Shown here: piece after piece, positions 1-64,000 of the stretch
Layout of the letters: each line of letters starts with the position of its first letter
Numbering within the stretch: position 1 is the first letter of the stretch
Source: Candidatus Berkelbacteria bacterium
Lineage (GTDB): Bacteria; Patescibacteriota; UBA1384; CAILIB01
Assembly (NCBI GenBank): GCA_043751595.1
Contig: JAYUZR010000020.1
Span: 336-64,335 of the forward strand
Direction of reading: 5' to 3'
Length of the DNA stretch: 64,000 bases
The notes under the pieces: model-generated
The model's input: only the letters and a program-made list of their open reading frames with translations
Database searches by the model: none
What the model was told of the DNA's origin: nothing
Made by a program: the position numbers and the translations under genes

Positions 1-130
1 TACGGGCATGCCCCTCGTTTGCATACTTCATGTCCCAACTATTATCGCATTCATTTAGCTTACATGGGAAGGGCGTTAGAGCTGGCTTACACACCTCCCC
101 TGCCGACCCCAGATTGGCAGCTCAAAACAG

Positions 131-159
131 TTGATGAAACCCGCCACACCTGCTATCTT
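131..159 (+). promoter_or_regulatory. Candidate sigma70 promoter for the tRNA operon (TTGATG, 17-nt spacer, TATCTT), ending about 8 nt before the tRNA 5' end
   Basis: -35-like TTGATG at 131-136 and -10-like TATCTT at 154-159, read directly; spacing places the start near 168. Confidence 0.35.
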
Positions 160-167
160 CCCTGCGT

Positions 168-242
<75 letters not shown>

Positions 243-381
243 TACTTTTACATCTGAGGTCAGAGGCAAATATGGGCTCAGTGCCCGTTTATTTGTATGA
301 TGGTTAGGCGGTGGTTTTTGTCGGTATGCGCAGTATGATTTTTGTCAGCGGTAACGCTGTAAAAATCAGACGAGCACACAT

Positions 382-456
382 GCCTCCTTAGCTCAGGGGT
401 AGAGCAACTGTTTTGTAAACAGTGGGTCGTCAGTTCAAATCTGACAGGGGGCTCCA
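382..456 (+). tRNA. tRNA-Thr, anticodon TGT
   Basis: Acceptor GCCTCCT/AGGGGGC with one GU pair, D-stem GCTC/GAGC, anticodon stem ACTGT/ACAGT with loop TTTGTAA, T-arm GTCAG-TTCAAAT-CTGAC, CCA encoded. Confidence 0.85.
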
Positions 457-583
457 AATTTTTGATGGACGTGCTAGAGAAAACAGCCGAAGGCGGGCTT
501 ACAGAAATTGCTTTGCAATTTCTGCTACCCCTCATTCGCTCGGTCAAAATAAGCAAGCTTATTTTTGCACCTCACTCATTTCG

Positions 584-669
584 GGGCAGTTACTCAAGCG
601 GTCAACGAGGGGAGACTGTAAATCTCTTGGCATCAGCCTTCTCAGGTTCGAATCCTGAACTGCCCACCA
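584..669 (+). tRNA. tRNA-Tyr, anticodon GTA, class II with long variable arm
   Basis: Acceptor GGGCAGT/ACTGCCC, anticodon stem GGAGA/TCTCT with loop CTGTAAA, long variable arm, T-arm TCAGG-TTCGAAT-CCTGA, CCA encoded. Overall similar to bacterial tRNA-Tyr. Confidence 0.85.
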
Positions 670-711
670 CTCCACATTTTTGTTCTCTATTTAGTCAGTT
701 AGTTACGTCCC

Positions 712-900
712 ATGGCCAAAAAAGGCAACCGAACTTGGGTTGAAGTACTCAATAAGGAGAGTGGTCTCGCTTATGTTACTACCCGAAACAAGGTAAACCA
801 GGCGGTAAAGAAAGGTGCAGACAAAGCCAAGCTCGTTCTTAGTAAGTACGATCCAAAGCTTCGTAAGCACGTGAAGTTTACCGAGACCAAGCGCAAGTAG
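712..900 (+). CDS. rpmG: 50S ribosomal protein L33
   Basis: 62-aa ORF with the L33 signature YVTTRNKVN...KLVLSKYDPKLRKHVKFTETK. Sits between the tRNA cluster and tRNA-Trp, as in many bacteria. Confidence 0.85.
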   Translation: MAKKGNRTWVEVLNKESGLAYVTTRNKVNQAVKKGADKAKLVLSKYDPKLRKHVKFTETKRK

Positions 901-904
901 TGCT

Positions 905-936
905 TGGGGCGCTCACTCTGGTGAGCGCCATTTTTC
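905..936 (+). terminator. Rho-independent terminator after rpmG
   Basis: GGGGCGCTCAC-TCTG-GTGAGCGCC followed by ATTTTT. Confidence 0.7.
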
Positions 937-937
937 T

Positions 938-1011
938 AGGGGTATGGTGAAATGGTATCACACGGGTCTCCAAAACCCTTGTCGTAGGTCCGATTCCTAC
1001 TACCCCTGCCA
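938..1011 (+). tRNA. tRNA-Trp, anticodon CCA
   Basis: Acceptor AGGGGTA/TACCCCT, D-stem GTGA/TCAC, anticodon loop CTCCAAA, T-arm GTAGG-TCCGATT-CCTAC, CCA encoded. Confidence 0.8.
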
Positions 1012-1052
1012 AAGCGGTGTGCATGAGCTCGTCCTCAGGCACACCGCTTTTG
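1011..1052 (+). terminator. Strong hairpin terminator after tRNA-Trp
   Basis: 12-bp stem AAAGCGGTGTGC/GCACACCGCTTT with a 16-nt loop, then TTTTG. Two further hairpins lie at about 1082-1108 and 1114-1142. Confidence 0.65.
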
Positions 1053-1253
1053 TATTGGTGGAAGGAGAAATCGGAGATTCCTACTCCAGTGCATTTTGCA
1101 CTGGAGCAAACCGAGTCAAAATCAGGCGTTAGCCTGACTTGACGCGGGGATACTACCCCATCCTTTGCGTGAGCAAAGCGCAAGGCACGAGCGTAGCGAG
1201 TACTACCTCTGCCAAGTAAGTCATCCTTACTCATACACTAAACACCTATAGGA

Positions 1254-1282
1254 TTGACACAAAAAGAATCTTAGAGTATTTT
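1254..1282 (+). promoter_or_regulatory. Near-consensus sigma70 promoter (TTGACA, 17-nt spacer, TATTTT) for the 315-aa gene
   Basis: TTGACA at 1254-1259, a 17-nt spacer and TATTTT at 1277-1282, about 55 nt upstream of the ATG at 1337. Confidence 0.5.
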
Positions 1283-1336
1283 CCAGCGTCGCTAAACCAA
1301 AGGCGACCCTGGCACATGCCTTGAGGAAAAGGAAAA

Positions 1337-2284
1337 ATGATCGGAATCTTAACAGCAACACACGAAGGCGAACTAGCCGGCGACGATGGACGCACACCCA
1401 TCTCAAAAAGAGCCCTCGATACGGCAATGGCTCGCCAAGGATACCGCACCTATGCGGACCTCCTAAGCGCAGCCTTAGTTATTACCAACCACCTTACTCG
1501 GGAGATGGAGAAGCATGTCGGCATGCAACCTCGTGTGGTTTTCGAAGGTGACGAAACCAGACACTGGGTAGCGTGCGGGTACAGTGCTCTGCTTGAAAAG
1601 GGTAAGCCAGGCAATGACGAGATCTTGCCATGCCAGCCGGAGGACTTAGCCATCAACTTATACTGGGATGGCTACGAAGCAATTACCAGGATGGTGAGAT
1701 TTGGGTGGTTTGCCAATTCAGACCTGGCAATTAACAAAGCCCTTCTCTTCTTCTTGGAAATTGAGGAGCATCTCACGAGCTTTCCCAATGCCCGGATATT
1801 CATCGAGCTACTTGGAACTCGCACACGCAGTAGAGTTCTCACCGAAAGTAGTCGAGGGGTACTAATCCCCTTCGAAACCGGTATTAAGGGAATGAAATCA
1901 CCTGATATTTTACTTGAGGTGATTCTGTCGCTAGCAAGGCGCGAGTACGCGGATGAAGAGAGTCTGGAGGCACTCGGTGGAATAGAACAGCCGTACACCA
2001 TCACCTCCGCTAAAGCCACACTAACAGTGGCACCGAGGTGGAGCGACATGGGTGTACATAACATCTCCAACCCAGAGGCCTTGGACATGAAGGACTTCTC
2101 AGGCAACTGGAAGGTGCCACCGATAACACACGCCCTTGCGATCGCCGCAAAAGCCTGTAAGGATCGTGGACTCGTAGTAAAGGAAACTTTCCACTATGAC
2201 CGAGTTCCTTCTAGTAATCCCCTACTCAAGGGTGACGACAGTGACAACTTCATGGATGAAAGAGTGATTTTTATCCTGGGATAA
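1337..2284 (+). CDS. Hypothetical protein (315 aa) with no motif I recognise; a single-gene cassette
   Basis: Long ORF with its own promoter and terminator. The 11-mer AAGGCGACCCT occurs at both 1300-1310 and 2301-2311, flanking the gene. Confidence 0.6.
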   Translation: MIGILTATHEGELAGDDGRTPISKRALDTAMARQGYRTYADLLSAALVITNHLTREMEKHVGMQPRVVFEGDETRHWVACGYSALLEKGKPGNDEILPCQPEDLAINLYWDGYEAITRMVRFGWFANSDLAINKALLFFLEIEEHLTSFPNARIFIELLGTRTRSRVLTESSRGVLIPFETGIKGMKSPDILLEVILSLARREYADEESLEALGGIEQPYTITSAKATLTVAPRWSDMGVHNISNPEALDMKDFSGNWKVPPITHALAIAAKACKDRGLVVKETFHYDRVPSSNPLLKGDDSDNFMDERVIFILG

Positions 2285-2302
2285 TAATCCACAAAAAGAG
2301 AA

Positions 2303-2327
2303 GGCGACCCTAGCGGGTCGCTTTTTC
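2303..2327. terminator. Bidirectional rho-independent terminator
   Basis: GCGACCC-TAGC-GGGTCGC followed by TTTTT. Lies between the convergent genes ending at 2284 and 2341. Confidence 0.7.
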
Positions 2328-2340
2328 TCATTTAACCCTC

Positions 2341-2724
2341 TCACTCCCCCACCTTAATAATCCATCCAATACCAAACTTGTCCCTAAACATCCCGAAGTA
2401 TGCACCCTCAGGATCTTCGTCCATAAGCACCTCAACGGTTCCACCGGCTGAAAGCCCAGTAAATATCTTTTCAGCTTCCTCGCGGCTTTCAGCGCTAACA
2501 GATATTTTGGACCGGTTTTCATTTTCACTTACCCGACCCATACTTTCCGGCACGTCATTAGCGATCAAGGTAGTGCCGCCGATCGGCAATGTAATCTGCA
2601 TGATCTTGTCCGAACCCTCCACACGCGTAACCTTGCCAAAGTCTCCGCCAAATACCGATCGGTAAAACTCGAACGCCTCTTCGGCGTTTCCGTTGAAGTT
2701 AATCCAGGGATTAATCTGCGCCAT
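2341..2724 (-). CDS. VOC-superfamily protein, PhnB/YjdN-like (3-demethylubiquinone-9 3-methyltransferase-like domain)
   Basis: 127 aa. N-terminus MAQINPWINFNGNAEEAFEFY and C-terminal FGIGW motif are typical of PF06983. Confidence 0.65.
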   Translation of the reverse strand: MAQINPWINFNGNAEEAFEFYRSVFGGDFGKVTRVEGSDKIMQITLPIGGTTLIANDVPESMGRVSENENRSKISVSAESREEAEKIFTGLSAGGTVEVLMDEDPEGAYFGMFRDKFGIGWIIKVGE

Positions 2725-2753
2725 AGCTTTTTAGTTAGTAGCTAATAACAACC

Positions 2754-3161
2754 CTACTTCCCCATCTCCACAAACTTCTTAAAATTATCCAAATACGCCT
2801 GCCATCCCTCACGCTGTAGTTCTTCAGAGTTCTCTGTCTCAGGGTCAAATGACTCATCAACCCGAGTCCCGCCTTCAACCTCGGTAAATACCACACGAAT
2901 TTTTCGGCCATCATCCATCGTAGAATCGATAAGCTTCTCTGGCTCTACAGTGTTGTAGGTCCAGCCAAAAATAAACTCCGACGAGCCATCTTTAGCAAAG
3001 TTTCGTGAACTGCACTTACCGCCAACCCGTAAATCGTTTTCAATACCCTCGGCGCCCCAGGTATCACTTGCAAATGACCAAAACTGCACGCTCTTAACAT
3101 CGTTCCATTTGACCCACACTTCGCTCAGATCCGCCGCAATAGTTGTCGAAATATCGATCAT
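2754..3161 (-). CDS. SRPBCC / AHSA1-like (activator of Hsp90 ATPase homologue) family protein
   Basis: 135 aa with C-terminal EGWQAYLDNFKKFVE, characteristic of the PF08327 family. Confidence 0.55.
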   Translation of the reverse strand: MIDISTTIAADLSEVWVKWNDVKSVQFWSFASDTWGAEGIENDLRVGGKCSSRNFAKDGSSEFIFGWTYNTVEPEKLIDSTMDDGRKIRVVFTEVEGGTRVDESFDPETENSEELQREGWQAYLDNFKKFVEMGK

Positions 3162-3264
3162 ACTAACTCTAAGATTACATTACGTGGTGAGACCCGCTCT
3201 AACGCCTTCTATTTTGCTATTCTATTCGTAATCAAGCAATTGCATACCTTATAACGTTATTTGC

Positions 3265-4014
3265 ATGGAGGCAGAGCCCCAACCAAATCGAGTCGAGCGG
3301 ATAAGTACTAAGCGCAGCCCTCTTTTGCGGCGCCTCAAGCAAGGTGCTGCACTGGCCGCAAAAAATACTCAACATACCCTTGCACCTAAAAACGTACCCA
3401 GAAAACTCTTTGTGGCTACCCCCTACTATTCTCAGTGGGAATCCCCAGAAATGGTCTCCGACTTAATGCAGGGCAAGCGCAGAGCAGAAGACGATCCAAA
3501 GTGGAGAGAATCCGGTGCCAAAACAGAAAAAGAATACGCCCTCTGGAGCTGGTCCTGCTGCGGCATGGCATGCCTAAAGATGGTTCTTGCTCGCCGGACG
3601 GGTGGTATTCATCCTATTATTTCTCTCGCTCACGAAGTAGAAAAGTACGGCGGCTACCGTGCTAGCGAAGACTTTATTGACGGCCTGTATTACAAGCCGC
3701 TTTGCACCTACCTGCAAGAAAAACACCAGCTTTCTGCACGTCCCGTCCCCGCCTTGCCTATACATGAAATTATTTCTGCACTAGCTAAGGGTGAAGATGT
3801 CATACTCTCCGTAGTGGCCACCATTCGCTTCCCCGAAAGCCAGCCCCCGTCTCGCGGTGGGCACCTAGTACTTGTAGTGGGCTACGATCTTGATAAAGAA
3901 GAACTCTATATTCACAATCCTTCTGGGTTTTATGGAGAAACGCAAGAGGCTGCACCGATTACTTTTAAGCAACTAAAGAAGTTCTTTGATTACAAGGGAG
4001 TGATAATCAAGTGA
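3265..4014 (+). CDS. Papain-like cysteine peptidase, Peptidase_C39_2-like
   Basis: PYYSQWES and SCCGMACLKMVL (candidate catalytic Cys) plus GHLVLVVGYD (candidate His). The true start may be an internal Met. Confidence 0.5.
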   Translation: MEAEPQPNRVERISTKRSPLLRRLKQGAALAAKNTQHTLAPKNVPRKLFVATPYYSQWESPEMVSDLMQGKRRAEDDPKWRESGAKTEKEYALWSWSCCGMACLKMVLARRTGGIHPIISLAHEVEKYGGYRASEDFIDGLYYKPLCTYLQEKHQLSARPVPALPIHEIISALAKGEDVILSVVATIRFPESQPPSRGGHLVLVVGYDLDKEELYIHNPSGFYGETQEAAPITFKQLKKFFDYKGVIIK

Positions 4015-4027
4015 ATAGTCTCTAGCC

Positions 4028-4489
4028 ATGCAACAAGGAATCGATTACATCGGCCTAGGAGTTGGCGGAATCATCTTCAACGAAGACGGTAGAATCTTCG
4101 CCTCACTGCGCGGTAAGGGAGTGCGCAACGAACCCGGCACATGGGAGTTTCCTGGCGGCGGAGTCGAGTTTGGAGAAACCGCCATGCAGGCCATCGAGCG
4201 AGAAACCCTTGAGGAATTCGGCATGACTGTTACGGCAAAGGAGTCCCTTGGGTACATCGATTTTCTTCTTCCTGAGGTTGGTCAGCACTGGGTCGGACTA
4301 CACTTTTTGTGTGAACTAACCAGTGGCGAAGGCACCATTTGCGAGCCAGATAAGTGCGAAAAGATCGGCTGGTTTAGCGCAGAAGAATTACTAACACTAG
4401 ACCTATCTACGCCTACAAAAAAGCTGATTGCAAACTTGGAAGAGAAACGTAGCGCACCACTAACCTCAATCGAAATACATACCCCATGA
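4028..4489 (+). CDS. NUDIX hydrolase
   Basis: Nudix box GGGVEFGETAMQAIERETLEEFG. Confidence 0.8.
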   Translation: MQQGIDYIGLGVGGIIFNEDGRIFASLRGKGVRNEPGTWEFPGGGVEFGETAMQAIERETLEEFGMTVTAKESLGYIDFLLPEVGQHWVGLHFLCELTSGEGTICEPDKCEKIGWFSAEELLTLDLSTPTKKLIANLEEKRSAPLTSIEIHTP

Positions 4490-5145
4490 TCACCCTCGAG
4501 CTTATCTCACAAACCACCCTCACCGCAGACATTGCTCATTTTGTGTTCAGGCCTCACCGGCGCGTGGAGCGAAAAGCTGGCCAGTACGTAGTGCTCTTTG
4601 CTCCAAATGGCGATGCTCGAGCCCTCTCCATCGCCAGCGCACCGCACGAAGACACGATTGAGTTTATTACTCACATAAGTCCAAGTCCGTATAAGCAATC
4701 GCTGAATACCCTAGAGCCTGGTGAGACCGCCACTATGACCGAACCAATTAGCAGCTTTCTTTGGCCAGACAGTCAAGAAAATCCCCTCCTTATCGCCGGT
4801 GGCGTTGGTGTTAGCTCATTTCGGGCAATCTGGCGCGATCGAGCACACCGAAAACTAGATCTCACAGCTGAGCTCTATTATTATGCGGCGAGTAATCAGT
4901 TTTTGTTTACTGAAGAGCTAGATGAACTTACCGCAACCCATCCAGAATTTGCTGTACATCGAGTGACTAGCGGAATTACCGAGCGCGGGAGTATTAAGGA
5001 AGTGGAAACTCGTTCGGAACGACTCGTACTAATGTCTGGCGTGTATAGCCAAGGCAAGCCTCAAGATTTTGCCCAGCCCAACTTCCAGGAGGCTCTTGCG
5101 CGCGAGGAAGCAACTTTTGCAGAGGTAGTGCAGAAACTCTCGTAA
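4486..5145 (+). CDS. Ferredoxin-NADP reductase-like FAD/NAD(P)-binding oxidoreductase
   Basis: RALSIAS (the FAD-binding RxYS motif) and LIAGGVGVSSF (NAD-binding glycine-rich motif). Overlaps the upstream gene by 4 nt (ATGA). Confidence 0.6.
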   Translation: MITLELISQTTLTADIAHFVFRPHRRVERKAGQYVVLFAPNGDARALSIASAPHEDTIEFITHISPSPYKQSLNTLEPGETATMTEPISSFLWPDSQENPLLIAGGVGVSSFRAIWRDRAHRKLDLTAELYYYAASNQFLFTEELDELTATHPEFAVHRVTSGITERGSIKEVETRSERLVLMSGVYSQGKPQDFAQPNFQEALAREEATFAEVVQKLS

Positions 5146-5148
5146 GCC

Positions 5149-5502
5149 ATGAACCTAGATAGCGCCATCTTCTACAGTCACGATATTACCAAGGTAATCC
5201 CTTTTTACATTGACACTGTCGGCCTTACAGTCGAGTACAAAACCGAGCGTTTTGTATCGTTTAATTTTCCAAATGGGGCAAAGCTTGGGATCAAGAATCA
5301 AACCAAAGAACGAGAAGTCCCTGGTTTTCAAACCGTTTTTATCTCTGTTGAAGATGTGGCCACGCTTTATGCAAAACACAAAGAACAGAATCTTGATTTT
5401 TATGGCGAGCTAACCGAATTTGATTGGGGAACTGAATACAGTATTTTAGATCCTGATAAGAATAAAATTCTTTTTGTTCAGAAGCCCTCGTCTACTCCAT
5501 GA
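5149..5502 (+). CDS. Glyoxalase/bleomycin-resistance (VOC) family protein
   Basis: 117 aa with the typical VOC beta-alpha-beta-beta-beta pattern (ITKVIPFYIDTVGL...GTEYSILDPDKNKILF). Confidence 0.6.
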   Translation: MNLDSAIFYSHDITKVIPFYIDTVGLTVEYKTERFVSFNFPNGAKLGIKNQTKEREVPGFQTVFISVEDVATLYAKHKEQNLDFYGELTEFDWGTEYSILDPDKNKILFVQKPSSTP

Positions 5503-6143
5503 ACTCTCACTGGAAACTCCCCACCAGCATCGGAATTGCCACCTTTTTTCTGGGTTGGTGCGTTTGGATGATTGCCGCCTTTAGGTATAACGCGTTTTGG
5601 TATGGTGGCGGAGTAGATTACCCAGTGATAGCCAACCCCAGCCTCTTGATTGGTGATGCTCTTGCCCTCCCCTTCTTCAACGCCTTTGCTGCGCGATGGC
5701 TTTTTGCATATGGGTCTCGTAAACAACTAAGCGCGTCAATCTGGCTCACCATACTAGCTCTCGCATTAAGCGCCTACCAACACTGGATCTGGACCACCGA
5801 CACGACCAATGGCCTGATTGACCCGCACTACACCATATCGGTGGTCGGGGTTTGGCATGCGATATTTAGTGGACTGCAGCTTGGATTTATTCTTAGCTTC
5901 CTTAGCCAGTGGCTGCGTGTATCCCCAAACACAACTGCAGCACATGAAGGGCTAAGAGTCTGGTATATTTTTTATGGCTTCGCTTTCGTCTCTTTACTAG
6001 ATGGATTACTCGCCCATTATCTTAGTGGAGAAAGTGGCAGCCTTGTCCTTAGTTTAGTGACACATCCCGAAAGGCTGTATCAGCCGGTGCTTATTGTGGG
6101 GATTGGGTTATTTGCAGGCAGACGTATAAAGAAATTATCATGA
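5499..6143 (+). CDS. Hypothetical integral membrane protein (about 6 TM)
   Basis: Hydrophobic ORF of 214 aa with a 4-nt overlap on the previous gene. No recognised motif. Confidence 0.55.
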   Translation: MNSHWKLPTSIGIATFFLGWCVWMIAAFRYNAFWYGGGVDYPVIANPSLLIGDALALPFFNAFAARWLFAYGSRKQLSASIWLTILALALSAYQHWIWTTDTTNGLIDPHYTISVVGVWHAIFSGLQLGFILSFLSQWLRVSPNTTAAHEGLRVWYIFYGFAFVSLLDGLLAHYLSGESGSLVLSLVTHPERLYQPVLIVGIGLFAGRRIKKLS

Positions 6144-6529
6144 CCCAAGACATCACCAACTACAACGACCAGCAGTCGCCCACCAACAAAGCAATCTGCG
6201 AGACTCTTGCCCAAGAAATTACTGCCGGACTACCAGGTGCTGAAAGTAAAGTATGGCACGGGCACCCCGTCTGGTTTTTGGAAGGAAATCCCATTACTGG
6301 CTACAGCGTACTCAAGAACTCTGTTCAACTACTATTCTGGAGCGGCCAGTCATTTTGTGAACCAGGACTTGAAGATGAGGGCACTTTTAAAGCCTCACAA
6401 GTTCGCTATACCGATGTGGAACAGATTGCCGTTGACGATCTTAGGCGCTGGCTACAAAAAGGTTTTGAGATCCAGTGGGACTATAAGAATATCGTTAAGC
6501 GAAGGGGTGAGTTATTGCGCCTAAAGTAA
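6140..6529 (+). CDS. DUF1801 (YdhG-like) domain protein
   Basis: 129 aa with KVWHGHPVWF and EPGLEDEGTFKAS, resembling PF08818. Confidence 0.5.
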   Translation: MTQDITNYNDQQSPTNKAICETLAQEITAGLPGAESKVWHGHPVWFLEGNPITGYSVLKNSVQLLFWSGQSFCEPGLEDEGTFKASQVRYTDVEQIAVDDLRRWLQKGFEIQWDYKNIVKRRGELLRLK

Positions 6530-6538
6530 ATAGCTTAC

Positions 6539-7402
6539 TTACAACAGCTCTACGCCTTTTTCTTTTTTGGCTAGCACCAAAAAGTTTTCCCCACTCACCA
6601 CTTTCCTACCGGTTTCCTGCTCAAGCTGTTTACGCGCAGTACCCGCAACCGATCCGCCGCGCCTGGCAGCATCAGTATTTTCCAGCATACCCAGTGCGTC
6701 ATCGGTCCGAGCAATCTCAGTAGTTGCCGCCTCACCAAGCTGGGCAAAAAGCAGTTCCAGGTCGCCCATATGGTCTCGTAAGTTTTCGCGCTGTAAGCCC
6801 TTAAGCTTTTTTGTATTCGCTTGGTGTAACTCCGAAGGTTGCCTTGGAGATTTCAGCGGTAAGAATGGCAAAATCCTGCTTAGAGGTTACTCCGCGCCTC
6901 TCCCACTCATCGGTTAGCTCTTGCCGAACAGCAATACCGCGCACTCGGCGCTAGATCCATTCATCAGAGTGGCCTTTAGATTTGTAGAGTGCCTTCATTC
7001 GCTTTTGTGCCAATTCTGGATCTTCAATTTCTTGCACCCGTTCATACCCAGTCTTGGCCAACCACTTTTTAAACGGCTCTGCCTTTTTACTAGGGATAGA
7101 CTGGATAAGCCGAAATAGGCCTTCCGTATTCCAGGAAAGTAACTTTTGCTTGCCACCAGGTGTATCGAAGGCAAGTGCAAGGGGGGGTACAATTTGTACC
7201 CCCCTTTATCCTGAGGATAAAATAGCAGCGCAAGCTCGCTGTCACGTTGACGCAACCTTTTTAGGTATTGAGTTGGATCGACAGAGTCGGTAAGGACAGC
7301 AATTACATCGGTAATTACAAACCACCACTCTCCGCCGTGCAATTGCCGACGGATTTCCTTCTGGCGAAAGACAACTAACTTTTCTTGTGGTGCGCTATTC
7401 AT
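6539..7402 (-). pseudogene. dinD: dinD-like (Bro-N domain, DNA-damage-inducible protein D family) gene disrupted by an indel at a palindrome, an in-frame TAG and a +1 shift in an A-run
   Basis: Bro-N N-terminus KEIRRQLHGGEWWFVITDVIAVLTDSVDP from the ATG at 7402. Protein-like sequence then continues in two further frames: NTEGLFRLIQSIPSKKAEPFKKW...DEWI, then a TAG at 6951-6953, then RGIAVRQELTDEWERRG...ILTAEISKATFGVTPSEYKK, then a frame change in the A6 run at 6807-6812, then KGLQRENLRDHM...TEIARTDD. Confidence 0.6.
7181..7205. repeat. Perfect 25-bp palindrome GGGGGGGTACAA-T-TTGTACCCCCC at the first dinD lesion
   Basis: Read directly: 12-bp arms around a single central T (G7 run at 7181-7187); the frame switch lies in the ~30 nt straddling its left arm. 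Confidence 0.7.
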
Positions 7403-7412
7403 GCAACGGATT

Positions 7413-8027
7413 TTACTCCTTGGACCGCACAAAGTCATCCTGCAGCCCGATCCCGTCAAAAATAGCATCTCGCCACTTTTCAATCCGGTCCATACGGGTT
7501 TTTGATTGCTTAGCTCCGGCAAAGTACAAAAGGTAGCCGCGTTGACGGCCAGGAGTTAATTCTTCAAAAGCACGCCTGAAGCCCGGGTCTTCGTCGAAGG
7601 CCTCTTTTAGTTCATCGGGTATTTCGTAGTCTTCGGTTTTTCGGTATTCAACCTTAAGTCCGGCTTTTTCCACCCTAATTGCCTCCGCGATATAGTCTTT
7701 AAGCACTTGCTCTAACTGAACAATTTGAGCCATACTCGTGAATCGGATTTGTCTACCTGCTTGCACATTTTCAGTTTGCTGAATCAGCAAGTGCCCAGGG
7801 TCGGCCATAAGTGCGCCTTTGAAAAATAAGAGGGCGACATACTGCTTAAACCCATGAATAATCAGGACGTTTGCCCCATAAATGGTATAGCAAGCCTCTT
7901 CCCACTTTAGCTCCTCGGTAAGACCACAAGCCAGAACCAGCTCTCTAAGCGCCTGCGTTTCAGCCTGCCACTGGCTAAGGCGTTCGATACGGGCCGAGAC
8001 TTCTGGGTTATGAGTGGCCATTTGCAA
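7413..8027 (-). CDS. YdeI/OmpD-associated family protein (DUF1801-like N-terminus plus YdeI C-terminus)
   Basis: C-terminal FEELTPGRQRGYLLYFAGAKQSKTRMDRIEKW is typical of PF13376. Confidence 0.6.
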   Translation of the reverse strand: MQMATHNPEVSARIERLSQWQAETQALRELVLACGLTEELKWEEACYTIYGANVLIIHGFKQYVALLFFKGALMADPGHLLIQQTENVQAGRQIRFTSMAQIVQLEQVLKDYIAEAIRVEKAGLKVEYRKTEDYEIPDELKEAFDEDPGFRRAFEELTPGRQRGYLLYFAGAKQSKTRMDRIEKWRDAIFDGIGLQDDFVRSKE

Positions 8028-8030
8028 GGA

Positions 8031-9791
8031 CTATTCTTTTTCGTCGTGCTGTTGCGCCTGCCAAAGGCTGGCGTACTTGCCCTTCTTAGCGACAAGCTCT
8101 TTATGATTTCCAACCTCGGCAACCTTACCTTCTTCGAGCACGAAGATTTTGTCGGAATCAACCACGGTAGAAAGGCGGTGAGCAATAGCGATGGTAGTGC
8201 GACCCTCCCCTGCCTTACGCAAGGCTTCTACAATTTCTTTCTCGGTGTGAGTATCAAGGCTACTGGTTGCTTCATCAAATACCAGAATGCGAGGCTCACG
8301 GACTACCGCGCGCGCAATCGCTACGCGCTGACGCTCACCACCAGAGAGTTTTACTCCGCGCTCTCCCACGATTGTTTGCAAGCCTTCGGGTAGACGGCTA
8401 AGTAAGCCATCCAGCTGGGCAATATTTGCGGCGGAAGCTACTTGCTCATCAGTTGCCTCAGGATCACCAAAACGAATGTTCTCAGCAATGGTTCCGTGGA
8501 ACAAAACAGGATCCTGAGGAACTACTGCCAACAAGTGACGCAGTTGCTCAGAAGAAAGATCTTTGACGGCCACGCCATCAATCGTAACCTCACCGGAGTT
8601 GGGGTAGTACAAACGGAATAAGAGCTTAAGAATAGTACTCTTCCCGGCTCCAGAGCCACCAACAAAGGCAATGCTCTCCCCGGCTTTTACATCAAGCGTA
8701 AGACCCTGAAGAATTGGCCGTGCCTTCTCGTAGCCAAACTCAACATTCTTAAAGGAAACAGCCCCAACTGGGTTGGCAATAGTTTTTGGCTTTTTAGGAT
8801 CCTGAATAGTAAGTGGCTGTCGGACTAGCTCATCAGCTCCGGCAAGATCGGTAAGGCCATCCTTAAGCATGCGGTAGACTGCGCCGAAGAATCCTAGTGG
8901 AGCTGCGATGCGGATAATGTACCCGGATAACGCAACAAGATCACCAGCGCTTAGGTGGCCTGCACCAGATTCTCGAATAGCAAGCCACAGCACTAAGCCG
9001 GTACCAGTAAGCAGAATAAAGGCCTGGCCAGCTTCAACAATACTGTAGAGCTGATTACTCTTAGTATTAGCCGCCTCGCGGGTTGCCAAAAGTGGTTCAT
9101 AGCGAGCAATTTGCTGCTCTTCGGCGTGGAAGAGCTTAACAACATCGATAGAACCAAGACCAGTAACTTCTTGCGCTCCTACTTCTTCGTCGGAAGAAAT
9201 AGCCTTAATCCTCCACTTTTGGCGAAGCTCGGTAGCCGCGATCATGAAGGTAACATAGAGAACAATGGTGGCCACGATAATAACCGCGTAAATACCACCA
9301 AAGACGCGAGTGAGAATTACTGAAGTAGCAATAAGCTCAACCACAGTTGGTAACATGCTAATTACTAGCATATCAAGCAAAAAGGTAACCGAACGGCTGG
9401 CGCGAGTAATGCGCTGCGCCACTGCACCGATGCGTTGATCGTTATGGAAGGAAACCGGCAAGCGTAGTAAGTGACCAAATACCTGGCGGGACATACTGCG
9501 AGCCACACCCATTTGCACCTTGGCAAATAAGGTATCTCGGATGAGGTCGCCCAGCAGAATTGCTAGACGGAAACCAAGGAGCATGATAAGCACCGAAATT
9601 GCTGTTGCCATTCCGGCACCAGCTGGCCCCAACGCATCTACGATGCGACCAAGTAGGATTGGTTCAAAAACCGAGGCAACACGAGCTACAATGAGGGCCA
9701 GTAGTGCCACTGAAGTAATCGGCCAGAACCCTTTAAGGTGCTGGGTTACAAAGTGAATTGGCGCCCCCTTGGGCTTATCGGGATTCATCAT
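8031..9791 (-). CDS. ABC transporter ATP-binding/permease fusion (exporter type, MsbA-like)
   Basis: 586 aa with an N-terminal 6-TM domain, Walker A GGSGAGKST, signature LSGGERQRVAIARA and Walker B ILVFDEATS. Confidence 0.9.
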   Translation of the reverse strand: MMNPDKPKGAPIHFVTQHLKGFWPITSVALLALIVARVASVFEPILLGRIVDALGPAGAGMATAISVLIMLLGFRLAILLGDLIRDTLFAKVQMGVARSMSRQVFGHLLRLPVSFHNDQRIGAVAQRITRASRSVTFLLDMLVISMLPTVVELIATSVILTRVFGGIYAVIIVATIVLYVTFMIAATELRQKWRIKAISSDEEVGAQEVTGLGSIDVVKLFHAEEQQIARYEPLLATREAANTKSNQLYSIVEAGQAFILLTGTGLVLWLAIRESGAGHLSAGDLVALSGYIIRIAAPLGFFGAVYRMLKDGLTDLAGADELVRQPLTIQDPKKPKTIANPVGAVSFKNVEFGYEKARPILQGLTLDVKAGESIAFVGGSGAGKSTILKLLFRLYYPNSGEVTIDGVAVKDLSSEQLRHLLAVVPQDPVLFHGTIAENIRFGDPEATDEQVASAANIAQLDGLLSRLPEGLQTIVGERGVKLSGGERQRVAIARAVVREPRILVFDEATSSLDTHTEKEIVEALRKAGEGRTTIAIAHRLSTVVDSDKIFVLEEGKVAEVGNHKELVAKKGKYASLWQAQQHDEKE

Positions 9792-9929
9792 GGAAAATAG
9801 AAAAAATGTAAGAGTGATTCAGGAATGGACATTACCAGATTACGAAGAAGATAAGAAGCAATCCCGATTCCCCTTCCTTCTAAAAGTTGGTAATAATGAA
9901 GGCAGATCTCACCCACTTCTCTCGCCTTT

Positions 9930-10328
9930 ATGGAAATTAATTTCCTTGCTGTTGGCCTCGCCGCTCTTGCCGCCTTTTTCTTAGGCTACCTTTGGTACAC
10001 CGTTATCTTTGAAAAACCTTGGATGGCCGAGCTTGGCATGAAGATGAATAAAGCCACTCCGGTTGCACCACCCAACATGGCCAAGCTATTGATTGGTTCT
10101 TTTCTCCTGGAGCTTATCATGGCCTTCAACCTGGCCGCGTTCATCGGTACCAACGCCGACTGGAAGTTTGGACTAGGCGCAGGCCTCGCGGCCGGGCTTG
10201 GGTGGGTGGGCATGGCCTTTGGGGTTAATTATTTGTTTGAAGGAAAAAGTCTCCGCCACTGGATGATTAATGCCGGTTATAACACGGTAGTTTTTGCCGT
10301 AATGGGATTGATTATCGGGGCGATGTAG
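9930..10328 (+). CDS. Small membrane protein, DUF1761-like
   Basis: N-terminus MEINFLAVGLAALAAFFLGYLWY resembles the PF08570 start. About 4 TM. Confidence 0.45.
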   Translation: MEINFLAVGLAALAAFFLGYLWYTVIFEKPWMAELGMKMNKATPVAPPNMAKLLIGSFLLELIMAFNLAAFIGTNADWKFGLGAGLAAGLGWVGMAFGVNYLFEGKSLRHWMINAGYNTVVFAVMGLIIGAM

Positions 10329-10838
10329 TTATACCTTCCGGGTATCATATCCCCACTGCAATAACGCCTGGCGCTGGCGGGGACGGCACTGTAGATCCCC
10401 CACACGGCAGGCTTTTTGAATCTGCGCCAAGTGACGCTTCATCATCTTCCAGCGCTTAATTTGGCGAGAATCTTCCTGAGGAATCCTTCGCCCTAAGTAG
10501 TAGCGGCAATACCACTGAAACCAACCGCGAGGATCTTCTTCGTAGATCCAGCCTTTTGCCTTCCAGACCTCATACGACTGACCAGCTTCTACTGCAAAGA
10601 AGTTGTATTTTGGACTGGACTTTTCCCCCCGCCCTGCAAGTCGGGCTTTTTCGTGCCATTCCTTAGGAAACTCGTCAAAGTCTGCGATGTAGCGACCAGT
10701 AAATACCCCGAGCTCCAGCATTTCTTGCGGGGTAAGATCGGGCGTAAAATCTGGGTCAAAGCTTGTACCGGCAACCTCGGAGAGCTGATAAGTGTAGCCG
10801 GGTTGCCAGGGGTCTTGGGAGGTGATCGTTGGAATCAT
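10329..10838 (-). CDS. Conserved hypothetical protein (GWFQWYCRYYLGRR motif)
   Basis: 169-aa ORF. Motif noted but family not recognised. Confidence 0.5.
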   Translation of the reverse strand: MIPTITSQDPWQPGYTYQLSEVAGTSFDPDFTPDLTPQEMLELGVFTGRYIADFDEFPKEWHEKARLAGRGEKSSPKYNFFAVEAGQSYEVWKAKGWIYEEDPRGWFQWYCRYYLGRRIPQEDSRQIKRWKMMKRHLAQIQKACRVGDLQCRPRQRQALLQWGYDTRKV

Positions 10839-10876
10839 TACAGTACTCTACCATATGCCGACTGAGGAGGCCTCAG

Positions 10877-11254
10877 CTACGCAAACACCGCACGCTGAGC
10901 CAACCTCCACTGTGGTCGCAAGGTATCGGTAGCTTCATCCCACGCCTCGGGAGGAAGACAACCTTTACAACCCATTACCCTACACACCGAAGAAGTGGGA
11001 TACCTGCCACTACTAGAGAATATTTCTTGTGCGGAAATAGGAAAACCAGATCGTTTGGAAAGGGCTTCAACAATAGCCGCGGTAAGTAAGTAGCTTGGAC
11101 TGCTTTTTTGGTTAGCTAGGCGCGAAATAGTAGACTTAGAAAAACCAGTATCTTTTGCCAAGCGAGCAAGGCCTTCTATGGAATAAAACGGCACATGAAA
11201 CAAGATGCTGCGAAGCCGATTTGCCACCCGTGGTGTGGTGATAAACTGAGACAT
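10877..11254 (-). CDS. Helix-turn-helix (XRE/Cro-like) transcriptional regulator
   Basis: HTH segment GLARLAKDTGFSKSTISRLANQ. Divergent from the pentapeptide-repeat gene. Confidence 0.55.
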   Translation of the reverse strand: MSQFITTPRVANRLRSILFHVPFYSIEGLARLAKDTGFSKSTISRLANQKSSPSYLLTAAIVEALSKRSGFPISAQEIFSSSGRYPTSSVCRVMGCKGCLPPEAWDEATDTLRPQWRLAQRAVFA

Positions 11255-11331
11255 AAGAGCGAATTAAATGGGTTACTATCATGCGCGTGATGCACCCATT
11301 AAACCGAACATAAACCGATAGTGCAATATGC

Positions 11332-12003
11332 GTGCCGCCGCTCGCTTCGTTGGCAGCATTCCCCTATCCTTATTTCATGTCTCAAGCCCTCAAGTCTTTC
11401 GACCTTAGCTCAGAGTTATTAGAAAGCGAGCAAGAATACTCCCACCTCCGCATGAGTGGAACGTTTCTTGGAGCCAGCCCTGTAAGCAATGTACAGATTA
11501 GTGATAGCACCTTAGAAAAAGCGGACCTTAGCGCTACGAAGCTCCCCAAGTTACGAGCAATCGATAGTACCGTTACCCAGTCATCACTAGTAGGAACTAA
11601 TCTCTCGGAGTCGTCCCTTAACGCCACCACCTTCACTAACTGCAGGCTAACTGGAACTATCTTCAGTAACGCACTCCTAGATGGCTGCACCTTTAAGGAT
11701 TGCGCCATAAATATGGGACTCTTTAGGTTTTCGTCACTTAAAAAGGTGAAGTTTATTGGTTGCAACCTTCAGAGTTCAGACTTTTTTGAGGCAAAACTAA
11801 AAGAGGTAAGTTTCGAAGCCTGCAATCTTGAGCAGGCCGACTTCTCTCGAGTAATCGGCACAAAAGTAGATTTTAGAAAGTCGAACATTGGCTCTATTCG
11901 TGGTATTTCTGGACTCAAGGGTGCAATAATTTCTTCAGATCAGCTTATTTCTTTAGCGCAATCGTTGGCTTACGAGATTGGAATTATCGTGCAGGACGAC
12001 TAA
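11332..12003 (+). CDS. Pentapeptide-repeat protein (Qnr/MfpA/McbG-like size and architecture)
   Basis: Tandem A(D/N)LxX pentapeptides throughout (ADLSATKL, CRLTGTIFSNALLDGCTFKDC, CNLQSSDFFEAKLKEVSFEACNLEQADFS). The alternative start at 11380 gives 207 aa. Confidence 0.65.
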   Translation: MPPLASLAAFPYPYFMSQALKSFDLSSELLESEQEYSHLRMSGTFLGASPVSNVQISDSTLEKADLSATKLPKLRAIDSTVTQSSLVGTNLSESSLNATTFTNCRLTGTIFSNALLDGCTFKDCAINMGLFRFSSLKKVKFIGCNLQSSDFFEAKLKEVSFEACNLEQADFSRVIGTKVDFRKSNIGSIRGISGLKGAIISSDQLISLAQSLAYEIGIIVQDD

Positions 12004-12071
12004 TATATTCAAATATTTTTATCATTTGCATAGCTAGTCATCACACATAAAAGAGCTACAATTGATCGCAA

Positions 12072-13106
12072 ATGAACCACACTTCGCCCTCCACTCGTAA
12101 GCAGCGTGTAGCTATCAGTAGCCTTTTGGTTGGCGTTTTTGTACTAGGTATCGTTGCTGGCTGGGCACTTAAGCGTACTCCAGTAGTAGCAACAGCTGCT
12201 CAGCCCTCACCCCAAAGTTGCCTCAGGCTTGGTGGCTACCGCTTCATCCAGCCACTTCTCGCCTGCGACACCACTCCTCGGGATACCTCCATGAACTACC
12301 CCGAGCTTCAAAAAAGTATTACCTCCGTCATTGCAACAGGCAAAGCAAATGGGTCAATTACCACCGCCTCTATTTATTTGCGTAATCTAGATAGCCGAAA
12401 AGAGCTTCTTATTAACCCCATTGAAGAATTCTTCCCTGCCAGCCTAAAAAAAGTTCCGCTTCTTATTCAATACTACAAAGAGTCAGAAACAACTCCTGGG
12501 TTTTTATCTCAAACCGTTACCATTACCGATAGCACTGATTACAACGCAAACACCACTGTTCGCCCGAGCCAAGTTCCCGAATATGGCAAAACATATACCT
12601 ACGCCCAGCTTCTCGAGTATATGATCAAATACTCAGACAATATTAGCTTCCAGGTACTTGTTAAGCAGTTGAGCCTCGAAAAGTTTAATCAAGCCTACCT
12701 CGATCTCCACCTGCACTACCCCGATAACCTAGTGTCTATCGACGACTACATGACGCCGTATCAGTTCTCGCTCTTCTTCCGCACCCTCTTTAATGCCACC
12801 TACCTCAACCGAGAAAACTCCGAAGCGGTCCTTACACTATTAACCAGCACCGAGTATAAAAATGGCATAGTTGCTTCAATCCCTTCCAGCGTCAACATTG
12901 CGCATAAGTTTGGGGTAGGATTCGTTCCACAGCCAGATAATATTTCACGAGGAGAGCTGCACGATTGCGGTATTATTTATAATCCCGGCAAGCCCTATCT
13001 TCTCTGTGTGATGACAAAAAGCGAATCCGGAGATATCGCTGAAGTAGAGAAAACACTGAGCGGAATCTCTAACGAAGTATATAAGTACGCGGTAAAAAAC
13101 TTCTAG
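12072..13106 (+). CDS. Membrane-anchored class A beta-lactamase-fold serine hydrolase-like protein
   Basis: N-terminal TM, SDN motif (KYSDNISF) and a KTG-like HKFG. The expected SxxK reads SIYL, so it may be non-catalytic. Confidence 0.45.
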   Translation: MNHTSPSTRKQRVAISSLLVGVFVLGIVAGWALKRTPVVATAAQPSPQSCLRLGGYRFIQPLLACDTTPRDTSMNYPELQKSITSVIATGKANGSITTASIYLRNLDSRKELLINPIEEFFPASLKKVPLLIQYYKESETTPGFLSQTVTITDSTDYNANTTVRPSQVPEYGKTYTYAQLLEYMIKYSDNISFQVLVKQLSLEKFNQAYLDLHLHYPDNLVSIDDYMTPYQFSLFFRTLFNATYLNRENSEAVLTLLTSTEYKNGIVASIPSSVNIAHKFGVGFVPQPDNISRGELHDCGIIYNPGKPYLLCVMTKSESGDIAEVEKTLSGISNEVYKYAVKNF

Positions 13107-13128
13107 ACGCAATTCAGCTGCTGACCCA

Positions 13129-13668
13129 CTATTTAATCAGGCTGAAGAACTCTTCTCGCTTGCCATTTTCTTCAAGAAATACCCCGCGCATGGCAGAGGT
13201 AACTGTCTTGCTCCCCTGACGCTCAACCCCACGCATCATCATGCACATATGAGCCGCTTCAATTACTACCGCCACACCTTTTGGCTGTAAATGCTCCTGA
13301 AGCGCATCGGCAATTTGCATAGTCAGCCGTTCTTGCACTTGCAGGCGCCTGGCATACACATCGGTAAGACGCGCAAGCTTAGAAAGACCGACCACCTTTC
13401 CATTGGGAACATAGGCAATGTGGATTTTGCCAAAGAATGGCAGCATATGGTGCTCGCAGAGACTATACAGCTCAATATCTTTTACCAGCACCATCTCGTC
13501 GTAGCTTTCGGTAAACACGGTACCCAGTTGCTCGGCCGGATCCATGCCGTAGCCTTGCGTCAAAAAACCATATGCCTTAGCAACACGGGCTGGAGTCTTA
13601 AGTAAGCCTTCGCGAGTAGGATCTTCGCCAATGCCCTTGAGAATCTGAGTAATAGCTTCTTCAATCAT
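13129..13668 (-). CDS. folE: GTP cyclohydrolase I
   Basis: [30 protein letters not shown] motif. Confidence 0.9.
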
Positions 13669-13752
13669 GGTAGAGAATTACAGTACAACGCGACTAGCTT
13701 AGCCCTTTCTAAAGTAAAGCTCCAGACATCCTGTTTCTGATACTATTTAGCC

Positions 13753-14532
13753 ATGCAAAACCCCTACCTCACCTTCGCCCTCGATCTCGCTCACGCTGCG
13801 GGAGATATTATGCGCCAGCATTTTTCCTCAACCTTAGCCGTGGAGAGAAAATCAGATAACTCGCCAGTGACCATTGCCGATACCAGCATTAACGCCATGG
13901 TCATTGAGCGCATCATGGCCGCTTACCCTGATCATGGTATCTTAGGAGAAGAGCAAAGCCATAACCCAGGAACTAGTAAGTATACTTGGGTCTGCGACCC
14001 AATCGATGGCACGATGCCCTTTATTTTCCACCTACCAATCTCTATGTTTTCTTTGGCACTCGTAGAAGATGGAGTGCCTATTTTAGGGGTTCTTTACAAT
14101 CCTTTTACCGAGCAACTTTTTACCGCTGAAAAAGGCAAGGGAGCGTTTATGAACAATACCCCAATCCATGTTTCGTCTCATGCAACTGTTGCCAAGGCAA
14201 TGATCGGAAATGAATCTGGCCGATTAAGTGCACTTGATCCGGTACTCTATACCATGAAGGCGCGCATGAGCCGGTTTTATTGCACCACCTGCGTAGGCGC
14301 ACTCGTTGCCAATGGCCAGTACGATGCCCTCCTCTTTGGCGTAGATACCACTTGGGACATTGCCGCTATTAAGGTAATCGTGGAGGAAGCCGGCGGAAAA
14401 GTGACTGATAAGGAAGGGAATGAGCAGCGCTACGACAGGCCAATTAATGGCGCCATTGTGAGCAATGGACTAATCCATGAGGAGTTATTGGAGATGGTAC
14501 AGTCACTAACCCAGAGTCCCGTTAATGTATAA
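13753..14532 (+). CDS. Inositol monophosphatase family protein (SuhB/HisN-like)
   Basis: GEEQ and WVCDPIDGT metal-binding motifs. Confidence 0.8.
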   Translation: MQNPYLTFALDLAHAAGDIMRQHFSSTLAVERKSDNSPVTIADTSINAMVIERIMAAYPDHGILGEEQSHNPGTSKYTWVCDPIDGTMPFIFHLPISMFSLALVEDGVPILGVLYNPFTEQLFTAEKGKGAFMNNTPIHVSSHATVAKAMIGNESGRLSALDPVLYTMKARMSRFYCTTCVGALVANGQYDALLFGVDTTWDIAAIKVIVEEAGGKVTDKEGNEQRYDRPINGAIVSNGLIHEELLEMVQSLTQSPVNV

Positions 14533-14989
14533 CCACGAACCCGCCGACTACCAGTGCCCATTCTGTGCGGTAGTTGCAGGAGCCGAGGGAGACTTTCCTC
14601 TCACCAACCAAGGCGACATTGTCTACCAGGACGATCTGATCACAGCTTTTATTTCATCTCATTGGTGGCCCAAAAACCCCGGGCACGTTCTCATTATCCC
14701 CAATCAGCACGCCGAAAATCTCTACGATATTCCGGACGATATTCTGGCTTATATCCATAGTTTTTCTAAGCGGGTAGCGATCGCCCTAAAGGGCGCTTAC
14801 GACTGCGATGGTGTATCTGTACGGCAGCACAATGAAGAAGCAGGAAACCAAGACGTGTGGCATTATCATTTACACGTCTTCCCGCGCTTCAAGAATGACC
14901 AGCTCTATCTGAGTCACAATCAAAAAGCTTTAGCAGAGCCTGGTGAACGTGCCCGGTACGCAGCAAAGCTACGCCCCTACCTTCAGTAG
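14525..14989 (+). CDS. HIT family hydrolase
   Basis: Histidine triad HYHLHVFPR. Overlaps the upstream gene by 8 nt. Confidence 0.8.
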   Translation: MYNHEPADYQCPFCAVVAGAEGDFPLTNQGDIVYQDDLITAFISSHWWPKNPGHVLIIPNQHAENLYDIPDDILAYIHSFSKRVAIALKGAYDCDGVSVRQHNEEAGNQDVWHYHLHVFPRFKNDQLYLSHNQKALAEPGERARYAAKLRPYLQ

Positions 14990-15056
14990 GCAACGCACCT
15001 GGCCTTTTTACCTATTTTGACTTACAACTAAACTACTTAATCTCTAAAAAAGAAGT

Positions 15057-15518
15057 ATGCAAAAAATTACTCCATTCCTTTGGTTCGATACTCAGGCCGA
15101 AGAAGCTGCAAATTACTATGTTTCTATCTTCAGTAACTCAACCCTCGGAGATATTAGTCGCTACCCAGAGGGTGGTCCTCGCCCTGCAGGAATGGCAATG
15201 GGAGTAAACTTTAGCCTTGATGGGCTCGATTTTATCGCTCTCAATGCAGGTCCAGAGTTTACCTTCACCGAGGCCATTTCAATGTTCGTAAGCTGCGAAG
15301 ATCAAGCCGAAGTAGATTACTTTTGGGAAAAGCTTACCGAAGGCGGCCAAGAAAGCCGCTGCGGCTGGCTTAAGGATAAGTTTGGCGTTTCTTGGCAGGT
15401 TATCCCTAAGCAAATGGGCGAATACCTCGGTAACCCAGACCCAGAAAAAGCCGGGCGCGCCATGCAGGCAATGATGGGCATGAGCAAGATTATTATCGAC
15501 GATCTTAAAAACGCTTAA
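15057..15518 (+). CDS. VOC-superfamily PhnB-like protein
   Basis: ITPFLWFDTQAEEAANYY ... CGWLKDKFGVSWQV, the PF06983 pattern. Confidence 0.65.
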   Translation: MQKITPFLWFDTQAEEAANYYVSIFSNSTLGDISRYPEGGPRPAGMAMGVNFSLDGLDFIALNAGPEFTFTEAISMFVSCEDQAEVDYFWEKLTEGGQESRCGWLKDKFGVSWQVIPKQMGEYLGNPDPEKAGRAMQAMMGMSKIIIDDLKNA

Positions 15519-15543
15519 TTTAACCAATACGTAATCCAGCACC

Positions 15544-15951
15544 ATGATCAAGTTCAATCCTTACATTTTCTTCCCAGGCAACTGTCGCGAAGCTGCAACC
15601 TTCTACCACGAAGTATTCGGAGGTAGCGTTACTATTCAAACCCTCGGCGAAGCCATTGGCGAAACCGACCCTGCCAAAAAAGACCGTATCATGCATGCCG
15701 ATCTTACTGGTGGCGCAGTAGAGTTTATGGCCAGCGACAGCGACCGAAACGAGCCATATCCACCAAGCTTTATCACCCTCTCTATTGGTGGAGAAGACGA
15801 AACACTTATTACGGCACTCTTCAAAAAGCTAGCCGAAGGTGGCGCAGTTACTTCCGAGCTCAAAAAAGAATACTGGGGAGATACCTTCGGTACCGTTACC
15901 GATAAATTTGGCGTCGATTGGATGGTAAATATTTCTGGACCAAAGGAGTAA
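15544..15951 (+). CDS. VOC-superfamily PhnB/YjdN-like protein
   Basis: FNPYIFFPGNCREAATFYHEVFGG ... DKFGVDWMV. Paralogue of the previous gene. Confidence 0.65.
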   Translation: MIKFNPYIFFPGNCREAATFYHEVFGGSVTIQTLGEAIGETDPAKKDRIMHADLTGGAVEFMASDSDRNEPYPPSFITLSIGGEDETLITALFKKLAEGGAVTSELKKEYWGDTFGTVTDKFGVDWMVNISGPKE

Positions 15952-15968
15952 GCAGTCCCATTCAAGTA

Positions 15969-15999
15969 AAGAAGCCCGGCACTTACGGGCTTCTTTTTA
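15969..15999 (+). terminator. Rho-independent terminator
   Basis: GAAGCCCG-7 nt loop-CGGGCTTC followed by TTTTTATTT. Confidence 0.7.
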
Positions 16000-16017
16000 T
16001 TTCTGTAAAGTTATCTC

Positions 16018-16572
16018 ATGTACGGACCCTCTCTTTCCTCTGGTACCACCAAATCTGGTGCGCACATCACTCTTACCCCTCCTTCTAGCTCACACATAGA
16101 AAAACTTGTTGCGTGGCTAAGTACCGAAGAAGTAATGAAGCACCTTAACCCCGATTGGCAGCCTACTACCGCTGAACAGGAACAAGAAACCCTCAAAACA
16201 TTTGAACAAGCCAAAGATAGTATCCATTGGGACATTGTGGTGGATAGCAAGCCAGTTGGAGCCGCCTGGATTAACGAAATTGATCACACCTTTCAGTGGG
16301 GTTCGTTTGGGCTCCTTATTGGCGAGCAAGATGCCTGGGGAATGGGCATTGGCACCGAGGTTGCTCGAGCCGTATGCGACTACGCCTTCTCCCAGACCAC
16401 TCTTCACTCCATTAAAATTGCTTTCACTAAAGAAAATATTGGTAGTAAAAAGATTGCCGAAAAACTAGGCTTTACCCTTACTCCCGGAGTTGCTCACTTT
16501 ACCGATGGTAAAAGCTATCCAGGGTGGGATGGCGTGCTGTTAAAGCCCATTCCCGACCAGACTAAGGATTAA
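16018..16572 (+). CDS. GNAT family N-acetyltransferase (RimJ/RimL-like)
   Basis: Acetyl-CoA-binding core QWGSFGLLIGEQDAWGMGIGTEVARAV. Confidence 0.7.
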   Translation: MYGPSLSSGTTKSGAHITLTPPSSSHIEKLVAWLSTEEVMKHLNPDWQPTTAEQEQETLKTFEQAKDSIHWDIVVDSKPVGAAWINEIDHTFQWGSFGLLIGEQDAWGMGIGTEVARAVCDYAFSQTTLHSIKIAFTKENIGSKKIAEKLGFTLTPGVAHFTDGKSYPGWDGVLLKPIPDQTKD

Positions 16573-16574
16573 TC

Positions 16575-17033
16575 ATGTTCCTTGTACTTTTCCTGGCTAT
16601 TGTTGTTCCACTCTGCGTCTACGCTGCCATGCCGTGGCTAGTTACGCTACTCTCCGGCAAAAAGGCTACGCAAAATACCGTCTTACTTCTGGGGTGTATT
16701 TTGTACGCAGTTTCCTGGTTTGTTCCCTCTCCCCTTATTCATGGAGTAGATACTTCCTTTAGCACCCACTTTATCGGGGGTGGCTTATTTACCGGCTGCA
16801 TCTGGCTCTATCTTAAGCAGCAACTTTCCTGGAAAGCATCTCCCTTACTGGAGCTTATTAGTTTGTACGCACTAGTAAGCATGCTTGGCGTAGCCAATGA
16901 GCTTGCCGAATTGCTTCTGCAGGAAGTAGGTATTCATTTCGCAAATAGCAGCGATACCTGGTGGGATTTACTCGCCAATACTGCTGGCGCGTTTGCATTT
17001 TGGGTAGGATACCGCAGCCTGAAAGCCAAGTAG
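16575..17033 (+). CDS. VanZ-like membrane protein
   Basis: 4 TM plus the C-terminal WWDLLANTAGAFAFWVGY motif seen in PF04892. Confidence 0.45.
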   Translation: MFLVLFLAIVVPLCVYAAMPWLVTLLSGKKATQNTVLLLGCILYAVSWFVPSPLIHGVDTSFSTHFIGGGLFTGCIWLYLKQQLSWKASPLLELISLYALVSMLGVANELAELLLQEVGIHFANSSDTWWDLLANTAGAFAFWVGYRSLKAK

Positions 17034-17034
17034 C

Positions 17035-17763
17035 GTGGATACCCCTCCCATCCTTACAAGAGTTAAAACCTTACTCGCTCTTTTTCAGAATGGGCAGATT
17101 CCCACCCTTCCCAACCACGAGGTACACCCGCAGGTGCCACTTGGAAGTAGAGAAAACTACCTCTATTTTACCTTGCCAGTGTGTATCAACTTTCAGCGCA
17201 GCTCGCCTGCTATGTGGCAAAGTGCACTCAAAACCTATCAAGACCCGGAAACAAACTATCTATTCTTCCCTGAGCTTTCCACCGCAACTCCACCAGAAAA
17301 AGTACGCGACGATTTACTCAAACATAAGCTCGGACTCCAACCAAACAAACACACCGAAATCTGGCTGGCAATTTCTCATACCCTGCACAAGCACTTTCAG
17401 GATGATCCCCGCCAAGTTATTGCCGCCGCAGATAATGATGCAGGAAAGTTAGTACAACTGCTCCAGGTAGATCGCCGAAGCGACTTTCCCTATCTGCGCG
17501 GCCCAAAGCTTTCAAATTATTGGCCATTCATTCTTTCCGAATATACCGATGTACAGTTTAGTAACTCGCATTTAATTTCGATTATTCCAGATACTCACGT
17601 GATCCAGTGCTCAGTACACCTTGGATTAGTGCCTGAAGGAGCGACCACACCCCAAGTGGAGCAAGCCTGGCGAGAACTACTTGAAGGCAGCGGCATTAGT
17701 CCAGTTACTATGCATCCCGTGCTTTGGAATTGGAGTCGAAATCACTTTAAACCTGAAGCATGA
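17035..17763 (+). CDS. HhH-GPD superfamily DNA-glycosylase-like protein (uncharacterised subfamily)
   Basis: IPDTHVIQCSVHLGLVPEG matches the xVDTHVxRVxxRLGL motif of Nth/MutY-type proteins, and YLRGPKLS is HhH-like. Confidence 0.4.
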   Translation: MDTPPILTRVKTLLALFQNGQIPTLPNHEVHPQVPLGSRENYLYFTLPVCINFQRSSPAMWQSALKTYQDPETNYLFFPELSTATPPEKVRDDLLKHKLGLQPNKHTEIWLAISHTLHKHFQDDPRQVIAAADNDAGKLVQLLQVDRRSDFPYLRGPKLSNYWPFILSEYTDVQFSNSHLISIIPDTHVIQCSVHLGLVPEGATTPQVEQAWRELLEGSGISPVTMHPVLWNWSRNHFKPEA

Positions 17764-17785
17764 ACCCAGAAGTAACTCTCTAACT

Positions 17786-18298
17786 ATGAAGAACCTCGCG
17801 ACTATTACCGCCCTTGAAGTATTGGGCGAAAAAGTTACCACACCCACCACGCTTACCGAGCGCCGAGCTGCTCGCGCCGTGATAACCCGCATGGGAGAAG
17901 TCGCGCTTCTTCACATACCTAAGAACGCTTTTTACAAGTTAGCTGGTGGTGGTATTGAAGAAGGTGAGAATATAATCGACGCACTCACCAGAGAAATACG
18001 GGAAGAGACTGGGTTAAGCATAGCGATCGTAGGTGAAGTTGGCATGACAGAAGAAGTAAGAGCTGAATCAGCCCTATGCCAGATTTCATACTGCTACTAT
18101 GGGGAGGTTACTGGAGAAGTAAGCGAAACCACGCTAACAGACTTTGAAAAAGATCAAAATCTCACCTTGGTTTGGGCGAAAGACATCGACGAGGCCATTG
18201 TTCTTGTTGAGCAGTGCAAGCCCGAGAACTATGCCGGCAAGTTTATCCGCTATCGCGATTTATTACTCCTAAAAGAATACCGAGAAATAACCGCCTAA
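17786..18298 (+). CDS. NUDIX hydrolase
   Basis: Nudix box GGGIEEGENIIDALTREIREETG. Start chosen at the internal ATG (MKNLAT) of the 17681 ORF. Confidence 0.7.
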   Translation: MKNLATITALEVLGEKVTTPTTLTERRAARAVITRMGEVALLHIPKNAFYKLAGGGIEEGENIIDALTREIREETGLSIAIVGEVGMTEEVRAESALCQISYCYYGEVTGEVSETTLTDFEKDQNLTLVWAKDIDEAIVLVEQCKPENYAGKFIRYRDLLLLKEYREITA

Positions 18299-18360
18299 CT
18301 CTTTACTGGAGCCCTAATTGTGCCTATAAATACGCTTACTCCATAGGAGGTGGAGCGTAG

Positions 18361-18867
18361 TTGGAAAAAAGAATAGATATTGGCAAGGCATTCGCGCATG
18401 CCGCTATGTGCCTTTCGGCTGTACTGAACGCCCTGCCCACGGGCGAGCAAGGCCGAACAGGAGGAGTACTAACCATCCTCCCCCTTACTCCTCACAGCTT
18501 GCACGGTGTACCCCAAGCTACAATAGATGTAGTCGGCGTACTCGACGCTGAATCTGTGGCAAAATATGCAGGAAATAGCCTGGAGAAGGCGCTGCGCCTG
18601 CGCGATAACCCTCAGCACATGTTCAGTCGCGAGTCTCGCGACGAGGCGAAGGGATTCTGGGCAGGTGCTATCCGGATTGGGGACTACATCTTCAGTTTTT
18701 CGGGCTTGCCCGAAGAAGCAGACGAGTGCCTCATCTTAGTATTGGCGGTGGTACTAGGACTCCTCAACCCTATTCAGGCCGCCGGCCTGGCCACACATCT
18801 AGAAAATACATTGTATGGAAAGCTGATGGAGCAAAGTCAGGATCTGCAAGAGCCTGCCCTAAGCTAA
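18361..18867 (+). CDS. GlcG/DUF336-like (haem-binding/degrading family) protein
   Basis: GFWAGAIRIGDYIFSFSGLPEEADEC resembles the DUF336 core. The start at 18361 is a TTG; an ATG at 18406 is the alternative. Confidence 0.4.
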   Translation: MEKRIDIGKAFAHAAMCLSAVLNALPTGEQGRTGGVLTILPLTPHSLHGVPQATIDVVGVLDAESVAKYAGNSLEKALRLRDNPQHMFSRESRDEAKGFWAGAIRIGDYIFSFSGLPEEADECLILVLAVVLGLLNPIQAAGLATHLENTLYGKLMEQSQDLQEPALS

Positions 18868-18876
18868 ATACGACGA

Positions 18877-18912
18877 CACCCCCTGCCAGATCTGGCAGGG
18901 GGTGTATGTTTT
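18877..18912. terminator. Bidirectional terminator, perfect 14-bp-arm palindrome
   Basis: CACCCCCTGCCAGA/TCTGGCAGGGGGTG followed by TATGTTTTTG, between convergent genes. Confidence 0.7.
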
Positions 18913-18919
18913 TGTCTGA

Positions 18920-19786
18920 CTACTTTTTATTGTAGGACTCAACCCAGTCGGCGTACTTCCTCGCAGCCACTCCATGCTCCCTTCCTTCAGCAATAAGTGA
19001 TGACTGCGCAGCACAGACACCAAGCTCTACGAGTACACCCAACTCAATATTCGTGACGCTTTTCATCACCGTTAGTATCTGTTGACCAAGAACTGTGCGC
19101 TCGACTACCAGCTGACCCTTGGTCACTAACACTCCTGACTTCTGCAGTGCTCGCATCCTTTCCTTTATCGCATTGAAGGGGCCTCCTGCCCCGGGATAAA
19201 GTTGGATAAGTAAACGCCCAGTATAGGCATCAGCATCCATTTGTGCGAGCAAGACGCTCTCGTGACCATTTCGAATAAGGCTATCGTAGAAATACCACTC
19301 CTTAAGGAGTAGAATCCCCAACACCTCCCTTTCAAGACCATAGCCCTGGACAAAGACTAGCGGCTTACGCCCTTTCTCAGAGCTGTTCCCAGCAGTCATC
19401 TTGGAATTAAGTAACCTCTTCCAGAAACTACCAAGTACAGCATCTTCATTAATTATGAAAACTACAGGCAACCCATCATCCACCGCGTTTTTTGCAAGAA
19501 TACCGGTGTCGGTTGGCAATACTGGATACACATACCGCTGTGCACCGCGCAAGTCTTTTTCGAATGGAGTACCAGCGAGACGCGAAAGTGACTCAAGTGA
19601 TTCAACTACCTTTCGGTCGTCTGCACTTAGAACCTTAGCCGCAGTCGCGCGCTTTTCGGGTGTCTCACCAATATAGAGATGCTGCACCCTCTCTACTGAC
19701 GGCGGAATAGTACTTGGAAGTACTTCTTCCTTTTCCCCGCAACCCACAGCAAGCAGACAAAATGCGAATACAAAAAACCATCTCAT
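18920..19786 (-). CDS. Hypothetical lipoprotein
   Basis: Start at 19786 has a perfect SD (AGGAGGTG, 8 nt upstream). Signal peptide MRWFFVFAFCLLAVGC with lipobox LAVGC. Confidence 0.65.
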   Translation of the reverse strand: MRWFFVFAFCLLAVGCGEKEEVLPSTIPPSVERVQHLYIGETPEKRATAAKVLSADDRKVVESLESLSRLAGTPFEKDLRGAQRYVYPVLPTDTGILAKNAVDDGLPVVFIINEDAVLGSFWKRLLNSKMTAGNSSEKGRKPLVFVQGYGLEREVLGILLLKEWYFYDSLIRNGHESVLLAQMDADAYTGRLLIQLYPGAGGPFNAIKERMRALQKSGVLVTKGQLVVERTVLGQQILTVMKSVTNIELGVLVELGVCAAQSSLIAEGREHGVAARKYADWVESYNKK

Positions 19787-19885
19787 AACCACACACCTCC
19801 TTAAGGTACAAATCGTGGTGAACCTACAACAAAAAGAGCATGAGAGCAATCAGTCGCTCCTCGTAATTCTTGATATACTGCAGTC

Positions 19886-20530
19886 ATGATCCTCACCCTC
19901 TTCGAACAATCCGGTTTTACCTTAGAAAGTGCAGGCAAAAAGCTAGCCATCGACGTCGGTCGCTTTACGAGCACTGAATCACTTCAAGCCATCGGCAAGC
20001 CAGATTACTCCTTGGTTTCACACATGCATGGGGATCATTTTTATGAAGAGAACCTTACTAGCCTAGCAGCCTCCATCATAACGGTTGCAGAAGTCGCAAG
20101 CCTCATTACCGATACCAACCTCATAGTTACCACCATTACCGAAGGTGAAACTATTACCCTACCTGAAACCCTATTTACGATTACGGCCACCGCAAGTAAC
20201 CATGGCACGGGCATTTCTGCACCAGTAGAAAATATTGGGTTTCTTATTTCAGCAGAAGGAAAAGCTGTGTATTTCTTGGGTGATATGGCTATTAGTACTC
20301 CCCCACCTACGCAAACTTTCAACATTGCCTTAGTCCCAGTAGGGAACCATGGATATGTGTTTACCCCGGAGCAAGCAGCTGAACATATTCAATCAATTGG
20401 ATTCACCGGATTAGTAATTCCAATTCATTACACCAACGGCGATCCAGAATCAGGAAAGATATTTGCCGACCTTATTAAAGCTACAAACCCAGTACAGGCA
20501 TTAGAGATCGGCCAATCAATCCAGCTCTAA
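19886..20530 (+). CDS. MBL-fold metallo-hydrolase
   Basis: HMHGDH (HxHxDH) motif, 214 aa. Confidence 0.7.
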   Translation: MILTLFEQSGFTLESAGKKLAIDVGRFTSTESLQAIGKPDYSLVSHMHGDHFYEENLTSLAASIITVAEVASLITDTNLIVTTITEGETITLPETLFTITATASNHGTGISAPVENIGFLISAEGKAVYFLGDMAISTPPPTQTFNIALVPVGNHGYVFTPEQAAEHIQSIGFTGLVIPIHYTNGDPESGKIFADLIKATNPVQALEIGQSIQL

Positions 20531-21471
20531 CCCGTAAACGTCTGCGCGCTAGCCTTATTATACTCAGGCCGTATCTCAACTCCGCCCGCCTTCACCTCGC
20601 CGTGCAAATCCGAAACATTGGTATCGGCATCAGGCGCCGTAACGGAAAGATGGGTCACTCGCGCCAGCTGCTTACCCACCGGATTCTTACCCTTGCCAGT
20701 TGAGCAGGATACCAGTACGACCGAGGCGTCATCCTCCAGATGAGTTGCCAGTGTTTCTGAAAAAATATCAAAACTACTTTTCTCACCCTCCTCCCCTTCT
20801 TCCTCAAAACCATTCATCGTAACTTCCGGCAGGCCTTCAGGCTCTTCATCAACAGGTTCATCCACCTCCACCCTTCCACCTTCAACATCATCAAAGGTAA
20901 ATCCTTTTTCAGAGCCATGAGCTACCACAATACCGAAGGATGCCTTGCCATACTTAGCAACCAAGGCGGCGGTCAGCTCCGAGGCTTCTTCCGGACTAGA
21001 CGCCTCTACAACCCGTATAGCTGCCTCCTCGCGTAAGTCCTCATGTAAACCAGATAACTGCGGCATATACTCGAGAGCACCGTTACTATCATACTTTGCA
21101 ACAACCACTATCCCCCACGGCTTACCTGTCATATCACCATCGAGCATCTGCTGGAGAACCTCGGAAGGATAGCGATCTGGGAAATCGATATTAAACTCGC
21201 TCTTTAGCCGGGCGGTATCGAGTGGTGCTTCTTGGGTTTTTTGGTTAAACTCCGGAAAATCTTCTCGCAGACCAAGCTTTGGGTCTAACTGATCAAGCTC
21301 ATCCAGAACATCTTGTAGATTACAGCGAGCCGCAAAGATTTCGAGTGCATGCTGAATTAATTCTACTCTTTCCTTTTGCAACGCTACTTCAGGATTACTA
21401 TCCAAAATACTTTCAGCGATATCCCTCGGGGTTACTTCCGCATCTTCTGGGAGTGTGAACTGTTCGTGCAT
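20527..21471 (-). CDS. Acidic hypothetical protein with three internal GIVVxA...G / VVLVSCSTGKG repeat-like segments
   Basis: 314-aa ORF, very acidic (D/E-rich). No recognised family. Confidence 0.5.
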   Translation of the reverse strand: MHEQFTLPEDAEVTPRDIAESILDSNPEVALQKERVELIQHALEIFAARCNLQDVLDELDQLDPKLGLREDFPEFNQKTQEAPLDTARLKSEFNIDFPDRYPSEVLQQMLDGDMTGKPWGIVVVAKYDSNGALEYMPQLSGLHEDLREEAAIRVVEASSPEEASELTAALVAKYGKASFGIVVAHGSEKGFTFDDVEGGRVEVDEPVDEEPEGLPEVTMNGFEEEGEEGEKSSFDIFSETLATHLEDDASVVLVSCSTGKGKNPVGKQLARVTHLSVTAPDADTNVSDLHGEVKAGGVEIRPEYNKASAQTFTG

Positions 21472-21488
21472 AGATACATGCTACCAGC

Positions 21489-22493
21489 TTGGCAATTACT
21501 TGTCGCTTGCGTAGAGTAAGCTCCACTATGTCATTCACTCCCCGCCCCGAAGTCTACGATACGTATTGGTACTTTGCGGCGGAACGGCAAAATACTTTTA
21601 TAAAGCGCCTAAGTGGGGCGAAGGCACCGTACACGCAAGATCCGATTCTGGCGCAGTATAAGTTCTGCAATACGTACCGCGCCCTCGACCGCGAGACACA
21701 GTTTTTAATTCGGGAGGTTATCTATTCAAGTAGCTATTCCCCTCAAGATACGCTGTTTCGGATTATGCTCTTTCGCCTTTTTAACAAACATCAAACTTGG
21801 GTGGCGTTAGAGAAGCTACTGGGCGAAATTAGCCTGACAACCTTTTCTCCGGGAGCCTATAGCGCATTACTCGAAAAGATCCGCGAAGAAGGGCCCATCT
21901 ACGGAAATGCCTTTATTCTTTGCGCTAATAAGGCGTTTGGATTTGATCAAAAACACAATAATCACCTTGCCCTGCTTGAATATACTTTTCTACGCAGTGA
22001 GATGGGTAGAAAGCTAGAAGAGGCAAAAAGCCTCCGTGAGCTCTTTATGGTTTTGCGTGAACTGCCGCTGATTGGCAACTTTATGGCGTATCAAATCGCC
22101 ATAGACATGAATTACTCCGAAGTATTCAACTTTAGCGAGAATGATTTTACGATTGCCGGTCCCGGGGCTGAGCGCGGCATCGCTAAATGCTTTAGCTCTT
22201 ACGAAAAGTCCGATCGCGAGGCAATTATTATGTACATGGTCGAAAACCAAGAAAAAGAGTTCCAGCGGCTAGGGCTCAACTTTGCGCGAATTGGTAATCG
22301 CCCACTGCAAGCCATAGATTGTCAGGGACTCTTTTGTGAAACCGATAAATACTCGAGAGTACGATTTCCAGAATTAGCCAGTAATCGCAAGCAAATAAAA
22401 GCCAGCTTCACCCCAAGCCCAGCACCGATTGAATACTTCTTCCCACCTAAATGGCAGATAGAAGCAATTTGCACCGGGCAACAACTTCTTTAA
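21489..22493 (+). CDS. Conserved hypothetical protein (YWYFAAERQNTF ... QYKFCNTYRALDRETQ motifs); family not recognised
   Basis: 334-aa ORF, likely start at 21528 (MSFTPRPE). Its 3' end overlaps the convergent kinase gene by 47 nt. Confidence 0.55.
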   Translation: MAITCRLRRVSSTMSFTPRPEVYDTYWYFAAERQNTFIKRLSGAKAPYTQDPILAQYKFCNTYRALDRETQFLIREVIYSSSYSPQDTLFRIMLFRLFNKHQTWVALEKLLGEISLTTFSPGAYSALLEKIREEGPIYGNAFILCANKAFGFDQKHNNHLALLEYTFLRSEMGRKLEEAKSLRELFMVLRELPLIGNFMAYQIAIDMNYSEVFNFSENDFTIAGPGAERGIAKCFSSYEKSDREAIIMYMVENQEKEFQRLGLNFARIGNRPLQAIDCQGLFCETDKYSRVRFPELASNRKQIKASFTPSPAPIEYFFPPKWQIEAICTGQQLL

Positions 22494-23016
22494 GACTGGC
22501 ATCTATTTCAGAAAAGTTGGTCGTATCGAGCTCAATTAACTCACCTGCTTGAATGGGCTGAATCCGTCCATCACTCAAAAGAGTGCGAAACTTGCCACTT
22601 GTAATATCGCTTGTTTCCATATGGGCCGGGTGACGCTCTCCGGTATCTATACGATTCTTCACTCGCTCCAATAGCACTTCTGGATCAGCTTTAAGAAGAA
22701 CTTGCAGTACGGTACATGAGTACTTCTTGGACCACGCCCGTACCTTGGGGGTATAAAAACCTGCACCAAAGTTACTCTCAACAATAAAGCTCTGTCCGAT
22801 CTTTAAGTGCTCCTCAATAAGAAAATCTAGGATAGCGTATGTGGCGCGACCAACTTTTTGTGACTCTTCTCTATCTGCCACACCAAGCTCATCCGCTAGT
22901 CGCTCTTTAATATCGTCCTTGTTAAGACAGAGGAGATTGAGCTCAGCAGCAAGGCGGCGGCTAAAGCTTGTTTTGCCTGTGCCAGAATGGCCGGTGACGA
23001 TAACTAATAAACTCAT
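22447..23016 (-). CDS. Small P-loop kinase (AAA_33/zeta-toxin/CPT-like nucleotide or small-molecule kinase)
   Basis: Walker A GHSGTGKTS, 189 aa. Overlaps the upstream NUDIX gene by 4 nt. Confidence 0.6.
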   Translation of the reverse strand: MSLLVIVTGHSGTGKTSFSRRLAAELNLLCLNKDDIKERLADELGVADREESQKVGRATYAILDFLIEEHLKIGQSFIVESNFGAGFYTPKVRAWSKKYSCTVLQVLLKADPEVLLERVKNRIDTGERHPAHMETSDITSGKFRTLLSDGRIQPIQAGELIELDTTNFSEIDASLKEVVARCKLLLSAI

Positions 23017-23414
23017 AGCAATGCGTCCTTCAGTGCGAGTGGCCTGAGATCAATTTCTTGAATACTCGAAAGGCTAATCCACTCTACTCGATAAAAATCT
23101 TCTGTCGTTTGTTTTTCTTCTTCCTGCCACATTGCCCTATCAGGCAACACTCCTTCAGCTAAGGTGGCCCAAAAGAAGTATTGGATCCTGCCGTCTGACT
23201 CATGAAGCTCAGTAAGAGGTTCCCCGATTTCTACTACAACCCCAGCCTCTTCAAGTAATTCACGCTCAGCTGCCTGCTGTGGTGTTTCGCCAGGATCTAT
23301 TCCGCCTCCAGGGGCAATATAGTACTCACCACGCTCATTCTTGCGATACACCAACAAGATAGCGTCTTCATGGCGAACAAGGGCAACTGCTCGGTGGCGT
23401 GGGGATTGATTCAT
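23013..23414 (-). CDS. NUDIX hydrolase
   Basis: Nudix box GGGIDPGETPQQAAERELLEEAG. Confidence 0.8.
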   Translation of the reverse strand: MNQSPRHRAVALVRHEDAILLVYRKNERGEYYIAPGGGIDPGETPQQAAERELLEEAGVVVEIGEPLTELHESDGRIQYFFWATLAEGVLPDRAMWQEEEKQTTEDFYRVEWISLSSIQEIDLRPLALKDALL

Positions 23415-23480
23415 GCAAGAATACTAGCAGATCTTCCTGACCACGCTTATAGTAAGAGTACTACCCACCTAGCCCTTCCT

Positions 23481-23702
23481 ATGCGAGGCTTTATTCATCA
23501 CCGCACCCCTCATTTTATCGGCGTTGCTCTGGCAACCATTATTACTGGAGCTGGCGTAACTGCCGTTGGTCTTGTTCAGCTTACCTGGAATATTTTCGGC
23601 GAGATGGCATTTAATGCACCCTTCTCAAAAGTAGTGGCTGGCTTGGTTATTATTTCTCTTGGCTATATTCACCTAGAGCTTGAGTTGATTCGGACAAAGT
23701 AA
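23481..23702 (+). CDS. Small membrane protein, DUF378-like
   Basis: 73 aa from the internal ATG. Two TM with HFIGVALATIITGAGVTAVGL...FSKVVAGLVIISLGY. Confidence 0.4.
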   Translation: MRGFIHHRTPHFIGVALATIITGAGVTAVGLVQLTWNIFGEMAFNAPFSKVVAGLVIISLGYIHLELELIRTK

Positions 23703-23703
23703 G

Positions 23704-24285
23704 TTAGCCAACTAACAGCTTCCGCAACTCTTCCTTCTTTTCTTGACTATATAGCGCATGAATCGCCATGCGCGCCAGCATTCCATCTCGCTCAGCCGAA
23801 GCTTCATCAGCCAGAAAGGAAATAAGCTCATCAAAAGAAAGGGTGGTTAACGCAATCTTTTCGCCTGCATCTAGCGATTGCTCTGCCACCTTTTTAGGAT
23901 TGCGAGCGGCAAAGGTATACACCGACCACTCAATCTTACTTATTGGCTGAAGGGCATCGATTAAGATCCATTCTTCGGCCTCTAACCCTGCTTCTTCGAG
24001 CAATTCTCGCTTGGCCGCAACCAGAGGATCTTCCCCCGCCTCTACTCGTCCACCAATAAAGCCGGTAAATGGCGCCTTACCTGGCTGTTCTTCGTGTACT
24101 AGTGTTACGGTGCCGTCCACATCAACCGGAATGACTAAGACGGTACTTGAGCGAGTAAGCTTTTCAAAAATAGCCGTGGTACCGTTGTATTGCTCTTGCT
24201 CCCACTGGTAGACATCAAACACCTTACCTTCAAATACTTTTTGAGCGTGAGCAGGTAGTGGTTGTTTTGAGGGAGGAATCGTCAT
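23704..24285 (-). CDS. NUDIX hydrolase (ADP-ribose pyrophosphatase-like)
   Basis: Nudix box GGRVEAGEDPLVAAKRELLEEAG. Confidence 0.8.
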   Translation of the reverse strand: MTIPPSKQPLPAHAQKVFEGKVFDVYQWEQEQYNGTTAIFEKLTRSSTVLVIPVDVDGTVTLVHEEQPGKAPFTGFIGGRVEAGEDPLVAAKRELLEEAGLEAEEWILIDALQPISKIEWSVYTFAARNPKKVAEQSLDAGEKIALTTLSFDELISFLADEASAERDGMLARMAIHALYSQEKKEELRKLLVG

Positions 24286-24302
24286 GTACTAATGCTAGCA
24301 GA

Positions 24303-24956
24303 TTATTCCCACGCCGGAGCATGGCATTCGGCGCCATTATTAGCTTGCGTACCCCTACCTGGGTGCGGCACCGAGCGGTCAAGCGCATCACCACTTCCGG
24401 CAACTACCGGGCCACTGGAGAGTGATCCACTGGCCGACCAAGCGTAAGCATCGTTGCTGGTAAGCTCATCAGCAATAGGCGTAACGATCACATATTCATC
24501 TTTACGAGAAAGGCCAAAGTGAGTTTTATTCTGCGCATTTACCAGTGTAGTAGCCGTACAATCGCGCGTGTAATAATACAGCTGAAATCCCGAACCATTC
24601 AGTTCAGGAGTGTCAAAATTAGTAGGCCGGGTATAGCCATTTGAGCTCTCGAATAACCAAGTAATTGGACTAGTAGCATCGAAGGGTGGAACGCCCGTTA
24701 GCCGGTACACATAGGTGTTAGTAGGAGTATCAAGAAAGGGCTGAGTACTAGCAAAATTAGGAGCAATGGCCGCCCCGTGCTCGAGCACAAACCTATCGAC
24801 TGTCCCGCTTAACGTAGCAATAACGGCTTTATTGCGAGCATTACGCGCCTTAACTCGCAAAATAAGAAGTGGCGTAATAATTAATGAAGCTAAAATACCG
24901 ATCAACGCCAATACCACCATAATTTCGATCAGAGTAAAGGCCTTGGTCTTGCGCAT
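24303..24956 (-). CDS. Type IV pilin / pseudopilin-like protein (prepilin N-terminal cleavage-methylation domain)
   Basis: MRKTKAFTLIEIMVVLALIGILASL, class III signal with the conserved E+5. Confidence 0.7.
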   Translation of the reverse strand: MRKTKAFTLIEIMVVLALIGILASLIITPLLILRVKARNARNKAVIATLSGTVDRFVLEHGAAIAPNFASTQPFLDTPTNTYVYRLTGVPPFDATSPITWLFESSNGYTRPTNFDTPELNGSGFQLYYYTRDCTATTLVNAQNKTHFGLSRKDEYVIVTPIADELTSNDAYAWSASGSLSSGPVVAGSGDALDRSVPHPGRGTQANNGAECHAPAWE

Positions 24957-25056
24957 TTGGATTAGTATGACAGCCCAAGATAGGTGCCAGCAACTACCCC
25001 CTTCCAGTTCCAACATGAAGTGGTAGTATCCGATTACACTACTTCGCTATTTTCTT

Positions 25057-26871
25057 ATGCCTCCAAGAAGAATCCAACCTAAGCCAAAAGCTCGTTCAGA
25101 CCAGCTCGAAGCAGTCTGGTTTACCTGTAAGCTGGCTCTTAAGCTAGAGCCGACTATGTTTGTGGTCACCCTTATTACCGAAATAAGCAGTGCCCTCTAC
25201 CCTATTCTTACCTCGTACCTTGCCGGACAACTCACCACCCAGCTCTATGAAGCGGTAAAGAATCATCAGGATACGGGCAAGGTTTACCCGATCTTAATAG
25301 GCCTTGGTCTACTTGGTGTCTTTTACCGAGCCCTGCAATCGCTCCTTAGAGTTATTCAATCGATAGCCGGCGATAAGTTACGAATCTCAGTTCGCGAAAA
25401 ACTAATTGCTAAGTTTACCAACCTCCCTATCGCTCAATATGAAGAAAAGGTGGTTATGGACCGCCTCGAGCGAGTACGCAGCTTTAGTAGTAATGTTTCT
25501 TGGGTACTGGATACCATTATTAGTATTGGTGGAACCCTAACTGGCGTGGTCGCGGCTGGCATCGCCCTTGCCAGCATTTCTCCGCTAATTGGCGGCGTGG
25601 TTGTTGCCGCACTTATTCCTCTAGCTATTCTTAACCAGCGTATTCGCAAGAAACATACTGAAGAGTGGAAAGAAAACAGCACCAATCGCTTTATTGCCAA
25701 CGATATTGAATCGCAGCTTTTGCAGCCAAGAATCATTCCCGAACTTCGGCTTTACGGATTAGTCGATTTCTTTCTTGCACGGGTACGAGAACTTCGGATG
25801 AGCACGGTTACCATGGAGCGCCGGCAAGAGCGGCAGCGCGCCCTGTATAGCAACTTGGAGAATATTACCGAAACCATTGTCACTACCGGCGCCCTTCTCT
25901 GGGTGGTGGGCAAGATTATCGTTGGCAATCTGGAGGTTGGTAAGTTTGTCTTCTTCCAGCAGGTAATCGAGCGATTCTCTGGCCAGATTAGTAGCCTCTT
26001 GAACCAACTAACCAGCCGCGAGCAAGAGCTGAGCGACGCCCACGACTTTATGCTCTTTATGCAGGAGGCCGATCACCCCGGTGGAGAAACCAGGCTCCCA
26101 GAAGCAGTTCCAACTATTGCCTTACAAAACGTTTCTTTTTCGTACCCTGGAGCCAAGCACCGTGCTCTTGAGGATGTCTCACTCACTATTACTCCCGGTG
26201 AGCGGATTGCCTTTGTGGGAGAAAATGGAGCCGGCAAAAGTACGCTCATTAAACTTATCCTTGGCTTTTACGAGCCATCTAACGGCAGGGTACTAGTTGA
26301 TGAAATCCCAATGCAAGAAGTATTTCAAAAGGACTGGCTGGCTAAAGTTGGCGTACTCTTCCAGCACTTTGAGCACTTCCCCTTTACCACCGTGGCCGAA
26401 AACATCCGCCTCGGAAGGGTGCAACGCGAGACCTCTGAAGAAGCCATTCAGGAGGCCCTCAGCCTGGCCAAGGCCGATAGTTTTGTAAATAAACTCTCTC
26501 ACGGTACGGGAACCTACTTAAATAAGTGGACCAACGAAGAAAACGGGACCGATCTTTCCGGTGGTCAGTGGCAGCGAATTGCCTTGGCTCGGAACTTTTA
26601 CCGAAATCCTCAGGTTATTGTGTTGGATGAGCCCACCTCGGCCATGGACGCCCAGGCCGAGTTTGATGTCTTTAAAAACCTACTGGAGAGCAAAGAGCTG
26701 CAGAGCATGATTATTGTTTCACACCGCTTTAGCACCGTGCGCAAAGCTGATCGTATTTATGTTCTAGAAGCGGGAAAGATTACCGAGCAAGGCACTCATG
26801 GTGATCTTATGAAGCTAGAAGGAACCTACGCCAGACTCTACCGACAACAAGCCGAAAGCTATCAAGATTAA
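25057..26871 (+). CDS. ABC transporter ATP-binding/permease fusion (exporter)
   Basis: TM domain plus Walker A GENGAGKST, signature LSGGQWQRIALAR and Walker B VIVLDEPTS. Confidence 0.9.
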   Translation: MPPRRIQPKPKARSDQLEAVWFTCKLALKLEPTMFVVTLITEISSALYPILTSYLAGQLTTQLYEAVKNHQDTGKVYPILIGLGLLGVFYRALQSLLRVIQSIAGDKLRISVREKLIAKFTNLPIAQYEEKVVMDRLERVRSFSSNVSWVLDTIISIGGTLTGVVAAGIALASISPLIGGVVVAALIPLAILNQRIRKKHTEEWKENSTNRFIANDIESQLLQPRIIPELRLYGLVDFFLARVRELRMSTVTMERRQERQRALYSNLENITETIVTTGALLWVVGKIIVGNLEVGKFVFFQQVIERFSGQISSLLNQLTSREQELSDAHDFMLFMQEADHPGGETRLPEAVPTIALQNVSFSYPGAKHRALEDVSLTITPGERIAFVGENGAGKSTLIKLILGFYEPSNGRVLVDEIPMQEVFQKDWLAKVGVLFQHFEHFPFTTVAENIRLGRVQRETSEEAIQEALSLAKADSFVNKLSHGTGTYLNKWTNEENGTDLSGGQWQRIALARNFYRNPQVIVLDEPTSAMDAQAEFDVFKNLLESKELQSMIIVSHRFSTVRKADRIYVLEAGKITEQGTHGDLMKLEGTYARLYRQQAESYQD

Positions 26872-27141
26872 GTGCTCTAGTAGATAACTTCTTTTACCCC
26901 GCGGCCCTCAATGTATCGTTTTTAGCTCGCTCTCGATGGTCAGAGTATTGTGGTAATTACGATTAAAACCCATAATTTGTGTCGATAGCGTCCCACTATC
27001 CACTACATATAGGGGTTACAGACGGCGAGCACCCACTAGCTAGGCTCGCAGCTTGCCTTCATCACAACCCGAATCCCCCCACCCTAAGCCGCACCCCTTG
27101 CATTTCTTAGGGCTTATTTTACCTGGCTAATTTTCGACACC

Positions 27142-30096
27142 ATGCCACTTACCAAAATTAGAAAGCGCGACGGCTCCGTCGTTCCGTTCGATGTCGTCAA
27201 AATCCGCGTTGCAATGGAAAAAGCCATCCGTGAGGTAAATCCTCTGGCCGATCTCCGCGGCATGGATATTATGGCCGACCACGTTGTTCGCCACATTGAG
27301 CTTGCCTTCCCAAATAGCCTTCCCGATGTAGAAAAGGTACAAGATTTAGCAGAACAAACGCTTATGGAATTCGGGCTGTTTGATGTAGCCAAGGCCTACA
27401 TTCTCTACCGTGCCGAGCACACCAAGGTACGCCAAACGCAGCCAGATCCCGCTGTTGCAGCTGGCCGTTCTGTTCAGTATCAACTCAATACCGGAGAAGA
27501 AAAGCAACTCGATCGCAATGTACTTCGCCGTCGCTTTGAGAGCGCTGCACGTTATGTAGAAGATGCCGCTCCCCTTAATTTTGATGCCCTGGTAAACCAA
27601 GCCGAAAGTGCCTTGTACGATGGCATGAGTGAGCGCGATCTCCAGCTTACCCTCATCATGGCCGCTCGTAGCTTTATCGAGCGAGATCCTGCCTACGATC
27701 GTCTCTCTGCCCGCCTCACCCTCGAAATGGTCCGCCTCGAGGTACTCGGCAGCACCAAGCCAGAGGCCTACGCAGAGCGCTTCGCCAGTAATTTGCAAAA
27801 GGCAGTAGATGAAGGCCGCGTCGATAAAGAACTGCTCACCTTCGATCTAGAAACCCTTGCCAAAGCACTAGTTCCGGAGCGCGATTACCTCTTCGATTTC
27901 ATGGGAGCACAGGTAGTGTACGATCGCTACTTCCTTCGCGCACAAGGTAGCGAGCTTCGCATCGAGGCTCCCCAAACCTTCTGGATGCGCATTGCCATGG
28001 GTCTTTCCCTTGCCGAGGCTCCAGAAAAGCGTACCGAGTGGGCGATCAAGTTTTACAATATTCTTTCCACCCTTCGCTACACACCTTCTACTCCTACCCT
28101 TTTCCACGCTGGCACCACCTACCCACAACTTTCTTCCTGCTACCTCAATATGGTAGAGGACGATCTCGGGCACATCTTCAAAGTCTACGGCGATAACGCT
28201 CAGCTCTCCAAGTACTCTGGCGGAATCGGAACGAGCTGGACCAAAATCCGTGCTACCGGCGCCCTCATTAAGAGTACCAATCTCGAGAGCCAGGGAGTCG
28301 TCCCATTCTTGCGCATCGCAAACGATGTAAACATTGCCATTAACCGCAGTGGCAAGCGCCGCGGAGCCGCCTGTGTCTACCTAGAAACCTGGCACTACGA
28401 AGTAGAAGACTTCCTCGATCTTCGCAAGAATACTGGCGACGAGCGCCGCCGCACCCACGATATCAACACCGCTCACTGGATTCCCGATCTCTTCATGAAG
28501 CGCGTCGCCAGCGATAGCGAGTGGACCCTCTTTAGTCCAGAAGAAGTTGAAGATCTTAACGATATCTTCGGCAAAGCCTTCGAGCTTAAGTATGTAGAGT
28601 ACGAAAAGATGGCCGACGAAGGTCAGATTCGCCTCTTTAAGCGTATTCGCGCCCGAGATCTTTGGCGCAAAATGATCTCCATGCTCTTTGAAACTGGCCA
28701 CCCTTGGGTCACCTTTAAAGACGCCTGCAACATCCGCTCCCCTCAAGATCACGTTGGTGTTATTCACAACTCAAATCTCTGCACCGAGATCACCCTCAAT
28801 AACTCCAAAGAGGAAACAGCCGTTTGCAACATTGGTTCAGTCAATCTTTCTCGCCACCTTACAAACGGTACCTTCGATTACACCCTCCTTGAAGAAACGG
28901 TTACCATCGCTATCCGCATGCTGGATAACACGATCGACCCTAACTTCTACCCAACCGAAGAAACTCGACTGGCCAACATGCGCCATCGTCCAATCGGCCT
29001 TGGTATTATGGGCTTCCAAGATGCCCTCTACGTGCTTGATATCGATTTTGAATCCGAAGAAGCGATTCGCTTTGCCGACGAGAACATGGAGTTCATCTCC
29101 TATCACGCTATCAAAGCATCTGCTCTTATCGCTAAAGAAAAGGGTGCCTACGCAAGCTTTAAGGGCTCTAAGTGGGATCGCGGATTCTTCCCAGTCGATA
29201 CCCTCAACCTACTAGAAGAAGCTCGCGGCATTCCTATCAGCGTTAACCGCTCCGGCAAGCTCGATTGGGCTCCTGTTCGTGCCCTAGTGGCCGAGCACGG
29301 CCTGCGCAACTCAAACATGATGGCCGTTGCTCCTACCGCAACTATCTCCAACATTAATGGCTGCTTCCCAACTATCGAGCCGGCCTACAAAAACCTCTAC
29401 GTTAAGTCCAATATGAGTGGCGAGTTTACTGTCGTAAACGAGTACCTCGTAAACGATCTCAAGCGCCTAGGTCTTTGGAATCAAACCATGCTCGAGGCCA
29501 TTAAGGCGGCCGATGGTTCAGTCCAAGATGTAACCACCATCCCACCCAAGCTCCGTGCCAAGTATAAAACTGCCTTCGAGATTAATCCTCAATCCCTTCT
29601 TAAGGTAGCTGCCTACCGTGGAAAATGGATCGATCAATCTCAGAGCCTTAATATCTTCTTCCAGGGTTCTTCTGGGCGCGCACTAGCCGATGTCTATCTT
29701 TCTGCTTGGCACCTAGGCCTTAAAACCACCTACTACCTTCGTACGATGGGCGCTAGCAACATCGAAAAGAGCACGATCGATATTTCCGCGCAGACTATCA
29801 TTCATAAGGAAAAGGTTCTCCCAGTGGCAGCTCCAGTAGCTTCATTCACCGCACCTGCTATTGTACCTCCAGTAGTAGCTGAACCCGAGCCGATCATGGC
29901 TCAGGAAGAAGATCCTAAGCCTGTTGGTGTGGTAATTACTGAAGCAAGTTACGCTCAAGAAAAAAGTGAAGCACCGCAACCCGCTTTCGCGTTCTCAATG
30001 GCAAACTTCTCAGTTCCTACCCTAACCCTTGGCGACGACGCGCTTCCAGTTAAGGCCTGCCTCATTGAAGACCCAGACTGCGAATCCTGCCAATAA
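27142..30096 (+). CDS. nrdA: Ribonucleoside-diphosphate reductase alpha subunit (class I, with N-terminal ATP-cone and C-terminal Cys tail)
   Basis: ATP-cone KIRKRDGSVVPFDVVKI, active-site region NLCTEI, C-terminal DPDCESCQ. 984 aa. Confidence 0.9.
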   Translation: MPLTKIRKRDGSVVPFDVVKIRVAMEKAIREVNPLADLRGMDIMADHVVRHIELAFPNSLPDVEKVQDLAEQTLMEFGLFDVAKAYILYRAEHTKVRQTQPDPAVAAGRSVQYQLNTGEEKQLDRNVLRRRFESAARYVEDAAPLNFDALVNQAESALYDGMSERDLQLTLIMAARSFIERDPAYDRLSARLTLEMVRLEVLGSTKPEAYAERFASNLQKAVDEGRVDKELLTFDLETLAKALVPERDYLFDFMGAQVVYDRYFLRAQGSELRIEAPQTFWMRIAMGLSLAEAPEKRTEWAIKFYNILSTLRYTPSTPTLFHAGTTYPQLSSCYLNMVEDDLGHIFKVYGDNAQLSKYSGGIGTSWTKIRATGALIKSTNLESQGVVPFLRIANDVNIAINRSGKRRGAACVYLETWHYEVEDFLDLRKNTGDERRRTHDINTAHWIPDLFMKRVASDSEWTLFSPEEVEDLNDIFGKAFELKYVEYEKMADEGQIRLFKRIRARDLWRKMISMLFETGHPWVTFKDACNIRSPQDHVGVIHNSNLCTEITLNNSKEETAVCNIGSVNLSRHLTNGTFDYTLLEETVTIAIRMLDNTIDPNFYPTEETRLANMRHRPIGLGIMGFQDALYVLDIDFESEEAIRFADENMEFISYHAIKASALIAKEKGAYASFKGSKWDRGFFPVDTLNLLEEARGIPISVNRSGKLDWAPVRALVAEHGLRNSNMMAVAPTATISNINGCFPTIEPAYKNLYVKSNMSGEFTVVNEYLVNDLKRLGLWNQTMLEAIKAADGSVQDVTTIPPKLRAKYKTAFEINPQSLLKVAAYRGKWIDQSQSLNIFFQGSSGRALADVYLSAWHLGLKTTYYLRTMGASNIEKSTIDISAQTIIHKEKVLPVAAPVASFTAPAIVPPVVAEPEPIMAQEEDPKPVGVVITEASYAQEKSEAPQPAFAFSMANFSVPTLTLGDDALPVKACLIEDPDCESCQ

Positions 30097-30128
30097 GTTT
30101 AGTCAAAGTCAGTACATAACACTTATTT

Positions 30129-31139
30129 ATGCCTCCTCAGCAAAAATCCCTCCTCAACGCGGGGTCTGATACCGACCCCAACAAGATTCTTCCCATTAAG
30201 TACCATTGGGCCCGCAAGCACTATAAGGCTGGCGTCGCCAATAACTGGACTCCAGACGAAATCGCCATGCAAAGCGATATTGAACTCTGGAAGCACCCAA
30301 CTGGTCTTTCACCAGAAGAGCGCCGCCTCATCATGTGGAATATGGGATTCTTCTCAACCGCTGAATCCCTTACGGCCAACAACATCGTAATGTCCATTTA
30401 CAAGCACCTCACTAACCCCGAGTGCCGACAATACTTGTTGCGCCAAGCCTACGAAGAAGCGGTTCACACCGATACCTTCATCTACTGCTGCGATTCTCTC
30501 GGACTCGACCCAGAAGAGGTGTACACCATGTACATGTCCATTCCATCTATTCATTCTAAGGACGAGTTTGTCGTAGAGATGACAAAGTCGGTAATGGACC
30601 CCAACTTCAAAACCGATAGTCCTGCCCAAATACAACGTTTCGTGCACGATCTTATCGGCTACTACGTTATCATGGAGGGCATCTTCTTCTATGCCGGGTT
30701 TGTAATGATGCTTTCTTTCGCCCGCCAAAACAAGATGGTCGGTGTAGCAGAGCAGTTCCAATACATCTTGCGCGATGAATCCGTTCACCTTGCCTTCGGC
30801 GCCGATGTAGTCAATACCATTATTGATGAAAACCCAGAAATCTGGACTCCTGCCTTCCAGCAAGAGGTGAGTAAGAATATCCGTGATGCGGTCGAGCTCG
30901 AGGTAGCTTACGCACACGACTGCATGCCTAAGGGCATTTTGGGTCTAAACGCTGAAGCTGTGGCGCAATATGTTCGCTATGTGGCTGATCGCCGCCTAGA
31001 GCGCATCCGCCTTCCCCGTATTTACGGCGATGCCAATCCATTCCCATGGATGAGTGAGATTATGGATCTCAAAAAGGAGAAGAACTTCTTCGAAACCCGC
31101 GTAACCGAATACCAGACGGCTGGTAATCTTGAGTGGTAG
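30129..31139 (+). CDS. nrdB: Ribonucleoside-diphosphate reductase beta subunit (class Ia)
   Basis: Ferritin-like di-iron ligands (EEAVHTDTF, DESVHLAF) and a radical-Tyr context GIFFYAGF. Confidence 0.9.
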   Translation: MPPQQKSLLNAGSDTDPNKILPIKYHWARKHYKAGVANNWTPDEIAMQSDIELWKHPTGLSPEERRLIMWNMGFFSTAESLTANNIVMSIYKHLTNPECRQYLLRQAYEEAVHTDTFIYCCDSLGLDPEEVYTMYMSIPSIHSKDEFVVEMTKSVMDPNFKTDSPAQIQRFVHDLIGYYVIMEGIFFYAGFVMMLSFARQNKMVGVAEQFQYILRDESVHLAFGADVVNTIIDENPEIWTPAFQQEVSKNIRDAVELEVAYAHDCMPKGILGLNAEAVAQYVRYVADRRLERIRLPRIYGDANPFPWMSEIMDLKKEKNFFETRVTEYQTAGNLEW

Positions 31140-32233
31140 GAAGAAAACGATTCATAACCCTCGATCTATTAAGGGGCTTTCTTCTCATTGCCGTCTGCGT
31201 TAATCACGCACAGCGCACACCCGGAATCTTAGAGTACCTCACCGGTGGTGGGGTACTCTGGGTTTCGGGGGCAGAGCTTTTCTTTATTCTTTCCGGATTC
31301 ACGTTTAGCTATGTGCGAAAAAAGACCTTAGCCGAAAAAGGCTTTGGTGAAGTACTGAAGAAAAGCTTAACCCGCGCACTCGGCATCTACGTTCTTACTA
31401 TCATCGCAAGTTGTATCACCCTTCTCATTGCCGATGCCGTAGATTGCCAAGTTGGCATCCGAAACGGAGGAGCGTCGGTCTGCAGTACGCTTACTTGGCA
31501 AGCTTTTAGTGATGTTGCCACTCTACAAAAAACCGTTTACTGGGTGGCGATGCTTGGCTATTACACGCTCTATGTAGCGCTCGCCCCATTGGCATTACTG
31601 CTTTTGCAGCGGAAGGCATGGTACATCCTTCTCACCATTTCCACCGGCATCTTCCTCCTTCGCGATCAGTCACCCATCCTTATTTACCAGCTCCTCTTCA
31701 GCCTAGGCCTTATCCTTGGCTGGTATTTTAGACCGCTCCTTGCACCAAGTAAAAAGGCAACCTATCTCCTAACACTGGCTGGTTTCTGGAGCCTTATTAC
31801 CTATGCGCTTAGCCTCGCACTAAACGAAGGCACCCTCGCCCGAGCCATGCCGCAGGCGCACCGTTGGTATCAAACCTTTTGGGCACCGTATTTTGATCGC
31901 ACTGAAATGGACTTCCCCAGGCTTGCCATGGCCGTCCTGTGGTTTCTAAGCCTATTCTACTTTTTCACTAGGTTCGAGCAGCCAATTAACCGAGCCCTGG
32001 GCTGGCTTCTTCTTCCTTTTGGGCGAGACTCGCTCTGGACCTTCGCATTACATGCGCCACTTGTCTTTGCTCTCAATATTTTTATTGTTTTTGATAATGC
32101 TGGGAGAATTAGCAATACCCTGCAATCAGTTGTAATTATTGCCGTTCTTTATTTGTTAGTATGGATAAAGAACCAGATCAGCCAACTCATAAACCATGCA
32201 TACCAGTCTCGAAGAATTACGATTGAAGCTTAA
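31133..32233 (+). CDS. Acyltransferase-3/OpgC-like integral membrane protein
   Basis: N-terminal FITLDLLRGFLLIAVCVNH and a 10-TM profile. Overlaps nrdB by 7 nt. Confidence 0.55.
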   Translation: MVGRKRFITLDLLRGFLLIAVCVNHAQRTPGILEYLTGGGVLWVSGAELFFILSGFTFSYVRKKTLAEKGFGEVLKKSLTRALGIYVLTIIASCITLLIADAVDCQVGIRNGGASVCSTLTWQAFSDVATLQKTVYWVAMLGYYTLYVALAPLALLLLQRKAWYILLTISTGIFLLRDQSPILIYQLLFSLGLILGWYFRPLLAPSKKATYLLTLAGFWSLITYALSLALNEGTLARAMPQAHRWYQTFWAPYFDRTEMDFPRLAMAVLWFLSLFYFFTRFEQPINRALGWLLLPFGRDSLWTFALHAPLVFALNIFIVFDNAGRISNTLQSVVIIAVLYLLVWIKNQISQLINHAYQSRRITIEA

Positions 32234-32453
32234 TGAAGCAGCTCAAAGCATAGAAATTGGTGGGCACTATATGCATTACAAAACTCCCACAACCACGTAC
32301 GAGGTTAAGGAGTTAGTAATTAACGAAGCAGACGAACAACTACTTGTTCTGTATTTTCCCGTAGTTAGTCCGGAGACTGTTTTTGCCCGCCCTCTCACAA
32401 GCTGGCTTGAAGAAGTTGGTCCTGGCGTACGTCGGTTTAGGACGCTTCAATAA
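32196..32453 (+). CDS. DUF1653 domain protein
   Basis: [35 protein letters not shown]...[13 protein letters not shown] fits the PF07866 consensus. Overlaps the upstream gene by 38 nt; start uncertain. Confidence 0.5.
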
Positions 32454-33378
32454 AATTGAGCGCCAGCGAGTTCATGCAGTAGCGAAGGCCAGTTGGCTCG
32501 GGGCCATCATTAAAGACATGACCCAAGTGGGACTGACAACGACCACAAACTACTTCGTCGCGAACCATGCCGTGCGAAGTATCGCCCTCAAGCGCGATGG
32601 CATCTGGAGAAGCGGTCTGCCAAAAGCTAGGCCAGCCGGTGCCGGAATCAAACTTTTCTTCTGAATTAAATAGTAGCTGACCACAAGCACCACAGAAGTA
32701 CTGGCCCTCTTCGTGATTATCCCAGTACTCGTTGCGGAAGGCAGGCTCAGTACCATGCCCACGCAGTACTTCGAACTTCTCGGGACTCAGTACTTCTTGC
32801 CACTCTTCTGGGGTTTGGGGTAGGGGTTCGCGTAAATATGACATAGGAGGTGTAGTGCGGAGAAAAGCTTGGTGCTTTGTCCGTAGTTTAGAAAGTTTAG
32901 GAACGATCACTACATTGCAGTAGCCCATACTCGGGTTACGAGCATAGTACTGCTGATGTGATTCTTCCGCCGGATAAAATGGGACTACTTCTTCAAGTAC
33001 CGTAACGAGAGGATCTGGATAGGCCTCTGTAAGCTCAGTCATAACCTGCTCAGCAACCGCCAGCTGCTCTTCGGTTCCAAAGATACACGAGCGATATTCA
33101 ATTCCCACATCGGCCCCCTGGCGGTTAAGCGAGGTCGGATCGTGAGTAGTAAAAAATACCTCGAGTATATCGTGCAGACTAATAACCTCAGCATCAAAGA
33201 TAAGCTCGAGCACTTCGGCGTGCGTATTGCCGGCGCTATGCAGGTCTCGGTAGGTTGGGAACTCTTTTTGTCCGCCAGCATAGCCGCAAAGGGTATGGAG
33301 CACTCCATTAATCTGACTAAAAACTGCTTCGGTGCACCAGAAGCACCCGCCACCAAGAATAATTCGTTCAGGCTTCAT
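32437..33378 (-). CDS. msrAB: Bifunctional peptide methionine sulfoxide reductase, MsrA-MsrB fusion
   Basis: N-terminal GGGCFWC (MsrA), C-terminal CGACG...GWPSF...[17 protein letters not shown] (MsrB). Confidence 0.9.
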
Positions 33379-34030
33379 GAGTACGCTTTAGAGGTAATCG
33401 TTCTTTAAGCTTTGCACCAAGACCCACCAGATGAGGGAAGATAAACTCAGTTACTGCAAGCTTTAAGGCAAAGAATACACCGATATTACCGGCAATCAAC
33501 ATGGTAAAGGTAAAGGCATTCCCCACTGAAAGCAGGGCGCGATAGATGAGGAAGGAGCTCATCATGCACAAGGTATGGATGATGATAAAGCCTGCAATCG
33601 TGCGTAGCACTTGGGTTTGAGGAGCCGAAAACCCTTGGCTAAAGACAATTTTAGCCGCCATTTTACGCTCGGCCTTAACCTTGGTAACTTTTGAAACCTT
33701 AACCAAGCGCACAATTTCAATTCCCAAAATAATAAGAACAGCCAATGTTACCAACGCCAGCGCTCCTAAGAAGTAAAAGCTATGCCAAATTACTAATTGA
33801 TCAAGCGAAGCGTCGCGCGAACTTAGTACCCAGAGCAGAGCAAACGAAAGTACTACCTGAGAAAAGAAGGCGACAAACTTAAACCACGGCCAGTAGCCAA
33901 GCAACGTAAGGGCAATGGAGTAGCCGCCAAGAACGAGCAACGATTGCAGCAACGCAACTGTAACTGCAACCACTCCGCTTACTTCGGACTGAGGGCTCAA
34001 CAGGTTTACTAGCGCATCGTACAATAACAT
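33368..34030 (-). CDS. Hypothetical integral membrane protein
   Basis: Hydrophobic ORF. Start moved to the internal Met ([11 protein letters not shown]). Confidence 0.5.
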
Positions 34031-34052
34031 ACGAATATGATACCGTACCTGT

Positions 34053-35006
34053 ATGATTGTCGTCACCTCATACCCCACTCCCGATCTCGATGGTGTTGCC
34101 TGCAGCATTGCCTACGCCGAGCTTCTCCAGGCTCAAAACCGGCCAGCGCAAGCCTTCATTGAAGGAGCCCCTCATCTGGTGGCCCAGCACATTCTTGCTA
34201 AGGCAGGTCTTTCCTTCCAAGATTTTGAGCACCTACCAAACGAGATCTCAGAAGTCTTTTACACCGACGATTCTTTCATCGATTCCGTCCCTGTTGCCAT
34301 CGATCCCTATCAAATTACCGAAATCGTAGATCATCATTCCGATGGTCGCCCGGAAGAGTTTCCCAATCTTGTTACTATTCAAAATGAAGAAGTTGGCGCG
34401 GCGGCCACCCTTATTGCCGAAAAGTTTAAAGCAGGCGGCGTGGACCCAACTAAGGCCAGCGCATTACTGCTATACGGCGCCATTATCGATAACTCGCTCA
34501 ACTTCTCAACCAGCAACACCAGCGATCGAGATAGAGAAATGGCTACCTGGCTTCGTCAGCTCCACCAGCTTTCCTCCGAAGACGAACTAGCCAGCGAAAT
34601 CTTTACTACCCGAAGCGAGCTTACCGATTCAGAAATAGTGCAGTGCTTAATTGAAGATAACTTCCCTATTAAAGGGCTCGCCGAAGGCTACTCGCTAGCG
34701 GTTGGCCAGCTTGAAATCTCATTTGAGCATTCCGGCATACTAGAGAAGGGCGCCTTACTCGCTCGCGCAACCAAGGGCATTGCCTCGCGCTACGATTGCA
34801 AGCAAAGTGCCGCCATCTTAGTTGATCTAAGCGCCGATAGATCGCACATCATTACCCTCACTCCAGAGCTTGCCCGTCTCTTTGCCAATGCCATTGAGGG
34901 ATCAAATTTGCTCGATGCCTGCCAGCTAGAACTGCCACACAGAATGCAGCGAAAAACAATTGTCCCCCTCTTCCGCAGCCACCTTGAGCACATCTTCAGT
35001 GCATAA
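34053..35006 (+). CDS. ppaC: DHH-family phosphoesterase, Mn-dependent inorganic pyrophosphatase (family II)-like
   Basis: N-terminal SYPTPDLDGVACSIAYAELL, DHH motif EIVDHHSDG, and a DHHA2-type C-terminal region. 317 aa. Confidence 0.6.
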   Translation: MIVVTSYPTPDLDGVACSIAYAELLQAQNRPAQAFIEGAPHLVAQHILAKAGLSFQDFEHLPNEISEVFYTDDSFIDSVPVAIDPYQITEIVDHHSDGRPEEFPNLVTIQNEEVGAAATLIAEKFKAGGVDPTKASALLLYGAIIDNSLNFSTSNTSDRDREMATWLRQLHQLSSEDELASEIFTTRSELTDSEIVQCLIEDNFPIKGLAEGYSLAVGQLEISFEHSGILEKGALLARATKGIASRYDCKQSAAILVDLSADRSHIITLTPELARLFANAIEGSNLLDACQLELPHRMQRKTIVPLFRSHLEHIFSA

Positions 35007-35046
35007 ACGGCGCCAGCTTTTTCTCCTCCTCTTTTTTGTGCTGAGC

Positions 35047-35526
35047 TGGATGACGGTAGGGTATGATATTCCCTTTCTCTACACTACCGTTCCACCCCAG
35101 CTCTGGCCTTTCATCGCCGTCTGCCCGCTGTATCCCCCGCTCCTGGCTCGCTACCTACTAAAAGGCAACCGCAAAGAAGATGCCGCCGATACCATTGGCC
35201 TTCTTGGTTGTGCAGTATATGGCATCTTAAGCATTGCCTACTACACCATCCAGCCCTTCTTTCCCCTCCTTGTTCTTTCTATGATCTGGGTAGCAGGCTA
35301 CGGTACACTTGCCCTTTTCTCGCGACCTATCCAATCACTCAGACTACGATTACTGGCCTTACTCTGGATTTTCGCCGCACTCAGCGCGCAGTATCTTACC
35401 AACACCTTTGGCTATTTTGATTTTAGCCAGTTACCCGCAGGGGCTATCGGCTGGTTTTACGTCGCCGGAATTATCTTGGCCGTAGCACTTACCCTGGCAC
35501 CCTACCGACGAACCATCGTTCGGTGA
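35047..35526 (+). CDS. Hypothetical membrane protein
   Basis: Hydrophobic ORF. The start is uncertain: the ORF opens at 34960 inside ppaC. Confidence 0.4.
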   Translation, partial: WMTVGYDIPFLYTTVPPQLWPFIAVCPLYPPLLARYLLKGNRKEDAADTIGLLGCAVYGILSIAYYTIQPFFPLLVLSMIWVAGYGTLALFSRPIQSLRLRLLALLWIFAALSAQYLTNTFGYFDFSQLPAGAIGWFYVAGIILAVALTLAPYRRTIVR

Positions 35527-36251
35527 GCCACCTTCTTCTCCACTGCCTCGGCTAGTAAATCTTTGTATTCCATCTCACTTGGGGCAATTTTAAGCGCCTT
35601 TTTAAACGAAGATTCAGCCTTGGCATATTGGCGCATTGCCAAATACGCCATCCCAAGATTAGCGTGACGAGAAGCATTGGCTTCATCTAACCGCACCGAT
35701 TGCTCGAAGACGCGCACTGCCTCGGCAAACTTATCTTGATGATACAAAACTAAGCCTAAGTTATTAAGCAGATTGCCGTTATCGGGATCGGTCTTCAGCG
35801 CCTGGCGAAAAGCAGCTTCGGCGTCGGTATAATCTTCGCCCAGCTCGAGATAGATGACACCAAGACGAGCATAGGCCTTACTGCAACGCGGATCTTCAGC
35901 CGCAATTTTTACATAGGATTCTTCGGCGGCCTTATATTCACCCTTTCTAAAATGAGCATCGGCTTCGTCCATTAGCTTTTGCAGAGGCTCGGGCAACGAA
36001 GGGGTTTTTGGCTCAACAGGATCGTTATACCTTGCCTGGGTATGCAGCGGATCTGGAAGCGAGCGCATCGGAACATCTTCCATAAAATCTTTCATCGATT
36101 GCTTAGCCGCTGAGCGGGGCTGAGCTGGAGCTTTTTCTTTCTTAATACGAGGCTCTCCCCTACCACTGAAAAGGCGCGCGCGAACTTCTTGCCAATCTAT
36201 AAAAAGACTAACAAGGATAAGAACGAGAAGTGCGACAACGTAGGGAAGCAT
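35502..36251 (-). CDS. Tetratricopeptide-repeat protein with N-terminal TM anchor
   Basis: Several TPR units (AYARLGVIYLELGEDYTDAEAAFRQALKTDPDNGN...). Confidence 0.7.
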   Translation of the reverse strand: MLPYVVALLVLILVSLFIDWQEVRARLFSGRGEPRIKKEKAPAQPRSAAKQSMKDFMEDVPMRSLPDPLHTQARYNDPVEPKTPSLPEPLQKLMDEADAHFRKGEYKAAEESYVKIAAEDPRCSKAYARLGVIYLELGEDYTDAEAAFRQALKTDPDNGNLLNNLGLVLYHQDKFAEAVRVFEQSVRLDEANASRHANLGMAYLAMRQYAKAESSFKKALKIAPSEMEYKDLLAEAVEKKVAHRTMVRR

Positions 36252-36254
36252 TCG

Positions 36255-36782
36255 TTAAGGTTTAGTGAACAACGGTAGCGTATCACTCCTGATACCCTGA
36301 TGGACAGATGGCACGAGCGACAAGGTATCGCGAAGGAGTTGGCGATCATCTGGATTCTCGATCGAATACGAAGTAAGGACTGATTTCCAGGGTGTTTGCG
36401 ATGCGCCCTTACTAACCACTACCATCTGCACCCGTGAGCGAATGGTGGGTAATACGCCATCTTTTTCTGCTAATAAAATGAGGTGCACCCCCGGTGGTGG
36501 CTCCTCGAGCGTTTTAAGGAGGGTATTTGCCGCTTCGCGCAGCAGGCGATCTGCCTGTGGGATAATTACCATTCTTCCCTTTTCTCCCACAGCACTTACC
36601 TGGACAAAACGTCGTAGCTCTTGTGCCAGTTGCACCGAGGGCACGTTAGTAAGATTTTCTGGAGCCCAAAAATCGGCCGGATGCACCAGCTCGGCGCAAG
36701 CATCGGCAATTACTCGCCACTCAGCACTTGGCGCAAGAAAAAGCCAGGCCGGAAAGGAAAAAACAGCAGGTAATTTCACCAC
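36255..36782 (-). CDS. holB: Short DNA polymerase III delta-prime (HolB)-like protein lacking the P-loop region
   Basis: LLKTLEEPPPGVHLILL and LPTIRSRVQ clamp-loader motifs. Only 175 aa. Confidence 0.55.
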   Translation of the reverse strand: MVKLPAVFSFPAWLFLAPSAEWRVIADACAELVHPADFWAPENLTNVPSVQLAQELRRFVQVSAVGEKGRMVIIPQADRLLREAANTLLKTLEEPPPGVHLILLAEKDGVLPTIRSRVQMVVVSKGASQTPWKSVLTSYSIENPDDRQLLRDTLSLVPSVHQGIRSDTLPLFTKP

Positions 36783-36813
36783 ACCAGACTAGCACCTTGT
36801 AAGCACCCTCACC

Positions 36814-37290
36814 ATGGTGTACACCTTAACCATGCAAGATAGCGTTCCACCACAACCTTCTTCCCCCGTCCGTAGCTCGCGCATTCCTGAGAAAAAGGAG
36901 ATTATTACTCCTAAGTTTCAGGACATGGTGTTGTTTGATGAACGAACCGGCGAGCCTTTTGTCTTTAGTGCCAAGCAGCAAGAATATTTTACCGATCAGG
37001 GTCTACAAACCATCCCCAATAAAACTCCCGCTCGCCGCAAAGAGAACGAGCTTAAGCGCTACGAAGGCAAGGAGCTTATTAAGGTTACCTGCAAAGTCTG
37101 CAAGAAAATCGGAAAAGTACTGCAAGAGGTAGCCGATCCCGAAGAAGTATACTGCGACGAATGCTTCGCCAAGGCCTGGCAGGCCCGCCTCGATTCCGAC
37201 CCTGTCTTTGCCGCCCAGTTTGCCGAAGAAGAAGCTGCCGCCGACGCCGAGCTTGAACGACTCAAGCAAGAATCTGAGTTACGGAATTAA
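36814..37290 (+). CDS. Hypothetical zinc-ribbon protein (CxxC-x17-CxxC)
   Basis: CKVCKK...CDEC pair and an acidic C-terminus. Confidence 0.5.
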   Translation: MVYTLTMQDSVPPQPSSPVRSSRIPEKKEIITPKFQDMVLFDERTGEPFVFSAKQQEYFTDQGLQTIPNKTPARRKENELKRYEGKELIKVTCKVCKKIGKVLQEVADPEEVYCDECFAKAWQARLDSDPVFAAQFAEEEAAADAELERLKQESELRN

Positions 37291-37322
37291 AAAAATGGCT
37301 ACCTATGCGGTGGCCATTTTTT
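37290..37322. terminator. Bidirectional terminator
   Basis: AAAAA-ATGGCTACC-TATGC-GGTGGCCAT-TTTTT; also covers the last codons of rpmB. Confidence 0.65.
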
Positions 37323-37491
37323 CTTGCATCTGACGAGACGCGGTTTTGATGGTGCGGATGCAGCGAGTGCAAACCATCATGCCTTGTACCTTTTGGATAT
37401 TTGGCTGGAAAAACCGCGGAGTCTTGTGCTGGGACTTAGGGATGTTGCGTCCAGCAACTGGACCCTTCCCGCATAGCTGACATTTAGACAT
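37303..37491 (-). CDS. rpmB: 50S ribosomal protein L28
   Basis: MSKCQLCGKGPVAGRNIPKSQHKTPRFFQPNIQKV...MVCTRCIRT. Start chosen at MSKC rather than the ORF-track start. Confidence 0.75.
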   Translation of the reverse strand: MSKCQLCGKGPVAGRNIPKSQHKTPRFFQPNIQKVQGMMVCTRCIRTIKTASRQMQEKMATA

Positions 37492-37614
37492 GACGCGCGT
37501 AACAAATGATTGAAAGTACTGTGGGACACTACCAGGTATAGAAGAGATGTGCAAGATTAAGGAGGGTACGTATACGTTAAGTGCCGCTCACGATACATCG
37601 TGAGCGGCACTTGG

Positions 37615-38259
37615 TTATTTGGTCTCCAGGAGACTCCCGAGGATTTGTCTTAGCTTGCAGAATGTTACTTCTGCAAGGCTATCATTGAGCAAAATATGGA
37701 GTTGGCCCCTTTTTGCTCTTTCCTCAGAATCCGCCTTCCCGTCCTTAAACATCTGTAACCGCGCCCTTATCTCAGCCGATCCAACCACTTGACCGTTTTT
37801 CTCTGCCCGAGAAAGGATTCTCTGCTTGAGAGTCCTTTGTTTGCTTACTGTCACGTAAACAATAACGGGCTCAAGATCTGACGGGAGTGCCGCAAGAAGA
37901 CTATCGAGAGTGCTAATTCCGATATCTACCACTGGCACGCAGTCGGGTGAAACACGAGCGAGATCCTCGAAGGCTTTTAGGTAGTAGCCGTAACTATTGC
38001 CATTTAAGCCTAAAAACGTGATCGCACCCTCCTTGGTAAGACCCGTCTTCTGGACATATTGCCGGAATGCCTGACCGGGCACTCGCTCCAACTCTTCGTT
38101 GCGAAGGTCTCTCTCGCACCATGAAGGTACGCGTTGAAACTTTCGAAATAAAGAAAAGAGCAACTCAGCCATCTTCCCCTTGCCAGCGCCACTTGGGCCT
38201 AGCAGTATTAAAATCTTTCCTGATCGAAATAATCCTTCAGGAATCCTTACCTCTACCAA
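37615..38259 (-). CDS. gmk: Guanylate-kinase-like P-loop kinase
   Basis: LLGPSGAGKG P-loop, NSYGY region aligns with Gmk's NYYGT. Divergent sequence. Confidence 0.5.
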   Translation of the reverse strand: MVEVRIPEGLFRSGKILILLGPSGAGKGKMAELLFSLFRKFQRVPSWCERDLRNEELERVPGQAFRQYVQKTGLTKEGAITFLGLNGNSYGYYLKAFEDLARVSPDCVPVVDIGISTLDSLLAALPSDLEPVIVYVTVSKQRTLKQRILSRAEKNGQVVGSAEIRARLQMFKDGKADSEERAKRGQLHILLNDSLAEVTFCKLRQILGSLLETK

Positions 38260-38392
38260 CTCATCACCTCTCCCAATCGCTGCTGGAACAGCGAGTATTT
38301 CGCCTACTATCCGTAGGCTACGAAGGGATATTTACTGCTAATTTCATTAAATAGCAATGGGTGCCATACCTTGATTCTGCTATACTTGGCCT

Positions 38393-39013
38393 ATGAACCT
38401 GCTTTCTCTTCTTATCTCCTCCCCCATTACCGCGCTCAGCGCAATTCTCTGCTTAGTGGCTGCTCTTACCGTGCACGAATGGGCTCACGCCTGGGTAGCG
38501 TATAAGCTAGGCGACGATACTCCGTATTATGATGGCCGGGTTACGCTTAATCCTCTCGCGCATCTTGATCCTCTAGGCACGATTGCCTTCCTCATTTTTA
38601 GCTTTGGCTGGGGTAAGCCCGTACTCATTAACCCAAATAACTTTAAGCGCCGAAGCGATGAATTATTAGTTGCGTTGGCGGGGCCAGCCAGTAATCTTGT
38701 TTTTGCCCTCCTTCTCAATCTTCTTGCCTTTGCGGTTGGAGGCATCTTTGGAGAACTCCTAAGACTAGCCTCACTTATTAATGTAAGTCTGGCCGCCTTT
38801 AATATCCTGCCAATTCCCCCATTGGATGGCTCGAGCATTATCGATATCTTTTTCCCTGGCTATAAGCAGTTGGGCGGAAGCTTGCCAGCTCTCATCGGCC
38901 TACTCATTCTCATCAACTTACCGATTGGCGATACCACCCTTATTCGGTATCTAATGAACCCGGTTATCCACCTATTTTCCTACCTTACCACTCTTGGCTG
39001 GCACCTTTCGTAG
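38393..39013 (+). CDS. Site-2 protease family (M50) zinc metalloprotease
   Basis: HEWAHAW (the HExxH motif), TLNPLAHLDPLGT and a multi-TM profile. Confidence 0.75.
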   Translation: MNLLSLLISSPITALSAILCLVAALTVHEWAHAWVAYKLGDDTPYYDGRVTLNPLAHLDPLGTIAFLIFSFGWGKPVLINPNNFKRRSDELLVALAGPASNLVFALLLNLLAFAVGGIFGELLRLASLINVSLAAFNILPIPPLDGSSIIDIFFPGYKQLGGSLPALIGLLILINLPIGDTTLIRYLMNPVIHLFSYLTTLGWHLS

Positions 39014-39586
39014 ATCGTACACGTACATACGCTTCTGCCAGCTGGTAAGCTCAATAGTTTCAGTGGGCTCTAGCCCTTCAATCGCAAAAGTAAGAGAAAG
39101 TACTAGGCAGTTATCCAGCTTCTTCTCGGTGTACAGCTTGGTAATAAGCTGCGGAAATAAATAGCAATACACTACTCCAGGAGGCGCATAATCTACCTTA
39201 AAAAGATCGGCGTATACCCAGGTAACCGCCGTTTTAGTACGTGCCAACATAAAGCGGATCTTACCAGCCACTAAAATTGCTGGCCCGATCTCGATTGCCA
39301 CAACTTGCTTCCATTTGTAGGCTGCCGCTAAGTAGTAGGCCACAATTCCCATTCCTGCCCCTGGTTCATATAACGTATACTTGGCAATTTCTTGCTCCTC
39401 TCCTACGTATTTCTCCAGCACTTTCTTTACCACTTTCCCTTGCTCTTTAATGTTTGAGCCATGGTACAGCACGCGATCTTTTTTAGAGCTCTGCTGGGTT
39501 TCAAATAAAAAGGCCAAGTACCACAAAATCACCACTCCGATAACTACCTGGAGAAAAACCGCCAATCCCTGAAGAAAGGTAACCAT
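38972..39586 (-). CDS. Class I SAM-dependent methyltransferase with N-terminal TM
   Basis: Motif I YEPGAGMG. Confidence 0.6.
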   Translation of the reverse strand: MVTFLQGLAVFLQVVIGVVILWYLAFLFETQQSSKKDRVLYHGSNIKEQGKVVKKVLEKYVGEEQEIAKYTLYEPGAGMGIVAYYLAAAYKWKQVVAIEIGPAILVAGKIRFMLARTKTAVTWVYADLFKVDYAPPGVVYCYLFPQLITKLYTEKKLDNCLVLSLTFAIEGLEPTETIELTSWQKRMYVYDLRKVPAKSGKVGK

Positions 39587-40041
39587 TAACCTTGTAGCTC
39601 GGCGATAGCCGCCAAGAGCTCATCCGCGTGGCCGGCCGGCGTGACCCCGGCAAAAGTACGGACAATCTCGCCCTTGGGATCTACTAAATAGGTATTGCGC
39701 AAAATACCCTCGTATTCCTTGCCCATAAACTTTTTGAGACCCCAGGCGCCAAGGTCTTTAATAAACCCAAGCTCAGGATCGGAAAGAAGGGTAAAGGGAA
39801 GATCAAACTTTTGGGCAAACTTCTTGTGTGAAGCAACGCTATCTTTAGAAACACCGATCACCTTTACCCCTTTTTCGGTCAGGGTCACAAATGAATCGCG
39901 AAAACCGCAGGCCTCGGTGGTGCAGCCGGGGGTATCATCCTTGGGATAGCAATAAACGATGATCCACTTACCGGCAAAATCGGCATTAGTACGAGTCTCG
40001 CCGGTTTGATCAGGAAGAGAAAAGGAAGGGAGTTTAGTCAT
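39586..40041 (-). CDS. bcp: Thioredoxin-dependent thiol peroxidase (peroxiredoxin Bcp)
   Basis: DDTPGCTTEACGFRD active site. Confidence 0.85.
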   Translation of the reverse strand: MTKLPSFSLPDQTGETRTNADFAGKWIIVYCYPKDDTPGCTTEACGFRDSFVTLTEKGVKVIGVSKDSVASHKKFAQKFDLPFTLLSDPELGFIKDLGAWGLKKFMGKEYEGILRNTYLVDPKGEIVRTFAGVTPAGHADELLAAIAELQG

Positions 40042-40061
40042 ACGTGTATGCTAGCAGGCGG

Positions 40062-40886
40062 TTAGGCGATCTGTACATTCTCTTTTTCCAGCCGTACAAA
40101 ACCTTCGCGGGCCATCTCTAGCAAGATCTCTTCGAGCAACTCAGGTTCCACGGCTAATTCGGTAAAAAGATCGTCACGGATTAGTACTCCACCGTGCGCA
40201 AGGAGGAGTTTGAGAATATTTCCCCGCACCTGTCGCCTCGAACCTTCAAACTTGGATTGTTTCGTATAGTGCTTACTGCGCCGATTAGGATTTGGCAGCA
40301 CCGTAGCCAAGTAGGTGCCGTAATCCATTAGTGCCGAATACCAGATTCTAGGCGAAGATTCATCCTGAGTTGCTGCAATAATCGGACGAAGTTGTTCGTC
40401 TCCAATCCCCTCTTGCCCTTCAAAAAAGTGATGAAGGTAGACGCGGCGAATGTTTGTCTCCAGTACTACCGCGGGCAGATTATGAGCAAAGGCGCGAATG
40501 GCGGCCGCTGTGTACGGGCCAATACCTGGGAGTTGCTGGAGCGCTCCTTCGTCTTCTGGAATCTTCCCCCCAAAATGCATCAAGCAATACTGCGCCGCCC
40601 GCTGCAAATTAAGGGCACGGCGGTTGTAGCCCAACCCCTGCCAGTATTCTAATAGTTCGGCCACGGGTGCCTCGGCCAAAACCTGAGCCATGGGAAAACG
40701 CTGCATAAATGCCTCAAACTTTGGCGCTACCCGAGGGGCCTGCGTCTGCTGCAGCATGATCTCGGAGACCATAATAGCGTAAGGGTCGTGCGTTTCTCGC
40801 CAAGGAAAGGTCCGGCCATGCTCGGTAAAATATCCGTACACGGTGGCTCTAAAATCAGAATAATCTTCCATGTCACTATCATGCAC
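40062..40886 (-). CDS. HhH-GPD DNA glycosylase (MutY/Nth-like) apparently lacking the 4Fe-4S cysteine cluster
   Basis: IMLQQTQ, LPGIGPYTAAAI (HhH-GPD). No Cx6Cx2Cx5C in the C-terminus. Confidence 0.65.
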   Translation of the reverse strand: MHDSDMEDYSDFRATVYGYFTEHGRTFPWRETHDPYAIMVSEIMLQQTQAPRVAPKFEAFMQRFPMAQVLAEAPVAELLEYWQGLGYNRRALNLQRAAQYCLMHFGGKIPEDEGALQQLPGIGPYTAAAIRAFAHNLPAVVLETNIRRVYLHHFFEGQEGIGDEQLRPIIAATQDESSPRIWYSALMDYGTYLATVLPNPNRRSKHYTKQSKFEGSRRQVRGNILKLLLAHGGVLIRDDLFTELAVEPELLEEILLEMAREGFVRLEKENVQIA

Positions 40887-40935
40887 ACCACCCCACTAGG
40901 CGACAAGCCTTAGCGGCCGGTGCTACACTAAGTAT

Positions 40936-41517
40936 ATGTTTGGGCAATTTCAAATGAACTACACCATCCGCAGACTTATGCTGTCGGATGCCCTTATTTT
41001 TACCGGAATCGGCCTGGTAGTACCCATTCTCTCCATCTTTGTAAAGGATAATTTGAGCGGCGGAAGTATTGCTGCAGCAGGAATTGCCACCTTTATCTTT
41101 TTGGCGACCAAATCGATGGTCCAGATTCCCTTTTCCAATTTTACCGATGGCAACCCTGGGATACGGATGAAGTTTCTTATCTTTGGCACTTTTTTGATGT
41201 CCGGTGCCGCCCTGCTTTTTGTTCCCGCCACCACCGTAGCCACTATTTACCTTGCCCAGCTCCTGCGCGGGATTGGCGCCGGCCTCGCCTACCCGTGCTG
41301 GCAAGAATTGTGGACTTCTCACCTCGATAAACACCACGAAGGATTCGAGTGGAGCCTCTACAATGGCGCTATTTCTGTAGGTATGGCCACCTCGGCCTTA
41401 GTTGGAGGCACACTTGCTGAACTTATTGGCTTTGGTTGGACCTTTAGCTTGATGTCACTTCTTATTTTTATTGCTGGATTAAGCCTGGTGCAGCTGTACC
41501 ACTCACACCACAAATAA
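40936..41517 (+). CDS. Half-size MFS-type transporter (6 TM only)
   Basis: 193 aa and 6 TM. The GNPGIRMK loop resembles MFS motif A. No second 6-TM half adjacent. Confidence 0.5.
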   Translation: MFGQFQMNYTIRRLMLSDALIFTGIGLVVPILSIFVKDNLSGGSIAAAGIATFIFLATKSMVQIPFSNFTDGNPGIRMKFLIFGTFLMSGAALLFVPATTVATIYLAQLLRGIGAGLAYPCWQELWTSHLDKHHEGFEWSLYNGAISVGMATSALVGGTLAELIGFGWTFSLMSLLIFIAGLSLVQLYHSHHK

Positions 41518-41584
41518 GGGTGGCCAACCTAGATTGAGACTGCTAAGGTGACATGGTTACATCCTACTCGCCACTAGCCTGTCG

Positions 41585-43612
41585 ATGCGTCGCACTCTTG
41601 TTATTAGTTCAGTCATTATCGTAGCCACTGCTCTTGCGGTGGGTGGTTATGGTATTGCTAAAAAGTTTTCAAAAAGCACAAGCGCCAGTCTTACTGTAAG
41701 TGCCAAAGATAAAGGCAGTGTCGCAACCATTGCTCAGCAAGCTACCTACAACCTGAGTGCAGAGCTCCAAAAAAAGGCAGTCCCAACCAATACGTGGTGG
41801 ATAAGTGCCCTTACCGGAGATGTTCCGGAAACACTTTCTCCCCTTCCTTTTATGATTCAGTTTGTGGAGGGTGAGGTACGTTTTGGACTCCCAAGTGAGA
41901 CCGCCCAAAAGAACTCGGTGATTGCCGTGCCAAATCCCGATATCTCACTCAAACTTGCCTCAGGAAGGGCAATTACCCGAACCACGATTACCGCCTACGA
42001 TGCCACTCGGGTTTCGCTCGATCTACATGACCCACAAAACACCCCCTCACTTTCACTCACGCTGCAAAAGGGAAGTCCTTTTCAAGATGTAAGCATTACT
42101 CAGCCGCTGTACCTTAAGGCCGTTGGCGCCACACTTGAACAGCTTAAAGATTCTCGCTGGGTGCTAAGTAGCACTAAAGAAGGCAGATCGTACCGGATAT
42201 ATAGCGCAACCAAGCCAAGTACCATTTCCGAAAATACCTTCCTCTATAGTGGCGGATCTATCCGTATTGGAGCGCTCCCCTCTGGTATTAGCACGGAGAA
42301 TATCGGCACTTTTGATACCCTAAGCTTAGCCCAGGTAACCAAAGTTTCCACCGAGTATGAGGTGCGCGAAGCCAATAGTATTACCCGGCTCAGCTTTACT
42401 ACGAGCAACGGAAAGCCAACTGCGTTCCTATTGCTACCGCATCAACAGTTAAGCAGTGCCCAAGAAAAACTCGGCACCTACTGGACCATTCGTGGCACGG
42501 CGTTTCTTTCTAGTGGCAATACGATTAGTACTATTATTCCGCGCCAGCAGGCGGCTGGTCAGCTTACCCTCCCCGACCAAGACTCTGCCTTTTTCTTCAA
42601 AGAAAAACTGGAGCAGTATCTCCAAAAAGAGCTACAAGTTCCCCAAACCACCCCTGCTGGCTCATACTCTGGAGGGAAAGAACTCTATCGCTTGGCAAAT
42701 CTTGCCCAGCTTGCTGAGCAAACCAAAAGCGCCACTGCGGATGGGTTCACCGAGCGTTTGCGAGTTCAGCTAATCGATTGGCTCACTTATACCCCAGACG
42801 AAAACGGCCACTATTTTGCCTACGATACCATTCAGCGAGGGTTAATCGCCCAAAGCCCCGAGTTTGGCATCGAGCAGTATAATGACCACCACTTCCAGTA
42901 CGGCTATTTCTTATACGCCGCATCTATTTACGCCCGCTACGATTCCTCGTTTGTAAAAGAATACGGCTCCACAGTAGACGCCATTATTCGCGATATCGCC
43001 TCGAGCGATGCAACGGCGACCGAGTTCCCGTACTTTAGAACCATCGATTGGTACGAAGGCCACAGCTGGGCTGGCGGGACTGCCCGTTTTGCTGATGGCA
43101 ATAATCAGGAATCGGTTTCCGAAGCGATTAACGCTTGGTACGGCTTACTTGAGTGGGGCAAAGCTACTAATAATAGTGAACTCACTAAACGTGGCCAGTG
43201 GTTGTACGACCAAGAAATTACCGCCGCCTACACCTACTGGTTTAACCAGGGACCAGCTACTGCCAAAAAACCAGCCATCTTCGGCCAAAGCAGTGCCTCC
43301 TTGGTGTGGGCCAGCAAGTACGATTGGGCAACCTGGTTCTCCGATAAGCCCGAGGCTAAGCACGGCATTCTGTATCTTCCACTTTCTCCAGGCTCAGCCT
43401 ACTTAGATCATCAAGATCTTATCGATGAAGAAATGACCAGCCTTACCGCAGCGCTTGGCGGGGGAACTCCAACCGAGTGGAAAGACACCATTCTTATGGT
43501 GCAAGCTCTCAAGGACCCAACAAAGGCCCAGCAAGGATTCTCGGAAACCGTTCCCCTCGATCCTTCTAATTCCCTTCCCTATTTCTACGCTTGGTTAGCC
43601 GCTGTACGATGA
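41585..43612 (+). CDS. Glycoside hydrolase family 81 (endo-beta-1,3-glucanase) with N-terminal membrane anchor/signal
   Basis: GH81 signatures YNDHHFQYGYF, FRTIDWYEGHSWAGG and ESVSEAINAWYG. Confidence 0.75.
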   Translation: MRRTLVISSVIIVATALAVGGYGIAKKFSKSTSASLTVSAKDKGSVATIAQQATYNLSAELQKKAVPTNTWWISALTGDVPETLSPLPFMIQFVEGEVRFGLPSETAQKNSVIAVPNPDISLKLASGRAITRTTITAYDATRVSLDLHDPQNTPSLSLTLQKGSPFQDVSITQPLYLKAVGATLEQLKDSRWVLSSTKEGRSYRIYSATKPSTISENTFLYSGGSIRIGALPSGISTENIGTFDTLSLAQVTKVSTEYEVREANSITRLSFTTSNGKPTAFLLLPHQQLSSAQEKLGTYWTIRGTAFLSSGNTISTIIPRQQAAGQLTLPDQDSAFFFKEKLEQYLQKELQVPQTTPAGSYSGGKELYRLANLAQLAEQTKSATADGFTERLRVQLIDWLTYTPDENGHYFAYDTIQRGLIAQSPEFGIEQYNDHHFQYGYFLYAASIYARYDSSFVKEYGSTVDAIIRDIASSDATATEFPYFRTIDWYEGHSWAGGTARFADGNNQESVSEAINAWYGLLEWGKATNNSELTKRGQWLYDQEITAAYTYWFNQGPATAKKPAIFGQSSASLVWASKYDWATWFSDKPEAKHGILYLPLSPGSAYLDHQDLIDEEMTSLTAALGGGTPTEWKDTILMVQALKDPTKAQQGFSETVPLDPSNSLPYFYAWLAAVR

Positions 43613-44571
43613 GCACCAAGATGTACACTCCACCACTTTCCCTGGTTATTCCCCTCTTTAATGAAGCAGGAAATGTTGGAAAGCTGCACGAAGAAATCTC
43701 TACAGTTTTAGAGGACTACCCAAACGCCTGGGAAATTATTTTTGTAAATGATGGCAGCCGCGATTCCAGCGCGCAGGTTTTGAGCGCGCTCTTTATCCAG
43801 GACCCAACCCATGTGCGCGTGATTACCTTGCGCACCAATAGTGGCAAAGCGCTCGCCCTGCAGGCTGGCTTTAGTGAGGCTAAGGGCGAGTACATCTTTA
43901 CCATGGACGCTGATCTGCAGGACGATCCGGAAGAGATTCCTGCCTTTATTAAAAAAATAAATGAAGGATACGATCTAGTCTCTGGCTGGAAACACAACCG
44001 CCTTGATTCTCCCCTTAAAAACACTACCTCCAAGTTCTACAACTGGATTACCCGAAAAGTTTCTGGCATCGAGCTACGCGATTTTAACTGCGGCTTTAAA
44101 TTGTACCGAGCCGAAACCGCCAAAGATCTTACCCTCTATGGCGAACTCCACCGCTACATTCCGGTTATGGCCGGGAACTTGGGCTATACCATCGGCGAGA
44201 TTCCAGTTAACCATCGCAAGCGCTTTTCGGGCAGTACTAAGTATGGCGCCATCCGTTTTATTAACGGGTTGCTCGATCTTATGACGGTAATGTTTATTAC
44301 CAAGTACCGGTTCCGCCCACTCCATCTTTTCGGATACTTAGGGATTAGCTTCTTTGGCCTAGGCGCACTCGGTGCTAGCTACCTTACTATCCTGAAGTTT
44401 GCTACCGGAGCATCTATTGGCGAGCGACCACTCCTTCTTTTCTCAGTTCTACTGATGATTGTTGGTGTACAGCTCGCCATGAGCGGCTTAATTGCCGAGC
44501 TTATGACCAGCTCATCCCAGCGCCCAAAGGTGACTCCTCCCATTTCTCAAATAGAGCGCTCCGATGTCTGA
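43609..44571 (+). CDS. GT2 polyprenyl-phosphate glycosyltransferase (GtrB/DPM1/ArnC-like) with two C-terminal TM
   Basis: PLFNEAGNV...IFVNDGSRDSS...MDADLQDDPEE. The ATG overlaps the upstream stop (ATGA). Confidence 0.8.
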   Translation: MSTKMYTPPLSLVIPLFNEAGNVGKLHEEISTVLEDYPNAWEIIFVNDGSRDSSAQVLSALFIQDPTHVRVITLRTNSGKALALQAGFSEAKGEYIFTMDADLQDDPEEIPAFIKKINEGYDLVSGWKHNRLDSPLKNTTSKFYNWITRKVSGIELRDFNCGFKLYRAETAKDLTLYGELHRYIPVMAGNLGYTIGEIPVNHRKRFSGSTKYGAIRFINGLLDLMTVMFITKYRFRPLHLFGYLGISFFGLGALGASYLTILKFATGASIGERPLLLFSVLLMIVGVQLAMSGLIAELMTSSSQRPKVTPPISQIERSDV

Positions 44572-46531
44572 GTCATTTGGTGAATGGAAAGAGGGATTCT
44601 TGCGCACTTGGTGGCGCGATCTCCTTGCCGTTCTTGTGGTGGTTGCGGGATCCGCCGCCAGCATTCTCTTTCTTCGTAATGCCCAGTATTTTGTTACCGG
44701 CTACCAAGACTGGGTATATAACGCTGCTCGCGCCAACTTCTTAGCCATTCACGGCCTTACCTCTTGGGATCACGTTTGGGCGATGGGTATGAATTACTGG
44801 CGAGGATTCCAGTTTGTCCCCAGTTACGCCATTATCGCCGTTGCCAAGCTTTTTGATGTATCCATTCATCGCTCGATGGTCCTCAGTGCCCTCGGGCTTT
44901 TTATACTCTTCAGAGTTGGTATTTATGCAGCAGCTCGAAGTTTTAGAGCCCGCCCACTCTACGCTGCTGTGGCTGCCTTTTTCTCGCTGCTATACCCTGG
45001 ATTCTGGAATGTAGTTACCGATTTTAATATCTTGTACGGCGCCGCGCTCTTCCCATTCTTCCTTATTCTTTGGAATCACAGCTTTACTAGCCGGCGCGCC
45101 CGCACCCTTTTTGCTGCAGTACTTGGTCTTTCGGTGTATATTCACCCTCTCTTGGCCCTCGCCCTAGGCACATTGTGGGTTACAGGCTTAATTACCACCC
45201 ACCAAAAGCCAGGTGCCAAACAGATTATCTTAGAGGTAGTCTTAATGGCCTTAGGCGCGTGGTTCTATGCTTGGGGACTCTTTGTAGTTGATCATTCCAA
45301 CGCCGTAGTTTCTTCCTACCAATTAACCCGCGAGTTTATTGGGGTACTAGGAGAAAATAGCGCTAAGTTTAACGTTATCTACCCGATTGTAGCGCTCGGA
45401 CTTTGGTGTTTGGTGGTGATTAAAGGAAAGGGCATCAAGCCTTCGAGCCGAGCTCTGCTTCTTGGTGCCAGCATTATCTGGGCTGCCATCTACCTTAATC
45501 TCTCCACTAGTAGTTTGGATATTCTTAACCGGTTCCAGATTATTAGAATGGGATTTGTTCCAGCGGCCGCCATTGCTGTATTACTTGCTGAACAGCTGAG
45601 TACCGGCACTAGGGTACGAACTCAATCGCTGTATCGTAGTATTTCAGTAGCAACCAGTGTTACCGCTCTTGTTTTCTCACTGTATTACGCAAGTACCTAC
45701 GCTCCAAAAGCCGCTGCCACTATTCCCGATCCCGTTGGCGAGTTTTTTGTTGATCACGATCAGCCCCAGGGCCGGATTTTTATTGTTGATTCGATTATTG
45801 CCAGCTACAAAAACCCGCAGTGGCGCTATGTAATTGGCTACAACGAGCACCTTCTGCCTTCGCCTGCTGGAATCAGACTCCGAGAGCTTCTCACCTCCAC
45901 AAGTCCCAATATCACCCTGAGCAAGACTGACCTAGAGTTAATAACCAGCTATACTCAGGCCCTTGGAGTAAGCCATCTTTTCTTACCTCAAGATAGTCCT
46001 TTTATTACTCCACTTCTGGGTACTGGTAGCTTTACCTTGGCTGGAAGCCTGCTTGAAGAAAAAGCAAAGTACGATGTCTTGCAGGTAGTCACACTGGCGC
46101 CCTCGGCTTCATACCTAACCACCCGCGAAGAAGAACAACTTACCGGTTGCGCAAGCGAATCCACCGGCTCAGCCGCTTTCGATGCCTGTACTCGCCAAGT
46201 AGCTTCCATCATCACTAACCCCGCTACCGAGAAACCACCGGTACTATACCCGGCCAATAACCAACTCGAGGTCCAGGCCCGCGCACCAGGGACTATCCTC
46301 TTACAAGAGCACTACTCGGACCTCTGGAAAACAAAAACAGGCAGCATTACCAAAACCCCAACCGGCACCATGCTCCTCAAGATTGCTAGCCCTCCTCCTG
46401 AAAACGTGGTACTGACTAACAACTGGAACCCACTTTCAAAGATCTGGGAAATCCTCCTTCTCACCGAGCTCCTCCTTATTGCCCTAGCCCTTACTGTTCC
46501 AACCCTGTTCATGAGACAACGTCATGATTGA
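44564..46531 (+). CDS. Large polytopic membrane protein, putative GT-C-type glycosyltransferase or polymerase
   Basis: 655 aa, more than 10 TM plus a soluble C-terminal domain and terminal TM. 8-nt overlap with the upstream gene. Function inferred from context only. Confidence 0.5.
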   Translation: MSESFGEWKEGFLRTWWRDLLAVLVVVAGSAASILFLRNAQYFVTGYQDWVYNAARANFLAIHGLTSWDHVWAMGMNYWRGFQFVPSYAIIAVAKLFDVSIHRSMVLSALGLFILFRVGIYAAARSFRARPLYAAVAAFFSLLYPGFWNVVTDFNILYGAALFPFFLILWNHSFTSRRARTLFAAVLGLSVYIHPLLALALGTLWVTGLITTHQKPGAKQIILEVVLMALGAWFYAWGLFVVDHSNAVVSSYQLTREFIGVLGENSAKFNVIYPIVALGLWCLVVIKGKGIKPSSRALLLGASIIWAAIYLNLSTSSLDILNRFQIIRMGFVPAAAIAVLLAEQLSTGTRVRTQSLYRSISVATSVTALVFSLYYASTYAPKAAATIPDPVGEFFVDHDQPQGRIFIVDSIIASYKNPQWRYVIGYNEHLLPSPAGIRLRELLTSTSPNITLSKTDLELITSYTQALGVSHLFLPQDSPFITPLLGTGSFTLAGSLLEEKAKYDVLQVVTLAPSASYLTTREEEQLTGCASESTGSAAFDACTRQVASIITNPATEKPPVLYPANNQLEVQARAPGTILLQEHYSDLWKTKTGSITKTPTGTMLLKIASPPPENVVLTNNWNPLSKIWEILLLTELLLIALALTVPTLFMRQRHD

Positions 46532-48113
46532 TTCATCCACACGCCCAGATAAGTTATCTAACGCCGCCCTCTTCTTCTTAGTATTGGCGCCGCTTGTGGT
46601 GGTTAATTATGGTTTGTACGTTTTCAATCCTGAAAATATCAGCAGCCCTATCGTGTACGGCTTCCAGGTTCTGGCCGATTTCTTCTCGATTCTTACCGTA
46701 TCTGGGCTGTGGCTTACTATTTTGGTCGATCTTCTTACTCCGGCGCACCAGTTTACCGATCGCTCCACTCGCCGCCGCTGGCTTTTGGCTAACACGCCAA
46801 CTGCCGATATTTTTATTCCTACCGCCGGCGAGCCACCAGCCTTAGTTGCCAAAACGATTGCCGCTGCTGTGGCCATTAGCTATCCCCACAAAACCATTGT
46901 TTTGGATGATGGTCGATCAGACGCTATTAAAAAACTAGCTGCACAGTACGGCGCCGAATACGTCCGCCGCGATCACAACCGCAACGCCAAATCTGGCAAC
47001 ATTAATAACGGACTCGCCAAAAGCCAAGCCGAGTTCTTTGCCGTTTTGGATGCCGATTTTATTGCCGAGCCAAGCTTCTTAGAAGAGCTTCTAAGCTATA
47101 TGCAAGATAAAACGATTGCTTTTGTGCAATCTCCCCAGGCTTATACTAATTTGCAGCATTTTATCGCTAAGGGCACGGCGGCGGCTCAAGATATCTTCTA
47201 TAAATACGTGCTCCCTTCACGTAACTCCAGTGAATCTGCCTTTTGCGTAGGAACTAACGTAGTATTCCGACGTAAAGCGGTGGATGAAATTGGTGGCATT
47301 TTTGAGCTTGATCACTCCGAAGATATTTGGACGTCGTTAGTGCTTCACGAAAAAGGTTGGCGCTCTTTGTTTGTAAACAAGGTGCTAGCCCGCGGCCTGG
47401 CGCCAGATAACATGATCTCGTACTTTAAGCAGCAAAAGCGTTGGGCACAGGGTGGATTCTCAATTTTCTTTAAAAAGAATCCCTTGTTTATTGCCGGCCT
47501 TAGCTTTGATCAGCGCATGCAGTACCTGTTTACTTCCATGTTCTACTTTGTAGGCTTCTCGATTCTCACTTACCTCTTACTGCCGATTATTTACTTGATG
47601 ACAGGAGCGAGCCCGATTCATGCTCAAAGCTCTATTCAATGGGTGTGGCATTATCTTCCCTTCTTTGTGCTGTTCTACAGCATCCCTATTTTGCTGAATG
47701 GAAAGATTTCGGTGCCACTGGTAAGCACTGCGCTCGCCACCTTTGCACCGTTTATCCAAGCCTTTTTCAGTACCATTTTTGGGCAGCGCTACACCTGGGT
47801 AACCACCGCCTCTAATAAGTTCACCATTAAAGATCAGGTTAGCTTGTACCTGTGGCCGCATCTGATGCTCATCTCACTTTCGGTTTCTAGCGTTTTGGTA
47901 GCCTGGGTAGTGGTTCGCGATCCTACTAATACGGCAATCAATAGTTTTTGGGCCTTGGTAAATGCCTATCTCCTTGGTGTCTTTGTTCGTCGCAGCTTTG
48001 TGCCAGAAACTGAAGAAGAAGAGCCAGTACTCGTTATTACACCAAAACGCACAACCAAAAAGAGCACTCCTTCGCCTCAGGAAGAGCAGCCCCTGGATCA
48101 TCACCTAATCTGA
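46524..48113 (+). CDS. Processive GT2 beta-glycan synthase (cellulose/curdlan-synthase-like)
   Basis: D, DxD (LDADF), QSPQ and QQKRW (the QxxRW motif) plus flanking TM helices. Confidence 0.8.
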   Translation: MIDSSTRPDKLSNAALFFLVLAPLVVVNYGLYVFNPENISSPIVYGFQVLADFFSILTVSGLWLTILVDLLTPAHQFTDRSTRRRWLLANTPTADIFIPTAGEPPALVAKTIAAAVAISYPHKTIVLDDGRSDAIKKLAAQYGAEYVRRDHNRNAKSGNINNGLAKSQAEFFAVLDADFIAEPSFLEELLSYMQDKTIAFVQSPQAYTNLQHFIAKGTAAAQDIFYKYVLPSRNSSESAFCVGTNVVFRRKAVDEIGGIFELDHSEDIWTSLVLHEKGWRSLFVNKVLARGLAPDNMISYFKQQKRWAQGGFSIFFKKNPLFIAGLSFDQRMQYLFTSMFYFVGFSILTYLLLPIIYLMTGASPIHAQSSIQWVWHYLPFFVLFYSIPILLNGKISVPLVSTALATFAPFIQAFFSTIFGQRYTWVTTASNKFTIKDQVSLYLWPHLMLISLSVSSVLVAWVVVRDPTNTAINSFWALVNAYLLGVFVRRSFVPETEEEEPVLVITPKRTTKKSTPSPQEEQPLDHHLI

Positions 48114-48117
48114 TCAC

Positions 48118-48921
48118 ATGAAATCTACCACCGCCCAATCCGCCATCCTCACCTACGCTATTAACATTAGCGTCATCGCCCTGGTCTGCCTGGCCACCCT
48201 TGGCGTAACCGCCCTCGCCCTGGCCAATAAAGTAAGTGGCAACAAAAGAACGTCTACAGGAGCTGTTCTTACCGTGCAAAAGAAGGAGTTTAAGATTGTA
48301 AGCGCAACTTCTGGAACGGTGAGCAAGGTAGTGGCCAAGTCTGGAACCTTTGTAAAAAAGGGAGATCTTTTGGCCGAAACCGTGAATGAGATTCGCGATC
48401 GCCAGATTACTGTTCTTGAGAGCTTTGGCAATGCCAATGCCTCGGCCCAGACCCAGCTCGTACAGCTACAGATTGAGAAGGAAAAAGAAAAGATTTACGC
48501 CCCAACCACTGGCGTACTGGCCAACATTGATCAAGAAGGCGAGTACATCTGGCCACAGCAACAGGTAGGGCTTATCTATGCCGCCGAAGGAGTAGTCCTT
48601 ACCGCTAGCATTACGGCAGATGATTTTAAACTACTCCAGCAGCACACCGGGCCATTAAACCTTACCCAGTCCCGGCTTGAGCGCGATTACCAGGTAAACT
48701 TTGTCGGCAGTCGCACCGCCCTTACTAATGCCGAGTACCAAGAAAGTAAGATTGGGGCTGAGTTTTCTTTTGTAGATCCAGCCGACGCCGTTAATATGCT
48801 ACAAAACGAAAAACTTAAGCTCGATCTTACCCAGCTACACGACGATAGCCAGAACCGCCCATTCCAGGTAGTGCTTGATTGGTACGATAGTTTACTTACC
48901 AAGCTTGGGGCGGACCAGTAG
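48118..48921 (+). CDS. HlyD-like periplasmic adaptor (biotin-lipoyl-like barrel) protein
   Basis: N-terminal TM, KSGTFVKKGDLLAE lipoyl-like motif and a coiled-coil-like middle region. Confidence 0.5.
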   Translation: MKSTTAQSAILTYAINISVIALVCLATLGVTALALANKVSGNKRTSTGAVLTVQKKEFKIVSATSGTVSKVVAKSGTFVKKGDLLAETVNEIRDRQITVLESFGNANASAQTQLVQLQIEKEKEKIYAPTTGVLANIDQEGEYIWPQQQVGLIYAAEGVVLTASITADDFKLLQQHTGPLNLTQSRLERDYQVNFVGSRTALTNAEYQESKIGAEFSFVDPADAVNMLQNEKLKLDLTQLHDDSQNRPFQVVLDWYDSLLTKLGADQ

Positions 48922-48996
48922 CAGTTTGCAGAGTTTCTTTCTGCTGGAGCCTAGTTTTTTACAAGTCGCTTTAAGGCTGTTGTATCGGTAAATGAT

Positions 48997-49017
48997 ATAT
49001 ATCACTATGTGATATAT
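48997..49017. promoter_or_regulatory. Candidate PadR operator: 9-bp inverted repeat ATATATCAC-TAT-GTGATATAT overlapping the padR start codon
   Basis: Perfect inverted repeat read directly. ATG at 49016. Confidence 0.45.
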
Positions 49018-49300
49018 GAATCAGTTTATCTCACCCTCATTCCTTGTTCTTTCCGCCTTAGTCGACGGCGATAAGCATGGCTACGCCATCATGCAGTGGG
49101 TCGCTGCTAAAACCGAGGACAGCATTCACCTCGGCCCTGCCAGTCTCTACACCACTATCCGCAAACTTGAGCATTCAGGACTCATCTGCGAAGTCCCTGA
49201 TTCTGACCCGAAGCGCCGAACCTACCACTGCACCGATCTTGGCCAAAGCACGCTTGAGCAAGAGATGAAAACTGCCTTACTTCTTTTTAAGGCATCATGA
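49016..49300 (+). CDS. PadR family transcriptional regulator
   Basis: GYAIMQ...LYTTIRKLEHSGLI...RRTYHCTDLG winged-helix motifs. Confidence 0.75.
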   Translation: MNQFISPSFLVLSALVDGDKHGYAIMQWVAAKTEDSIHLGPASLYTTIRKLEHSGLICEVPDSDPKRRTYHCTDLGQSTLEQEMKTALLLFKAS

Positions 49301-51003
49301 AATCAACTGATCTTACCCAGCAAAAAGAGCGCTCATTAAAAACACTTAGTTTTTTGGTCGGCCTCTACCCCCTCGCTTTTCAGGAACGACACGGGGAAGA
49401 AATGAAAGAGCACTACCACCAGACTATTTCTCAGGCGGCCAAGCACGGCGATAGCCTTATTCTTAGCGAACACTTCTTGGGCCTGCTCCTAGAACTTCCC
49501 GCCAGCCTTAGTACTGAGTGGTGGCATCACCTAGTATATAAAACCACTAGTACGCAAGAACGAGTCGCCATCAGTATCGAGTACAGCAAAAAGCCGAGCC
49601 TTGTCTGGGCAATTCTTGCCTGCATCTACTTTTATATCGGTCCGCAACTTTCTTCATTCACCTACTTTTTAGCCTTTCCTGGAGTGGATAGCGCTTCTAC
49701 CTTAGTATTTTGGCTACCGATTGTTATTTGGTGGATATCGCTCGGAGTGGCAACCTTCCGGTTTACCAAAAGGCTTTTCATTGGCTTTTTGGCACTCATT
49801 CCTCTTCCACTTATTCTTCTGGGGTATAGCACCCTCTTCCCGGTTGGAATCTATGGGTTTTTGGATGATAGCTTCTTCGCCCTGGCGTTTATCATTCAAT
49901 ACTTTTCCGTTTTCTTCATTTTTAAACACCCGGAACGGTTTAAGCGTAAAGACCTAAGTGCAGTAAGTGCGAAAGACAGTGAAAGCTACACTACCTTTAC
50001 AAAAACCCGAAGAAACCGCCGACTGATTACCTTTGGAGTTGTATTTGGCTTGATACTATTTGCCAATGGGATCGCCTATGGCGTAGATCAGGCCGTAGAG
50101 GTCACTCCAATCGAGCCACTGCTTATGTACGGTGCTGGGCAGTCTAGGATGTACTTAATGACTTCCATTGAGGATATTGCACCTAAGGATCGTGGTGAAA
50201 AGATTACTGACTACATCAATAGTCCTGCCGCTCTCCCAGTTCCGCAAGATGTACAGAAAGAAGTTAGCACTCGGTATGTCTCATCTAAAAAGGCACTGGA
50301 GATTCTAGATAGCGTCGCCCTGCGCTCATGGGACTTTGACCCTACAATCTCAATGGAACGCCCAAATGACTTTGCCGCTACTCTCTCAATGCAAGTTGTC
50401 TCATTGCATGGATTAGCCACCAATAACGCAGAAGATATTCACCTAGTCTTTTCTTGTCTTCAAAAGTACCTTTCTGCCCAGGGCAAGCTTGAGTTCGATT
50501 ACTTTTCTGGGACTAAACTCCTAGCCCGGCAGCTTGAGCAGTACCAGCTTATTTCAGCAAGTTTTACCCAAGAAGAACGCCAAGAAATAGTGGCGATTCT
50601 CACCAAGTTGCCCGATCTTCACCGAGCCTACTCCGCCGCCATTGCCCACGAATATCAGGTGCAAACTACGTGGGATTCTACTCTCGACTTTTACAAAACC
50701 CTGCGCTACATGCCGTATGTATTTATGCCAAATACCACTCATGCACGAGCGGCAAAGTTTTTTAAAGCAGCACAAGAGCGAATGCTAGCAGCGTGCACAC
50801 CAGAAGATGCGGTGGCACAGTTATCGATTCAAGATGGAAGTGGCTTCATGGAGTATAAGGTCTCAACCATTTTGACTCCAAATTCAATTGGAAACTGGAT
50901 GACAAGTGACCGAGTTCCCCCTTCGGCTGATACCTACCGGATTAACGGCAAGCGCAACTTATGTAGGGCGGAGGCAAAGTTAAACGAGGTACTTAAGAGT
51001 TAA
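49297..51003 (+). CDS. PadR-associated multi-TM membrane protein (hypothetical)
   Basis: 568 aa, 4-nt overlap with padR. Central hydrophobic block. Confidence 0.55.
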   Translation: MKSTDLTQQKERSLKTLSFLVGLYPLAFQERHGEEMKEHYHQTISQAAKHGDSLILSEHFLGLLLELPASLSTEWWHHLVYKTTSTQERVAISIEYSKKPSLVWAILACIYFYIGPQLSSFTYFLAFPGVDSASTLVFWLPIVIWWISLGVATFRFTKRLFIGFLALIPLPLILLGYSTLFPVGIYGFLDDSFFALAFIIQYFSVFFIFKHPERFKRKDLSAVSAKDSESYTTFTKTRRNRRLITFGVVFGLILFANGIAYGVDQAVEVTPIEPLLMYGAGQSRMYLMTSIEDIAPKDRGEKITDYINSPAALPVPQDVQKEVSTRYVSSKKALEILDSVALRSWDFDPTISMERPNDFAATLSMQVVSLHGLATNNAEDIHLVFSCLQKYLSAQGKLEFDYFSGTKLLARQLEQYQLISASFTQEERQEIVAILTKLPDLHRAYSAAIAHEYQVQTTWDSTLDFYKTLRYMPYVFMPNTTHARAAKFFKAAQERMLAACTPEDAVAQLSIQDGSGFMEYKVSTILTPNSIGNWMTSDRVPPSADTYRINGKRNLCRAEAKLNEVLKS

Positions 51004-51991
51004 GCAGCCTTCTCAGTGCCTCAAGCCGTTGCTCATAATACCCCCTAAAAACTCCCTCTTCGCGGCGTAATAACTCAGCGCCAGTACCCAACCGCTCGCG
51101 CTCAAGGTTGCCGAGCGACCAAACAAGATCGGCAATTCTGGAGCCTAGATCGTGAACAGTGATCCTCGCTTGCAAATAGGGATCTGCATGACGCTCCTCA
51201 TACGCCGCGAGAAAGCCCTCTTTAAACTCGGAACTAACATGATTAACCGTAAAGAGAAACGATAACTCAGCCGCAGGGTCACCATACTCCGACTCACTCC
51301 AATCGATGAAGGTAATACCCTGGTCGTGCCACAGCACGTTCCCGGGATTGGGGTCGCCGTGTAGGAGTGCAAAGGAAGAGCCTGCAAAGGCTCTAGCATT
51401 CTGCTGAATATGCTCTTCATACCTAGTAATAGCACGATTCAACAACTGAGCCGCCTCAGAGTAATGCTCCAGATTAACCTTACCTAGAGGAGTTATCACC
51501 CAGGTTTGGTGCGCTGCCTTAGCCGCATCTAAGTAGGTTCCTTCTTGGTGCGGAGTACCGGGAGACGGAGAAAAGGTAGGGCTACGTTGAGCGTGAATAT
51601 CGGCCAGCACTCCAGCTAAGGCCTGTACATGCTCCTTAGGCATGGCATCGTATGAGCGGTGCTCACCTGGGATAAACTCCATCAACAAAAAGGAACCTGG
51701 AAGAAAGTCAGGATTACCGAGATGGTACACTCTGGGAGCCAGTACACCATCTAGAACCTTAAGCCTTGTATGCTCATGCACGATCACATCCACCCCATCC
51801 TCTTGAGGGGTTGGATAAAACCGCAGTACGTGCGAAGGGCGCTCATCACCTTTGAAGTGGACTGAGTAGTTTACATTGTGATGCCCACCACTTAGCCGAT
51901 TAAGTTGGAACGGCGCATGGGTATCGCGTCCGAAAACGGAAGGATGAAGTCCAGAAAGATGATCAGAGAGCTGAGTGAGGAGTTCGGACAT
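50993..51991 (-). CDS. Aminoglycoside-phosphotransferase (APH)/protein-kinase-like phosphotransferase
   Basis: LLHGDPNPGNVLW (the HGDxxxxN motif) and IDWSESEYGD. Start moved to MSELLTQL. Confidence 0.65.
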   Translation of the reverse strand: MSELLTQLSDHLSGLHPSVFGRDTHAPFQLNRLSGGHHNVNYSVHFKGDERPSHVLRFYPTPQEDGVDVIVHEHTRLKVLDGVLAPRVYHLGNPDFLPGSFLLMEFIPGEHRSYDAMPKEHVQALAGVLADIHAQRSPTFSPSPGTPHQEGTYLDAAKAAHQTWVITPLGKVNLEHYSEAAQLLNRAITRYEEHIQQNARAFAGSSFALLHGDPNPGNVLWHDQGITFIDWSESEYGDPAAELSFLFTVNHVSSEFKEGFLAAYEERHADPYLQARITVHDLGSRIADLVWSLGNLERERLGTGAELLRREEGVFRGYYEQRLEALRRLLNS

Positions 51992-52127
51992 ACTGACAGG
52001 ATAGCAAATACTAGAGACGACTTCACTAGATGCAACCCAATAAAACCTGTAATACTTGCACCATGCACACACCCTCTTACGAAATTGAGGCGAATTACGT
52101 GGCACCAAACTAATAAGTAGTATCGAA

Positions 52128-52703
52128 ATGGAAGAAGCACCAAACAAACTTGGAGAAGTCTTATTTGAAAATCGCACCATCTCGAGAAAGAGCAACGAAC
52201 TCCTACTTCAATACATCGCAATCACCGCATTTAGCGGACTCTTTGGCTTAGTATTCTCAGCGATAGTTGGCAGTAATTACTTGATTACAGGCCTCATTAC
52301 TATTTCGCCAATACTAGCGCTCGCACTGTATCAAAAACTCAGTGGAGGTTTTCGTACTTTCATTCTCTACGAGAAGGCCATTATTGACCTGCCCTCCGGC
52401 ACCATGACCACCGTTGATCGCATCACTGAGGTTCAGGTTTCTGTAGTTGCTGGTAGTAACTACAAAGTCCATATCATTACCGATACCGGTCGTGCTTCCT
52501 ATCCCTTGTATTGGGCGGGTGTTGATCCATTACAATCTGATGCCCTACAACAAAACCCTGGCTTAAAAAAGTTTGAAGTAGCACTAGAAAAACTTGGGTT
52601 TACCAAAGAGCCCTTTTATAGTTCGAGCGAAGCCGCACTAAGTCGGGTAACCCTTTTCCTCCTTAATCGTAAGGTTGTATATCGGTATAGACGGACCAAA
52701 TAA
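52128..52703 (+). CDS. Hypothetical membrane protein
   Basis: ORF with two TM. No recognised motif. Confidence 0.45.
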   Translation: MEEAPNKLGEVLFENRTISRKSNELLLQYIAITAFSGLFGLVFSAIVGSNYLITGLITISPILALALYQKLSGGFRTFILYEKAIIDLPSGTMTTVDRITEVQVSVVAGSNYKVHIITDTGRASYPLYWAGVDPLQSDALQQNPGLKKFEVALEKLGFTKEPFYSSSEAALSRVTLFLLNRKVVYRYRRTK

Positions 52704-52715
52704 GACCTCTCGAGA

Positions 52716-53366
52716 CTAGTTTTGTATCTCATCGTAGCTAGCCAGGTTTTCGCCGCTATACGCATCGATGTATACGCGCCAGTTAGTAAGCTTAATAAAC
52801 CACGCAAGGTGAGGAACCCCCTCGTAACGGATGAATACCTTTTGCGGATCATCCTTAACATCAGCTCGCACTACCGTATAGGTTTGAGGATGCTTATTAA
52901 TATCGTAGCGAACAAGCTCTTTTCCGATTAATGTATCGAGCGCCTGATCTGCCGAGATATCCGCCTTCGTTGGCGTTGTGCCCGGAATGCTTAGATAGCG
53001 CCCCGTCTGCACTATTGGCATCTTTGCCAGATCCTTTGGTACATCGACCATAAACTGGTTTTCAGCGATGGCAATACCTTGAAACCTAGCCTGATTAAAG
53101 GTTATCGAATATGCACTGCCGCCATCAAAAACCTTTACCAGCTCTACTTGATCAGCAGCTGGCACCGCACTTTCCTCGCCCTGAATAAGCGCCTGCTTTG
53201 CGGCAATAACCGATGATGCCTCATCGCGCTGCGCTACTTGCTTGGTCGCCACTGCAAGGGCAGCGGACTTCTGACTCTGCCGAGTAAGCGCGAACTGAAC
53301 AATAGTAAGTAGCCCCAAGATACTTACCACCACCAAAGAAACAAGCAAGCGATTAGTTGAGCGCAT
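52716..53366 (-). CDS. Hypothetical membrane-anchored protein
   Basis: N-terminal TM. No recognised motif. Confidence 0.45.
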   Translation of the reverse strand: MRSTNRLLVSLVVVSILGLLTIVQFALTRQSQKSAALAVATKQVAQRDEASSVIAAKQALIQGEESAVPAADQVELVKVFDGGSAYSITFNQARFQGIAIAENQFMVDVPKDLAKMPIVQTGRYLSIPGTTPTKADISADQALDTLIGKELVRYDINKHPQTYTVVRADVKDDPQKVFIRYEGVPHLAWFIKLTNWRVYIDAYSGENLASYDEIQN

Positions 53367-53441
53367 TATAATGCTTATAGTTGATGCGCTTATAGTACTA
53401 CTGCCATTTTGACAGGTAAATCAGACATCAGAAAAAGACAG

Positions 53442-54194
53442 TTAGAGTGATTGAGTAAGACTCAGTAGGACAGCATGAGTCGCTTGATTACCACCAATAA
53501 ACTCCCTGTCCTCGGCGCTAATATCTAGCGAACCATCAAAAGAAGTGAATACACCTCCCGCCTCCTCTAGAATAAGCTTACCGGCAAATTCAGGAAAAAC
53601 ATCTTTGGTGAGACTTAAAAATCCATCGTATCGGCCAGCTGCCGTCCAACAATAACTAACAGCAAAAGAGGCGGGGTTTCGGTAAGCAGAAAAGTGATGA
53701 ACAATATCCCAGCCCTTATCACCAGCAATAGTCCCCTCCTGTTTTTTACTGAGATTATAGACCACTTTTTTTGAGTCGCTAGAAACGTGAATAGGGCTGC
53801 CATTTAAGGTTGTACCCTTTCCTTTTTCGGCAACAAATAGTTCTTGCACCGAAGGATCGTACACAGCTGCGAAGACAGGCTCACCATTCTTTAAGTGACT
53901 AATAACACAAGCGTAGTGTGGGATGCCGGCAATAAAAGATGAGGCTCCGCTGATAGGATCGATCACCCAGACATCTTCATTGTCTTTGTACTGATCATGC
54001 TCTTCTTCGGCAAATATATGATGGTCTGGATATGTGCCGTGAATGAGCGTAACCAATTCTCGCTCAATACGCAGATCTTCTTCAGTTAAGTATTCTTTAA
54101 GAACGCCAATATCGGCTACGTTTCCGGTTTTGGTGAGTAGTCGTTTGCCCGAAACAACTAGCTGATCGATGAGGGTTTTGTAGAGGGAGTCCAT
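53442..54194 (-). CDS. Inositol monophosphatase family protein
   Basis: FAEEE and WVIDPISG motifs. Start at MDSLYK. Confidence 0.75.
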   Translation of the reverse strand: MDSLYKTLIDQLVVSGKRLLTKTGNVADIGVLKEYLTEEDLRIERELVTLIHGTYPDHHIFAEEEHDQYKDNEDVWVIDPISGASSFIAGIPHYACVISHLKNGEPVFAAVYDPSVQELFVAEKGKGTTLNGSPIHVSSDSKKVVYNLSKKQEGTIAGDKGWDIVHHFSAYRNPASFAVSYCWTAAGRYDGFLSLTKDVFPEFAGKLILEEAGGVFTSFDGSLDISAEDREFIGGNQATHAVLLSLTQSL

Positions 54195-54283
54195 GAGTAG
54201 ATGGTAGCAGAATAGGATCAACTCCACTTGACTAGTAGTGGCACAAAGTTAGTCTAGGCTCATGGAGATACATAACCAATCCC

Positions 54284-54997
54284 ATGAAATCACTCCATCC
54301 GCTCCAACTAGAAATCCTTCAGAAACTTCTTTTCTCCACTTCCCTTCGCTTTACCGACCTTAGACCAAACGAAGAAGTAGAGAATAATCAACTAGATTTT
54401 CATCTTCATAAGCTAATAGAGCTGAGCTACGTAGAAAAACGTGGCCTTGGATACGGCTTAACCTCACTTGGAAAGGAGTACGCCGGTAGAATCGATACAT
54501 CCAACCGACTTATCACTCGGCAAGGAAAGATTGGTGTCATTATTGGCTGTATTCGGGAGCGAAATGGCGAGAATGAGTTTCTTTTTTACACCCGCCTTAA
54601 GCAACCATTTTTTGAATGCCAGGGATTTCCTACCGGTAAGATCCAATTTGGCGAGAGCATTGTAGAAACGGCTGAACGAGAGTTATTTGAGGAAACCGGA
54701 TTAACCGGCAAGGCATCTGTTATTCAGCTTACCCATTATCGAGTACGAGCCATCGGTACCTCTGAGCTACTCGAGGATAAGTACTTATTCCTCTGCAAAG
54801 TGTCCGAGCCCGAAGGCGAGCTAATAGAGCGATCGGAAGAGGGCTTGTATTACTGGGTGAAGGAATCAGAAGTAGAAACAGTCATCACTAATCCCTTTGA
54901 TCCTATTGATGAATATCCGCGAGGAATTGAGCTACTTAAGAAAGATAATCCGATGGTTGAGATCATTGAGATTGAGCATGAGGGGAAGAAGTTTTAG
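54284..54997 (+). CDS. Winged-helix (MarR-like) plus NUDIX hydrolase fusion
   Basis: N-terminal wHTH, then Nudix box GKIQFGESIVETAERELFEETG. The stop codon abuts the 16-bp repeat. Confidence 0.7.
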   Translation: MKSLHPLQLEILQKLLFSTSLRFTDLRPNEEVENNQLDFHLHKLIELSYVEKRGLGYGLTSLGKEYAGRIDTSNRLITRQGKIGVIIGCIRERNGENEFLFYTRLKQPFFECQGFPTGKIQFGESIVETAERELFEETGLTGKASVIQLTHYRVRAIGTSELLEDKYLFLCKVSEPEGELIERSEEGLYYWVKESEVETVITNPFDPIDEYPRGIELLKKDNPMVEIIEIEHEGKKF

Positions 54998-55012
54998 GTC
55001 GGGGAAAGAGGA
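54997..55012. repeat. 16-bp direct repeat of the tRNA-Pro 3' end (GGTCGGGGAAAGAGGA); second copy at 55131-55146 inside the tRNA
   Basis: Exact 16-mer seen twice, 118 bp apart, in the same orientation. Confidence 0.7.
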
Positions 55013-55095
55013 AGTCGCGCTTCGCGCTCAACATTTCTCCATACTTCCTTAGTAGAAATGGTGAACCTTGGTTTCAAGCCTCGCTTCGCGACATA

Positions 55096-55127
55096 CCAAA
55101 AGAACCGCCGTTAGGCGGTTCTTTTGG
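55096..55127. terminator. Bidirectional terminator with perfect 14-bp stem
   Basis: CCAAAAGAACCGCC-GTTA-GGCGGTTCTTTTGG, immediately 3' of tRNA-Pro. Confidence 0.7.
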
Positions 55128-55129
55128 TA

Positions 55130-55206
55130 TGGTCGGGGAAAGAGGATTTGAACCTCCGATCTCCGGACCCCCAGCCCGGCGCACTAGGCCACTATGCTAT
55201 TCCCCG
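55130..55206 (-). tRNA. tRNA-Pro, anticodon GGG
   Basis: Reverse complement folds: acceptor CGGGGAA/TTCCCCG, D-stem GCAT/GTGC, anticodon stem CCGGG/TCCGG with loop CTGGGGG (G37), T-arm GGAGG-TTCAAAT-CCTCT, CCA encoded. Confidence 0.8.
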
Positions 55207-55536
55207 AGAGAGTGAGGCAGAAAAGTAAGCTAGCTTACTTTTTGCCGAGCGAATGAGGGGAGATATCGCGAAGCGATATTACCCGAATCTTAACTGGAGC
55301 ACTTACAAGGGGGATTCCGACATAAAGAAAGATGACCCCCTTTCCTCGTATGCGGCCTGGATCTAATTCCAGGTGGGTAACCTCACGCATAGCCCACGGG
55401 CTATGCAAATATTGGAATTCCCGTAGCGTTTGATGGTGACCACATACGAAGCGGTAGGTCGCTGGCATCCTACCTCCATCTGCCAGATATATCAAGCTTT
55501 CGCACACTGCTAAAAACTTGGTATACTCTCACGTAT

Positions 55537-57804
55537 ATGAGTCAGTCCCTCGTGCGGCTTTGCCGCATTGTGGCCCCAGAACGCCTATCAGATCGCTTCC
55601 TTACCTCGGGTGTTCTCACCCAGCAAGAGGGCGATTTTGATGCTCAAAAAAGCGTCATCCTCTGCTACGTTCTCGAGATCACACGTCCCTGGTTCCCCTC
55701 CTCCACTGTGTTTGCAGCGGTGCGTGATGCACTTGCTGAAACCCTGCCATCGCTCACGCCTGGCGAAACCCTCATTGATCAGATCGAAGAACTTCTTCGC
55801 CTGGTTAACCGTCGCCTGGCCGATATCTCTGATCAAGGCGAAACCGACTGGATCGGCAACCTAAACGGTATGATTGTCGCGATTGGCGGCAACGAACTTC
55901 ACTTCTCTCAAGCCGGCAGTATTCCGGCTTATCTCTTGCAAAACAACAGAATCCGTCAGATTACCGACGATCAGCCGCAGCAACAAGATCCTAATCCCCT
56001 CCGCACCTTTGCTAACCTTTCTTCTGGCCAACTCCAAGAAGATGACCGGATCCTCTTTGGTACCCACGAACTCTACCGCGAGCTTTCGCTCGATGCTCTT
56101 CGCCGGATCGTCGGCAAAAGCTCTCCGTATCAGGCGAGCCAGAGCATTCTTCGAGAGCTTAAGCGAGCTAAAAATCCAGGCGTACTAAGTACCATTGTTT
56201 GGTTTGGCGCAACACCAGGAGCTACGGAACCTGATTCTGTTTCCCTAGAAGAAGCCCTGCGCACTCCAATGCAAAAGGTAGTGCACACCGTTACGCCAAT
56301 TGCTCACAAAACGATTCAGCACGGAAAAAGAGCAACTGGAGCCCTAAAAAAGGCAGCTGAAGTTGGCGCCCAGTATGTACAGGAGAAGGCAATTCCTGCC
56401 ACTGGCCGCATCATTAAAGCTGGCGAGAATCAGGCAGAACAGGTCTTCCAAAAGATTGATACTAAGTTTCATACTACCTCCCCTGCCCTTACCGATATTC
56501 CGGTAGAGGACCCTCTGGCCGATGGCACGATTATTATCCGCCTCTATCCTCAGGTAAAAGTAAGGACCAAAACATCTCCGCTAGTTGCGGCTCAGCGCGC
56601 TTTCTTTATTAGCCTCCACAAGCTGGCGCAAGCCTACCGTTGGGTGCAAGCAACGCAACTACGCAGAAGAGTTGGCCTGGCTGGTATTATTGTAGTGTGC
56701 GCCGGCGTTGGCACGCTCGCCATTTATGCCCGCAAGCAGCCGGTTGCTCTTACCCCTACTCAGAGCCAAAATACTACCGTTATTACTCGCCTCCGCGAAA
56801 TTGAGGCTGCGGTAAAGACCGAGACCAATCAAACCACCTTGGCCCAGCTTACCACCGAGGCAAATACCCAGTACGATGCTCTGCAAAGCCCCGGCGAAGG
56901 CCAAAAGCGCGAGGCAGACCGCCTCTGGATAAGTATTACCGACCAACTGGATACCATTACCAAAACGGTTCGCTTTGTTGATTCCACCGAAAGTTACACC
57001 CTACCCGCGGCTGGAAAACAGGTAATTGCCAGCCTGCCCTTTATGTACGCCACCCCAAGCGGCAACCTTACTAGCCTGCTTCGTACCGGCAAGGGGAATG
57101 CTTCCGCCACCCAACGCACGCTTCCTATTACCGGCGACGAAGTACCAGTTGCCCTTACCCGAAGTCTTGAGGCCGATACCGCGGGTTACATTTTTACCAA
57201 CCAGCGCAGCATGTATCGCATCACTCAAGAAGATGCCGAGACTACCCTTCGTAAAGTGGAGCTTGATGGCGGCGAAAAGTTCTCCAGCGGCGATATGATC
57301 GGAACCTACCACGGCAACCTCTATATTGTAGATAGTGTAAACGGGCTCCTCTGGCGCTATGCCACCACCGGTACCGCCTACGGCAAGGGCTCCAGCGTGA
57401 TTGATAAAACCAAGTACGATCTTAAGGGAGCTACTTCCTTTGCAATTGATGGCGCGATCTACCTGCTTAAAAAGGATGGGACGGTCCAGAAGTTTGTCAC
57501 CGGAAAACAGGATACTAATTTTGCCCTTACCGGCATTCCGGAAGCTTCGCCAAAGGTGGTGCAGCCGCTCCAGATTCTTACAAATGAAAATACCGATAAT
57601 CTCTATTTGCTGGATGGCGGCATTACCAGTAGCGCTCGCCCGACTGCCCGTATTTTAGAGTTTAGTAAGAGCGGAAGTTTTATTCGCCAGTTTGCCTTCC
57701 CTGCAAGTGTAACGGCGGTTAAATCGGTTGATATTAGCGAGCAAGAGCGCATGATCTGGGCGTTGAGTGGCGATAAGGTGACGGCATTTAGCCTTCCACA
57801 ATAG
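55537..57804 (+). CDS. Membrane protein with N-terminal PP2C/SpoIIE-like (probably inactive) domain, a TM helix, and a C-terminal beta-propeller-like domain
   Basis: IVAIGGNELHFSQAGSIPAYLLQNNRIRQITDD and DDRILFGTHEL align with PP2C motifs, but GDSR reads GGNE and SDGL reads GTHE. TM VGLAGIIVVCAGVGTLAIYA. Repeats with the pattern NLY(I/L)(V/L)D...G. Confidence 0.6.
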   Translation: MSQSLVRLCRIVAPERLSDRFLTSGVLTQQEGDFDAQKSVILCYVLEITRPWFPSSTVFAAVRDALAETLPSLTPGETLIDQIEELLRLVNRRLADISDQGETDWIGNLNGMIVAIGGNELHFSQAGSIPAYLLQNNRIRQITDDQPQQQDPNPLRTFANLSSGQLQEDDRILFGTHELYRELSLDALRRIVGKSSPYQASQSILRELKRAKNPGVLSTIVWFGATPGATEPDSVSLEEALRTPMQKVVHTVTPIAHKTIQHGKRATGALKKAAEVGAQYVQEKAIPATGRIIKAGENQAEQVFQKIDTKFHTTSPALTDIPVEDPLADGTIIIRLYPQVKVRTKTSPLVAAQRAFFISLHKLAQAYRWVQATQLRRRVGLAGIIVVCAGVGTLAIYARKQPVALTPTQSQNTTVITRLREIEAAVKTETNQTTLAQLTTEANTQYDALQSPGEGQKREADRLWISITDQLDTITKTVRFVDSTESYTLPAAGKQVIASLPFMYATPSGNLTSLLRTGKGNASATQRTLPITGDEVPVALTRSLEADTAGYIFTNQRSMYRITQEDAETTLRKVELDGGEKFSSGDMIGTYHGNLYIVDSVNGLLWRYATTGTAYGKGSSVIDKTKYDLKGATSFAIDGAIYLLKKDGTVQKFVTGKQDTNFALTGIPEASPKVVQPLQILTNENTDNLYLLDGGITSSARPTARILEFSKSGSFIRQFAFPASVTAVKSVDISEQERMIWALSGDKVTAFSLPQ

Positions 57805-57814
57805 GTTACGGATT

Positions 57815-57852
57815 AAAAAAGCCGCAGTCCCCGGAGGGTCTGCGGCTTTTTC
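57815..57852. terminator. Bidirectional terminator
   Basis: AAAAAAGCCGCAG...CTGCGGCTTTTTC between convergent genes. Confidence 0.7.
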
Positions 57853-57869
57853 TTTGCGATATTCTGTTT

Positions 57870-59165
57870 TTAGAACGGCGGAGGCGTGGGACTGGGCGCC
57901 GGCGTTGCCAGCGGGTCCCGCGCCTTCACTTCCACCGTGAGGGTGGCGGAAATGAGGTCGCGATTTTCCGTTCCCTCGGCCATCAGGAGCTTGCCGAAGA
58001 CAAGATTATCCAGGCGGCGTAGTGCATCCTGGTGAAAATCGGTCGGTAGCTCGAAGTCGATCGACTCCGTTTTACCGTCCATTCCGTCAAACAAGTAGGT
58101 CAGCTTGGCTTTTATGTCCCACGACGCTGGCAAAGCCGAGCCGAGCCGATTTGCGACCGGAATCAGCAACCCGTAATAGGTCCCGGCGCCCTGAGCGCCC
58201 TGCCCGTTGTCGCGACAAACGAAGTGCGTGATCGTCTCCTGGGGTTTCCCAGGCATCGTGATCTTTACTTCGAGCGTCCCGACTGCCGGCGCCCCGGCTT
58301 TGATCAGAGACCCGAACTGGCCGTCGAAGGCCAGCGTGTGCGTGGGGGCACCCATCGCACGAGTGACGACGCTCCCATCGAGCAGGCGGAAGTCTGATGT
58401 ACCAATCGCAACGGGCAAGCGACGCGGACCGAGGTCGTCGATCGCGTGCCCAGTGGCAATCCAGCCGCCTTTCTGAGGCGAGTAATCAGTGAGGGTTGCC
58501 GAGCCGTAGAGCTCGACTTCCGGACCATACACCGCGAAGAACACGTACTTGCGCCCGGGGGCGAATTCGGTGTCTCTCACGGCACGGCTGGAGCTCACTT
58601 GTCCGCTAATGGGGGTAATCCCCGTCTTGGAGAAGTGAGTGAGATTGATAGACGAAGGCGCTCCTTTCAGCACCCAGGGAATGCGAGGCGGTGTTGTACC
58701 GCCACGACCACGACCGGAGTAGCTGAGCTGCAGCATCTGACTAAAGCTGCGAGCATAGACGCTTTTCGCGTCGTACCCGGACCAAACAGCCGCAACCAAC
58801 TTGCCGTCTGCGGTAACTACCGGACTACCGGAGTCACCTGGTCCAAGCTTCTGATCGGCCTGAGGCAGAATAGCAATCTGATCGTTGCCATTGTCCGCCC
58901 CCGCAGAAATCAATTGAACCTCACGCTTATAGACGCCGGTTCCGGCATCATTCGTGAGAACATAAAGCTTGGTACCTGACGCAAGCGCACGGGTGTCATC
59001 CCACCCAAGCATCCCCGTGTAAGGAAAGATACCGGAGATGAGCTCACCCTTAGGCGTGTCGTAGGTTGCGACGTTACCATCACTCCCTCCACCACAGCCC
59101 GAAATAAGCACTCCGCAAGCAAAAAACATGCAGAGCATCCAATAACGCAACATGTTAACCATCAT
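57870..59165 (-). CDS. GC-rich lipoprotein with SpoIVB/S55-like serine-peptidase motif
   Basis: SD AAGGA 6 nt upstream. Lipobox LISGC. Motif GPGDSGSPVVTADGKLVAAVWSG resembles SpoIVB GMSGSPIIQNGKVIGAV. No His lies N-terminal to it. Sampled GC is about 63-67%, against about 42-58% elsewhere. Confidence 0.6.
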   Translation of the reverse strand: MMVNMLRYWMLCMFFACGVLISGCGGGSDGNVATYDTPKGELISGIFPYTGMLGWDDTRALASGTKLYVLTNDAGTGVYKREVQLISAGADNGNDQIAILPQADQKLGPGDSGSPVVTADGKLVAAVWSGYDAKSVYARSFSQMLQLSYSGRGRGGTTPPRIPWVLKGAPSSINLTHFSKTGITPISGQVSSSRAVRDTEFAPGRKYVFFAVYGPEVELYGSATLTDYSPQKGGWIATGHAIDDLGPRRLPVAIGTSDFRLLDGSVVTRAMGAPTHTLAFDGQFGSLIKAGAPAVGTLEVKITMPGKPQETITHFVCRDNGQGAQGAGTYYGLLIPVANRLGSALPASWDIKAKLTYLFDGMDGKTESIDFELPTDFHQDALRRLDNLVFGKLLMAEGTENRDLISATLTVEVKARDPLATPAPSPTPPPF

Positions 59166-59315
59166 GTTTCCTTTCCAACCGAAGCACTTTAAATGTGCTA
59201 GAGAGCATTTACTTTAGATTTAATCAAATGTCAATCTGTCAGAGGCCTTCTTCTTGGGGCTTTAACCCGCCGCAGAAGAGCGCATTTCATTATTGAAATG
59301 CTCTCTTCGAGGCTC

Positions 59316-61079
59316 TTACATACGTGAGGGAACCGGCATTCCTAACACCCCATTCGCCAGCTGCACTAATACGCGTTCGGTAAGTTCAGTTACCGCAATC
59401 CAACGCACCTGCTCATCGCCCGCTGCCTGCATAATGCGGCATTGCTCGTAAAAGCGGTTCGCTGCCTGCGCTACACTAAAGAGGTGATCAGCAACGGTAT
59501 GTGGCGTAAGCGTTACGGCCACTTCAGCCAAAACCTTTGGAGTGGCAAGCAATACAAGGAGCAAGGCGCGCTCGCTTTCGGCCAGATTACTACCAACCCA
59601 AGCGCCAGCCACACCAGCTTTACGCAACACCGCCCGCAAGCGAACAATGGTATACAGAATAGAAGGACCAGTCTTGCCCTCAAAACTGGCAAAACGTGCG
59701 GGATCAAACTTATAATCCGACTTTTTATCGCTAGAGAGATCCCCAAACTTAAGCGCTGCCACCGCTACTTTTTCAGCAATTTCTTGCTGTTCTTCTTCGG
59801 AGTAATCCTTAGCTACACCGGCACGCTGCATAGTTTCTTTAGCGGCGGCAAGCAGGGTATCGATAAGCTCCTCGAGGCGCATTACGCCGCCATCGCGAGA
59901 TTTAAACGGCTTGCCATCTTCTCCGTTAAGCGTGCCAAACCCATGGAAAGTAAGCACTTGATCTTCAGGCACATAGCCGGCCTGGCGGCCAGCATCAAAC
60001 ACTTGCTCAAAGTGCAGTCCCTGACGCTTATCTACCACATAGTGACTCTCATCGAATCCATTTTTGGTTCGATCTACGATGGTGGCGATATCGGTGGTGG
60101 CGTACAGGTAGGCGCCGTCCGATTTAAGCAAAATAAGTGGAGGTGAATCTTCTCCTACCGGAATAATCGTGGCGCCGTTGTCTTGCTTAGCAATTCTTCT
60201 ATCCAGTAAGTCCTTAACGATCCCCGGAATCATATCATTGTAATAGCTTTCGCCGTGCCAATAATCAAAGATAATACCCAATCGCTCATACTGGCGCTTG
60301 GCATCCGCCAAAGAAATCTTTGCAAACTGCCCCCACAGAGCCAAATACCCCCTTCTCCCCTGCTGAAGTTCTAGGGTAGCCTTAAGGGCCGCGGCTTTAG
60401 CTTCGGGATCGGTCTTAGCTAGACCCGATTCAAAAGGATAAATCCGGCCGAGATCTTCGAGCGTTACCGGAGATTCGGTTGGATATTCACCAGCAAACAA
60501 TTCATCGAAGTATGGAAGATCTGGTTGTTCGCGCTGAATACCGATAATTACCATTCCCATTTGAGTGCCCCAATCTCCCTGATGAACATCACCCAGTACT
60601 TCGTGACCGAGCAGCTGCATGAGCCGAATTAGCGAGTTTCCAATAACAGCCGAGCGCATATGCCCTACGTGTAACGGCTTTGCTACGTTTGGCCCACCAT
60701 AATCTACGGCGATTTTCTTCTTTTTCTGAGCCAGTGGAGCGAGCAGTCTATCACTCTCGGCAAGTTGCTCAGCAGCCCTCATTACAACGCTCTCGGAAAG
60801 GCGAAGATTCACAAATCCAGGTCCCGCACTACTTACTTCAGAAAAATCAGTGTCTTTCTGTAAAAACTCAACCACCTGCACAGCAATCTCTTGGGGAGAC
60901 TTTTGCAATTGCTTAGCTAGGGCCAAGGCACCATTCCATTGATAATCGGCAAGATCGGGGCGACCAGAAACCACTACCTCCACTCCGTAATCTTGTATCA
61001 AAAAACCAAGCGCACTGAGCGCATCCGTAATTTTGGCTCGCAAGACCTCAGAAATAACTTCCGACGAGAGGGTGATCAT
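59316..61079 (-). CDS. argS: Arginine--tRNA ligase
   Basis: 587 aa with class I HIGH-type PLHVGHMRS and the ArgS anticodon-binding C-terminus. Confidence 0.9.
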   Translation of the reverse strand: MITLSSEVISEVLRAKITDALSALGFLIQDYGVEVVVSGRPDLADYQWNGALALAKQLQKSPQEIAVQVVEFLQKDTDFSEVSSAGPGFVNLRLSESVVMRAAEQLAESDRLLAPLAQKKKKIAVDYGGPNVAKPLHVGHMRSAVIGNSLIRLMQLLGHEVLGDVHQGDWGTQMGMVIIGIQREQPDLPYFDELFAGEYPTESPVTLEDLGRIYPFESGLAKTDPEAKAAALKATLELQQGRRGYLALWGQFAKISLADAKRQYERLGIIFDYWHGESYYNDMIPGIVKDLLDRRIAKQDNGATIIPVGEDSPPLILLKSDGAYLYATTDIATIVDRTKNGFDESHYVVDKRQGLHFEQVFDAGRQAGYVPEDQVLTFHGFGTLNGEDGKPFKSRDGGVMRLEELIDTLLAAAKETMQRAGVAKDYSEEEQQEIAEKVAVAALKFGDLSSDKKSDYKFDPARFASFEGKTGPSILYTIVRLRAVLRKAGVAGAWVGSNLAESERALLLVLLATPKVLAEVAVTLTPHTVADHLFSVAQAANRFYEQCRIMQAAGDEQVRWIAVTELTERVLVQLANGVLGMPVPSRM

Positions 61080-62272
61080 GAAATACGAATGCGAGCTAGT
61101 TGGCGCTTTCCTTTTTGAACCAATACACCATCTTCAACAACTGTCAGAGGATTTTCGAGGGTTTCACCATTAACACGCACCCCACCCTGCTCAATAACGC
61201 GGCGACCGTCGCCCTTACTGGTTACCCAGCCAAGTTGAACCAAGAGATCGAGGTAGGTTGTGTCTGGCGCAACGGCAATTTCTTCAATTGTTTCAGGGAG
61301 CTGATGCTGACTAAATTGTGCCTGCCAGTTTTCGGAAGATTCCTGCGCAACTTCGGCTCCGTGATAAAGTTCGACGATTGCCGAAGCAATCTCTAGCTTG
61401 ATATCGCGGGGGTTTTCTCCACTACTCATACGAGTGGCGAGTGTTTCTTGAGTAAAGGGCTGAGCAGAGCGCGGAATCAGCAGCAAGAGCTCGGCCAATA
61501 CATCGTCATGAGCAGACATGGCCTTACCAAACTTATCAGCCGGGGTATCGAGCAAATAAATGCCATTATCCAGGCTTTTACTCATTTTTCGACCATCAAG
61601 ACCGGCGACCAATACATTCATAATGAGCGATTGCTCAGGCTTTCCTGCTTGCTCCTGGAGCGCACGACCAGCTAGCAAATTAAAGCGTTGATCCGTCCCA
61701 CCCAATTCGACATCGGCATTGATAGCGACAGAATCGTAGCCCTGCATAATAGGGTACATAAGCTCGCGCATCGAGACGCGACTACCAGAATCGAGCCTTT
61801 TAGCGACCAGTTCTCGCTTAATAAAATCGTTGACCGAAAAAGCTCCAGCCAGGTAACTAACCTGCGCAAAACTAAGCGGTGCAAGCCACTCACTATTGCG
61901 ATGGAAAAAGATTTGATCAGCTTTTTCTTTGTTCAGAATCATCCAGAGCTGTTCTTCGTAGCGCTGCATATGGCTCTGCACCTCGGCCTCGGAGAGCATA
62001 GGGCGCTCTTTGTCTTTATCGGAGGTATCGCCAATTTGGCCAGTAAAATCGCCAATGATAAGATGGATCTCGTGTCCTAGCTCTTGAAAAGCGCGTAACC
62101 GCCAAATAGGCAACGTGTGCCCCAGGTGCATATTAGGACCGGTGGGATCGATGCCAAGCTTTACCTTTAGAGGGGTTTTTGAGCTACCAATACGAGTAAC
62201 CAGCATTTCTTTGCCGATTACTTCGCTAACACCGTAATGAAGAATGTCTTCTTCGGTAAATGTGAGGTTCAT
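61076..62272 (-). CDS. tyrS: Tyrosine--tRNA ligase
   Basis: HLGH (HIGH) and KMSKS motifs, C-terminal S4-like domain. 4-nt overlap with argS. Confidence 0.9.
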   Translation of the reverse strand: MNLTFTEEDILHYGVSEVIGKEMLVTRIGSSKTPLKVKLGIDPTGPNMHLGHTLPIWRLRAFQELGHEIHLIIGDFTGQIGDTSDKDKERPMLSEAEVQSHMQRYEEQLWMILNKEKADQIFFHRNSEWLAPLSFAQVSYLAGAFSVNDFIKRELVAKRLDSGSRVSMRELMYPIMQGYDSVAINADVELGGTDQRFNLLAGRALQEQAGKPEQSLIMNVLVAGLDGRKMSKSLDNGIYLLDTPADKFGKAMSAHDDVLAELLLLIPRSAQPFTQETLATRMSSGENPRDIKLEIASAIVELYHGAEVAQESSENWQAQFSQHQLPETIEEIAVAPDTTYLDLLVQLGWVTSKGDGRRVIEQGGVRVNGETLENPLTVVEDGVLVQKGKRQLARIRIS

Positions 62273-62417
62273 ACTCTGGCAGCGTAGCTGCTTTTCTGGT
62301 AGGGTTCAACCTATGGTGCGGCCCGAGCGTAAGAAGAAACCCCTATTTAAACTACCTGGCCGCGGTGCTGGGCGTGTTATGTTAGCTAAAAAGAAGGCAA
62401 CATCCGCCAAGGTAGGT

Positions 62418-64000
62418 ATGGCACTTCCCGCTCCCAAGACTTCTTTCTTTAGTAAGTTCAAAAAAAAGAAACTTTCTCCTAAAGGTAATCGTCCACTTCC
62501 GGCAGGTAAAATACTCAAGCCAAAGCGCCCGTTATGGCGTCGCATTCTCCTTGGCTTTGGTATTTTCTTTGCTCTCCTCATTCTTGGCGGAGCTCTTGCC
62601 TTTGGTTACTACGCGCCGCAGCTGCCAAATCCTCGTAAAATTACCGAGCGCACCGTCGATCAATCTACCCAGATTTACGATCGTAACGGAACTAAGCTCT
62701 ACGACTTCCACGGAGATGAAAATCGCACGATTACTACCTATGCAAAAATTAGTCCATTTATTACTAAGGCAGTAGTCGCCACCGAAGACGCAGATTTTTA
62801 TAACCACCACGGCTTTAGCCCAAAGGGTATTTTACGCTCAGTACTTGCCCGCGTAGTGCCAGGGTTTAATCGTGCAGAAGGTGGCGGATCTACCCTTACT
62901 CAGCAATACATTAAGAACGCCCTTCTTACCGACGATCATAGCCTGGATCGTAAGTTGCGTGAGCTTATTTTGGCGATTGAGATTGAGCTTAACTACCCTA
63001 AAAACGATATTCTTACCGGCTACCTCAACGAGATTAGTTACGGTGGCAATATTTACGGTGTAGAAACCGCTTCAGAAACCTTTTTCAATAAGCACGCGAG
63101 CGATGTAACCCTTAGTGAGGCTGCCGTCTTAGCTGCTATTCCTCAGGCTCCAAGTTACTACTCTCCGTACGGAAGTAATCTCGACGATCTTTTTGATCGA
63201 AAAAACTATGTGCTTAGCCGAATGGTAACCACCGGCGCCATTACTCAAGCCGAAGCCGACGAAGCCAAAAAAGCCACTCCCAACAAAGAAAGTCCTGCCT
63301 TTTCTGCTAGTTCAAATCTTACCGCTCCTCATTTTGTGTTTTATGTTCGCCAAAAACTAATCGAGCAACTTGGCGGAGACCCGGTTGATGCAGAAAAACG
63401 CCTCGATACCGAAGGGTTCACCGTTATTACCTCGCTCGATCTGCCCACCCAGCGCATGGCTGAAAAGATTTTGGCCGATATGGGTCCCGGTACCATCGCT
63501 AAATACAATGGAACCAATGCCTCACTTACCGCCATCGATCCTAAAACTGGAGAAGTCTTGGCGATGGTTGGAAGTATCGACTACGAAAAGAGTAAATCTG
63601 GTAACAATAATTTCGCCAACGCCCCGCTACAGCCTGGTTCTTCTATTAAGCCATTGGTATATGCCAGTGCGTTTAGCCCGACAGCTCAAACTAAGATGAA
63701 TCCCGGTAGTACCACCTTTGATGTGCAAACCGATTTTGGTGGAGGCTATAAACCAAACGATTACGACGGCAAGTTCCGTGGGCCCATTAGCAACCGCTCT
63801 GCGCTAGCCGGATCGTTAAACATTCCTACCCTCAAAAACCTGGCCCTAGGAGGAATCGATAACTTCTTAAGCATTGCCCGCGGCCTAGGTATTACCACCT
63901 TTACCGGTACTGCTAACGATTACGGCCTTTCTATCGGTCTTGGTGCTGGAGAAGTGCGTCAGGTAGAGCTTGCTGGAGCCTATACCGCCGTTGCTAATGG
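62418..64000 (+). CDS. Penicillin-binding protein 1A (GT51 transglycosylase plus transpeptidase), 3'-partial at window end
   Basis: SD AAGGTAGGT before the ATG at 62418 (alternative ATG at 62379, in frame). GT51 motifs EDADFYNHHG, GGSTLTQQ, RKLRE. Transpeptidase SSIKP (the SxxK motif). ORF runs off the window. Confidence 0.85.
   Translation, partial: MALPAPKTSFFSKFKKKKLSPKGNRPLPAGKILKPKRPLWRRILLGFGIFFALLILGGALAFGYYAPQLPNPRKITERTVDQSTQIYDRNGTKLYDFHGDENRTITTYAKISPFITKAVVATEDADFYNHHGFSPKGILRSVLARVVPGFNRAEGGGSTLTQQYIKNALLTDDHSLDRKLRELILAIEIELNYPKNDILTGYLNEISYGGNIYGVETASETFFNKHASDVTLSEAAVLAAIPQAPSYYSPYGSNLDDLFDRKNYVLSRMVTTGAITQAEADEAKKATPNKESPAFSASSNLTAPHFVFYVRQKLIEQLGGDPVDAEKRLDTEGFTVITSLDLPTQRMAEKILADMGPGTIAKYNGTNASLTAIDPKTGEVLAMVGSIDYEKSKSGNNNFANAPLQPGSSIKPLVYASAFSPTAQTKMNPGSTTFDVQTDFGGGYKPNDYDGKFRGPISNRSALAGSLNIPTLKNLALGGIDNFLSIARGLGITTFTGTANDYGLSIGLGAGEVRQVELAGAYTAVAN

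Follow-up and report, generated by a model that had tools for sequence, protein, structure and literature searches.

A probable recent pseudogene of a stand-alone Bro-N-domain gene and a hairpin recurring within the coding sequences of its family

The analysis of a 64-kb stretch of DNA (hereafter, the window) leads us to conclude, with a confidence of about 90%, that a stand-alone Bro-N-domain gene at positions 6539-7402 has genuinely become a pseudogene, through a recent inactivation. The gene is disabled by three independent mutations: the loss of one G from a G7 tract, a GAG-to-TAG change and a one-base insertion in an A run (Table 1). The palindrome in which the first of them lies had been seen in an earlier note on this DNA as the place of a mutation; the comparison of homologues indicates that it is, beyond this, a family-wide conserved element. 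The pseudogene itself is ordinary; it illustrates how a candidate defence gene, accessory and probably acquired by horizontal transfer, is turned over in an uncultivated bacterium. In annotations, a single pseudogene should replace the two or three short ORFs. The hairpin matters more than the pseudogene, as base-pairing selection inside a coding region across phyla is uncommon in bacteria.

Table 1. Features of the pseudogene locus and their positions in the window
Feature	Positions	Strand	Description
Whole pseudogene	6539-7402	minus	ATG at 7402-7400, original TAA stop at 6541-6539; once repaired, a 287-aa protein of the Bro-N / PDC-S13 family
Segment 1, aa 1-68 (M1 to G68), ATG frame	7199-7402	minus	N-terminal half of the Bro-N domain
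Segment 2, aa 69-150 (V69 to I150), shifted frame	6954-7199	minus	Remainder of the Bro-N domain, then the first part of the helical region
Segment 3, aa 152-199 (R152 to K199), shifted frame as in segment 2	6807-6950	minus	
Segment 4, aa 200-287 and stop, original frame	6539-6805	minus	C-terminal region, distant DinD similarity
Lesion 1	7199-7204	minus	G6 tract, one G short of the G7 needed for GGG GGG GTA (Gly-Gly-Val); -1 frameshift
Lesion 2	6951-6953	minus	TAG nonsense codon at a family-invariant Glu (E151stop)
Lesion 3	6807-6812	minus	A6 run with one extra base; +1 shift back to the original frame
Inverted repeat AAGGGGGG(G)TACAA-A-TTGTACCCCCCCTT	7179-7207		14-nt arms, now 93% complementary
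Shine-Dalgarno-like AAGGAG hexamer	7416-7421	minus	Ends 13 nt before the ATG, within the end of the upstream DUF1801/OmdA gene

Three lesions in one gene

Three-frame translation of the minus strand gives a Bro-N-like N-terminus in the ATG frame from 7402 as far as ...DSELALLFYPQDKGG. The protein-like sequence goes on in another frame as VQIVPPLALAFDTPGGKQ...DEWI up to the TAG, continues past this codon with the frame unchanged (RRVRG...SEYKK), and regains the original frame at the A run, where it reads LKGLQRENLRDHM...VELL up to the TAA. Since the -1 and +1 shifts cancel each other, two frames are used, segments 1 and 4 being in the same one (7402-6805 = 597 = 3x199). The earlier note had described four collinear segments in three frames; the segments are recovered by the translation, whereas the frames number two. 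The frame hops themselves were reproduced by tblastn, in which the repaired protein is returned as three pieces in two frames, and no second copy of the gene was found by this search in the 64-kb window.

The lesions were defined by codon alignment with the DNA of three intact close homologues, and the alignment to homologues is gap-free over all three sites. At the first one, an intact homologue (L089) reads GGG GGG GTA, i.e., G7-TACAAATTGTA-C7, and the window displays a 1-nt deletion that falls in the 5' arm of the palindrome (arms at 7179-7192 and 7194-7207). The second one replaces a residue that is Glu in 14/14 aligned homologues and is encoded by GAG in the three close homologues (3/3) whose DNA was read. 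At the third one, AAA AAG CTT has become AAAAAAGCTT, in the context TACAAAAAAGCTT that holds one base more than TAC AAA AAG CTT; the removal of one base turns TAC AAA AAA GCT into TAC AAA AAG CTT, the additional base being an A that lengthened an A5 run or else a G inserted behind an A6 run. The palindrome indel, the in-frame TAG and the A-run shift, which had been proposed from the letters of the window alone, are thus all confirmed by the DNA of intact homologues as interruptions of a single gene.

As the DNA now stands, segment 1 is followed by an out-of-frame reading up to a TGA at 6995-6997, resulting in a product of 135 aa that combines 68 native and 67 out-of-frame residues. A product of at most 135 aa, deprived of half of the Bro-N domain, implies a non-functional gene. 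It is annotated as a gene in two assemblies, and the gene calls of public assemblies at the pseudogene are fragments of 47, 76 or 135 aa.

Both indels probably resulted from replication slippage at homopolymers and, once broken, the gene would have been free to gather further hits. Its loss may have taken place under relaxed selection, as is typical of accessory or defence genes. Over the 102 columns with a conservation of at least 95%, the window copy departs at three (R113K, Y145H and E151stop), compared with 2.1 departures on average in intact homologues, 27/81 of which show three or more. As a test of relaxed constraint, this difference (3 vs 2.1) is not significant, so that it is the three lesions, and nothing besides, that mark the gene as decayed. 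The fact that hardly any drift is seen beyond them indicates that the inactivation is recent.

Artefact, recoding or phase variation

A 2-kb stretch around the pseudogene (6100-8100) is 100% identical, with G6, TAG and A6 included, in five separately deposited assemblies (ERZ28573541, ERZ27313706, ERZ28573513, ERZ27315120 and Logan SRR23617157), the contigs of which were retrieved by exact-sequence look-up of two neighbouring proteins. Their naming conventions point to at least three assembly pipelines (scaffold-style, k141 MEGAHIT-style and Logan), and two of them are named after different BioSamples; the comparison is made at the assembly level, at which some of the five may share sequencing runs. 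These data bear on a sequencing or assembly artefact, in which the homopolymer indels, and perhaps the TAG, would be errors in a gene that the organism carries intact. G6 and A6, which hold two of the three lesions, are indeed homopolymers, the classic sites of indel errors, and the earlier note had voiced this concern for them. However, identical lesions over 2 kb in five assemblies from at least three pipelines make an assembler error very unlikely and argue that the lesions are real; the TAG is a substitution and not a homopolymer error, and elsewhere the 64-kb window is densely coding and no further gene looks obviously broken. Although a minority intact allele or a systematic error common to all assemblers may exist, we consider an artefact highly improbable.

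The same lesions would take on another meaning if the gene was subjected to programmed recoding, with the frame shifted at the G and A runs during translation or transcription and the TAG read through to give a full-length protein. The -1 and +1 shifts do compensate each other and the first one is placed within a strong hairpin (-21 kcal/mol), but about 150 homologues are found in one uninterrupted frame and no recoding is conserved among them. This holds for 81/81 metagenome homologues and 69/70 unique viral-contig or plasmid homologues, the single interrupted one being a decayed copy of Parabacteroides distasonis (NZ_OY725768). In addition, the G tract is found inside the stem and not 5-9 nt upstream, and no slippery motif of the X XXY YYZ type is present. 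TAG is a normal stop that is not reassigned in the window, where the 59 long ORFs are ended by TAA (31), TAG (16) or TGA (12) and where TAG ends the adjacent 586-aa ABC exporter. It is also known that G6 and A6 are too short for efficient transcriptional slippage and, to our knowledge, there is no precedent for three separate recoding events in one gene. The programmed frameshift for which the earlier note had left room is contradicted by the uninterrupted homologues, the normal use of TAG and the lack of a conserved slippery site, and recoding is to our mind the least credible of the alternatives, with hardly any chance of being correct.

A phase-variable (contingency) gene in its OFF state, still in use and reversibly switched by the length of its G tract, would be in line with the G7-G9 and C7-C9 tracts of patescibacterial homologues, since tracts of G7-G9 length vary in other bacteria, and with the status of the family as a defence candidate, phase variation being frequent in this class. 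Nevertheless, the restoration of G7 would leave the TAG and the A-run shift, which are irreversible by G-tract slippage, and G6 is found in all five assemblies with no difference in tract length. Moreover, the tracts are absent in other clades, in which the hairpin is of mixed sequence; what is conserved is the pairing and not the homopolymer. A search with the out-of-frame tail as query returned no frameshift alleles similar to that of the window, which is a weak test as the window's own product was likewise not returned. Phase variation appears to us as improbable as an artefact. The preferred reading is a true pseudogene, as the earlier note had thought possible, based on a collinear and full-length homology to intact proteins combined with frameshifts and a stop that are absent from these homologues.

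Family, neighbourhood and spread

The repaired 287-aa protein shares 72-78% identity over its full length with intact proteins of 280-290 aa, the best matches covering 93-100% of the query (best E = 1e-141 among the matches listed, with 76-78% identity for the top-scoring ones), a likeness well above anything chance would give. Where named, these best-matching proteins belong to Saccharibacteria, Kaiserbacteria, Doudnabacteria or the 'Patescibacteria group'. Altogether, more than 8000 proteins are matched at E <= 0.001, a lower bound given by the matches listed. The Pfam domain Bro-N (PF02498) is recognized with 43.4 bits (gathering cut-off of 25.6, E = 5.3e-11) at residues 17-117 of the repaired translation, i.e., across lesion 1. 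As judged from profile scores, PADLOC PDC-S13 (profile PDLC04920) is the best-fitting family, with an end-to-end match (residues 6-282 vs profile positions 4-274 of 286) of 338 bits (E = 1.1e-101), while phrog_15286, of unknown function, reaches 257 bits. The window copy and the stand-alone Bro-N proteins of PDC-S13 are alike in their architecture, an N-terminal Bro-N and, after it, some 170 aa of helical C-terminal region, and the stand-alone proteins are found in variable gene contexts; the window copy differs by its three disabling lesions. We take the defence role of PDC-S13 to be that of a candidate only, derived from defence-island enrichment. In literature searches, no paper mentioning this PADLOC family was found, nor anything relevant on Bro-N together with DinD or defence.

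The ancestral gene had been proposed to encode about 280 aa and to resemble DinD. A single Bro-N gene of about 287 aa is indeed recovered, whereas the identity with DinD does not hold: the NCBIfam DinD equivalog NF008573 gives 21.1 bits vs a cut-off of 242, and its match is limited to residues 153-237 (profile positions 142-228, E = 1.6e-4). E. coli DinD, which is known for its SOS/LexA control and its inhibition of RecA filaments, displays a distant similarity to the C-terminal part of the repaired protein, with a score far below the equivalog cut-off. Homologues are named 'DNA-damage-inducible protein D' in some sources and 'phage antirepressor' elsewhere; 'DinD' is a loose label for this family, resulting from annotation habit and not from membership. 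In the same way, phage anti-repressors of the Bro-N / Ant type (PF02498; PHROGs 130, 2899 and 463) have an N-terminal Bro-N in common with the repaired protein, but the matches with the Ant PHROGs are weak (20-32 bits) and restricted to this domain. No ANT/KilAC C-terminal domain was detected in the repaired protein, and no prophage context was seen at the patescibacterial homologue loci looked at.

At the structural level, no sequence or sequence-profile match was obtained with PDB chains. The AlphaFold model of an intact homologue (P0005) has a mean pLDDT of 60.5, with 76-85 for the Bro-N part. Its best fold match is Deinococcus radiodurans DdrC (PDB 7qvb, 8u0g and 7udi), a DNA-binding protein of the DNA-damage response (Foldseek E = 3.6e-4, probability 1.0, 220-270 aligned columns). 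With TM-scores of 0.31-0.46, an rmsd of about 16 Å, 12-14% identity and no sequence-profile match, this fold likeness of a low-confidence model may be used as a lead only.

The pseudogene is the last one of a minus-strand run (ABC exporter, OmdA, pseudogene) and starts 10 nt past the stop of the upstream DUF1801/OmdA gene, a gap which suggests that it was part of an operon. The OmdA-type neighbour has its best relatives (54-61% identity) in Chitinophaga, Bacillus, Acidobacteria and others, and a contig scan performed with this protein for a syntenic orthologue yielded only matches of at most 61% from unrelated phyla. Similarly, the arginyl-tRNA synthetase of the window (59316-61079) has a best non-self match of 56%, the others being at most 50% identical across many phyla. 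With such values for ArgRS and for the OmdA neighbour, no close relative of the source organism was found in the collections searched, and the Bro-N gene alone points to Patescibacteria. The much higher conservation of this gene (72-78% with proteins named from different patescibacterial classes) than of the housekeeping ArgRS suggests that it has recently spread by horizontal transfer.

Patescibacterial homologues are located in dTDP-sugar / sugar-nucleotide and polysaccharide operons. In Arcobacter cloacae pACLO (NZ_CP053834; L174 2998-3894), a homologue with 43% identity and a perfect hairpin (14/14 pairs) is inserted between cas4 and cas1b in a type I-B CRISPR-Cas operon, while the Parabacteroides homologue adjoins a HEPN/MNT pair and the homologue of a Chlorohelix plasmid adjoins ParB. 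These varied contexts fit with a mobile accessory or defence gene.

Several minor observations were made on these loci. The decayed copy of P. distasonis (NZ_OY725768 190075-190861; L176 3001-3787) is independent of that of the window; it is returned by tblastn as two pieces in different frames (aa 6-147 and aa 149-273), has no annotated CDS and is broken away from the hairpin. In the window, two DUF1801-family genes flank the pseudogene (7413-8021, minus; 6140-6529, plus), which sits in an accessory stretch of small genes of the stress/detoxification type (glyoxalase, AHSA1, NUDIX and class A beta-lactamase). At positions 168-1011, a tRNA cluster (Thr-GGT, Thr-TGT, Tyr-GTA and Trp-CCA) includes an L33 gene (about 712-900) between tRNA-Tyr and tRNA-Trp, and a 118-aa ORF (878-1234, minus) that overlaps tRNA-Trp is probably spurious.

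The hairpin and its conservation

The inverted repeat of the window is the only one of at least 10 nt within 1.1 kb. Across homologues, the hairpin has a 10-14 bp stem around 1-5 nt of A/T-rich sequence and is positioned about 180-200 nt into the coding sequence. In 81/82 close homologues and in 69/70 distant ones (L088-L257), this is also where the best palindrome is found, and in the latter it is the strongest palindrome of the whole gene. The distant homologues have 40-57% protein identity.

At the codon level, the hairpin stretch is identical in four homologues, in which 31/181 amino-acid-conserved codons are identical gene-wide. Among the 81 homologues, the commonest codon at the hairpin has a frequency of 0.9-1.0 (Lys AAA 100%, Ile ATT 100%, Pro CCC 99% and, for the six-fold Leu, CTT 97%), compared with a mean of 0.50 over 160 conserved degenerate columns. 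Variation of the inner stem is compensatory (GTA/TAC, GGC/GCC, GAC/GTC, TTC/GAA and GTCG/CGAC), with amino acids changing accordingly. Three homologues have the same palindrome read in a different frame (WGTICT), and the frame in which it is encoded is not constant between clades. In the close set, 90.5% of cells pair vs 45-62% when partners are slid, double changes are seen at 9/14 pairs, and the covariation score is 0.241 vs 0.089 in shuffles (0/500 as high). In the distant set, the arms are unrelated in sequence (e.g., TCAACTGGCTACAA, AAACCGTTACAA, GAACTGTACGA and GAGTTGTCCGA) and the signal is of the same kind, with 87.6% of cells pairing vs 30-40% when slid, double changes at 12/13 pairs, all four Watson-Crick pair types at some positions and a covariation score of 0.779 vs 0.205. 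When the same peptides are recoded with the codon usage of each gene, 6.5/12 pairs are expected vs 10.4 observed, with p <= 0.05 in 97% of the 94 unique hairpins. The predicted RNA stability ranges from -16 to -28 kcal/mol (z of -4.9 to -7.4); for the G6 hairpin of the window, it falls from -28.3 to -21.4 kcal/mol.

A protein-level cause of the palindrome was ruled out, since the peptide encoded there is entirely different from one clade to another (KGGVQIVPPL, ELYEKIVQLK, ETVTNCHRLK and NWGTICTQV) and in view of the recoding result. The encoded residues (61-70, pLDDT 48) fall in the only loop of the Bro-N model that has a low confidence. An overlapping ORF behind the synonymous conservation was also discarded, as this conservation is confined to about 10 codons. 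An intrinsic terminator was rejected in turn, with no flag at the hairpin in a terminator scan and only TT after the stem. Rfam gave no match at the gathering threshold in the window and none at E <= 1 when the gene was examined at four intact loci, and no paper describing the hairpin was found in literature searches.

Taken as a selected structure, the hairpin is real with high confidence. It resembles structured cis-elements in coding sequences or DNA palindromes and cruciforms, which are similarly kept by compensatory changes and biased synonymous codons. It differs from such elements, among which are frameshift stimulators and mRNA-stability hairpins, in that it has no Rfam match, no T-run after it and no slippery site upstream. 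The alignments suggest that it may be maintained by substitutions that compensate each other, by a skewed choice of synonymous codons and even by a switch of reading frame, the encoded loop peptide being left free to vary. We slightly favour the view that it is an undescribed cis-acting nucleic-acid element defining the gene family and kept from Patescibacteria to Bacteroidota, Campylobacterota, Alphaproteobacteria and viral contigs. It may act as an mRNA stem-loop or as a DNA hairpin/cruciform controlling expression, or could be a sensing site for the encoded protein, a candidate defence and DNA-binding protein. A stem-loop with a cis-regulatory role, or a DNA hairpin linked to this DNA-binding protein, is to us the best guess. 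G-T and A-C mismatches number 23 vs 13 in the close set and 21 vs 20 on unique cores, and this last balance does not discriminate between RNA and DNA. Besides, the G7-9/C7-9 tracts of the patescibacterial hairpin may also expose the gene to inactivation by frameshifts, as in the window, where the G tract hit by lesion 1 would exist only because the hairpin of this clade is built of G and C runs. More broadly, the hairpin offers a testable handle on an uncharacterised and very widespread family (at least 8000 proteins), and codon-level constraints can expose hidden elements in coding sequences.

Two further observations concern individual copies of the hairpin. The homologue of the Chlorohelix plasmid (L175) seems to be devoid of it. 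Many patescibacterial copies (L098-L122 and others) carry G9 and C9 homopolymers in their coding sequence, for instance AAA GGG GGG GGG CAA ATT GCC CCC CCC CTT; runs of such unusual length should mutate at a high rate.

Follow-up and report, generated by a model that had tools for sequence, protein, structure and literature searches.

A stand-alone HMUDK_hel gene beside a NUDIX-kinase gene pair in a compact CPR-like chromosome: one system or two units?

In a 64-kb stretch of DNA (hereafter the window), a gene for a protein of the HMUDK_hel family overlaps at its 3' end that of a small P-loop kinase, which itself overlaps a NUDIX hydrolase gene. The locus raises the question of whether the three genes make up one system. 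A sequence-only reading had treated them as a single cluster, a candidate small system perhaps coupled by antisense transcription. We read the locus instead, at a probability of roughly 0.6, as two unrelated units whose 3' ends face each other in a CPR-like chromosome that is very compact; the kinase and NUDIX neighbours most likely form a gene pair unrelated to the HMUDK_hel gene.

Gene layout and the convergent overlap

Judged by their sequences, the three open reading frames are real genes (Table 1), and the same three are annotated on public contigs. The features by which the locus had been described were all found again: the three frames, the motifs YWYFAAERQNTF and QYKFCNTYRALDRETQ in the translation of the 334-residue frame, GHSGTGKTS (with the Walker A motif GHSGTGKT) in that of the kinase, the 47-nt overlap, and the 4-nt junction. 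The HMUDK_hel gene stops at TAA 22491-22493 on the forward strand and the kinase gene at TAG 22447-22449 on the reverse strand. The ATGA at 23013-23016 serves both as stop of the NUDIX gene and as start of the kinase gene, and by this junction the NUDIX gene is taken to be translationally coupled to the downstream kinase gene.

The 334-residue frame contains a real gene, but its TTG start at 21489 is probably not the true one. In the public annotation, as in every homologue, the gene starts at ATG 21528, a public protein of 321 residues is 100% identical to the product, and a product of 321 rather than 334 residues is more likely. The TTG also opens a promoter-like TTGGCA-17-TAGAGT, which ends at 21517, 10 nt before the ATG; shuffled sequence would be expected to yield 3.7 such consensus sites and the real one has two, which makes this match weak evidence for a promoter-like site. 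Its position agrees with the ATG start used by the homologues.

Table 1. Features of the locus, in window coordinates
Feature	Coordinates	Strand	Remarks
HMUDK_hel open reading frame, mechanical call	21489..22493	+	334 aa, TTG start
Stand-alone HMUDK_hel (PF18723) gene	21528..22493	+	321 aa, ATG start
P-loop kinase gene, 2RHM family	22447..23016	-	189 aa
NUDIX hydrolase gene	23013..23414	-	133 aa; upstream of kinase
Second NUDIX gene, NudE-like	23704..24285	-	193 aa; upstream, same strand as kinase and NUDIX
Convergent 3' overlap of HMUDK_hel and kinase genes	22447..22493		47 nt
Promoter-like TTGGCA-17-TAGAGT	21489..21517	+	consensus match only

Convergent overlaps are general in this DNA. The window has 17 convergent gene pairs, of which six overlap (the present pair by 47 nt, the other five by 42, 25, 17, 11, and 4 nt), and 94% of the window is coding; therefore, the 47-nt overlap appears to be a by-product of compaction. 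Since overlaps are common and neither a terminator-like site nor any special structure was seen within the 47 nt, the proposed antisense coupling was rejected.

Family and predicted fold of the HMUDK_hel protein

The protein that had seemed unfamiliar belongs to a catalogued family with thousands of relatives. It matches PF18723 (HMUDK_hel) in Pfam over positions 2-280 of 281, with an E-value of 1.3e-100 and 336.8 bits against a curated cutoff of 25 bits, and by this match it is a full-length family member, which in this CPR-like bacterium with its tiny genome stands alone. The paper defining the HMUDK-type families is reportedly that of Iyer et al. from 2013; the literature searched contains no mention of PF18723 or MazG_C. 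Phage M6 gp55 is 24% identical to the window protein (E 1e-17), and gene 3 of the DS-4 system is 29% identical (E 7e-28). In an alignment with the proteins of phages M6, phiMAM1, SirVictor, and LuckyBarnes, the window protein has lost none of the 20 residues that are invariant across the family; R20, FxN48xxR51xxD54, G183xF185, D193, AGPG213, G217, and CE271xxKYxR277 are common to phage and cellular members.

The AF2 model of the protein (pLDDT 88) was compared with BFVD, using Foldseek, and with the PDB. The top BFVD match is the 5-hmdU DNA kinase gp186 of Bacillus phage SP10 (F8WQ30; TM 0.79, E 7e-14), a comparison of one predicted model with another, by which the window protein shares the predicted fold of the gp186 helical domain. 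It is followed by aGPT-Pplase1 (TM 0.62-0.67, E 2e-8 to 6e-5) and then by proteins with an AADT domain (TM 0.47-0.52). No solved structure was matched at the sequence level. The top structural match in the PDB is the 5-PmdU glycinyltransferase 8Z2N, with a probability of 0.99 and a TM-score of only 0.40-0.43; weak matches to Ogg, MutY, and QNG1 come after it, and those to OGG1, Ogg, and MutY have E-values of about 1. Overall, the predicted fold is all-alpha and resembles most closely the aGPT-Pplase and amino-acid:DNA-transferase folds, with the HhH DNA glycosylases more distant. The earlier suggestion of DNA-base or nucleotide-modification biology with a glycosylase-like fold was, to this extent, borne out by Pfam and by both structure searches.

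The first unit may be described as a stand-alone HMUDK_hel protein that would bind a uracil or thymine nucleotide modified at C5, which most likely has been flipped out of the DNA, in a pocket built from the invariant motifs FxNxxRxxD, GxFxAYQxxxD, AGPGxxxG, and CExxKYxR. We infer base flipping and the substrate class from the predicted fold, for which the TM-scores against the PDB are modest.

The kinase, the NUDIX genes and their neighbourhoods

The second unit would be a NUDIX-then-kinase bicistron on the opposite strand, encoding a canonical Nudix pyrophosphohydrolase and a P-loop kinase of the 2RHM family. Pfam agrees with the enzyme classes first given to both proteins, an AAA_33/Zeta/CPT-like P-loop kinase and a NUDIX hydrolase. 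The kinase matches AAA_33 (E 1e-15, 58.7 bits), and a profile of 19 homologues matches the 'putative kinase' 2RHM in the PDB over positions 1-186 of 188 (E 3.7e-63). The next match, at superfamily level only, is the Pnkp kinase domain (E 6e-9); among characterised proteins, PSTK and the kinase domain of bacterial Pnkp stand closest to the 2RHM family. GERHPxH and DTT are invariant in the kinase family, and its end-to-end alignment with 2RHM takes in G(E/A)RHPGH and DTT. At E <= 0.01, Pfam gave no match of the kinase to the 5-hmdU DNA kinase families PF18748 (HMUDK_HMUD1), PF18747, and PF18751. These matches place the kinase in the uncharacterised 2RHM family and not in the 5-hmdU DNA kinase families. 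Its homologues lie in unrelated contexts, amid GNAT acetyltransferase and glyoxalase-type genes, with a GNAT gene within 4 kb in three of five loci, which suggests small-molecule metabolism.

The 133-residue NUDIX protein (Pfam NUDIX, E 1.9e-17) has a canonical Nudix box, GGGIDPGETPQQAAERELLEEAGV, in which GGIDPGE-TPQQAAE-RELLEEAGV answers to GX5EX7REUXEEXGU. The 193-residue product of the second NUDIX gene also matches Pfam NUDIX (E 5.9e-15), and its match to NudE in NCBIfam (E 7e-14) falls under the curated cutoff. This gene is regarded as context.

Neighbourhoods were surveyed at 80 cellular loci with an HMUDK_hel homologue: open reading frames were called, clustered by BLAST, and screened with phmmer, a kinase-family HMM, and regular expressions for the Walker A motif and the Nudix box; Pfam was also applied to 105 CPR neighbours. 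Neither a 2RHM-type kinase nor an adjacent NUDIX gene was found in any of the 80 loci, and neither a NUDIX nor an HMUDK_hel gene stands beside the kinase homologues in the five loci mentioned above. The supposed NUDIX gene that lies upstream of the homologue in Saccharibacteria (L173) was discarded as not orthologous; its box is degenerate. The contexts of HMUDK_hel across cellular loci are variable and housekeeping-like, with GroEL/ES, enolase, and tRNA synthetases, and no kinase or NUDIX gene recurs among them. The trio is thus not conserved, an outcome that the sequence-only reading had itself named as counting against it, and one system of three genes is not supported.

Partner genes known from other systems were searched for by tblastn, with queries for TS, gp54, gp51, and Nmad5 from M6, LuckyBarnes, and DS-4. 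TS, HMUD1 kinase, AADT, Nmad5, TIR, Nmad2, MazG, and DUF1643 gave no match in the 64-kb window; a pentapeptide-repeat match at 11452-11889 was set aside as repeat noise. Across the 80 cellular loci, the sole match is one Nmad2 gene, in a CPR locus (L025). Since HMUDK_hel stands here without a thymidylate-synthase-like (TS-like) hydroxymethylase, 5-hmdU DNA kinase, AADT, Nmad, or TIR, it may act alone or with unlinked partners.

The strongest rival is a working split module, in which HMUDK_hel, the 2RHM-type kinase, and the NUDIX protein would share a single modified pyrimidine nucleotide or DNA base as substrate, the latter two replacing non-homologously the Tmk-like or HMUD1 kinase and the MazG of relatives. 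Among the best 150 cluster representatives, 16 have a Tmk-like kinase fused N-terminally to HMUDK_hel and four have MazG and MazG_C fused C-terminally; these relatives are 36-55% identical to the 321-residue protein. A kinase gene followed by an HMUDK_hel gene is found in M6, Microbacterium phage SirVictor, and DS-4, in a cyanobacterial relative with 54% identity the second gene downstream encodes MazG_C, and in phage phiMAM1 a gene annotated as NTP pyrophosphohydrolase is directly upstream of HMUDK_hel. Small P-loop proteins are encoded within two genes of HMUDK_hel in two other CPR loci (L007 and L015), and the window kinase has, as noted, polynucleotide kinases as its closest characterised kin. 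Such fusions and adjacency mean that the window kinase and NUDIX protein, encoded by the two genes that follow HMUDK_hel most closely downstream, could be non-orthologous replacements rather than chance neighbours.

The logic of a kinase paired with a pyrophosphatase, proposed from the sequence, therefore suits the HMUDK_hel family through its Tmk-like and MazG fusions, but the window kinase and NUDIX protein are not homologous to those partners. The BLASTP alignment of the window kinase with M6 gp54 covers 17 P-loop residues only, and no homology beyond the P-loop was found with gp54, SirVictor gp56, the DS-4 kinase, or the Tmk-like fusion domains, so that the kinase is not of a known HMUDK_hel partner type. 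Moreover, the convergent HMUDK_hel gene is not co-transcribed with the kinase and NUDIX genes, the window has no TS-like hydroxymethylase to supply a 5-hmU substrate, and NUDIX genes are locally dense (three in 6.6 kb of the window), which raises the chance of adjacency. With the absence of both partner types from the surveyed loci of either gene, the split module appears unlikely, and the independence of the HMUDK_hel unit from the NUDIX-kinase unit is inferred.

A still less probable explanation is that HMUDK_hel is a gene in decay and without function, left over from a DS-4-like defence system or a prophage hypermodification cluster. A relative with 50% identity (P0270) lies in a TIR-Nmad2-[Tmk-HMUDK_hel]-TS operon within a defence island, the Nmad2 gene of the CPR locus L025 is kept three genes upstream of HMUDK_hel, and the count from an exact-pattern genome scan is low, at least 228 genomes at species level. 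However, the window gene is intact with every family-invariant residue, and homologues in Patescibacteria and gut Bacillota are 52-68% identical over their full length with 79 invariant columns, which points to purifying selection on the stand-alone form. A radical SAM gene is also tightly coupled to HMUDK_hel in 22 gut Bacillota loci, which counts against decay.

The weakest proposal, that a zeta-toxin-like kinase poisons the nucleotide-sugar pool while the NUDIX protein, encoded first across the ATGA junction as its putative antidote, hydrolyses the product, is very improbable: the Zeta_toxin match of the kinase (30.7 bits, above the 22.3 cutoff) covers only part of the domain (positions 18-147 of 199) and scores far below that to AAA_33, the kinase belongs to the 2RHM family, its homologues in five loci stand alone with neither NUDIX nor a small upstream antitoxin, PADLOC gave only weak generic matches, and no mobile-element context was seen. 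A zeta toxin/epsilon antitoxin identity was likewise rejected, since Zeta_toxin is not the best match, the upstream gene is a NUDIX gene, and the homologues have no conserved partner.

Meaning and comparison with known systems

The two-unit reading carries a practical message: on present evidence, the three genes should not be annotated as one system. Tentatively, the stand-alone HMUDK_hel clade of Patescibacteria and small-genome gut Bacillota may represent a self-sufficient enzyme whose substrate is a modified pyrimidine of either DNA or the nucleotide pool; a more specific version would have the 2RHM-type kinase and the NUDIX protein serve here as analogues of Tmk and MazG. Members of the clade lack a TS, kinase, AADT, or TIR partner, and many Bacillota copies are coupled to a radical SAM/SPASM gene. 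Candidate activities would be a glycosylase-like or sanitising action on 5-hmU-type bases, or one step of a host-DNA modification that has so far gone unrecognised. If a self-sufficient enzyme were confirmed, it would provide the first biochemical function for the HMUDK_hel domain, including in phages and defence systems, where the domain accompanies thymidine-hypermodification clusters and one validated anti-phage system. Whether HMUDK_hel binds, excises, or alters 5-hmU-type bases or nucleotides could be learned most simply in the strongly conserved stand-alone clade, since that clade is free of the domain's usual partners.

The phage HMUDK_hel proteins (M6 gp55 and others) belong to one family with the window protein along their whole length and share its invariant motifs and predicted fold, and a separate protein of about 320 residues is found alike in the window, M6, SirVictor, LuckyBarnes, and phiMAM1. 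The phage copies adjoin genes for a dUMP hydroxymethylase of the TS type, 5-hmdU DNA kinase, AADT, or Nmad, whereas the window copy stands without any of these; a TS homologue, 5-hmdU DNA kinase, and aGPT-Pplase2/AADT, co-located as in a phage thymidine-hypermodification cluster, were not found in the 64-kb window. The window kinase is like the 5-hmdU DNA kinases in its length of about 190 residues, its P-loop kinase fold, and its position adjoining an HMUDK_hel gene; however, their genes are on the same strand with the kinase first, and the window kinase gene is convergent with HMUDK_hel. M6 gp54 alone phosphorylates 5-hmU DNA, with gp55 dispensable in vitro, and the kinase domain of SP10 gp186 alone does the same (PMC8989533). 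HMUDK_hel is dispensable in vitro for the kinase and transferase steps.

DS-4 ('NTTI') is a validated anti-phage system of Escherichia coli, composed of TS, a dNMP-kinase-like P-loop kinase, HMUDK_hel, TIR, and Nmad2 (DefensePredictor, PMC13092281). Both DS-4 and the window have a stand-alone HMUDK_hel protein, with the identity of 29% given above, and the Tmk-HMUDK_hel fusion of the DS-4-like operon is 50% identical to the window protein. In DS-4, TS, TIR, and Nmad2 are part of the operon, whereas the window is without them; precomputed Pfam families of the 6 kb flanking the gene on each side include none of the three, and PADLOC gave no match to DS-4. The DS-4 kinase is not homologous to the window kinase, which is convergent with HMUDK_hel, and the window context consists of chromosomal housekeeping and accessory genes rather than a defence island such as that around the DS-4-like operon.

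Enzymes of the AADT type and HhH glycosylases take up a flipped-out thymine derivative in a pocket (PMC11472151). The aGPT-Pplase/AADT enzymes (PaMx11 gp46, 8Z2N) and, as predicted, the window protein have two-lobed all-alpha folds.

The trio and its gene structure

The 334-aa open reading frame of the trio, which the sequence-only reading had found unfamiliar, belongs to the known family HMUDK_hel (PF18723), and its product is a new member of this biochemically uncharacterised family in an orphan cellular context. All three ORFs were found at identical positions, with every quoted motif in their translations. They are real genes, since each has strong family matches, and public contigs with identical proteins carry the same three gene calls. 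The 47-nt 3' overlap lies between the stop codons of the HMUDK_hel gene (TAA 22491-22493) and the kinase gene (TAG 22447-22449), and ATGA is common to the NUDIX stop and the kinase start in the 4-nt junction. For the HMUDK_hel gene the most likely start is ATG 21528 (321 aa), which the public call and all homologues share; TTG 21489 opens a promoter-like TTGGCA-17-TAGAGT, a match to the consensus only.

The convergent overlap had been taken to suggest antisense coupling. However, the window has 17 convergent gene pairs, six of which overlap (by 4, 11, 17, 25, 42, and 47 nt); 17 of 42 co-directional pairs also do, and no terminator-like element was found in the 47-nt overlap. Therefore, the overlap is a signature of compaction and not evidence of antisense coupling. 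The window is a compact chromosome, ~94% coding, which also carries a ribonucleotide reductase with an ATP-cone domain, a pilin-like gene, an ABC transporter, and tRNA genes; beyond tRNAs, Rfam gave no family at gathering score. The strongly acidic protein encoded divergently from HMUDK_hel matches nothing in Pfam, NCBIfam, PHROGs, or PADLOC, and the 80 related loci contain no homologue of it.

Features of the window and their coordinates
Feature	Position	Strand	Remark
tRNA cluster	168-1011		Thr-GGT, Thr-TGT, Tyr-GTA, Trp-CCA; window start
Glyoxalase + GNAT gene	15544-16572		~6 kb upstream of kinase
NUDIX gene	17786-18298
MBL-fold gene	19886-20530	+	Lactamase_B_3
Acidic protein	20527-21471	-	314 aa
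HMUDK_hel ORF	21489-22493	+	334 aa
Kinase ORF	22447-23016	-	189 aa
NUDIX ORF	23013-23414	-	133 aa
NUDIX gene	23704-24285
Convergent pair	32196-33378		overlap within 11-42 nt
Convergent pair	34960-36251		overlap within 11-42 nt
Convergent pair	38393-39586		overlap within 11-42 nt
Convergent pair	49297-52195		overlap within 11-42 nt
tRNA-Pro-GGG	55130-55206

Homologues and predicted fold of the HMUDK_hel protein

The protein is homologous to gp55 of phage M6 (24% identity, E 1e-17), whose gene directly adjoins those of gp54, an experimentally proven 5-hmdU DNA kinase, and Nmad5, in the order gp54, gp55, Nmad5. In the alignment of phage and cellular members, 20 residues are invariant, and the window protein has every one of them. 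Published experiments give the HMUDK_hel domain no function: gp54 is an active kinase without other proteins, Bacillus phage SP10 gp186 remains active when a C-terminal deletion leaves the kinase domain alone, and glycinyl-thymidine is made in vitro without gp55 (PMC8989533). PF18723 is not mentioned by name in the literature searched.

Thirty homologues went into the AlphaFold2 model, which is all-alpha and confident (pLDDT 88, pTM 0.88). Among viral predicted structures its top match is the SP10 5-hmdU DNA kinase (TM 0.79), followed by other HMUDK_hel proteins, aGPT-Pplase clade 1 (TM 0.62-0.67, E 2e-8 to 6e-5), and then proteins with an amino-acid:DNA transferase (AADT) domain (TM 0.47-0.52). 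Among solved structures, the PaMx11 5-PmdU glycinyltransferase (PDB code: 8Z2N) ranks first (probability 0.99, E 0.03, TM 0.40-0.43), above weak matches to archaeal Ogg, MutY, OGG1, and a queuine-salvage glycosylase; a sequence-profile search found no solved relative. From this ranking, the suggested test for a DNA-glycosylase or nucleotide-modification fold is positive where the aGPT-Pplase/AADT superfamily is concerned, but classical HhH glycosylases give only a weak positive.

At E < 1e-5 the protein matches more than 3,700 clusters (90% identity); of 1.84 billion cluster representatives scanned in full, 4,106 match at E < 1e-3, and for 399 of these E is below 1e-30. When one genome per species was searched by exact pattern, at least 228 genomes matched; the best 80 (52-65% identity) belong to Patescibacteria (Saccharibacteria, Microgenomates, Woesebacteria, and others) or are small-genome gut Bacilli/Clostridia MAGs.

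Conservation of the neighbourhood

When ORFs were called and clustered in these 80 loci, the window kinase and NUDIX protein were singletons, so the trio is not conserved together. Of the 885 ORFs in these neighbourhoods, only two matched the kinase-family HMM, both marginally (11.8 and 16.7 bits). Nine neighbouring ORFs match the Nudix-box pattern, and none, the window excepted, lies within two genes of HMUDK_hel. Conversely, neither NUDIX nor HMUDK_hel is present at five loci with kinase homologues. Pfam showed no dominant partner among 105 neighbours in 19 Patescibacteria loci, which include GroEL/ES, enolase, tRNA synthetases, AAA_18 (three), and guanylate kinase (two). The window has no detectable TS, HMUD1 kinase, AADT, Nmad5, TIR, Nmad2, MazG, or DUF1643, and the same search of the 80 loci gave a single match, an Nmad2 gene (Pfam E 6e-43) three genes upstream of HMUDK_hel in an Amesbacteria (Patescibacteria) locus (L025:2451-3185), the only DS-4-type partner seen in any cellular locus of the clade. 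The MBL-fold gene lies within three genes of HMUDK_hel in seven loci, namely the window and L016, L022, L030, L036, L050, and L077; since most of the latter are one syntenic block, these are just two or three independent occurrences.

Both enzyme assignments proved correct: AAA_33 is the best Pfam match of the kinase, and the NUDIX protein has a canonical Nudix box. In Pfam the kinase matches none of the 5-hmdU DNA kinase families PF18748, PF18747, and PF18751, and it aligns with M6 gp54, the SirVictor kinase, and Tmk-like fusion domains only at the P-loop. A profile of 19 homologues, with invariant GERHPxH and DTT motifs, matches a 'putative kinase' structure without assigned function (PDB code: 2RHM) at E 3.7e-63, followed by the Pnkp polynucleotide-kinase domain (6e-9) and PSTK. 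A GNAT acetyltransferase gene lies within 4 kb in three of the five kinase-homologue loci (L088, L092, L180), the last also having a glyoxalase/VOC-family gene; since such genes also occur in the window, there are hints of a small-molecule, perhaps xenobiotic, role. The window has three NUDIX genes in a stretch of 6.6 kb, which are only distantly related to one another, and the 133-aa and 193-aa proteins have the Nudix box alone in common. A toxin-antidote pair finds no support, as PADLOC gives nothing for defence or toxin-antitoxin.

Partners across the family and the DS-4 system

Fusions are common in the 150 best cluster representatives, whose identity to the window protein is 36-55%: 16 carry an N-terminal thymidylate-kinase (Tmk)-like domain, four a C-terminal MazG plus MazG_C pyrophosphohydrolase, and one each a TS-like, GT1, or HMUD1 kinase fusion. 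The Tmk-like fusions are found among cluster representatives P0270-P0344 and at locus L176:3845-5512. Since Walker A is degenerate in several of the 16 (e.g. EGPSHAGRT, EGRDEARRT, DGPYPEANA), some of them may have an inactive kinase domain. In a cyanobacterial relative (54% identity, L179:6001-8803), HMUDK_hel is followed by DUF1643 and MazG_C (PF18722) genes; MazG_C is not mentioned by name in the literature searched. TS homologues are the most frequent neighbours in 80 viral contigs, adjoining in 19 and within three genes in ~31 of ~69, and a P-loop kinase lies within three genes in ~20. Taken together, HMUDK_hel is partnered across the family by P-loop kinases, NTP pyrophosphohydrolases, and TS-like enzymes. 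In Brevibacterium phage LuckyBarnes (L002:840-4855), which has the best match among the phage records (36% identity), the gene comes after a TS-like gene of 517 aa and two glycosyltransferase genes, and none of the annotated genes close by is a kinase; since one metagenomic relative is also a GT1 fusion, HMUDK_hel is not tied to kinases specifically.

The earlier observation is thus confirmed and its interpretation partly supported: both classes of the proposed kinase and pyrophosphatase pairing recur as HMUDK_hel partners, but the window pair is non-homologous to these, on the opposite strand, and unique to the species. A dedicated three-gene system is not supported, and a real functional link of HMUDK_hel to its two neighbours is unlikely, at about one chance in five.

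The stand-alone clade is the most interesting remainder, and testing it could show what the domain does. At 22 of the 80 loci (e.g. L072:3251-4255, L024, L027, L047, L053), each from a gut Bacilli or Clostridia MAG, its gene is tightly coupled to a ~335-aa radical SAM + SPASM gene directly upstream on the same strand, mostly with a 0-12 nt gap or overlap; the window has no homologue of the radical SAM gene. A radical SAM enzyme likewise works in the thymidine-hypermodification cluster of phage M6.

The DefensePredictor study validated DS-4 ('NTTI'), an E. coli anti-phage system of five genes in the order TS, P-loop kinase, HMUDK_hel, TIR, and Nmad2 (PMC13092281 supplement). One Tmk-HMUDK_hel fusion (50% identity) lies in a TIR-Nmad2-fusion-TS operon inside a defence island, and therefore in a system of DS-4 type. 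The TS, TIR, and Nmad2 of DS-4 have no detectable counterparts in the window, and the two kinases align at the P-loop alone. The HMUDK_hel of DS-4 is a separate 340-aa protein, and its window counterpart, 29% identical to it (E 7e-28), likewise stands alone.

Follow-up and report, generated by a model that had tools for sequence, protein, structure and literature searches.

Here we report that the 64-kb window, the whole stretch of 64,000 nucleotides analysed here, contains a five-gene operon that probably directs the production of a synthase-dependent surface β-glucan, most likely β-1,3-linked (curdlan-like) and possibly decorated. The evidence observed directly comprises the identities and motifs of the genes, the GT-C fold of a predicted protein model, the co-inheritance of a synthase, an adaptor and a GH81 glucanase, the position of the GT-C gene and a natural GtrB::GT-C fusion. 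From this evidence we infer the polymer product, its sugar and its linkage; β-1,3 linkages are suggested by the association with GH81 and by the occurrence of the triad in Cellulomonas that produce curdlan.

Organization of the five-gene module

Direct reading of the window sequence gave five open reading frames (ORFs) between positions 41585 and 48921, all on the plus strand. The coordinates and the tight or overlapping junctions are exactly those of the original prediction, whose five gene assignments are all upheld. The GH81 and GtrB-like genes overlap by 4 nucleotides (nt) at ATGA, the GtrB-like and GT-C genes by 8 nt at ATGTCTGA, and the GT-C and synthase genes by 8 nt at ATGATTGA; the synthase and adaptor genes are separated by a 4-nt gap (TGAtcacATG). 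Mechanically, the ORF of the GtrB-like gene begins at a TTG at 43591, upstream of the ATG at 43609. Each of the five products has significant homologues, which identifies the ORFs as real genes and excludes chance reading frames, and the identical five-gene block recurs on independent metagenome contigs. The GC content of the module (0.48–0.50) is the same as that of the remaining window, and consensus scans for promoters and terminators returned nothing above the shuffled expectation.

A BcsA-like processive synthase

The fourth gene (46524..48113, plus strand) encodes a processive BcsA-like GT2 glucan synthase of 529 amino acids (aa) without a PilZ domain. The protein matches the Pfam models Glyco_trans_2_3, Glycos_transf_2 and Cellulose_synt, and aligns with the BcsA structures 4hg6 and 5ej1 (3e-48) over a span that includes the GT domain, the transmembrane (TM) region and the gating loop. 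Its motifs are D128D129, D176xD178, S265E266D267, Q303QKRW307, FCVGTN and WVTTASNK, the last of which aligns to the BcsA gating loop. The structural matches, the D,D,D,QxxRW signature and the gating loop confirm the predicted processive QxxRW GT2. Its description as a cellulose- or curdlan-synthase-type enzyme stands in so far as the protein is BcsA-like, but not in the sense of a bona fide BcsA: Pfam gave no PilZ match, the protein ending at residue 529 and the alignment stopping at about position 572 of 802 in 4hg6; no BcsB gene lies beside the synthase gene, whose neighbours are the GT-C and HlyD-like genes; and the scores fall below the equivalog cut-off of TIGR03030 CelA (8.4e-74; 248.9 bits against 699.1) and the cut-off of PRK11498 (180.5 bits against 992).

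More than 1,400 homologues of the synthase exist, and public annotations name such homologues ‘cellulose synthase (UDP-forming)’. Within the plasmid collection, the closest annotated relative is BgsA of S. meliloti (37% identity, 2e-68), and a CrdS-like synthase from an Agrobacterium plasmid cluster reaches only 33% identity. In a neighbour-joining tree, BgsA and this Agrobacterium enzyme, which is CrdS-like and not authentic CrdS, form a pair that falls outside the large group to which the window clade belongs. The GT2 sequence itself gives no reading of linkage specificity.

Co-inheritance of the synthase with GH81

The first gene (41585..43612, plus strand) encodes a membrane-anchored, 675-aa homologue of GH81 endo-β-1,3-glucanases. 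It matches Pfam Glyco_hydro81C (PF17652; 1.2e-62, 212.7 bits against a cut-off of 25.6), and its residues 53–672 align with residues 24–654 of the solved GH81 enzyme 6fop over the full length (2.9e-67); BH0236 (5e-46) and RmLam81A are further solved relatives matched by the ORF. The DHHFQYGY (D434) and NNQESVSEA (E509 and E513) motifs are intact, and we take this Asp and these two Glu to be the catalytic residues, as in GH81 structures. These features bear out the GH81 assignment. To our knowledge, every characterized GH81 enzyme is an endo-β-1,3-glucanase. The protein has one N-terminal TM segment (residues 6–24), and its catalytic module is predicted to face outward and to have β-1,3-glucanase activity.

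We compared 90 synthase loci, with tblastn and HMM scans covering 80 genome loci as well as metagenome loci. In a neighbour-joining tree of the 90 synthases, those linked to GH81 form one clade of 43 (bootstrap 100/100), which spans Actinomycetota and CPR lineages and includes members from Cellulomonas, Isoptericola, Microbacterium, Curtobacterium and Demequina. A GH81 gene lies within 8 kb of the synthase gene in 40 of the 43 loci inside the clade and in 0 of the 47 outside it (Fisher p = 2e-22), and two of the three clade loci without GH81 are cut contigs. In each GH81-linked locus for which sequence was available, an iterated HMM search placed an adaptor homologue between the GH81 and synthase genes. 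The synthase, the adaptor and GH81 are a co-inherited triad. This strict association with one synthase clade agrees with the original proposal that a trimming glucanase accompanies the synthase, whereas the accompanying remark that GH81 is uncommon in bacteria does not fit this setting, in which so many of the compared loci carry it. The predicted five-gene module is conserved as a core formed by the triad; the GT-C gene is limited to a CPR subclade, and the GtrB-like gene to the window and one fusion locus.

The same machinery could produce another polymer, either cellulose (β-1,4) or an alternating mixed-linkage β-1,3/1,4-glucan like that of BgsA. The best NCBIfam and PDB matches of the synthase are cellulose synthases, as are its homologues by public label, and the mixed-linkage synthase BgsA is its nearest annotated relative among the plasmids. 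We nevertheless regard such a product as unlikely, because the solved GH81 relatives are endo-β-1,3-glucanases, hydrolases known to be linked to synthases, such as BcsZ and CcsZ, match the polymer concerned, this synthase clade is the only one with which GH81 is co-inherited, and the synthase falls well short of the CelA equivalog cut-off and has neither a PilZ domain nor a BcsB gene. Moreover, clade members occur in Cellulomonas, species of which produce curdlan; three Cellulomonas genomes each carry two CrdS-like GT2 genes and two GH81 genes.

GH81 might also act as a nutritional laminarinase on foreign fungal or algal β-1,3-glucan, its adjacency to the synthase being incidental; the bacterial GH81 enzymes studied so far, for example those from Paenibacillus and C. 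thermocellum, have been described as degradative. We give this reading very little credence, given the linkage in one clade across several phyla with none outside, and given that the gene shifts between upstream and downstream positions yet remains inside the module. The architecture of the proteins also argues against it. An N-terminal TM segment or lipobox-like signal is present in 37 of 43 GH81 ORFs from related loci (a count that includes two duplicate copies of this contig), and on these sequence signals the linked enzymes are classed as surface-tethered rather than freely secreted. The linked GH81 ORFs of the CPR loci measure about 630–690 aa, near that of a GH81 module by itself, and so leave little room for a carbohydrate-binding module. 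Our preferred reading thus remains a GH81 that acts on the product of the neighbouring synthase.

A short HlyD-like adaptor

The fifth gene (48118..48921, plus strand) encodes a 267-aa, short periplasmic-adaptor (HlyD/MFP)-like protein. As a single sequence it gives weak Pfam matches (Biotin_lipoyl, 4.5e-6; HlyD_3, 1.6e-5), but the family profile, A3, matches EmrA (5.9e-14), LipC (3e-13), MexJ, AcrA and MacA in the PDB, aligning to MacA across positions 10–209. HlyD_3 and HlyD_D23 are matched by all 17 family members, and the HlyD-like adaptor proposed at the outset is well founded at the family level. The protein consists of an N-terminal TM anchor (residues 17–35), a barrel-sandwich (lipoyl-like) domain and a β-barrel region, and only about 40 residues (87–127) separate the two lipoyl half-motifs at the position of the α-hairpin. 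A single-sequence AF2 model (pLDDT 35.5) was unusable for architecture. No TolC-like gene was found among the ORFs scanned around the module.

GtrB-like and GT-C glycosyltransferases

The second gene (43609..44571, plus strand; 320 aa from the ATG) encodes a GtrB/ArnC-type polyprenyl-phosphate GT2. It matches Pfam Glycos_transf_2 (PF00535; 1.6e-30), and its best NCBIfam matches are ArnC (6.5e-53) and PgfS, the ArnC score (NF007986; 179.8 bits) not reaching the equivalog cut-off of 529. The alignment with ArnC structures (2.7e-50) covers residues 10–299 and that with Synechocystis GtrB (5ekp; 1.1e-31) residues 7–308, both over the full length. The protein contains the motifs DGSRD and DADLQDD, and its C-terminal hydrophobic segments (residues 244–262 and 280–298) correspond to two TM helices. 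The GtrB-like assignment is sustained by the two structural matches and by these helices, and the enzyme is predicted from its sequence to make a lipid-linked sugar donor. Among the loci compared, only this window and the fusion locus contained a GtrB-like gene or domain; the closest related modules have no such gene, and most GT-C-bearing modules have none within 8 kb.

The third gene (44564..46531, plus strand) encodes a 655-aa protein whose predicted structure contains a multi-TM GT-C core fold, with about 11 N-terminal TM helices, an outer domain (residues ~380–622) and a C-terminal TM helix. This model supports the earlier suggestion of a GT-C-like protein, and on its basis we assign the product as a putative GT-C-fold glycosyltransferase. 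The first outer loop contains a GY-x-DW motif whose Asp, D49, follows TM1 by 12 residues. At least 90% of 36 sequences retain this residue, which, judging from its position, may correspond to the catalytic Asp in ArnT, PglB or PMT. W68, R125, H194, Q325 and R328 are invariant in relatives at 20–35% identity. At E ≤ 1, no Pfam model is matched by any of the 36 family members; only two distant relatives give weak, sub-threshold matches to PTPS_related or YfhO, and profile searches with the family detected no solved GT-C protein at the sequence level. The protein most likely represents a previously unrecognized family of lipid-sugar-dependent glycosyltransferases, with the use of such a donor suggested by genomic context.

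This context is provided by the adjacent GtrB-like gene, which overlaps the GT-C gene by 8 nt, and by a relative, locus L095, in which a GtrB-like GT2 domain and a member of the GT-C family are naturally fused in a single protein (P0141). In this locus, genes for GtrA and an FAD oxidoreductase precede the fusion, which is followed directly by the synthase, adaptor and GH81 genes. The fusion, with GtrA two genes upstream, favours the original idea that the pair serves in priming or branching. When all window ORFs of 60 aa or longer were searched by phmmer (E ≤ 10) with GtrA from L095 as the query, no GtrA-like flippase was found in the 64 kb.

The 655-aa protein may alternatively be a non-catalytic, BcsB-like polymer guide that retains the GT-C fold and has lost its activity. 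Its place in the module is that of an obligatory synthase partner, its large outer domain is followed by a C-terminal TM anchor as in BcsB, and a donor-making GT2 is not nearby in most modules. We consider this improbable, since the near-invariant D49 and the five invariant residues resemble an active site and only an enzyme with a lipid-linked donor would account for the P0141 fusion.

If the protein is instead catalytic, as we favour, its acceptor may be the glucan. Another acceptor for the GT-C and GtrB-like pair, such as a PMT-like surface protein, a lipid or a wall polymer, or a role in attaching or anchoring the glucan to the envelope, is a possible though doubtful reading. In all 12 loci of the CPR subclade, the GT-C gene is located directly upstream of the synthase gene, usually with overlapping stop and start codons, and the L095 fusion likewise immediately precedes the synthase, adaptor and GH81 genes. 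This fixed order suggests a shared product or complex, and we continue to favour the glucan.

Proposed mechanism

In the proposed system, the 529-aa synthase would polymerize glucose from a cytoplasmic UDP-sugar and thread the chain through its own membrane channel; lacking a PilZ domain, it would not be gated by c-di-GMP in the manner of BcsA. The 267-aa adaptor would replace BcsB, forming a short conduit or collar where the chain leaves the channel, a role modelled on that supposed for BgsB and XcsB, and its presumably stubby hairpin would fit an envelope without a TolC partner. Outside the cell, the anchored GH81 would cleave β-1,3 linkages to trim, release or clear the organism's own polymer, as BcsZ does for cellulose. 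The GtrB-like GT2 would load a sugar onto polyprenyl phosphate at the cytoplasmic face, and, after the lipid-sugar has been flipped, the GT-C protein would transfer the sugar at the outer face, most plausibly to the emerging glucan as side branches or a cap. The GT-C acceptor, a physical complex and a monoderm envelope of the source organism are elements of this model that we infer.

Comparison with known systems

The S. meliloti BgsBA system, which works with TolC, similarly combines a PilZ-less BcsA-like GT2 with an HlyD-type MFP instead of BcsB, and this MFP, BgsB, is needed for MLG production. Whereas BgsB has 412 aa and functions with TolC in a diderm, the 267-aa adaptor described here probably has a minimal hairpin, and the two share no pairwise sequence similarity. 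In addition, the C-terminal c-di-GMP-binding region of BgsA is absent from the window synthase, and BgsBA lacks the hydrolase, GT-C and GtrB components, all three of which are present in the window module. Xcs, a tripartite system parallel to BgsBA–TolC, is found in cyanobacteria. XcsA–XcsB–TolC(–XcsC) also joins a synthase to an HlyD-like adaptor, a likeness of description, but it is diderm, TolC-dependent and produces cellulose, unlike the proposed system. XcsC is an endoglucanase associated with the Xcs system.

The only genetically defined bacterial β-1,3-glucan synthase system, crdASC for Agrobacterium curdlan, likewise places a GT2 synthase between accessory membrane or periplasmic proteins. 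The functions of CrdA and CrdC are reported as unknown, and the Agrobacterium plasmid cluster whose gene sizes correspond to those of crdASC opens with a gene that carries an HlyD family annotation. Unlike the window module, crdASC includes no GH81, other hydrolase or GT-C protein.

BcsA–BcsB–BcsZ shares with the window module the D,D,D,QxxRW signature, the TM channel, the gating loop and a dedicated endoglucanase encoded with the synthase. The window module differs in having no PilZ, BcsB or BcsC, and its hydrolase belongs to GH81 (β-1,3) rather than GH8; the SED and FCVGTN motifs of its synthase stand where BcsA has TED and FFCGS. In Gtr-type systems (O-antigen Gtr, CsbB/YfhO and ArnC/ArnT), a GtrB/ArnC-type GT2 is likewise found beside a GT-C enzyme, and the GtrA of three-component systems is present in L095 and was not found in the window. 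The glycans modified by known Gtr systems are lipid-linked or wall-anchored (O-antigen, teichoic acids and lipid A), and we know of none that modifies the product of a processive synthase. In the module described here, a GT-C family absent from Pfam joins a synthase, adaptor and GH81 triad.

Organization of the module

The module consists of five plus-strand genes (window positions 41585–48921), whose open reading frames had been placed exactly in the original prediction. They encode a GH81 glucanase (gene 1; 41585–43612), a GtrB/ArnC-type GT2 protein (gene 2; 43609–44571, with an ATG start), a 655-residue putative GT-C protein (gene 3; 44564–46531), a processive GT2 synthase (gene 4; 46524–48113) and an HlyD-like adaptor (gene 5; 48118–48921). 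Read directly from the sequence, the successive junctions are an ATGA overlap, the overlaps ATGTCTGA and ATGATTGA, and a 4-nt gap (TGAtcacATG). The GC content of the module (0.48–0.50) is the same as that of the remainder of the window, and scans for promoter and terminator consensus sequences returned nothing above shuffled expectation. Independent metagenome contigs, 60 and 124 kb long, carry the same five-gene block.

The flanks contain unrelated housekeeping genes, including those encoding an AhpC-type peroxiredoxin, an HhH-GPD glycosylase, an APH-family kinase and a NUDIX hydrolase. A half-size MFS gene upstream (40936–41517, plus strand; 193 residues) ends 67 nt 5′ of the GH81 gene and matches only positions 2–169 of the 347-position MFS_1 profile; it is missing from all related loci and was ruled out as a module member. 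Downstream, a PadR regulator (49016–49300, plus strand) shares an ATGA overlap with a 568-residue multi-transmembrane protein without a family match (49297–51003, plus strand). This pair was likewise rejected as part of the module and, because it is missing from all related loci, is probably a separate unit. The 94-nt gap between the module and the PadR pair contains a short repeat or palindrome, TGATATAT...TGATATAT, which could be an operator; together with the pair, this region spans 48985–51003.

Three other genes of the window merit mention. An OpgC-family membrane protein (PF10129, 5e-29; 31133–32233, plus strand) is encoded 10 kb from the module, directly 3′ of the class I ribonucleotide reductase genes (27142–31139); OpgC succinylates periplasmic glucans in proteobacteria, and the window protein could modify a glucan. 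A phage-type DNA hypermodification gene, encoding a 5-hmdU DNA kinase helical domain (HMUDK_hel, 1.3e-100; 21489–22493, plus strand), may mark a prophage or a defence-related island. Among 5.8 billion proteins, the arginyl-tRNA synthetase (59316–61079, minus strand) has a best relative of at most 56% identity; its named matches, of at most 49% identity, are spread over several phyla, and this divergence suggests that the source is a deep-branching, poorly sampled lineage.

The synthase and its adaptor

The synthase aligns with BcsA structures across the GT domain, the interface helices, the transmembrane region and the gating loop (3e-48), and retains the D128D129, D176xD178, S265E266D267 and Q303QKRW307 motifs. 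It stops at residue 529, has no PilZ domain and scores far under the CelA cut-off.

The adaptor has an N-terminal transmembrane anchor and is weakly recognizable from its single sequence. Its architecture rests on profile searches, the single-sequence structural model being unusable (pLDDT 35.5). A profile of the 17-member adaptor family matches EmrA (5.9e-14), LipC, MexJ, AcrA and MacA, and all 17 members match both HlyD_3 and HlyD_D23. Only about 40 residues separate the two lipoyl half-motifs, so any α-hairpin would be short.

The tethered GH81 glucanase

The GH81 protein matches PF17652 (1.2e-62) and aligns over its whole length with the GH81 crystal structure 6fop (2.9e-67); BH0236 and RmLam81A also match. 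Its DHHFQYGY and NNQESVSEA motifs are intact and contain D434, E509 and E513, the catalytic residues of GH81. A single hydrophobic segment (residues 6–24) indicates an outward-facing, membrane-anchored enzyme. Tethering extends to the other synthase-linked GH81 proteins: those of the CPR loci have an uncleaved-looking transmembrane anchor, and many from Actinomycetota (loci L016–L061) have a lipobox-like xxGC signal (for example, LAGCTS or VLAGCS), both of which tether the enzyme to the cell. The GH81 gene is always within the module, standing first in the window and in the related loci L005, L089 and L090, and last in L006–L012 and L091.

A GT-C-like family and its proposed lipid-sugar partner

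The 655-residue protein has no sequence match in Pfam, NCBIfam or the PDB, and a word-indexed homology search retrieved only the protein itself. An exhaustive HMMER search of 1.84 billion representatives identified 124 relatives, nearly all of about 660 residues; none of 36 aligned family members matches Pfam, even at E ≤ 1. An AlphaFold model with the alignment of relatives as input (pLDDT 87.6, pTM 0.89) predicts about 11 transmembrane helices, an outer domain (about residues 380–622) and a last transmembrane helix. In the family alignment, a GY-x-DW motif containing D49 is near-invariant and lies twelve residues past TM1, and W68, G75, Y121, R125, P164, H194, Q325 and R328 are invariant. 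A hallmark of GT-C catalysis is an acidic residue within the first outer loop, and the position of D49 suggests that it is the equivalent of this catalytic acid. The GT-C-like character of this protein had been suggested from gene context, and the confident model and the conserved D49 now support it, the assignment depending on the predicted structure. The family appears to have no earlier description at the sequence level.

The product of gene 2 aligns over its full length with ArnC structures (2.7e-50) and with Synechocystis GtrB (1.1e-31), contains the DGSRD and DADLQDD motifs and two C-terminal transmembrane segments, and scores well under the ArnC equivalog cut-off. A GtrB-like gene was not found in the closest relatives of the module (L089 and L090), nor in other GT-C loci, and the GT2 genes upstream in L006 were ruled out as GtrB-like. 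Locus L095 (3325–7923) encodes, in order, GtrA (PF04138), an FAD/NAD-binding oxidoreductase, a GtrB::GT-C fusion protein, a synthase, an adaptor and GH81. This natural fusion (P0141; 945 residues) combines an N-terminal GtrB/DPM1-like GT2 domain, 32% identical to the window GtrB-like protein (5e-15), with a C-terminal part 28% identical to the GT-C family over its full length (3e-53). Gene 2 and the fusion thus indicate that two independent lineages brought a polyprenyl-phosphate sugar synthase beside the GT-C protein. The flippase GtrA was added in one of them, L095; the 64-kb window yielded no GtrA homologue. Sugar modification is a possible role of the L095 oxidoreductase.

Comparative genomics of synthase loci

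The synthase has more than 1,400 homologues of about 500 residues, with 43–58% identity among the best 120 listed; the few source-named homologues among the matches listed are from Moranbacteria and Parcubacteria. Neighbourhoods of metagenomic homologues and of 80 genome loci found by synthase alignment were scanned by tblastn and HMMs. In loci of Actinomycetota, Saccharibacteria and Peribacteria, the synthase and GH81 genes flank a homologue of the short adaptor; cultured carriers include Cellulomonas uda, Isoptericola halotolerans, Microbacterium, Curtobacterium, Demequina, Galbitalea, Georgenia, Nocardioides and Propionibacterium cyclohexanicum.

We placed 90 synthases in a neighbour-joining tree rooted on BcsA, in which two stand-ins took the place of authentic CrdS: the Sinorhizobium meliloti mixed-linkage β-glucan synthase BgsA and a synthase from a crdASC-sized Agrobacterium plasmid cluster (L093). 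All GH81-linked synthases form one 43-member clade in this tree (100 of 100 bootstraps). A GH81 gene lies within 8 kb of 40 of the 43 clade members, two of the three exceptions being on truncated contigs, and of none of the 47 remaining synthases (Fisher P = 2e-22). The GT-C gene, always directly upstream of the synthase, marks a subclade (12 of 12 loci; 100 of 100 bootstraps) composed of CPR-labelled and unnamed metagenomic loci. The module's relatives point to a CPR, monoderm setting for the module itself.

In two CPR loci, L006 (12197–16444) and L007 (2731–5709), genes next to the module encode secreted proteins of very large size that contain GSDH, PA14 and PKD domains and may be glucan-binding surface proteins.

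The five genes had been proposed to form a β-glucan exopolysaccharide module. This interpretation is largely borne out, and the comparative analysis refines it to a conserved triad of synthase, short adaptor and GH81 with a lineage-specific Gtr/GT-C arm.

Proposed mechanism

In the mechanism that we propose, the BcsA-like synthase would polymerize and translocate glucose from UDP-glucose, the short adaptor would serve as an exit collar in place of BcsB, and the tethered GH81 would trim or release the chain. On the outer side of the membrane, the GtrB-like and GT-C proteins would attach a polyprenyl-phosphate-donated sugar, the growing glucan being its most plausible acceptor. The donor sugar and the acceptor of the GT-C protein are inferred in this scheme, as are any physical complex and the kind of envelope that the source organism has.

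Very probably, the module makes a glucan by the synthase-dependent route, served by an adaptor and by a cognate hydrolase tethered to the cell. Its product is likely to be rich in β-1,3 linkages, given the partnership with GH81 and the link to Cellulomonas, and the chances that the GT-C protein decorates the glucan polymer seem to us about even. More tentatively, the module might represent a new class of two-donor exopolysaccharide machine, in which a UDP-sugar-fed, processive BcsA-like synthase is physically coupled to the new-family GT-C protein. With a polyprenyl-phosphate sugar as its donor, the GT-C protein would branch, cap or anchor the emerging β-1,3-glucan at the channel exit, and the stubby HlyD-like collar, together with the tethered GH81, would complete a secretion complex of monoderm type.

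The CPR version of the system brings in a GT-C family that is invisible to Pfam models, and the link between this family and a processive synthase suggests how decorated glucans could be built from two donors, one on each side of the membrane. Such a surface polymer may shape the attachment of ultrasmall bacteria to hosts or surfaces, and the system offers possible routes to new β-glucan materials.

Relationship to known glucan systems

Synthase-dependent polysaccharide secretion is known mainly from diderm systems, such as Bcs, Pga, Alg, BgsBA and CrdASC. In the literature searched, which did not cover subscription journals, we found no description of a GT2–HlyD–GH81 triad, of CPR cellulose synthases or of a GT-C protein coupled to a processive synthase.

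In a plasmid collection, the closest annotated relatives of the synthase are rhizobial BgsA proteins (37% identity, 2e-68), with BcsA ranking behind. The product of BgsA is a mixed-linkage β-glucan, and the HlyD-type BgsB and TolC are required (PMC13438883). The Agrobacterium tumefaciens plasmid pAtK224a (locus L093, 563–5496) carries genes for proteins of 484, 655 and 426 residues, which are crdASC-like sizes, and the first is annotated as HlyD family. crdA is 1,458 bp long, and the functions of CrdA and CrdC have been stated to be unknown (PMC10819609); the HlyD annotation hints that CrdA may be a membrane fusion protein.

Curdlan is made by Cellulomonas species, three genomes of which each contain two CrdS-like GT2 and two GH81 genes, and the genome paper lists candidate GT2 genes only (PMC3544764). 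A Demequina sp. locus (L028; 6366–7175 and 11084–14045) has two adaptor-like and two GH81 genes, a duplication that fits these paired Cellulomonas genes. The conserved triad of synthase, short adaptor and GH81, defined here in Actinomycetota and candidate-phyla bacteria, provides a testable gene candidate for curdlan-type glucan in Gram-positive bacteria such as Cellulomonas. If the two-donor reading is true, this simpler triad would represent the machinery, long sought, by which Cellulomonas and many more Actinomycetota make curdlan.

Follow-up and report, generated by a model that had tools for sequence, protein, structure and literature searches.

Why does the 3′ end of a tRNA gene stand a second time, without a single change and on the same strand, shortly beyond the gene itself? 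This question is raised by a tRNA-Pro gene in a contig of Candidatus Berkelbacteria bacterium (assembly GCA_043751595.1, contig JAYUZR010000020.1, positions 336-64,335 of the forward strand), a stretch of 64,000 nt that we analyzed as a whole and refer to as the window. By its protein matches, the organism belongs to the Patescibacteria/CPR. An earlier interpretation of this DNA, made from its letters alone (the sequence-only reading), had taken the duplicated tRNA 3′ end as a sign of integrase-mediated insertion and had suggested either an excised island or a very small inserted module. We consider it probable that the two copies are an attL/attR pair produced by site-specific integration, and that the element between them has decayed in place to 118 bp.

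The 16-mer GGTCGGGGAAAGAGGA occurs at exactly two sites in the 64-kb window, both on the same strand (Table 1), and the count is still two when up to two mismatches are permitted. In shuffled sequence, approximately 0.01 matches are expected by chance, and none of 100 shuffles contained two or more. The proximal copy corresponds to positions 60-75 of tRNA-Pro(GGG) and lies wholly inside the gene. In the tRNA sense, the repeat reads TCCTCTTTCCCCGACC and comprises T60 (the last base of the T-loop), the 3′ strand of the T-stem (CCTCT), the 3′ strand of the acceptor stem (TTCCCCG), A73, and C74 C75. The gene is intact according to both ARAGORN and Rfam, and its CCA is encoded at 55130-55132. The distal copy is a direct repeat situated 118 bp downstream of the gene in the tRNA sense, and the base that follows it is T, where the tRNA gene has the A of CCA. 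An Rfam search of 54900-55600 at E≤5 found no pseudo-tRNA or second tRNA body at the distal copy. A third, degenerate copy, which would mark a larger island, was likewise absent from the 64-kb window at up to 7 mismatches in 22 nt of the tRNA 3′ end. The sequence-only reading had described an exact 16-bp copy of the tRNA 3′ end, the same orientation of both copies, and the acceptor and T-arm as the region copied, and all of this stands, with a match far beyond chance. It had also named frequent recurrence of the 16-mer across the genome as an objection; the 64-kb window, where we checked this, contains the two sites only.

Table 1. Features of the tRNA-Pro locus in the window (position 1 is the first nucleotide of the window).
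Feature	Position	Strand	Basis
tRNA-Pro, anticodon GGG; proposed attachment-site gene	55130/55133..55206	-	ARAGORN; Rfam RF00005, 60.4 bits
Proximal 16-bp copy, attL-like; tRNA positions 60-75	55131..55146	-	exact match
Distal 16-bp copy, attR-like; displaced tRNA 3′ fragment	54997..55012	-	exact match
Spacer, proposed remnant of inserted DNA; strongly structured	55013..55130		ORF list; folding z-scores
Hairpin, 18-bp perfect stem with 4-nt loop	55092..55131		inverted repeat I1; terminator scan; folds
Second hairpin, imperfect; 11-nt arms, 10/11 paired, 15-nt loop	55028..55064		inverted repeat I8; both minimum-free-energy folds
Internal 15-nt direct repeat AAGTCGCGCTTCGCG, copy 1	55012..55026		family D5
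Internal 15-nt direct repeat, copy 2, 87% identity	55076..55090		family D5
NUDIX/winged-helix gene, 237 aa; proposed original neighbor of the tRNA 3′ end	54284..54997	+	ORF; Pfam PF00293 and PF24038

The spacer between the two copies measures 118 bp, as had been reported previously, and it contains no ORF of its own. Its folding z-scores against shuffled controls are -7.0 for the minus strand and -5.7 for the plus strand. The hairpin next to the tRNA consists of a perfect stem of 18 bp, in which 55092-55109 pairs with 55114-55131, and a loop of GTTA; it had earlier been described as a perfect terminator stem of 14 bp, of which the perfect pairing is retained and the length has to be corrected. 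The G+C-rich core of the stem, GAACCGCC/GGCGGTTC, is flanked by an A-tract and a T-tract, and the final two stem bases are the CA of the tRNA's CCA, so that the hairpin directly abuts CCA. A terminator scan detected the inner stem and the T-run on the plus strand. Because the G+C-rich core lies between an A-tract and a T-tract, termination of both transcripts is predicted, and the hairpin would work as a bidirectional intrinsic terminator for the tRNA and the convergent NUDIX gene. The same hairpin also drives the remaining sub-threshold Rfam matches in 54900-55600.

The motif CGCTTCGCG is found in each of the internal 15-nt repeats and folds, on the tRNA strand, into a mini-hairpin of the GCGAAGC type; it occurs four times in the window against 0.62 expected, and three of these occurrences fall within 260 bp of the tRNA. 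As for the origin of the spacer, neither the phage collection nor IMG/VR gave a match, and no second copy of the 118 bp was found in the window, at the other loci or in IMG/VR. No inverted repeat joining the two ends of 55013-55130 was found. We also observed that a conserved, unannotated structured RNA adjoins the tRNA.

On the far side of the distal copy lies the NUDIX gene, which is convergent with the tRNA. The sequence-only reading stated that the stop codon of this gene overlaps the distal repeat, and this is true for the G of TAG alone. The C-terminus of the protein, ...KF, is common to most of the 30 best homologues listed. Therefore, the NUDIX ORF is complete, and the repeat neither truncates nor extends the protein. 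Among the loci examined, no tRNA or 16-mer was found beside the NUDIX homologues (51-59% identity), so that synteny of the NUDIX gene is uninformative as an anchor.

The suggestion of an excised island does not fit this structure, since precise excision leaves one copy and here there are two. Given that two copies are present, the insert is still there, and it has either been internally deleted or always been tiny. In the model that we infer for this locus, a site-specific recombinase would have used the 3′ end of tRNA-Pro(GGG) as the site for inserting DNA that brought along a copy of tRNA positions ~60-75 and, behind it, a terminator. The crossover would have left the tRNA intact, with its 5′ part from the host and its 3′ end and hairpin from the insert. 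Thereby, the 3′ end that belonged to the host would have been displaced by 134 bp, and it would now stand against the stop of the NUDIX gene, the putative original neighbor of the tRNA. An internal deletion in a streamlined genome would then have removed all of the insert except 118 bp, and the structure, with no recombinase remaining, would be an immobile, fixed scar. On this model, an empty site would read ...AAGTTTTAGGTCGGGGAAAGAGGATTTGAACC... and a circle junction ...TTTTGGTATGGTCGGGGAAAGAGGAAGTCGCG....

Two features of the locus speak for such an insertion. The copied block, which extends from the edge of the T-loop to the 3′ end, is the block that tDNA-integrating elements duplicate. Furthermore, the distal copy carries no tRNA body and abuts a complete NUDIX ORF, which gives it the look of a displaced target fragment. 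Against this reading, a remnant of 118 bp requires an extra, undocumented deletion step, and the window contains no integrase: neither the 118 bp nor a Pfam search of 32 ORFs of the window revealed one, intact or as a remnant. There is also no empty or occupied variant of the window's own site among the sequences compared, that is, three identical assemblies and nearest relatives with 43-59% protein identity. Thus, of the earlier claim that the duplicated tRNA 3′ end reflects integrase-mediated insertion, site-specific insertion is supported by the orientation, the copied block and the relatives, and the integrase is not borne out in the window.

The relatives are informative because the other side of the tRNA is occupied by a gene for a clade-specific protein of 755 aa, followed in most relatives by ArgRS-TyrRS. 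Wherever this could be checked, a tRNA-Pro (GGG or CGG) lies divergently upstream of the homologue of the 755-aa gene. The upstream side is syntenic, and the DNA after CCA is different in every relative checked. The clearest view of this junction is provided by three loci (L050, L060 and L064) of one species, hereafter species B, in which the tRNA and the 46 nt upstream are identical and the far flank agrees at 98% identity. The unrelated DNA that separates the tRNA from this flank measures 0.9 kb in L060 and 7.7 kb in L050, and these two loci diverge immediately after CCA. In L060, CCA opens a perfect 17-bp hairpin, which is followed by about 60 nt and a copy of the tRNA 3′ end; this copy, CAAATCCTCTTTCCCC, represents 16 nt of the T-loop-to-acceptor region and lies ~100 nt (101 nt) downstream of the tRNA. 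In L050, exact 15-nt copies of the tRNA 3′ end occur twice, 2.1 kb and 7.7 kb downstream. Over the 69 nt that close with the copy, L060 and L050 (first copy) share 87% identity, and therefore the short version in L060 shares an element end with the 2.1-kb version. The L050 insert encodes cargo-like genes, namely a NUDIX protein, a YbaK-type editing domain, a SIR2-like protein, a methyltransferase and an EamA transporter, and no integrase was found in this cargo. In L064, a contig of 165 kb, the stored sequence stops at the last base of the tRNA with an overlap of 127 nt with L050, which looks like the branch of an assembly graph at a polymorphic junction. A second group (L051/L056 versus L062) also has a common upstream side, and its sequences part at the tRNA end. 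The genes downstream of the window's tRNA share no cargo with the islands of the relatives, and the window's 118 bp has no homology to the L060 and L050 modules beyond the hairpin. The comparison with relatives that had been suggested earlier therefore gave a divided result: the homologous tRNA is polymorphic in species B, and no occupied variant of the window's site was obtained.

Is a site-specific recombinase needed at all? We considered a local duplication, in which the palindrome induced template switching or illegitimate recombination, or break repair copied 16 bases. A perfect 18-bp palindrome stands directly at the tRNA end, the window has no recombinase, and a similar hairpin exists without any repeat. 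The last point comes from a scan of the GTDB genome collection, from which the window's own species is absent, with the tRNA 3′ end. It returned unrelated phyla and one CPR contig (L043), in which a near-identical tRNA is accompanied by a hairpin that resembles the window's in 15 of 17 bases (shuffle p ~0.004), with no detectable tRNA-3′ repeat. From this likeness, the hairpin could be native rather than imported. The exchange of sequence right after CCA between L050 and L060 argues against a native hairpin, as the sequence adjoining the tRNA there travels with the variable DNA. In addition, the block copied in the window is the canonical tDNA att block in direct orientation, similar blocks recur three times in species B, where they bound alternative DNA on the kilobase scale, and slippage would predict another duplication within the 118 bp, where there is none. 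We therefore regard a local duplication as unlikely.

Recombinases that act at tRNA 3′ ends do exist in this clade. The closest relative (L065/L066) has, facing tRNA-Pro in convergent orientation, an ORF for the C-terminal half of a large serine recombinase, with Zn_ribbon_recom above the Pfam cut-off and the end of the Recombinase domain. The last seven codons of this ORF are antisense to the tRNA 3′ end, and its stop lies in the T-loop. A search with this fragment identified 58 CPR proteins; full-length members have Resolvase, Recombinase and Zn-ribbon domains, and many others are N-terminally truncated copies on long contigs. The tails of 23 of the 58 bear, always in the same frame, the signature that an antisense tRNA 3′ end would leave, namely G, four residues, and xRT or a stop. 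For example, the recombinase gene overlaps tRNA-Glu by 22 nt in L072; in L074-76, also among the closest relatives, a truncated 331-aa copy overlaps a tRNA-Pro beside the 755-aa homologue and ArgRS-TyrRS; and in L077, an IMG/VR contig, the gene overlaps tRNA-Phe, with phage ERF and replisome-organiser genes across the tRNA. No long direct repeat of the tRNA end was found in the sequence available at these serine-recombinase loci, and therefore this family may not be the agent in the window. A 12/13 match in L072 was rejected as a direct repeat, as it lies on the wrong side and inside an ORF. The window itself contains no recombinase ORF that ends antisense in a tRNA as in L065, L072, L074 and L077, and tblastn of the window with the recombinase family gave nothing better than E = 0.01. 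The search for integrases, or for elements carrying the 16-mer as attP, that the sequence-only reading had recommended found none for this organism.

With these recombinases in mind, the insert may also have been complete from the beginning: a non-autonomous mini-cassette of ~100-135 bp, made up of a tRNA 3′ end, a terminator hairpin and a short structured tail, would have been inserted by a recombinase encoded elsewhere, as a miniature element mobilisable in cis or in trans. L060 has the same architecture at nearly the same size (101 nt from the tRNA to the copy), it would be a coincidence if random deletion had left two remnants so alike in size and layout, and recombinases for tRNA 3′ ends are at hand in the clade. 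However, the modules of the window and L060 are not homologous outside the hairpin, and the right end that L060 shares with the 2.1-kb island of L050 favors a deletion derivative. Moreover, no second 118-bp copy was found in the window, the other loci or IMG/VR, and a circle of 134 bp would be a poor substrate for recombination. A mini-cassette thus seems rather improbable to us. More specifically, the 118-bp unit and its 101-nt look-alike in L060 might represent a cassette that has been installed repeatedly at tRNA-Pro of Patescibacteria by the large serine recombinases of the clade, and this we hold to be doubtful, with slightly less credence still.

A function of the distal copy itself, as an antisense, tRNA-sensing or primer-binding-site-like element in the 3′ UTR of the NUDIX gene, is very unlikely. 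The copy is perfectly complementary to tRNA positions 60-75, and it would be transcribed, as it lies between the stop codon and the terminator. However, no examined locus of a NUDIX homologue has an adjoining tRNA or 16-mer, the pairing omits the terminal A, unlike a primer-binding site, and the bases concerned are already paired in the mature tRNA. We give still less weight to a target-site duplication of the transposase type, for example by a casposon-like element. The 16 bp would be comparable with the 14-16 bp of such duplications, and in Aciduliprofundum boonei such an element likewise targets tRNA-Pro (PMC5137440), but the ends of the 118 bp carry no terminal inverted repeats, neither Cas1 nor PolB was found among the scanned ORFs, and the 118 bp has no ORF of its own; in addition, only 5 bp of the casposon duplication fall within the tRNA, unlike the window's repeat, which lies wholly inside it (PMC5137440).

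A 641-nt segment that includes both copies showed zero differences in three assemblies (ERZ27313706, SRR14689458 from Logan, and ERZ28573541; the ERZ accessions are from ENA), which derive from different samples and pipelines and represent the same organism. The arrangement is therefore not a misassembly, and it looks fixed. With the chance expectation given above, a chance match or an assembly artefact is excluded for practical purposes. As the three assemblies are one organism and not independent relatives, they are uninformative on the ancestral state. Protein identity to the next relatives is 59% for NUDIX and 43% for the 755-aa protein, and the collections contain no closer one. An absence of polymorphism had been named in advance as evidence against the insertion; no polymorphism was seen, but this is not decisive, as the three 100% identical assemblies belong to the same organism.

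Taken together, the scar is real and ordinary, and it is unusual only in its small size and its Patescibacteria host. It marks the tRNA-Pro beside the 755-aa gene, ArgRS and TyrRS as a hot spot of insertion in a little-studied clade of Patescibacteria. If our reading is correct, inserted DNA in reduced genomes can shrink to about 100 bp and still supply the 3′ end of a tRNA and a terminator. The structured RNA, and the serine recombinases whose reading frames terminate within tRNA genes, are probably of greater interest than the scar.

Finally, we compared the locus with known systems. A casposon at tRNA-Pro has a 15-bp target-site duplication generated by staggered cuts, terminal inverted repeats, Cas1 and PolB (PMC5137440). 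Both this insertion and the window have a 15-16-bp direct repeat at the tRNA-Pro 3′ end (PMC5137440), and the window differs in that terminal inverted repeats, Cas1 and PolB were not found at the locus. Next, a scan of IMG/VR with the 16-mer gave 30 loci, most of which are tRNA-Pro/provirus junctions of other bacteria, with ~10 at chance level for the size of the collection; none of the 30 was from CPR, and the 22-mer had no match in IMG/VR. One provirus in this set, IMGVR_UViG_3300020591_000158 (L008 and L032), has a full tRNA-Pro and, ~15 kb away, a 21-bp distal repeat that contains the identical 16-mer and is separated by 19 bp from a tyrosine integrase gene. It thus shares the 16-mer with the window, and its repeat starts one base earlier in the T-loop; unlike the window, it belongs to an unrelated host and has the T-loop TTCGAAT.

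Another known system is the cis-mobilisable elements (CIMEs) of Streptococcus, which are described, as cited in PMC3146451 and PMC5704250, as deletion derivatives of ICEs that are flanked by attL and attR and are devoid of recombination or transfer functions. The window is similar to a CIME in having two copies of the repeat with no gene between them. However, CIMEs are kilobases in size and were shown to be mobilised by accretion, whereas the window's element is 118 bp with putative att sites. The ssrA islands of Dehalococcoides provide a second parallel. They have a 20-bp repeat that starts in the T-loop, a CcrB-like serine recombinase beside the gene, and a tandem arrangement (PMC3146451); 15 of them are without integration genes, and these are possibly mobilisable in cis or fixed (PMC3146451). 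As in the window, these islands repeat the 3′ end of a t(m)RNA gene in direct orientation, with the insertion point in or near the T-loop. Moreover, they resemble the relatives L065, L072 and L074 in their large serine recombinase at the gene-proximal junction on the reverse strand, and their tandem islands resemble L050. They differ from the window in that their target is tmRNA and the islands are kilobases in size, while the window has no recombinase.

A further parallel in layout is given by the islands collected with Islander, which are defined by a regenerated intact tDNA and a displaced 3′ tDNA fragment (PMC4383910). Unlike these islands, the window has only 118 bp between the copies, without integrase or cargo; it would fail the integrase filter of Islander and most likely the length filter as well. 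The window has an intact tRNA at one boundary, tRNA-Pro(GGG), and beyond the 3′ end of this gene a displaced, directly oriented 3′ fragment that matches in 16 of 16 positions. Canonical sublocations for the start of such a fragment are the anticodon loop, the T-loop/T-stem and the 3′ end; here it starts at position 60 in the T-loop and runs to C75, and the gene keeps a functional 3′ end, as in the Islander islands.

Between tRNA-Pro and the 755-aa gene, a clade-specific gene on its upstream side, we found a conserved, structured RNA-like element of ~115-135 nt that occurs in each of the seven relatives. On the minus strand, which is the strand of the tRNA, pairing is kept despite two-sided changes in 19 of the 40 predicted pairs and three G-U pairs are invariant; the plus strand gives 14 such pairs out of 29 predicted. 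In one relative (L069), a peptidase gene lies between tRNA-Pro and the element, which still adjoins the 755-aa gene. A scan against Rfam (E<=5) returned no match to the element. The element is possibly a small RNA that has not been described before.

Three of the four copies of the CGCTTCGCG/CGCGAAGCG motif in the window, which are mini-hairpins of the GCGAAGC type, are clustered within 260 bp around the tRNA gene. The copy upstream of tRNA-Pro lies inside a hairpin that is retained in relatives with other sequence (GGGGAAATTCGCAAAGCGAATTGCCCC in L064, from species B), and a similar hairpin unit of ~62 nt occurs in three tandem copies in L074, a relative's tRNA-Pro locus. Upstream of the tRNA there is also a perfect palindrome, with arms AAAAGTAAGCT and AGCTTACTTTT, and the same place is occupied by a different palindrome in the relatives. 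This palindrome is probably a terminator that shields tRNA-Pro from upstream transcription.

Coordinates of the features described at tRNA-Pro and related loci
Feature	Locus	Position	Remark
RNA-like element	window	55335-55470	
RNA-like element	L064	170-305	
RNA-like element	L065	895-1030	
RNA-like element	L068	2076-2206	
RNA-like element	L069	5788-5924	
RNA-like element	L074	3016-3150	
RNA-like element	L067	1-133	
Mini-hairpin motif	window	55018-55026	
Mini-hairpin motif	window	55082-55090	
Mini-hairpin motif	window	55267-55275	
Perfect palindrome, 11+11 nt	window	55217-55246	~10 nt upstream of tRNA-Pro 5' end
Palindrome after tRNA-Pro	L051	5289-5365	tRNA-sense coordinates
Two separated arms	L056	128-204 / 1877-1953	tRNA-sense coordinates
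Large serine recombinase gene	L065	1-795	
Large serine recombinase gene	L072	6258-7544	
Large serine recombinase gene	L074	1801-2796	
Large serine recombinase gene	L077	1313-2968	
431-aa gene, weak trypsin-like match	window	57870-59165	between 755-aa gene and ArgRS

In another CPR group, a long palindrome immediately follows tRNA-Pro (L051), and both of its ~77-nt arms are found ~1.7 kb apart right after tRNA-Pro in L056. This points to an element bounded by inverted repeats, together with a miniature derivative of it, at one and the same tRNA.

Outside the window, we observed a family of large serine recombinases in Patescibacteria; each lies convergent with a tRNA gene (Pro, Glu or Phe), and its reading frame extends into that gene's 3' end. 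For 23 of the 58 members, the tail at the C terminus corresponds to antisense-tRNA sequence in a single fixed frame, and many copies are truncated at the N terminus.

The 431-aa gene looks like a separate insertion. The 755-aa gene and ArgRS are directly adjacent without it in four relatives, and a small NUDIX gene takes its place in the closest relative (L065). The segment at 58001-60000, which spans much of this gene, has the maximum G+C content of the window (0.55, against ~0.48 elsewhere).

Finally, the ORF at 21489-22493 matches the helical domain of 5-hydroxymethyl-dU DNA kinase (PF18723) very strongly (E = 1e-100). This kinase is part of phage-type thymidine hypermodification pathways and would not be expected on a stretch of CPR chromosome.
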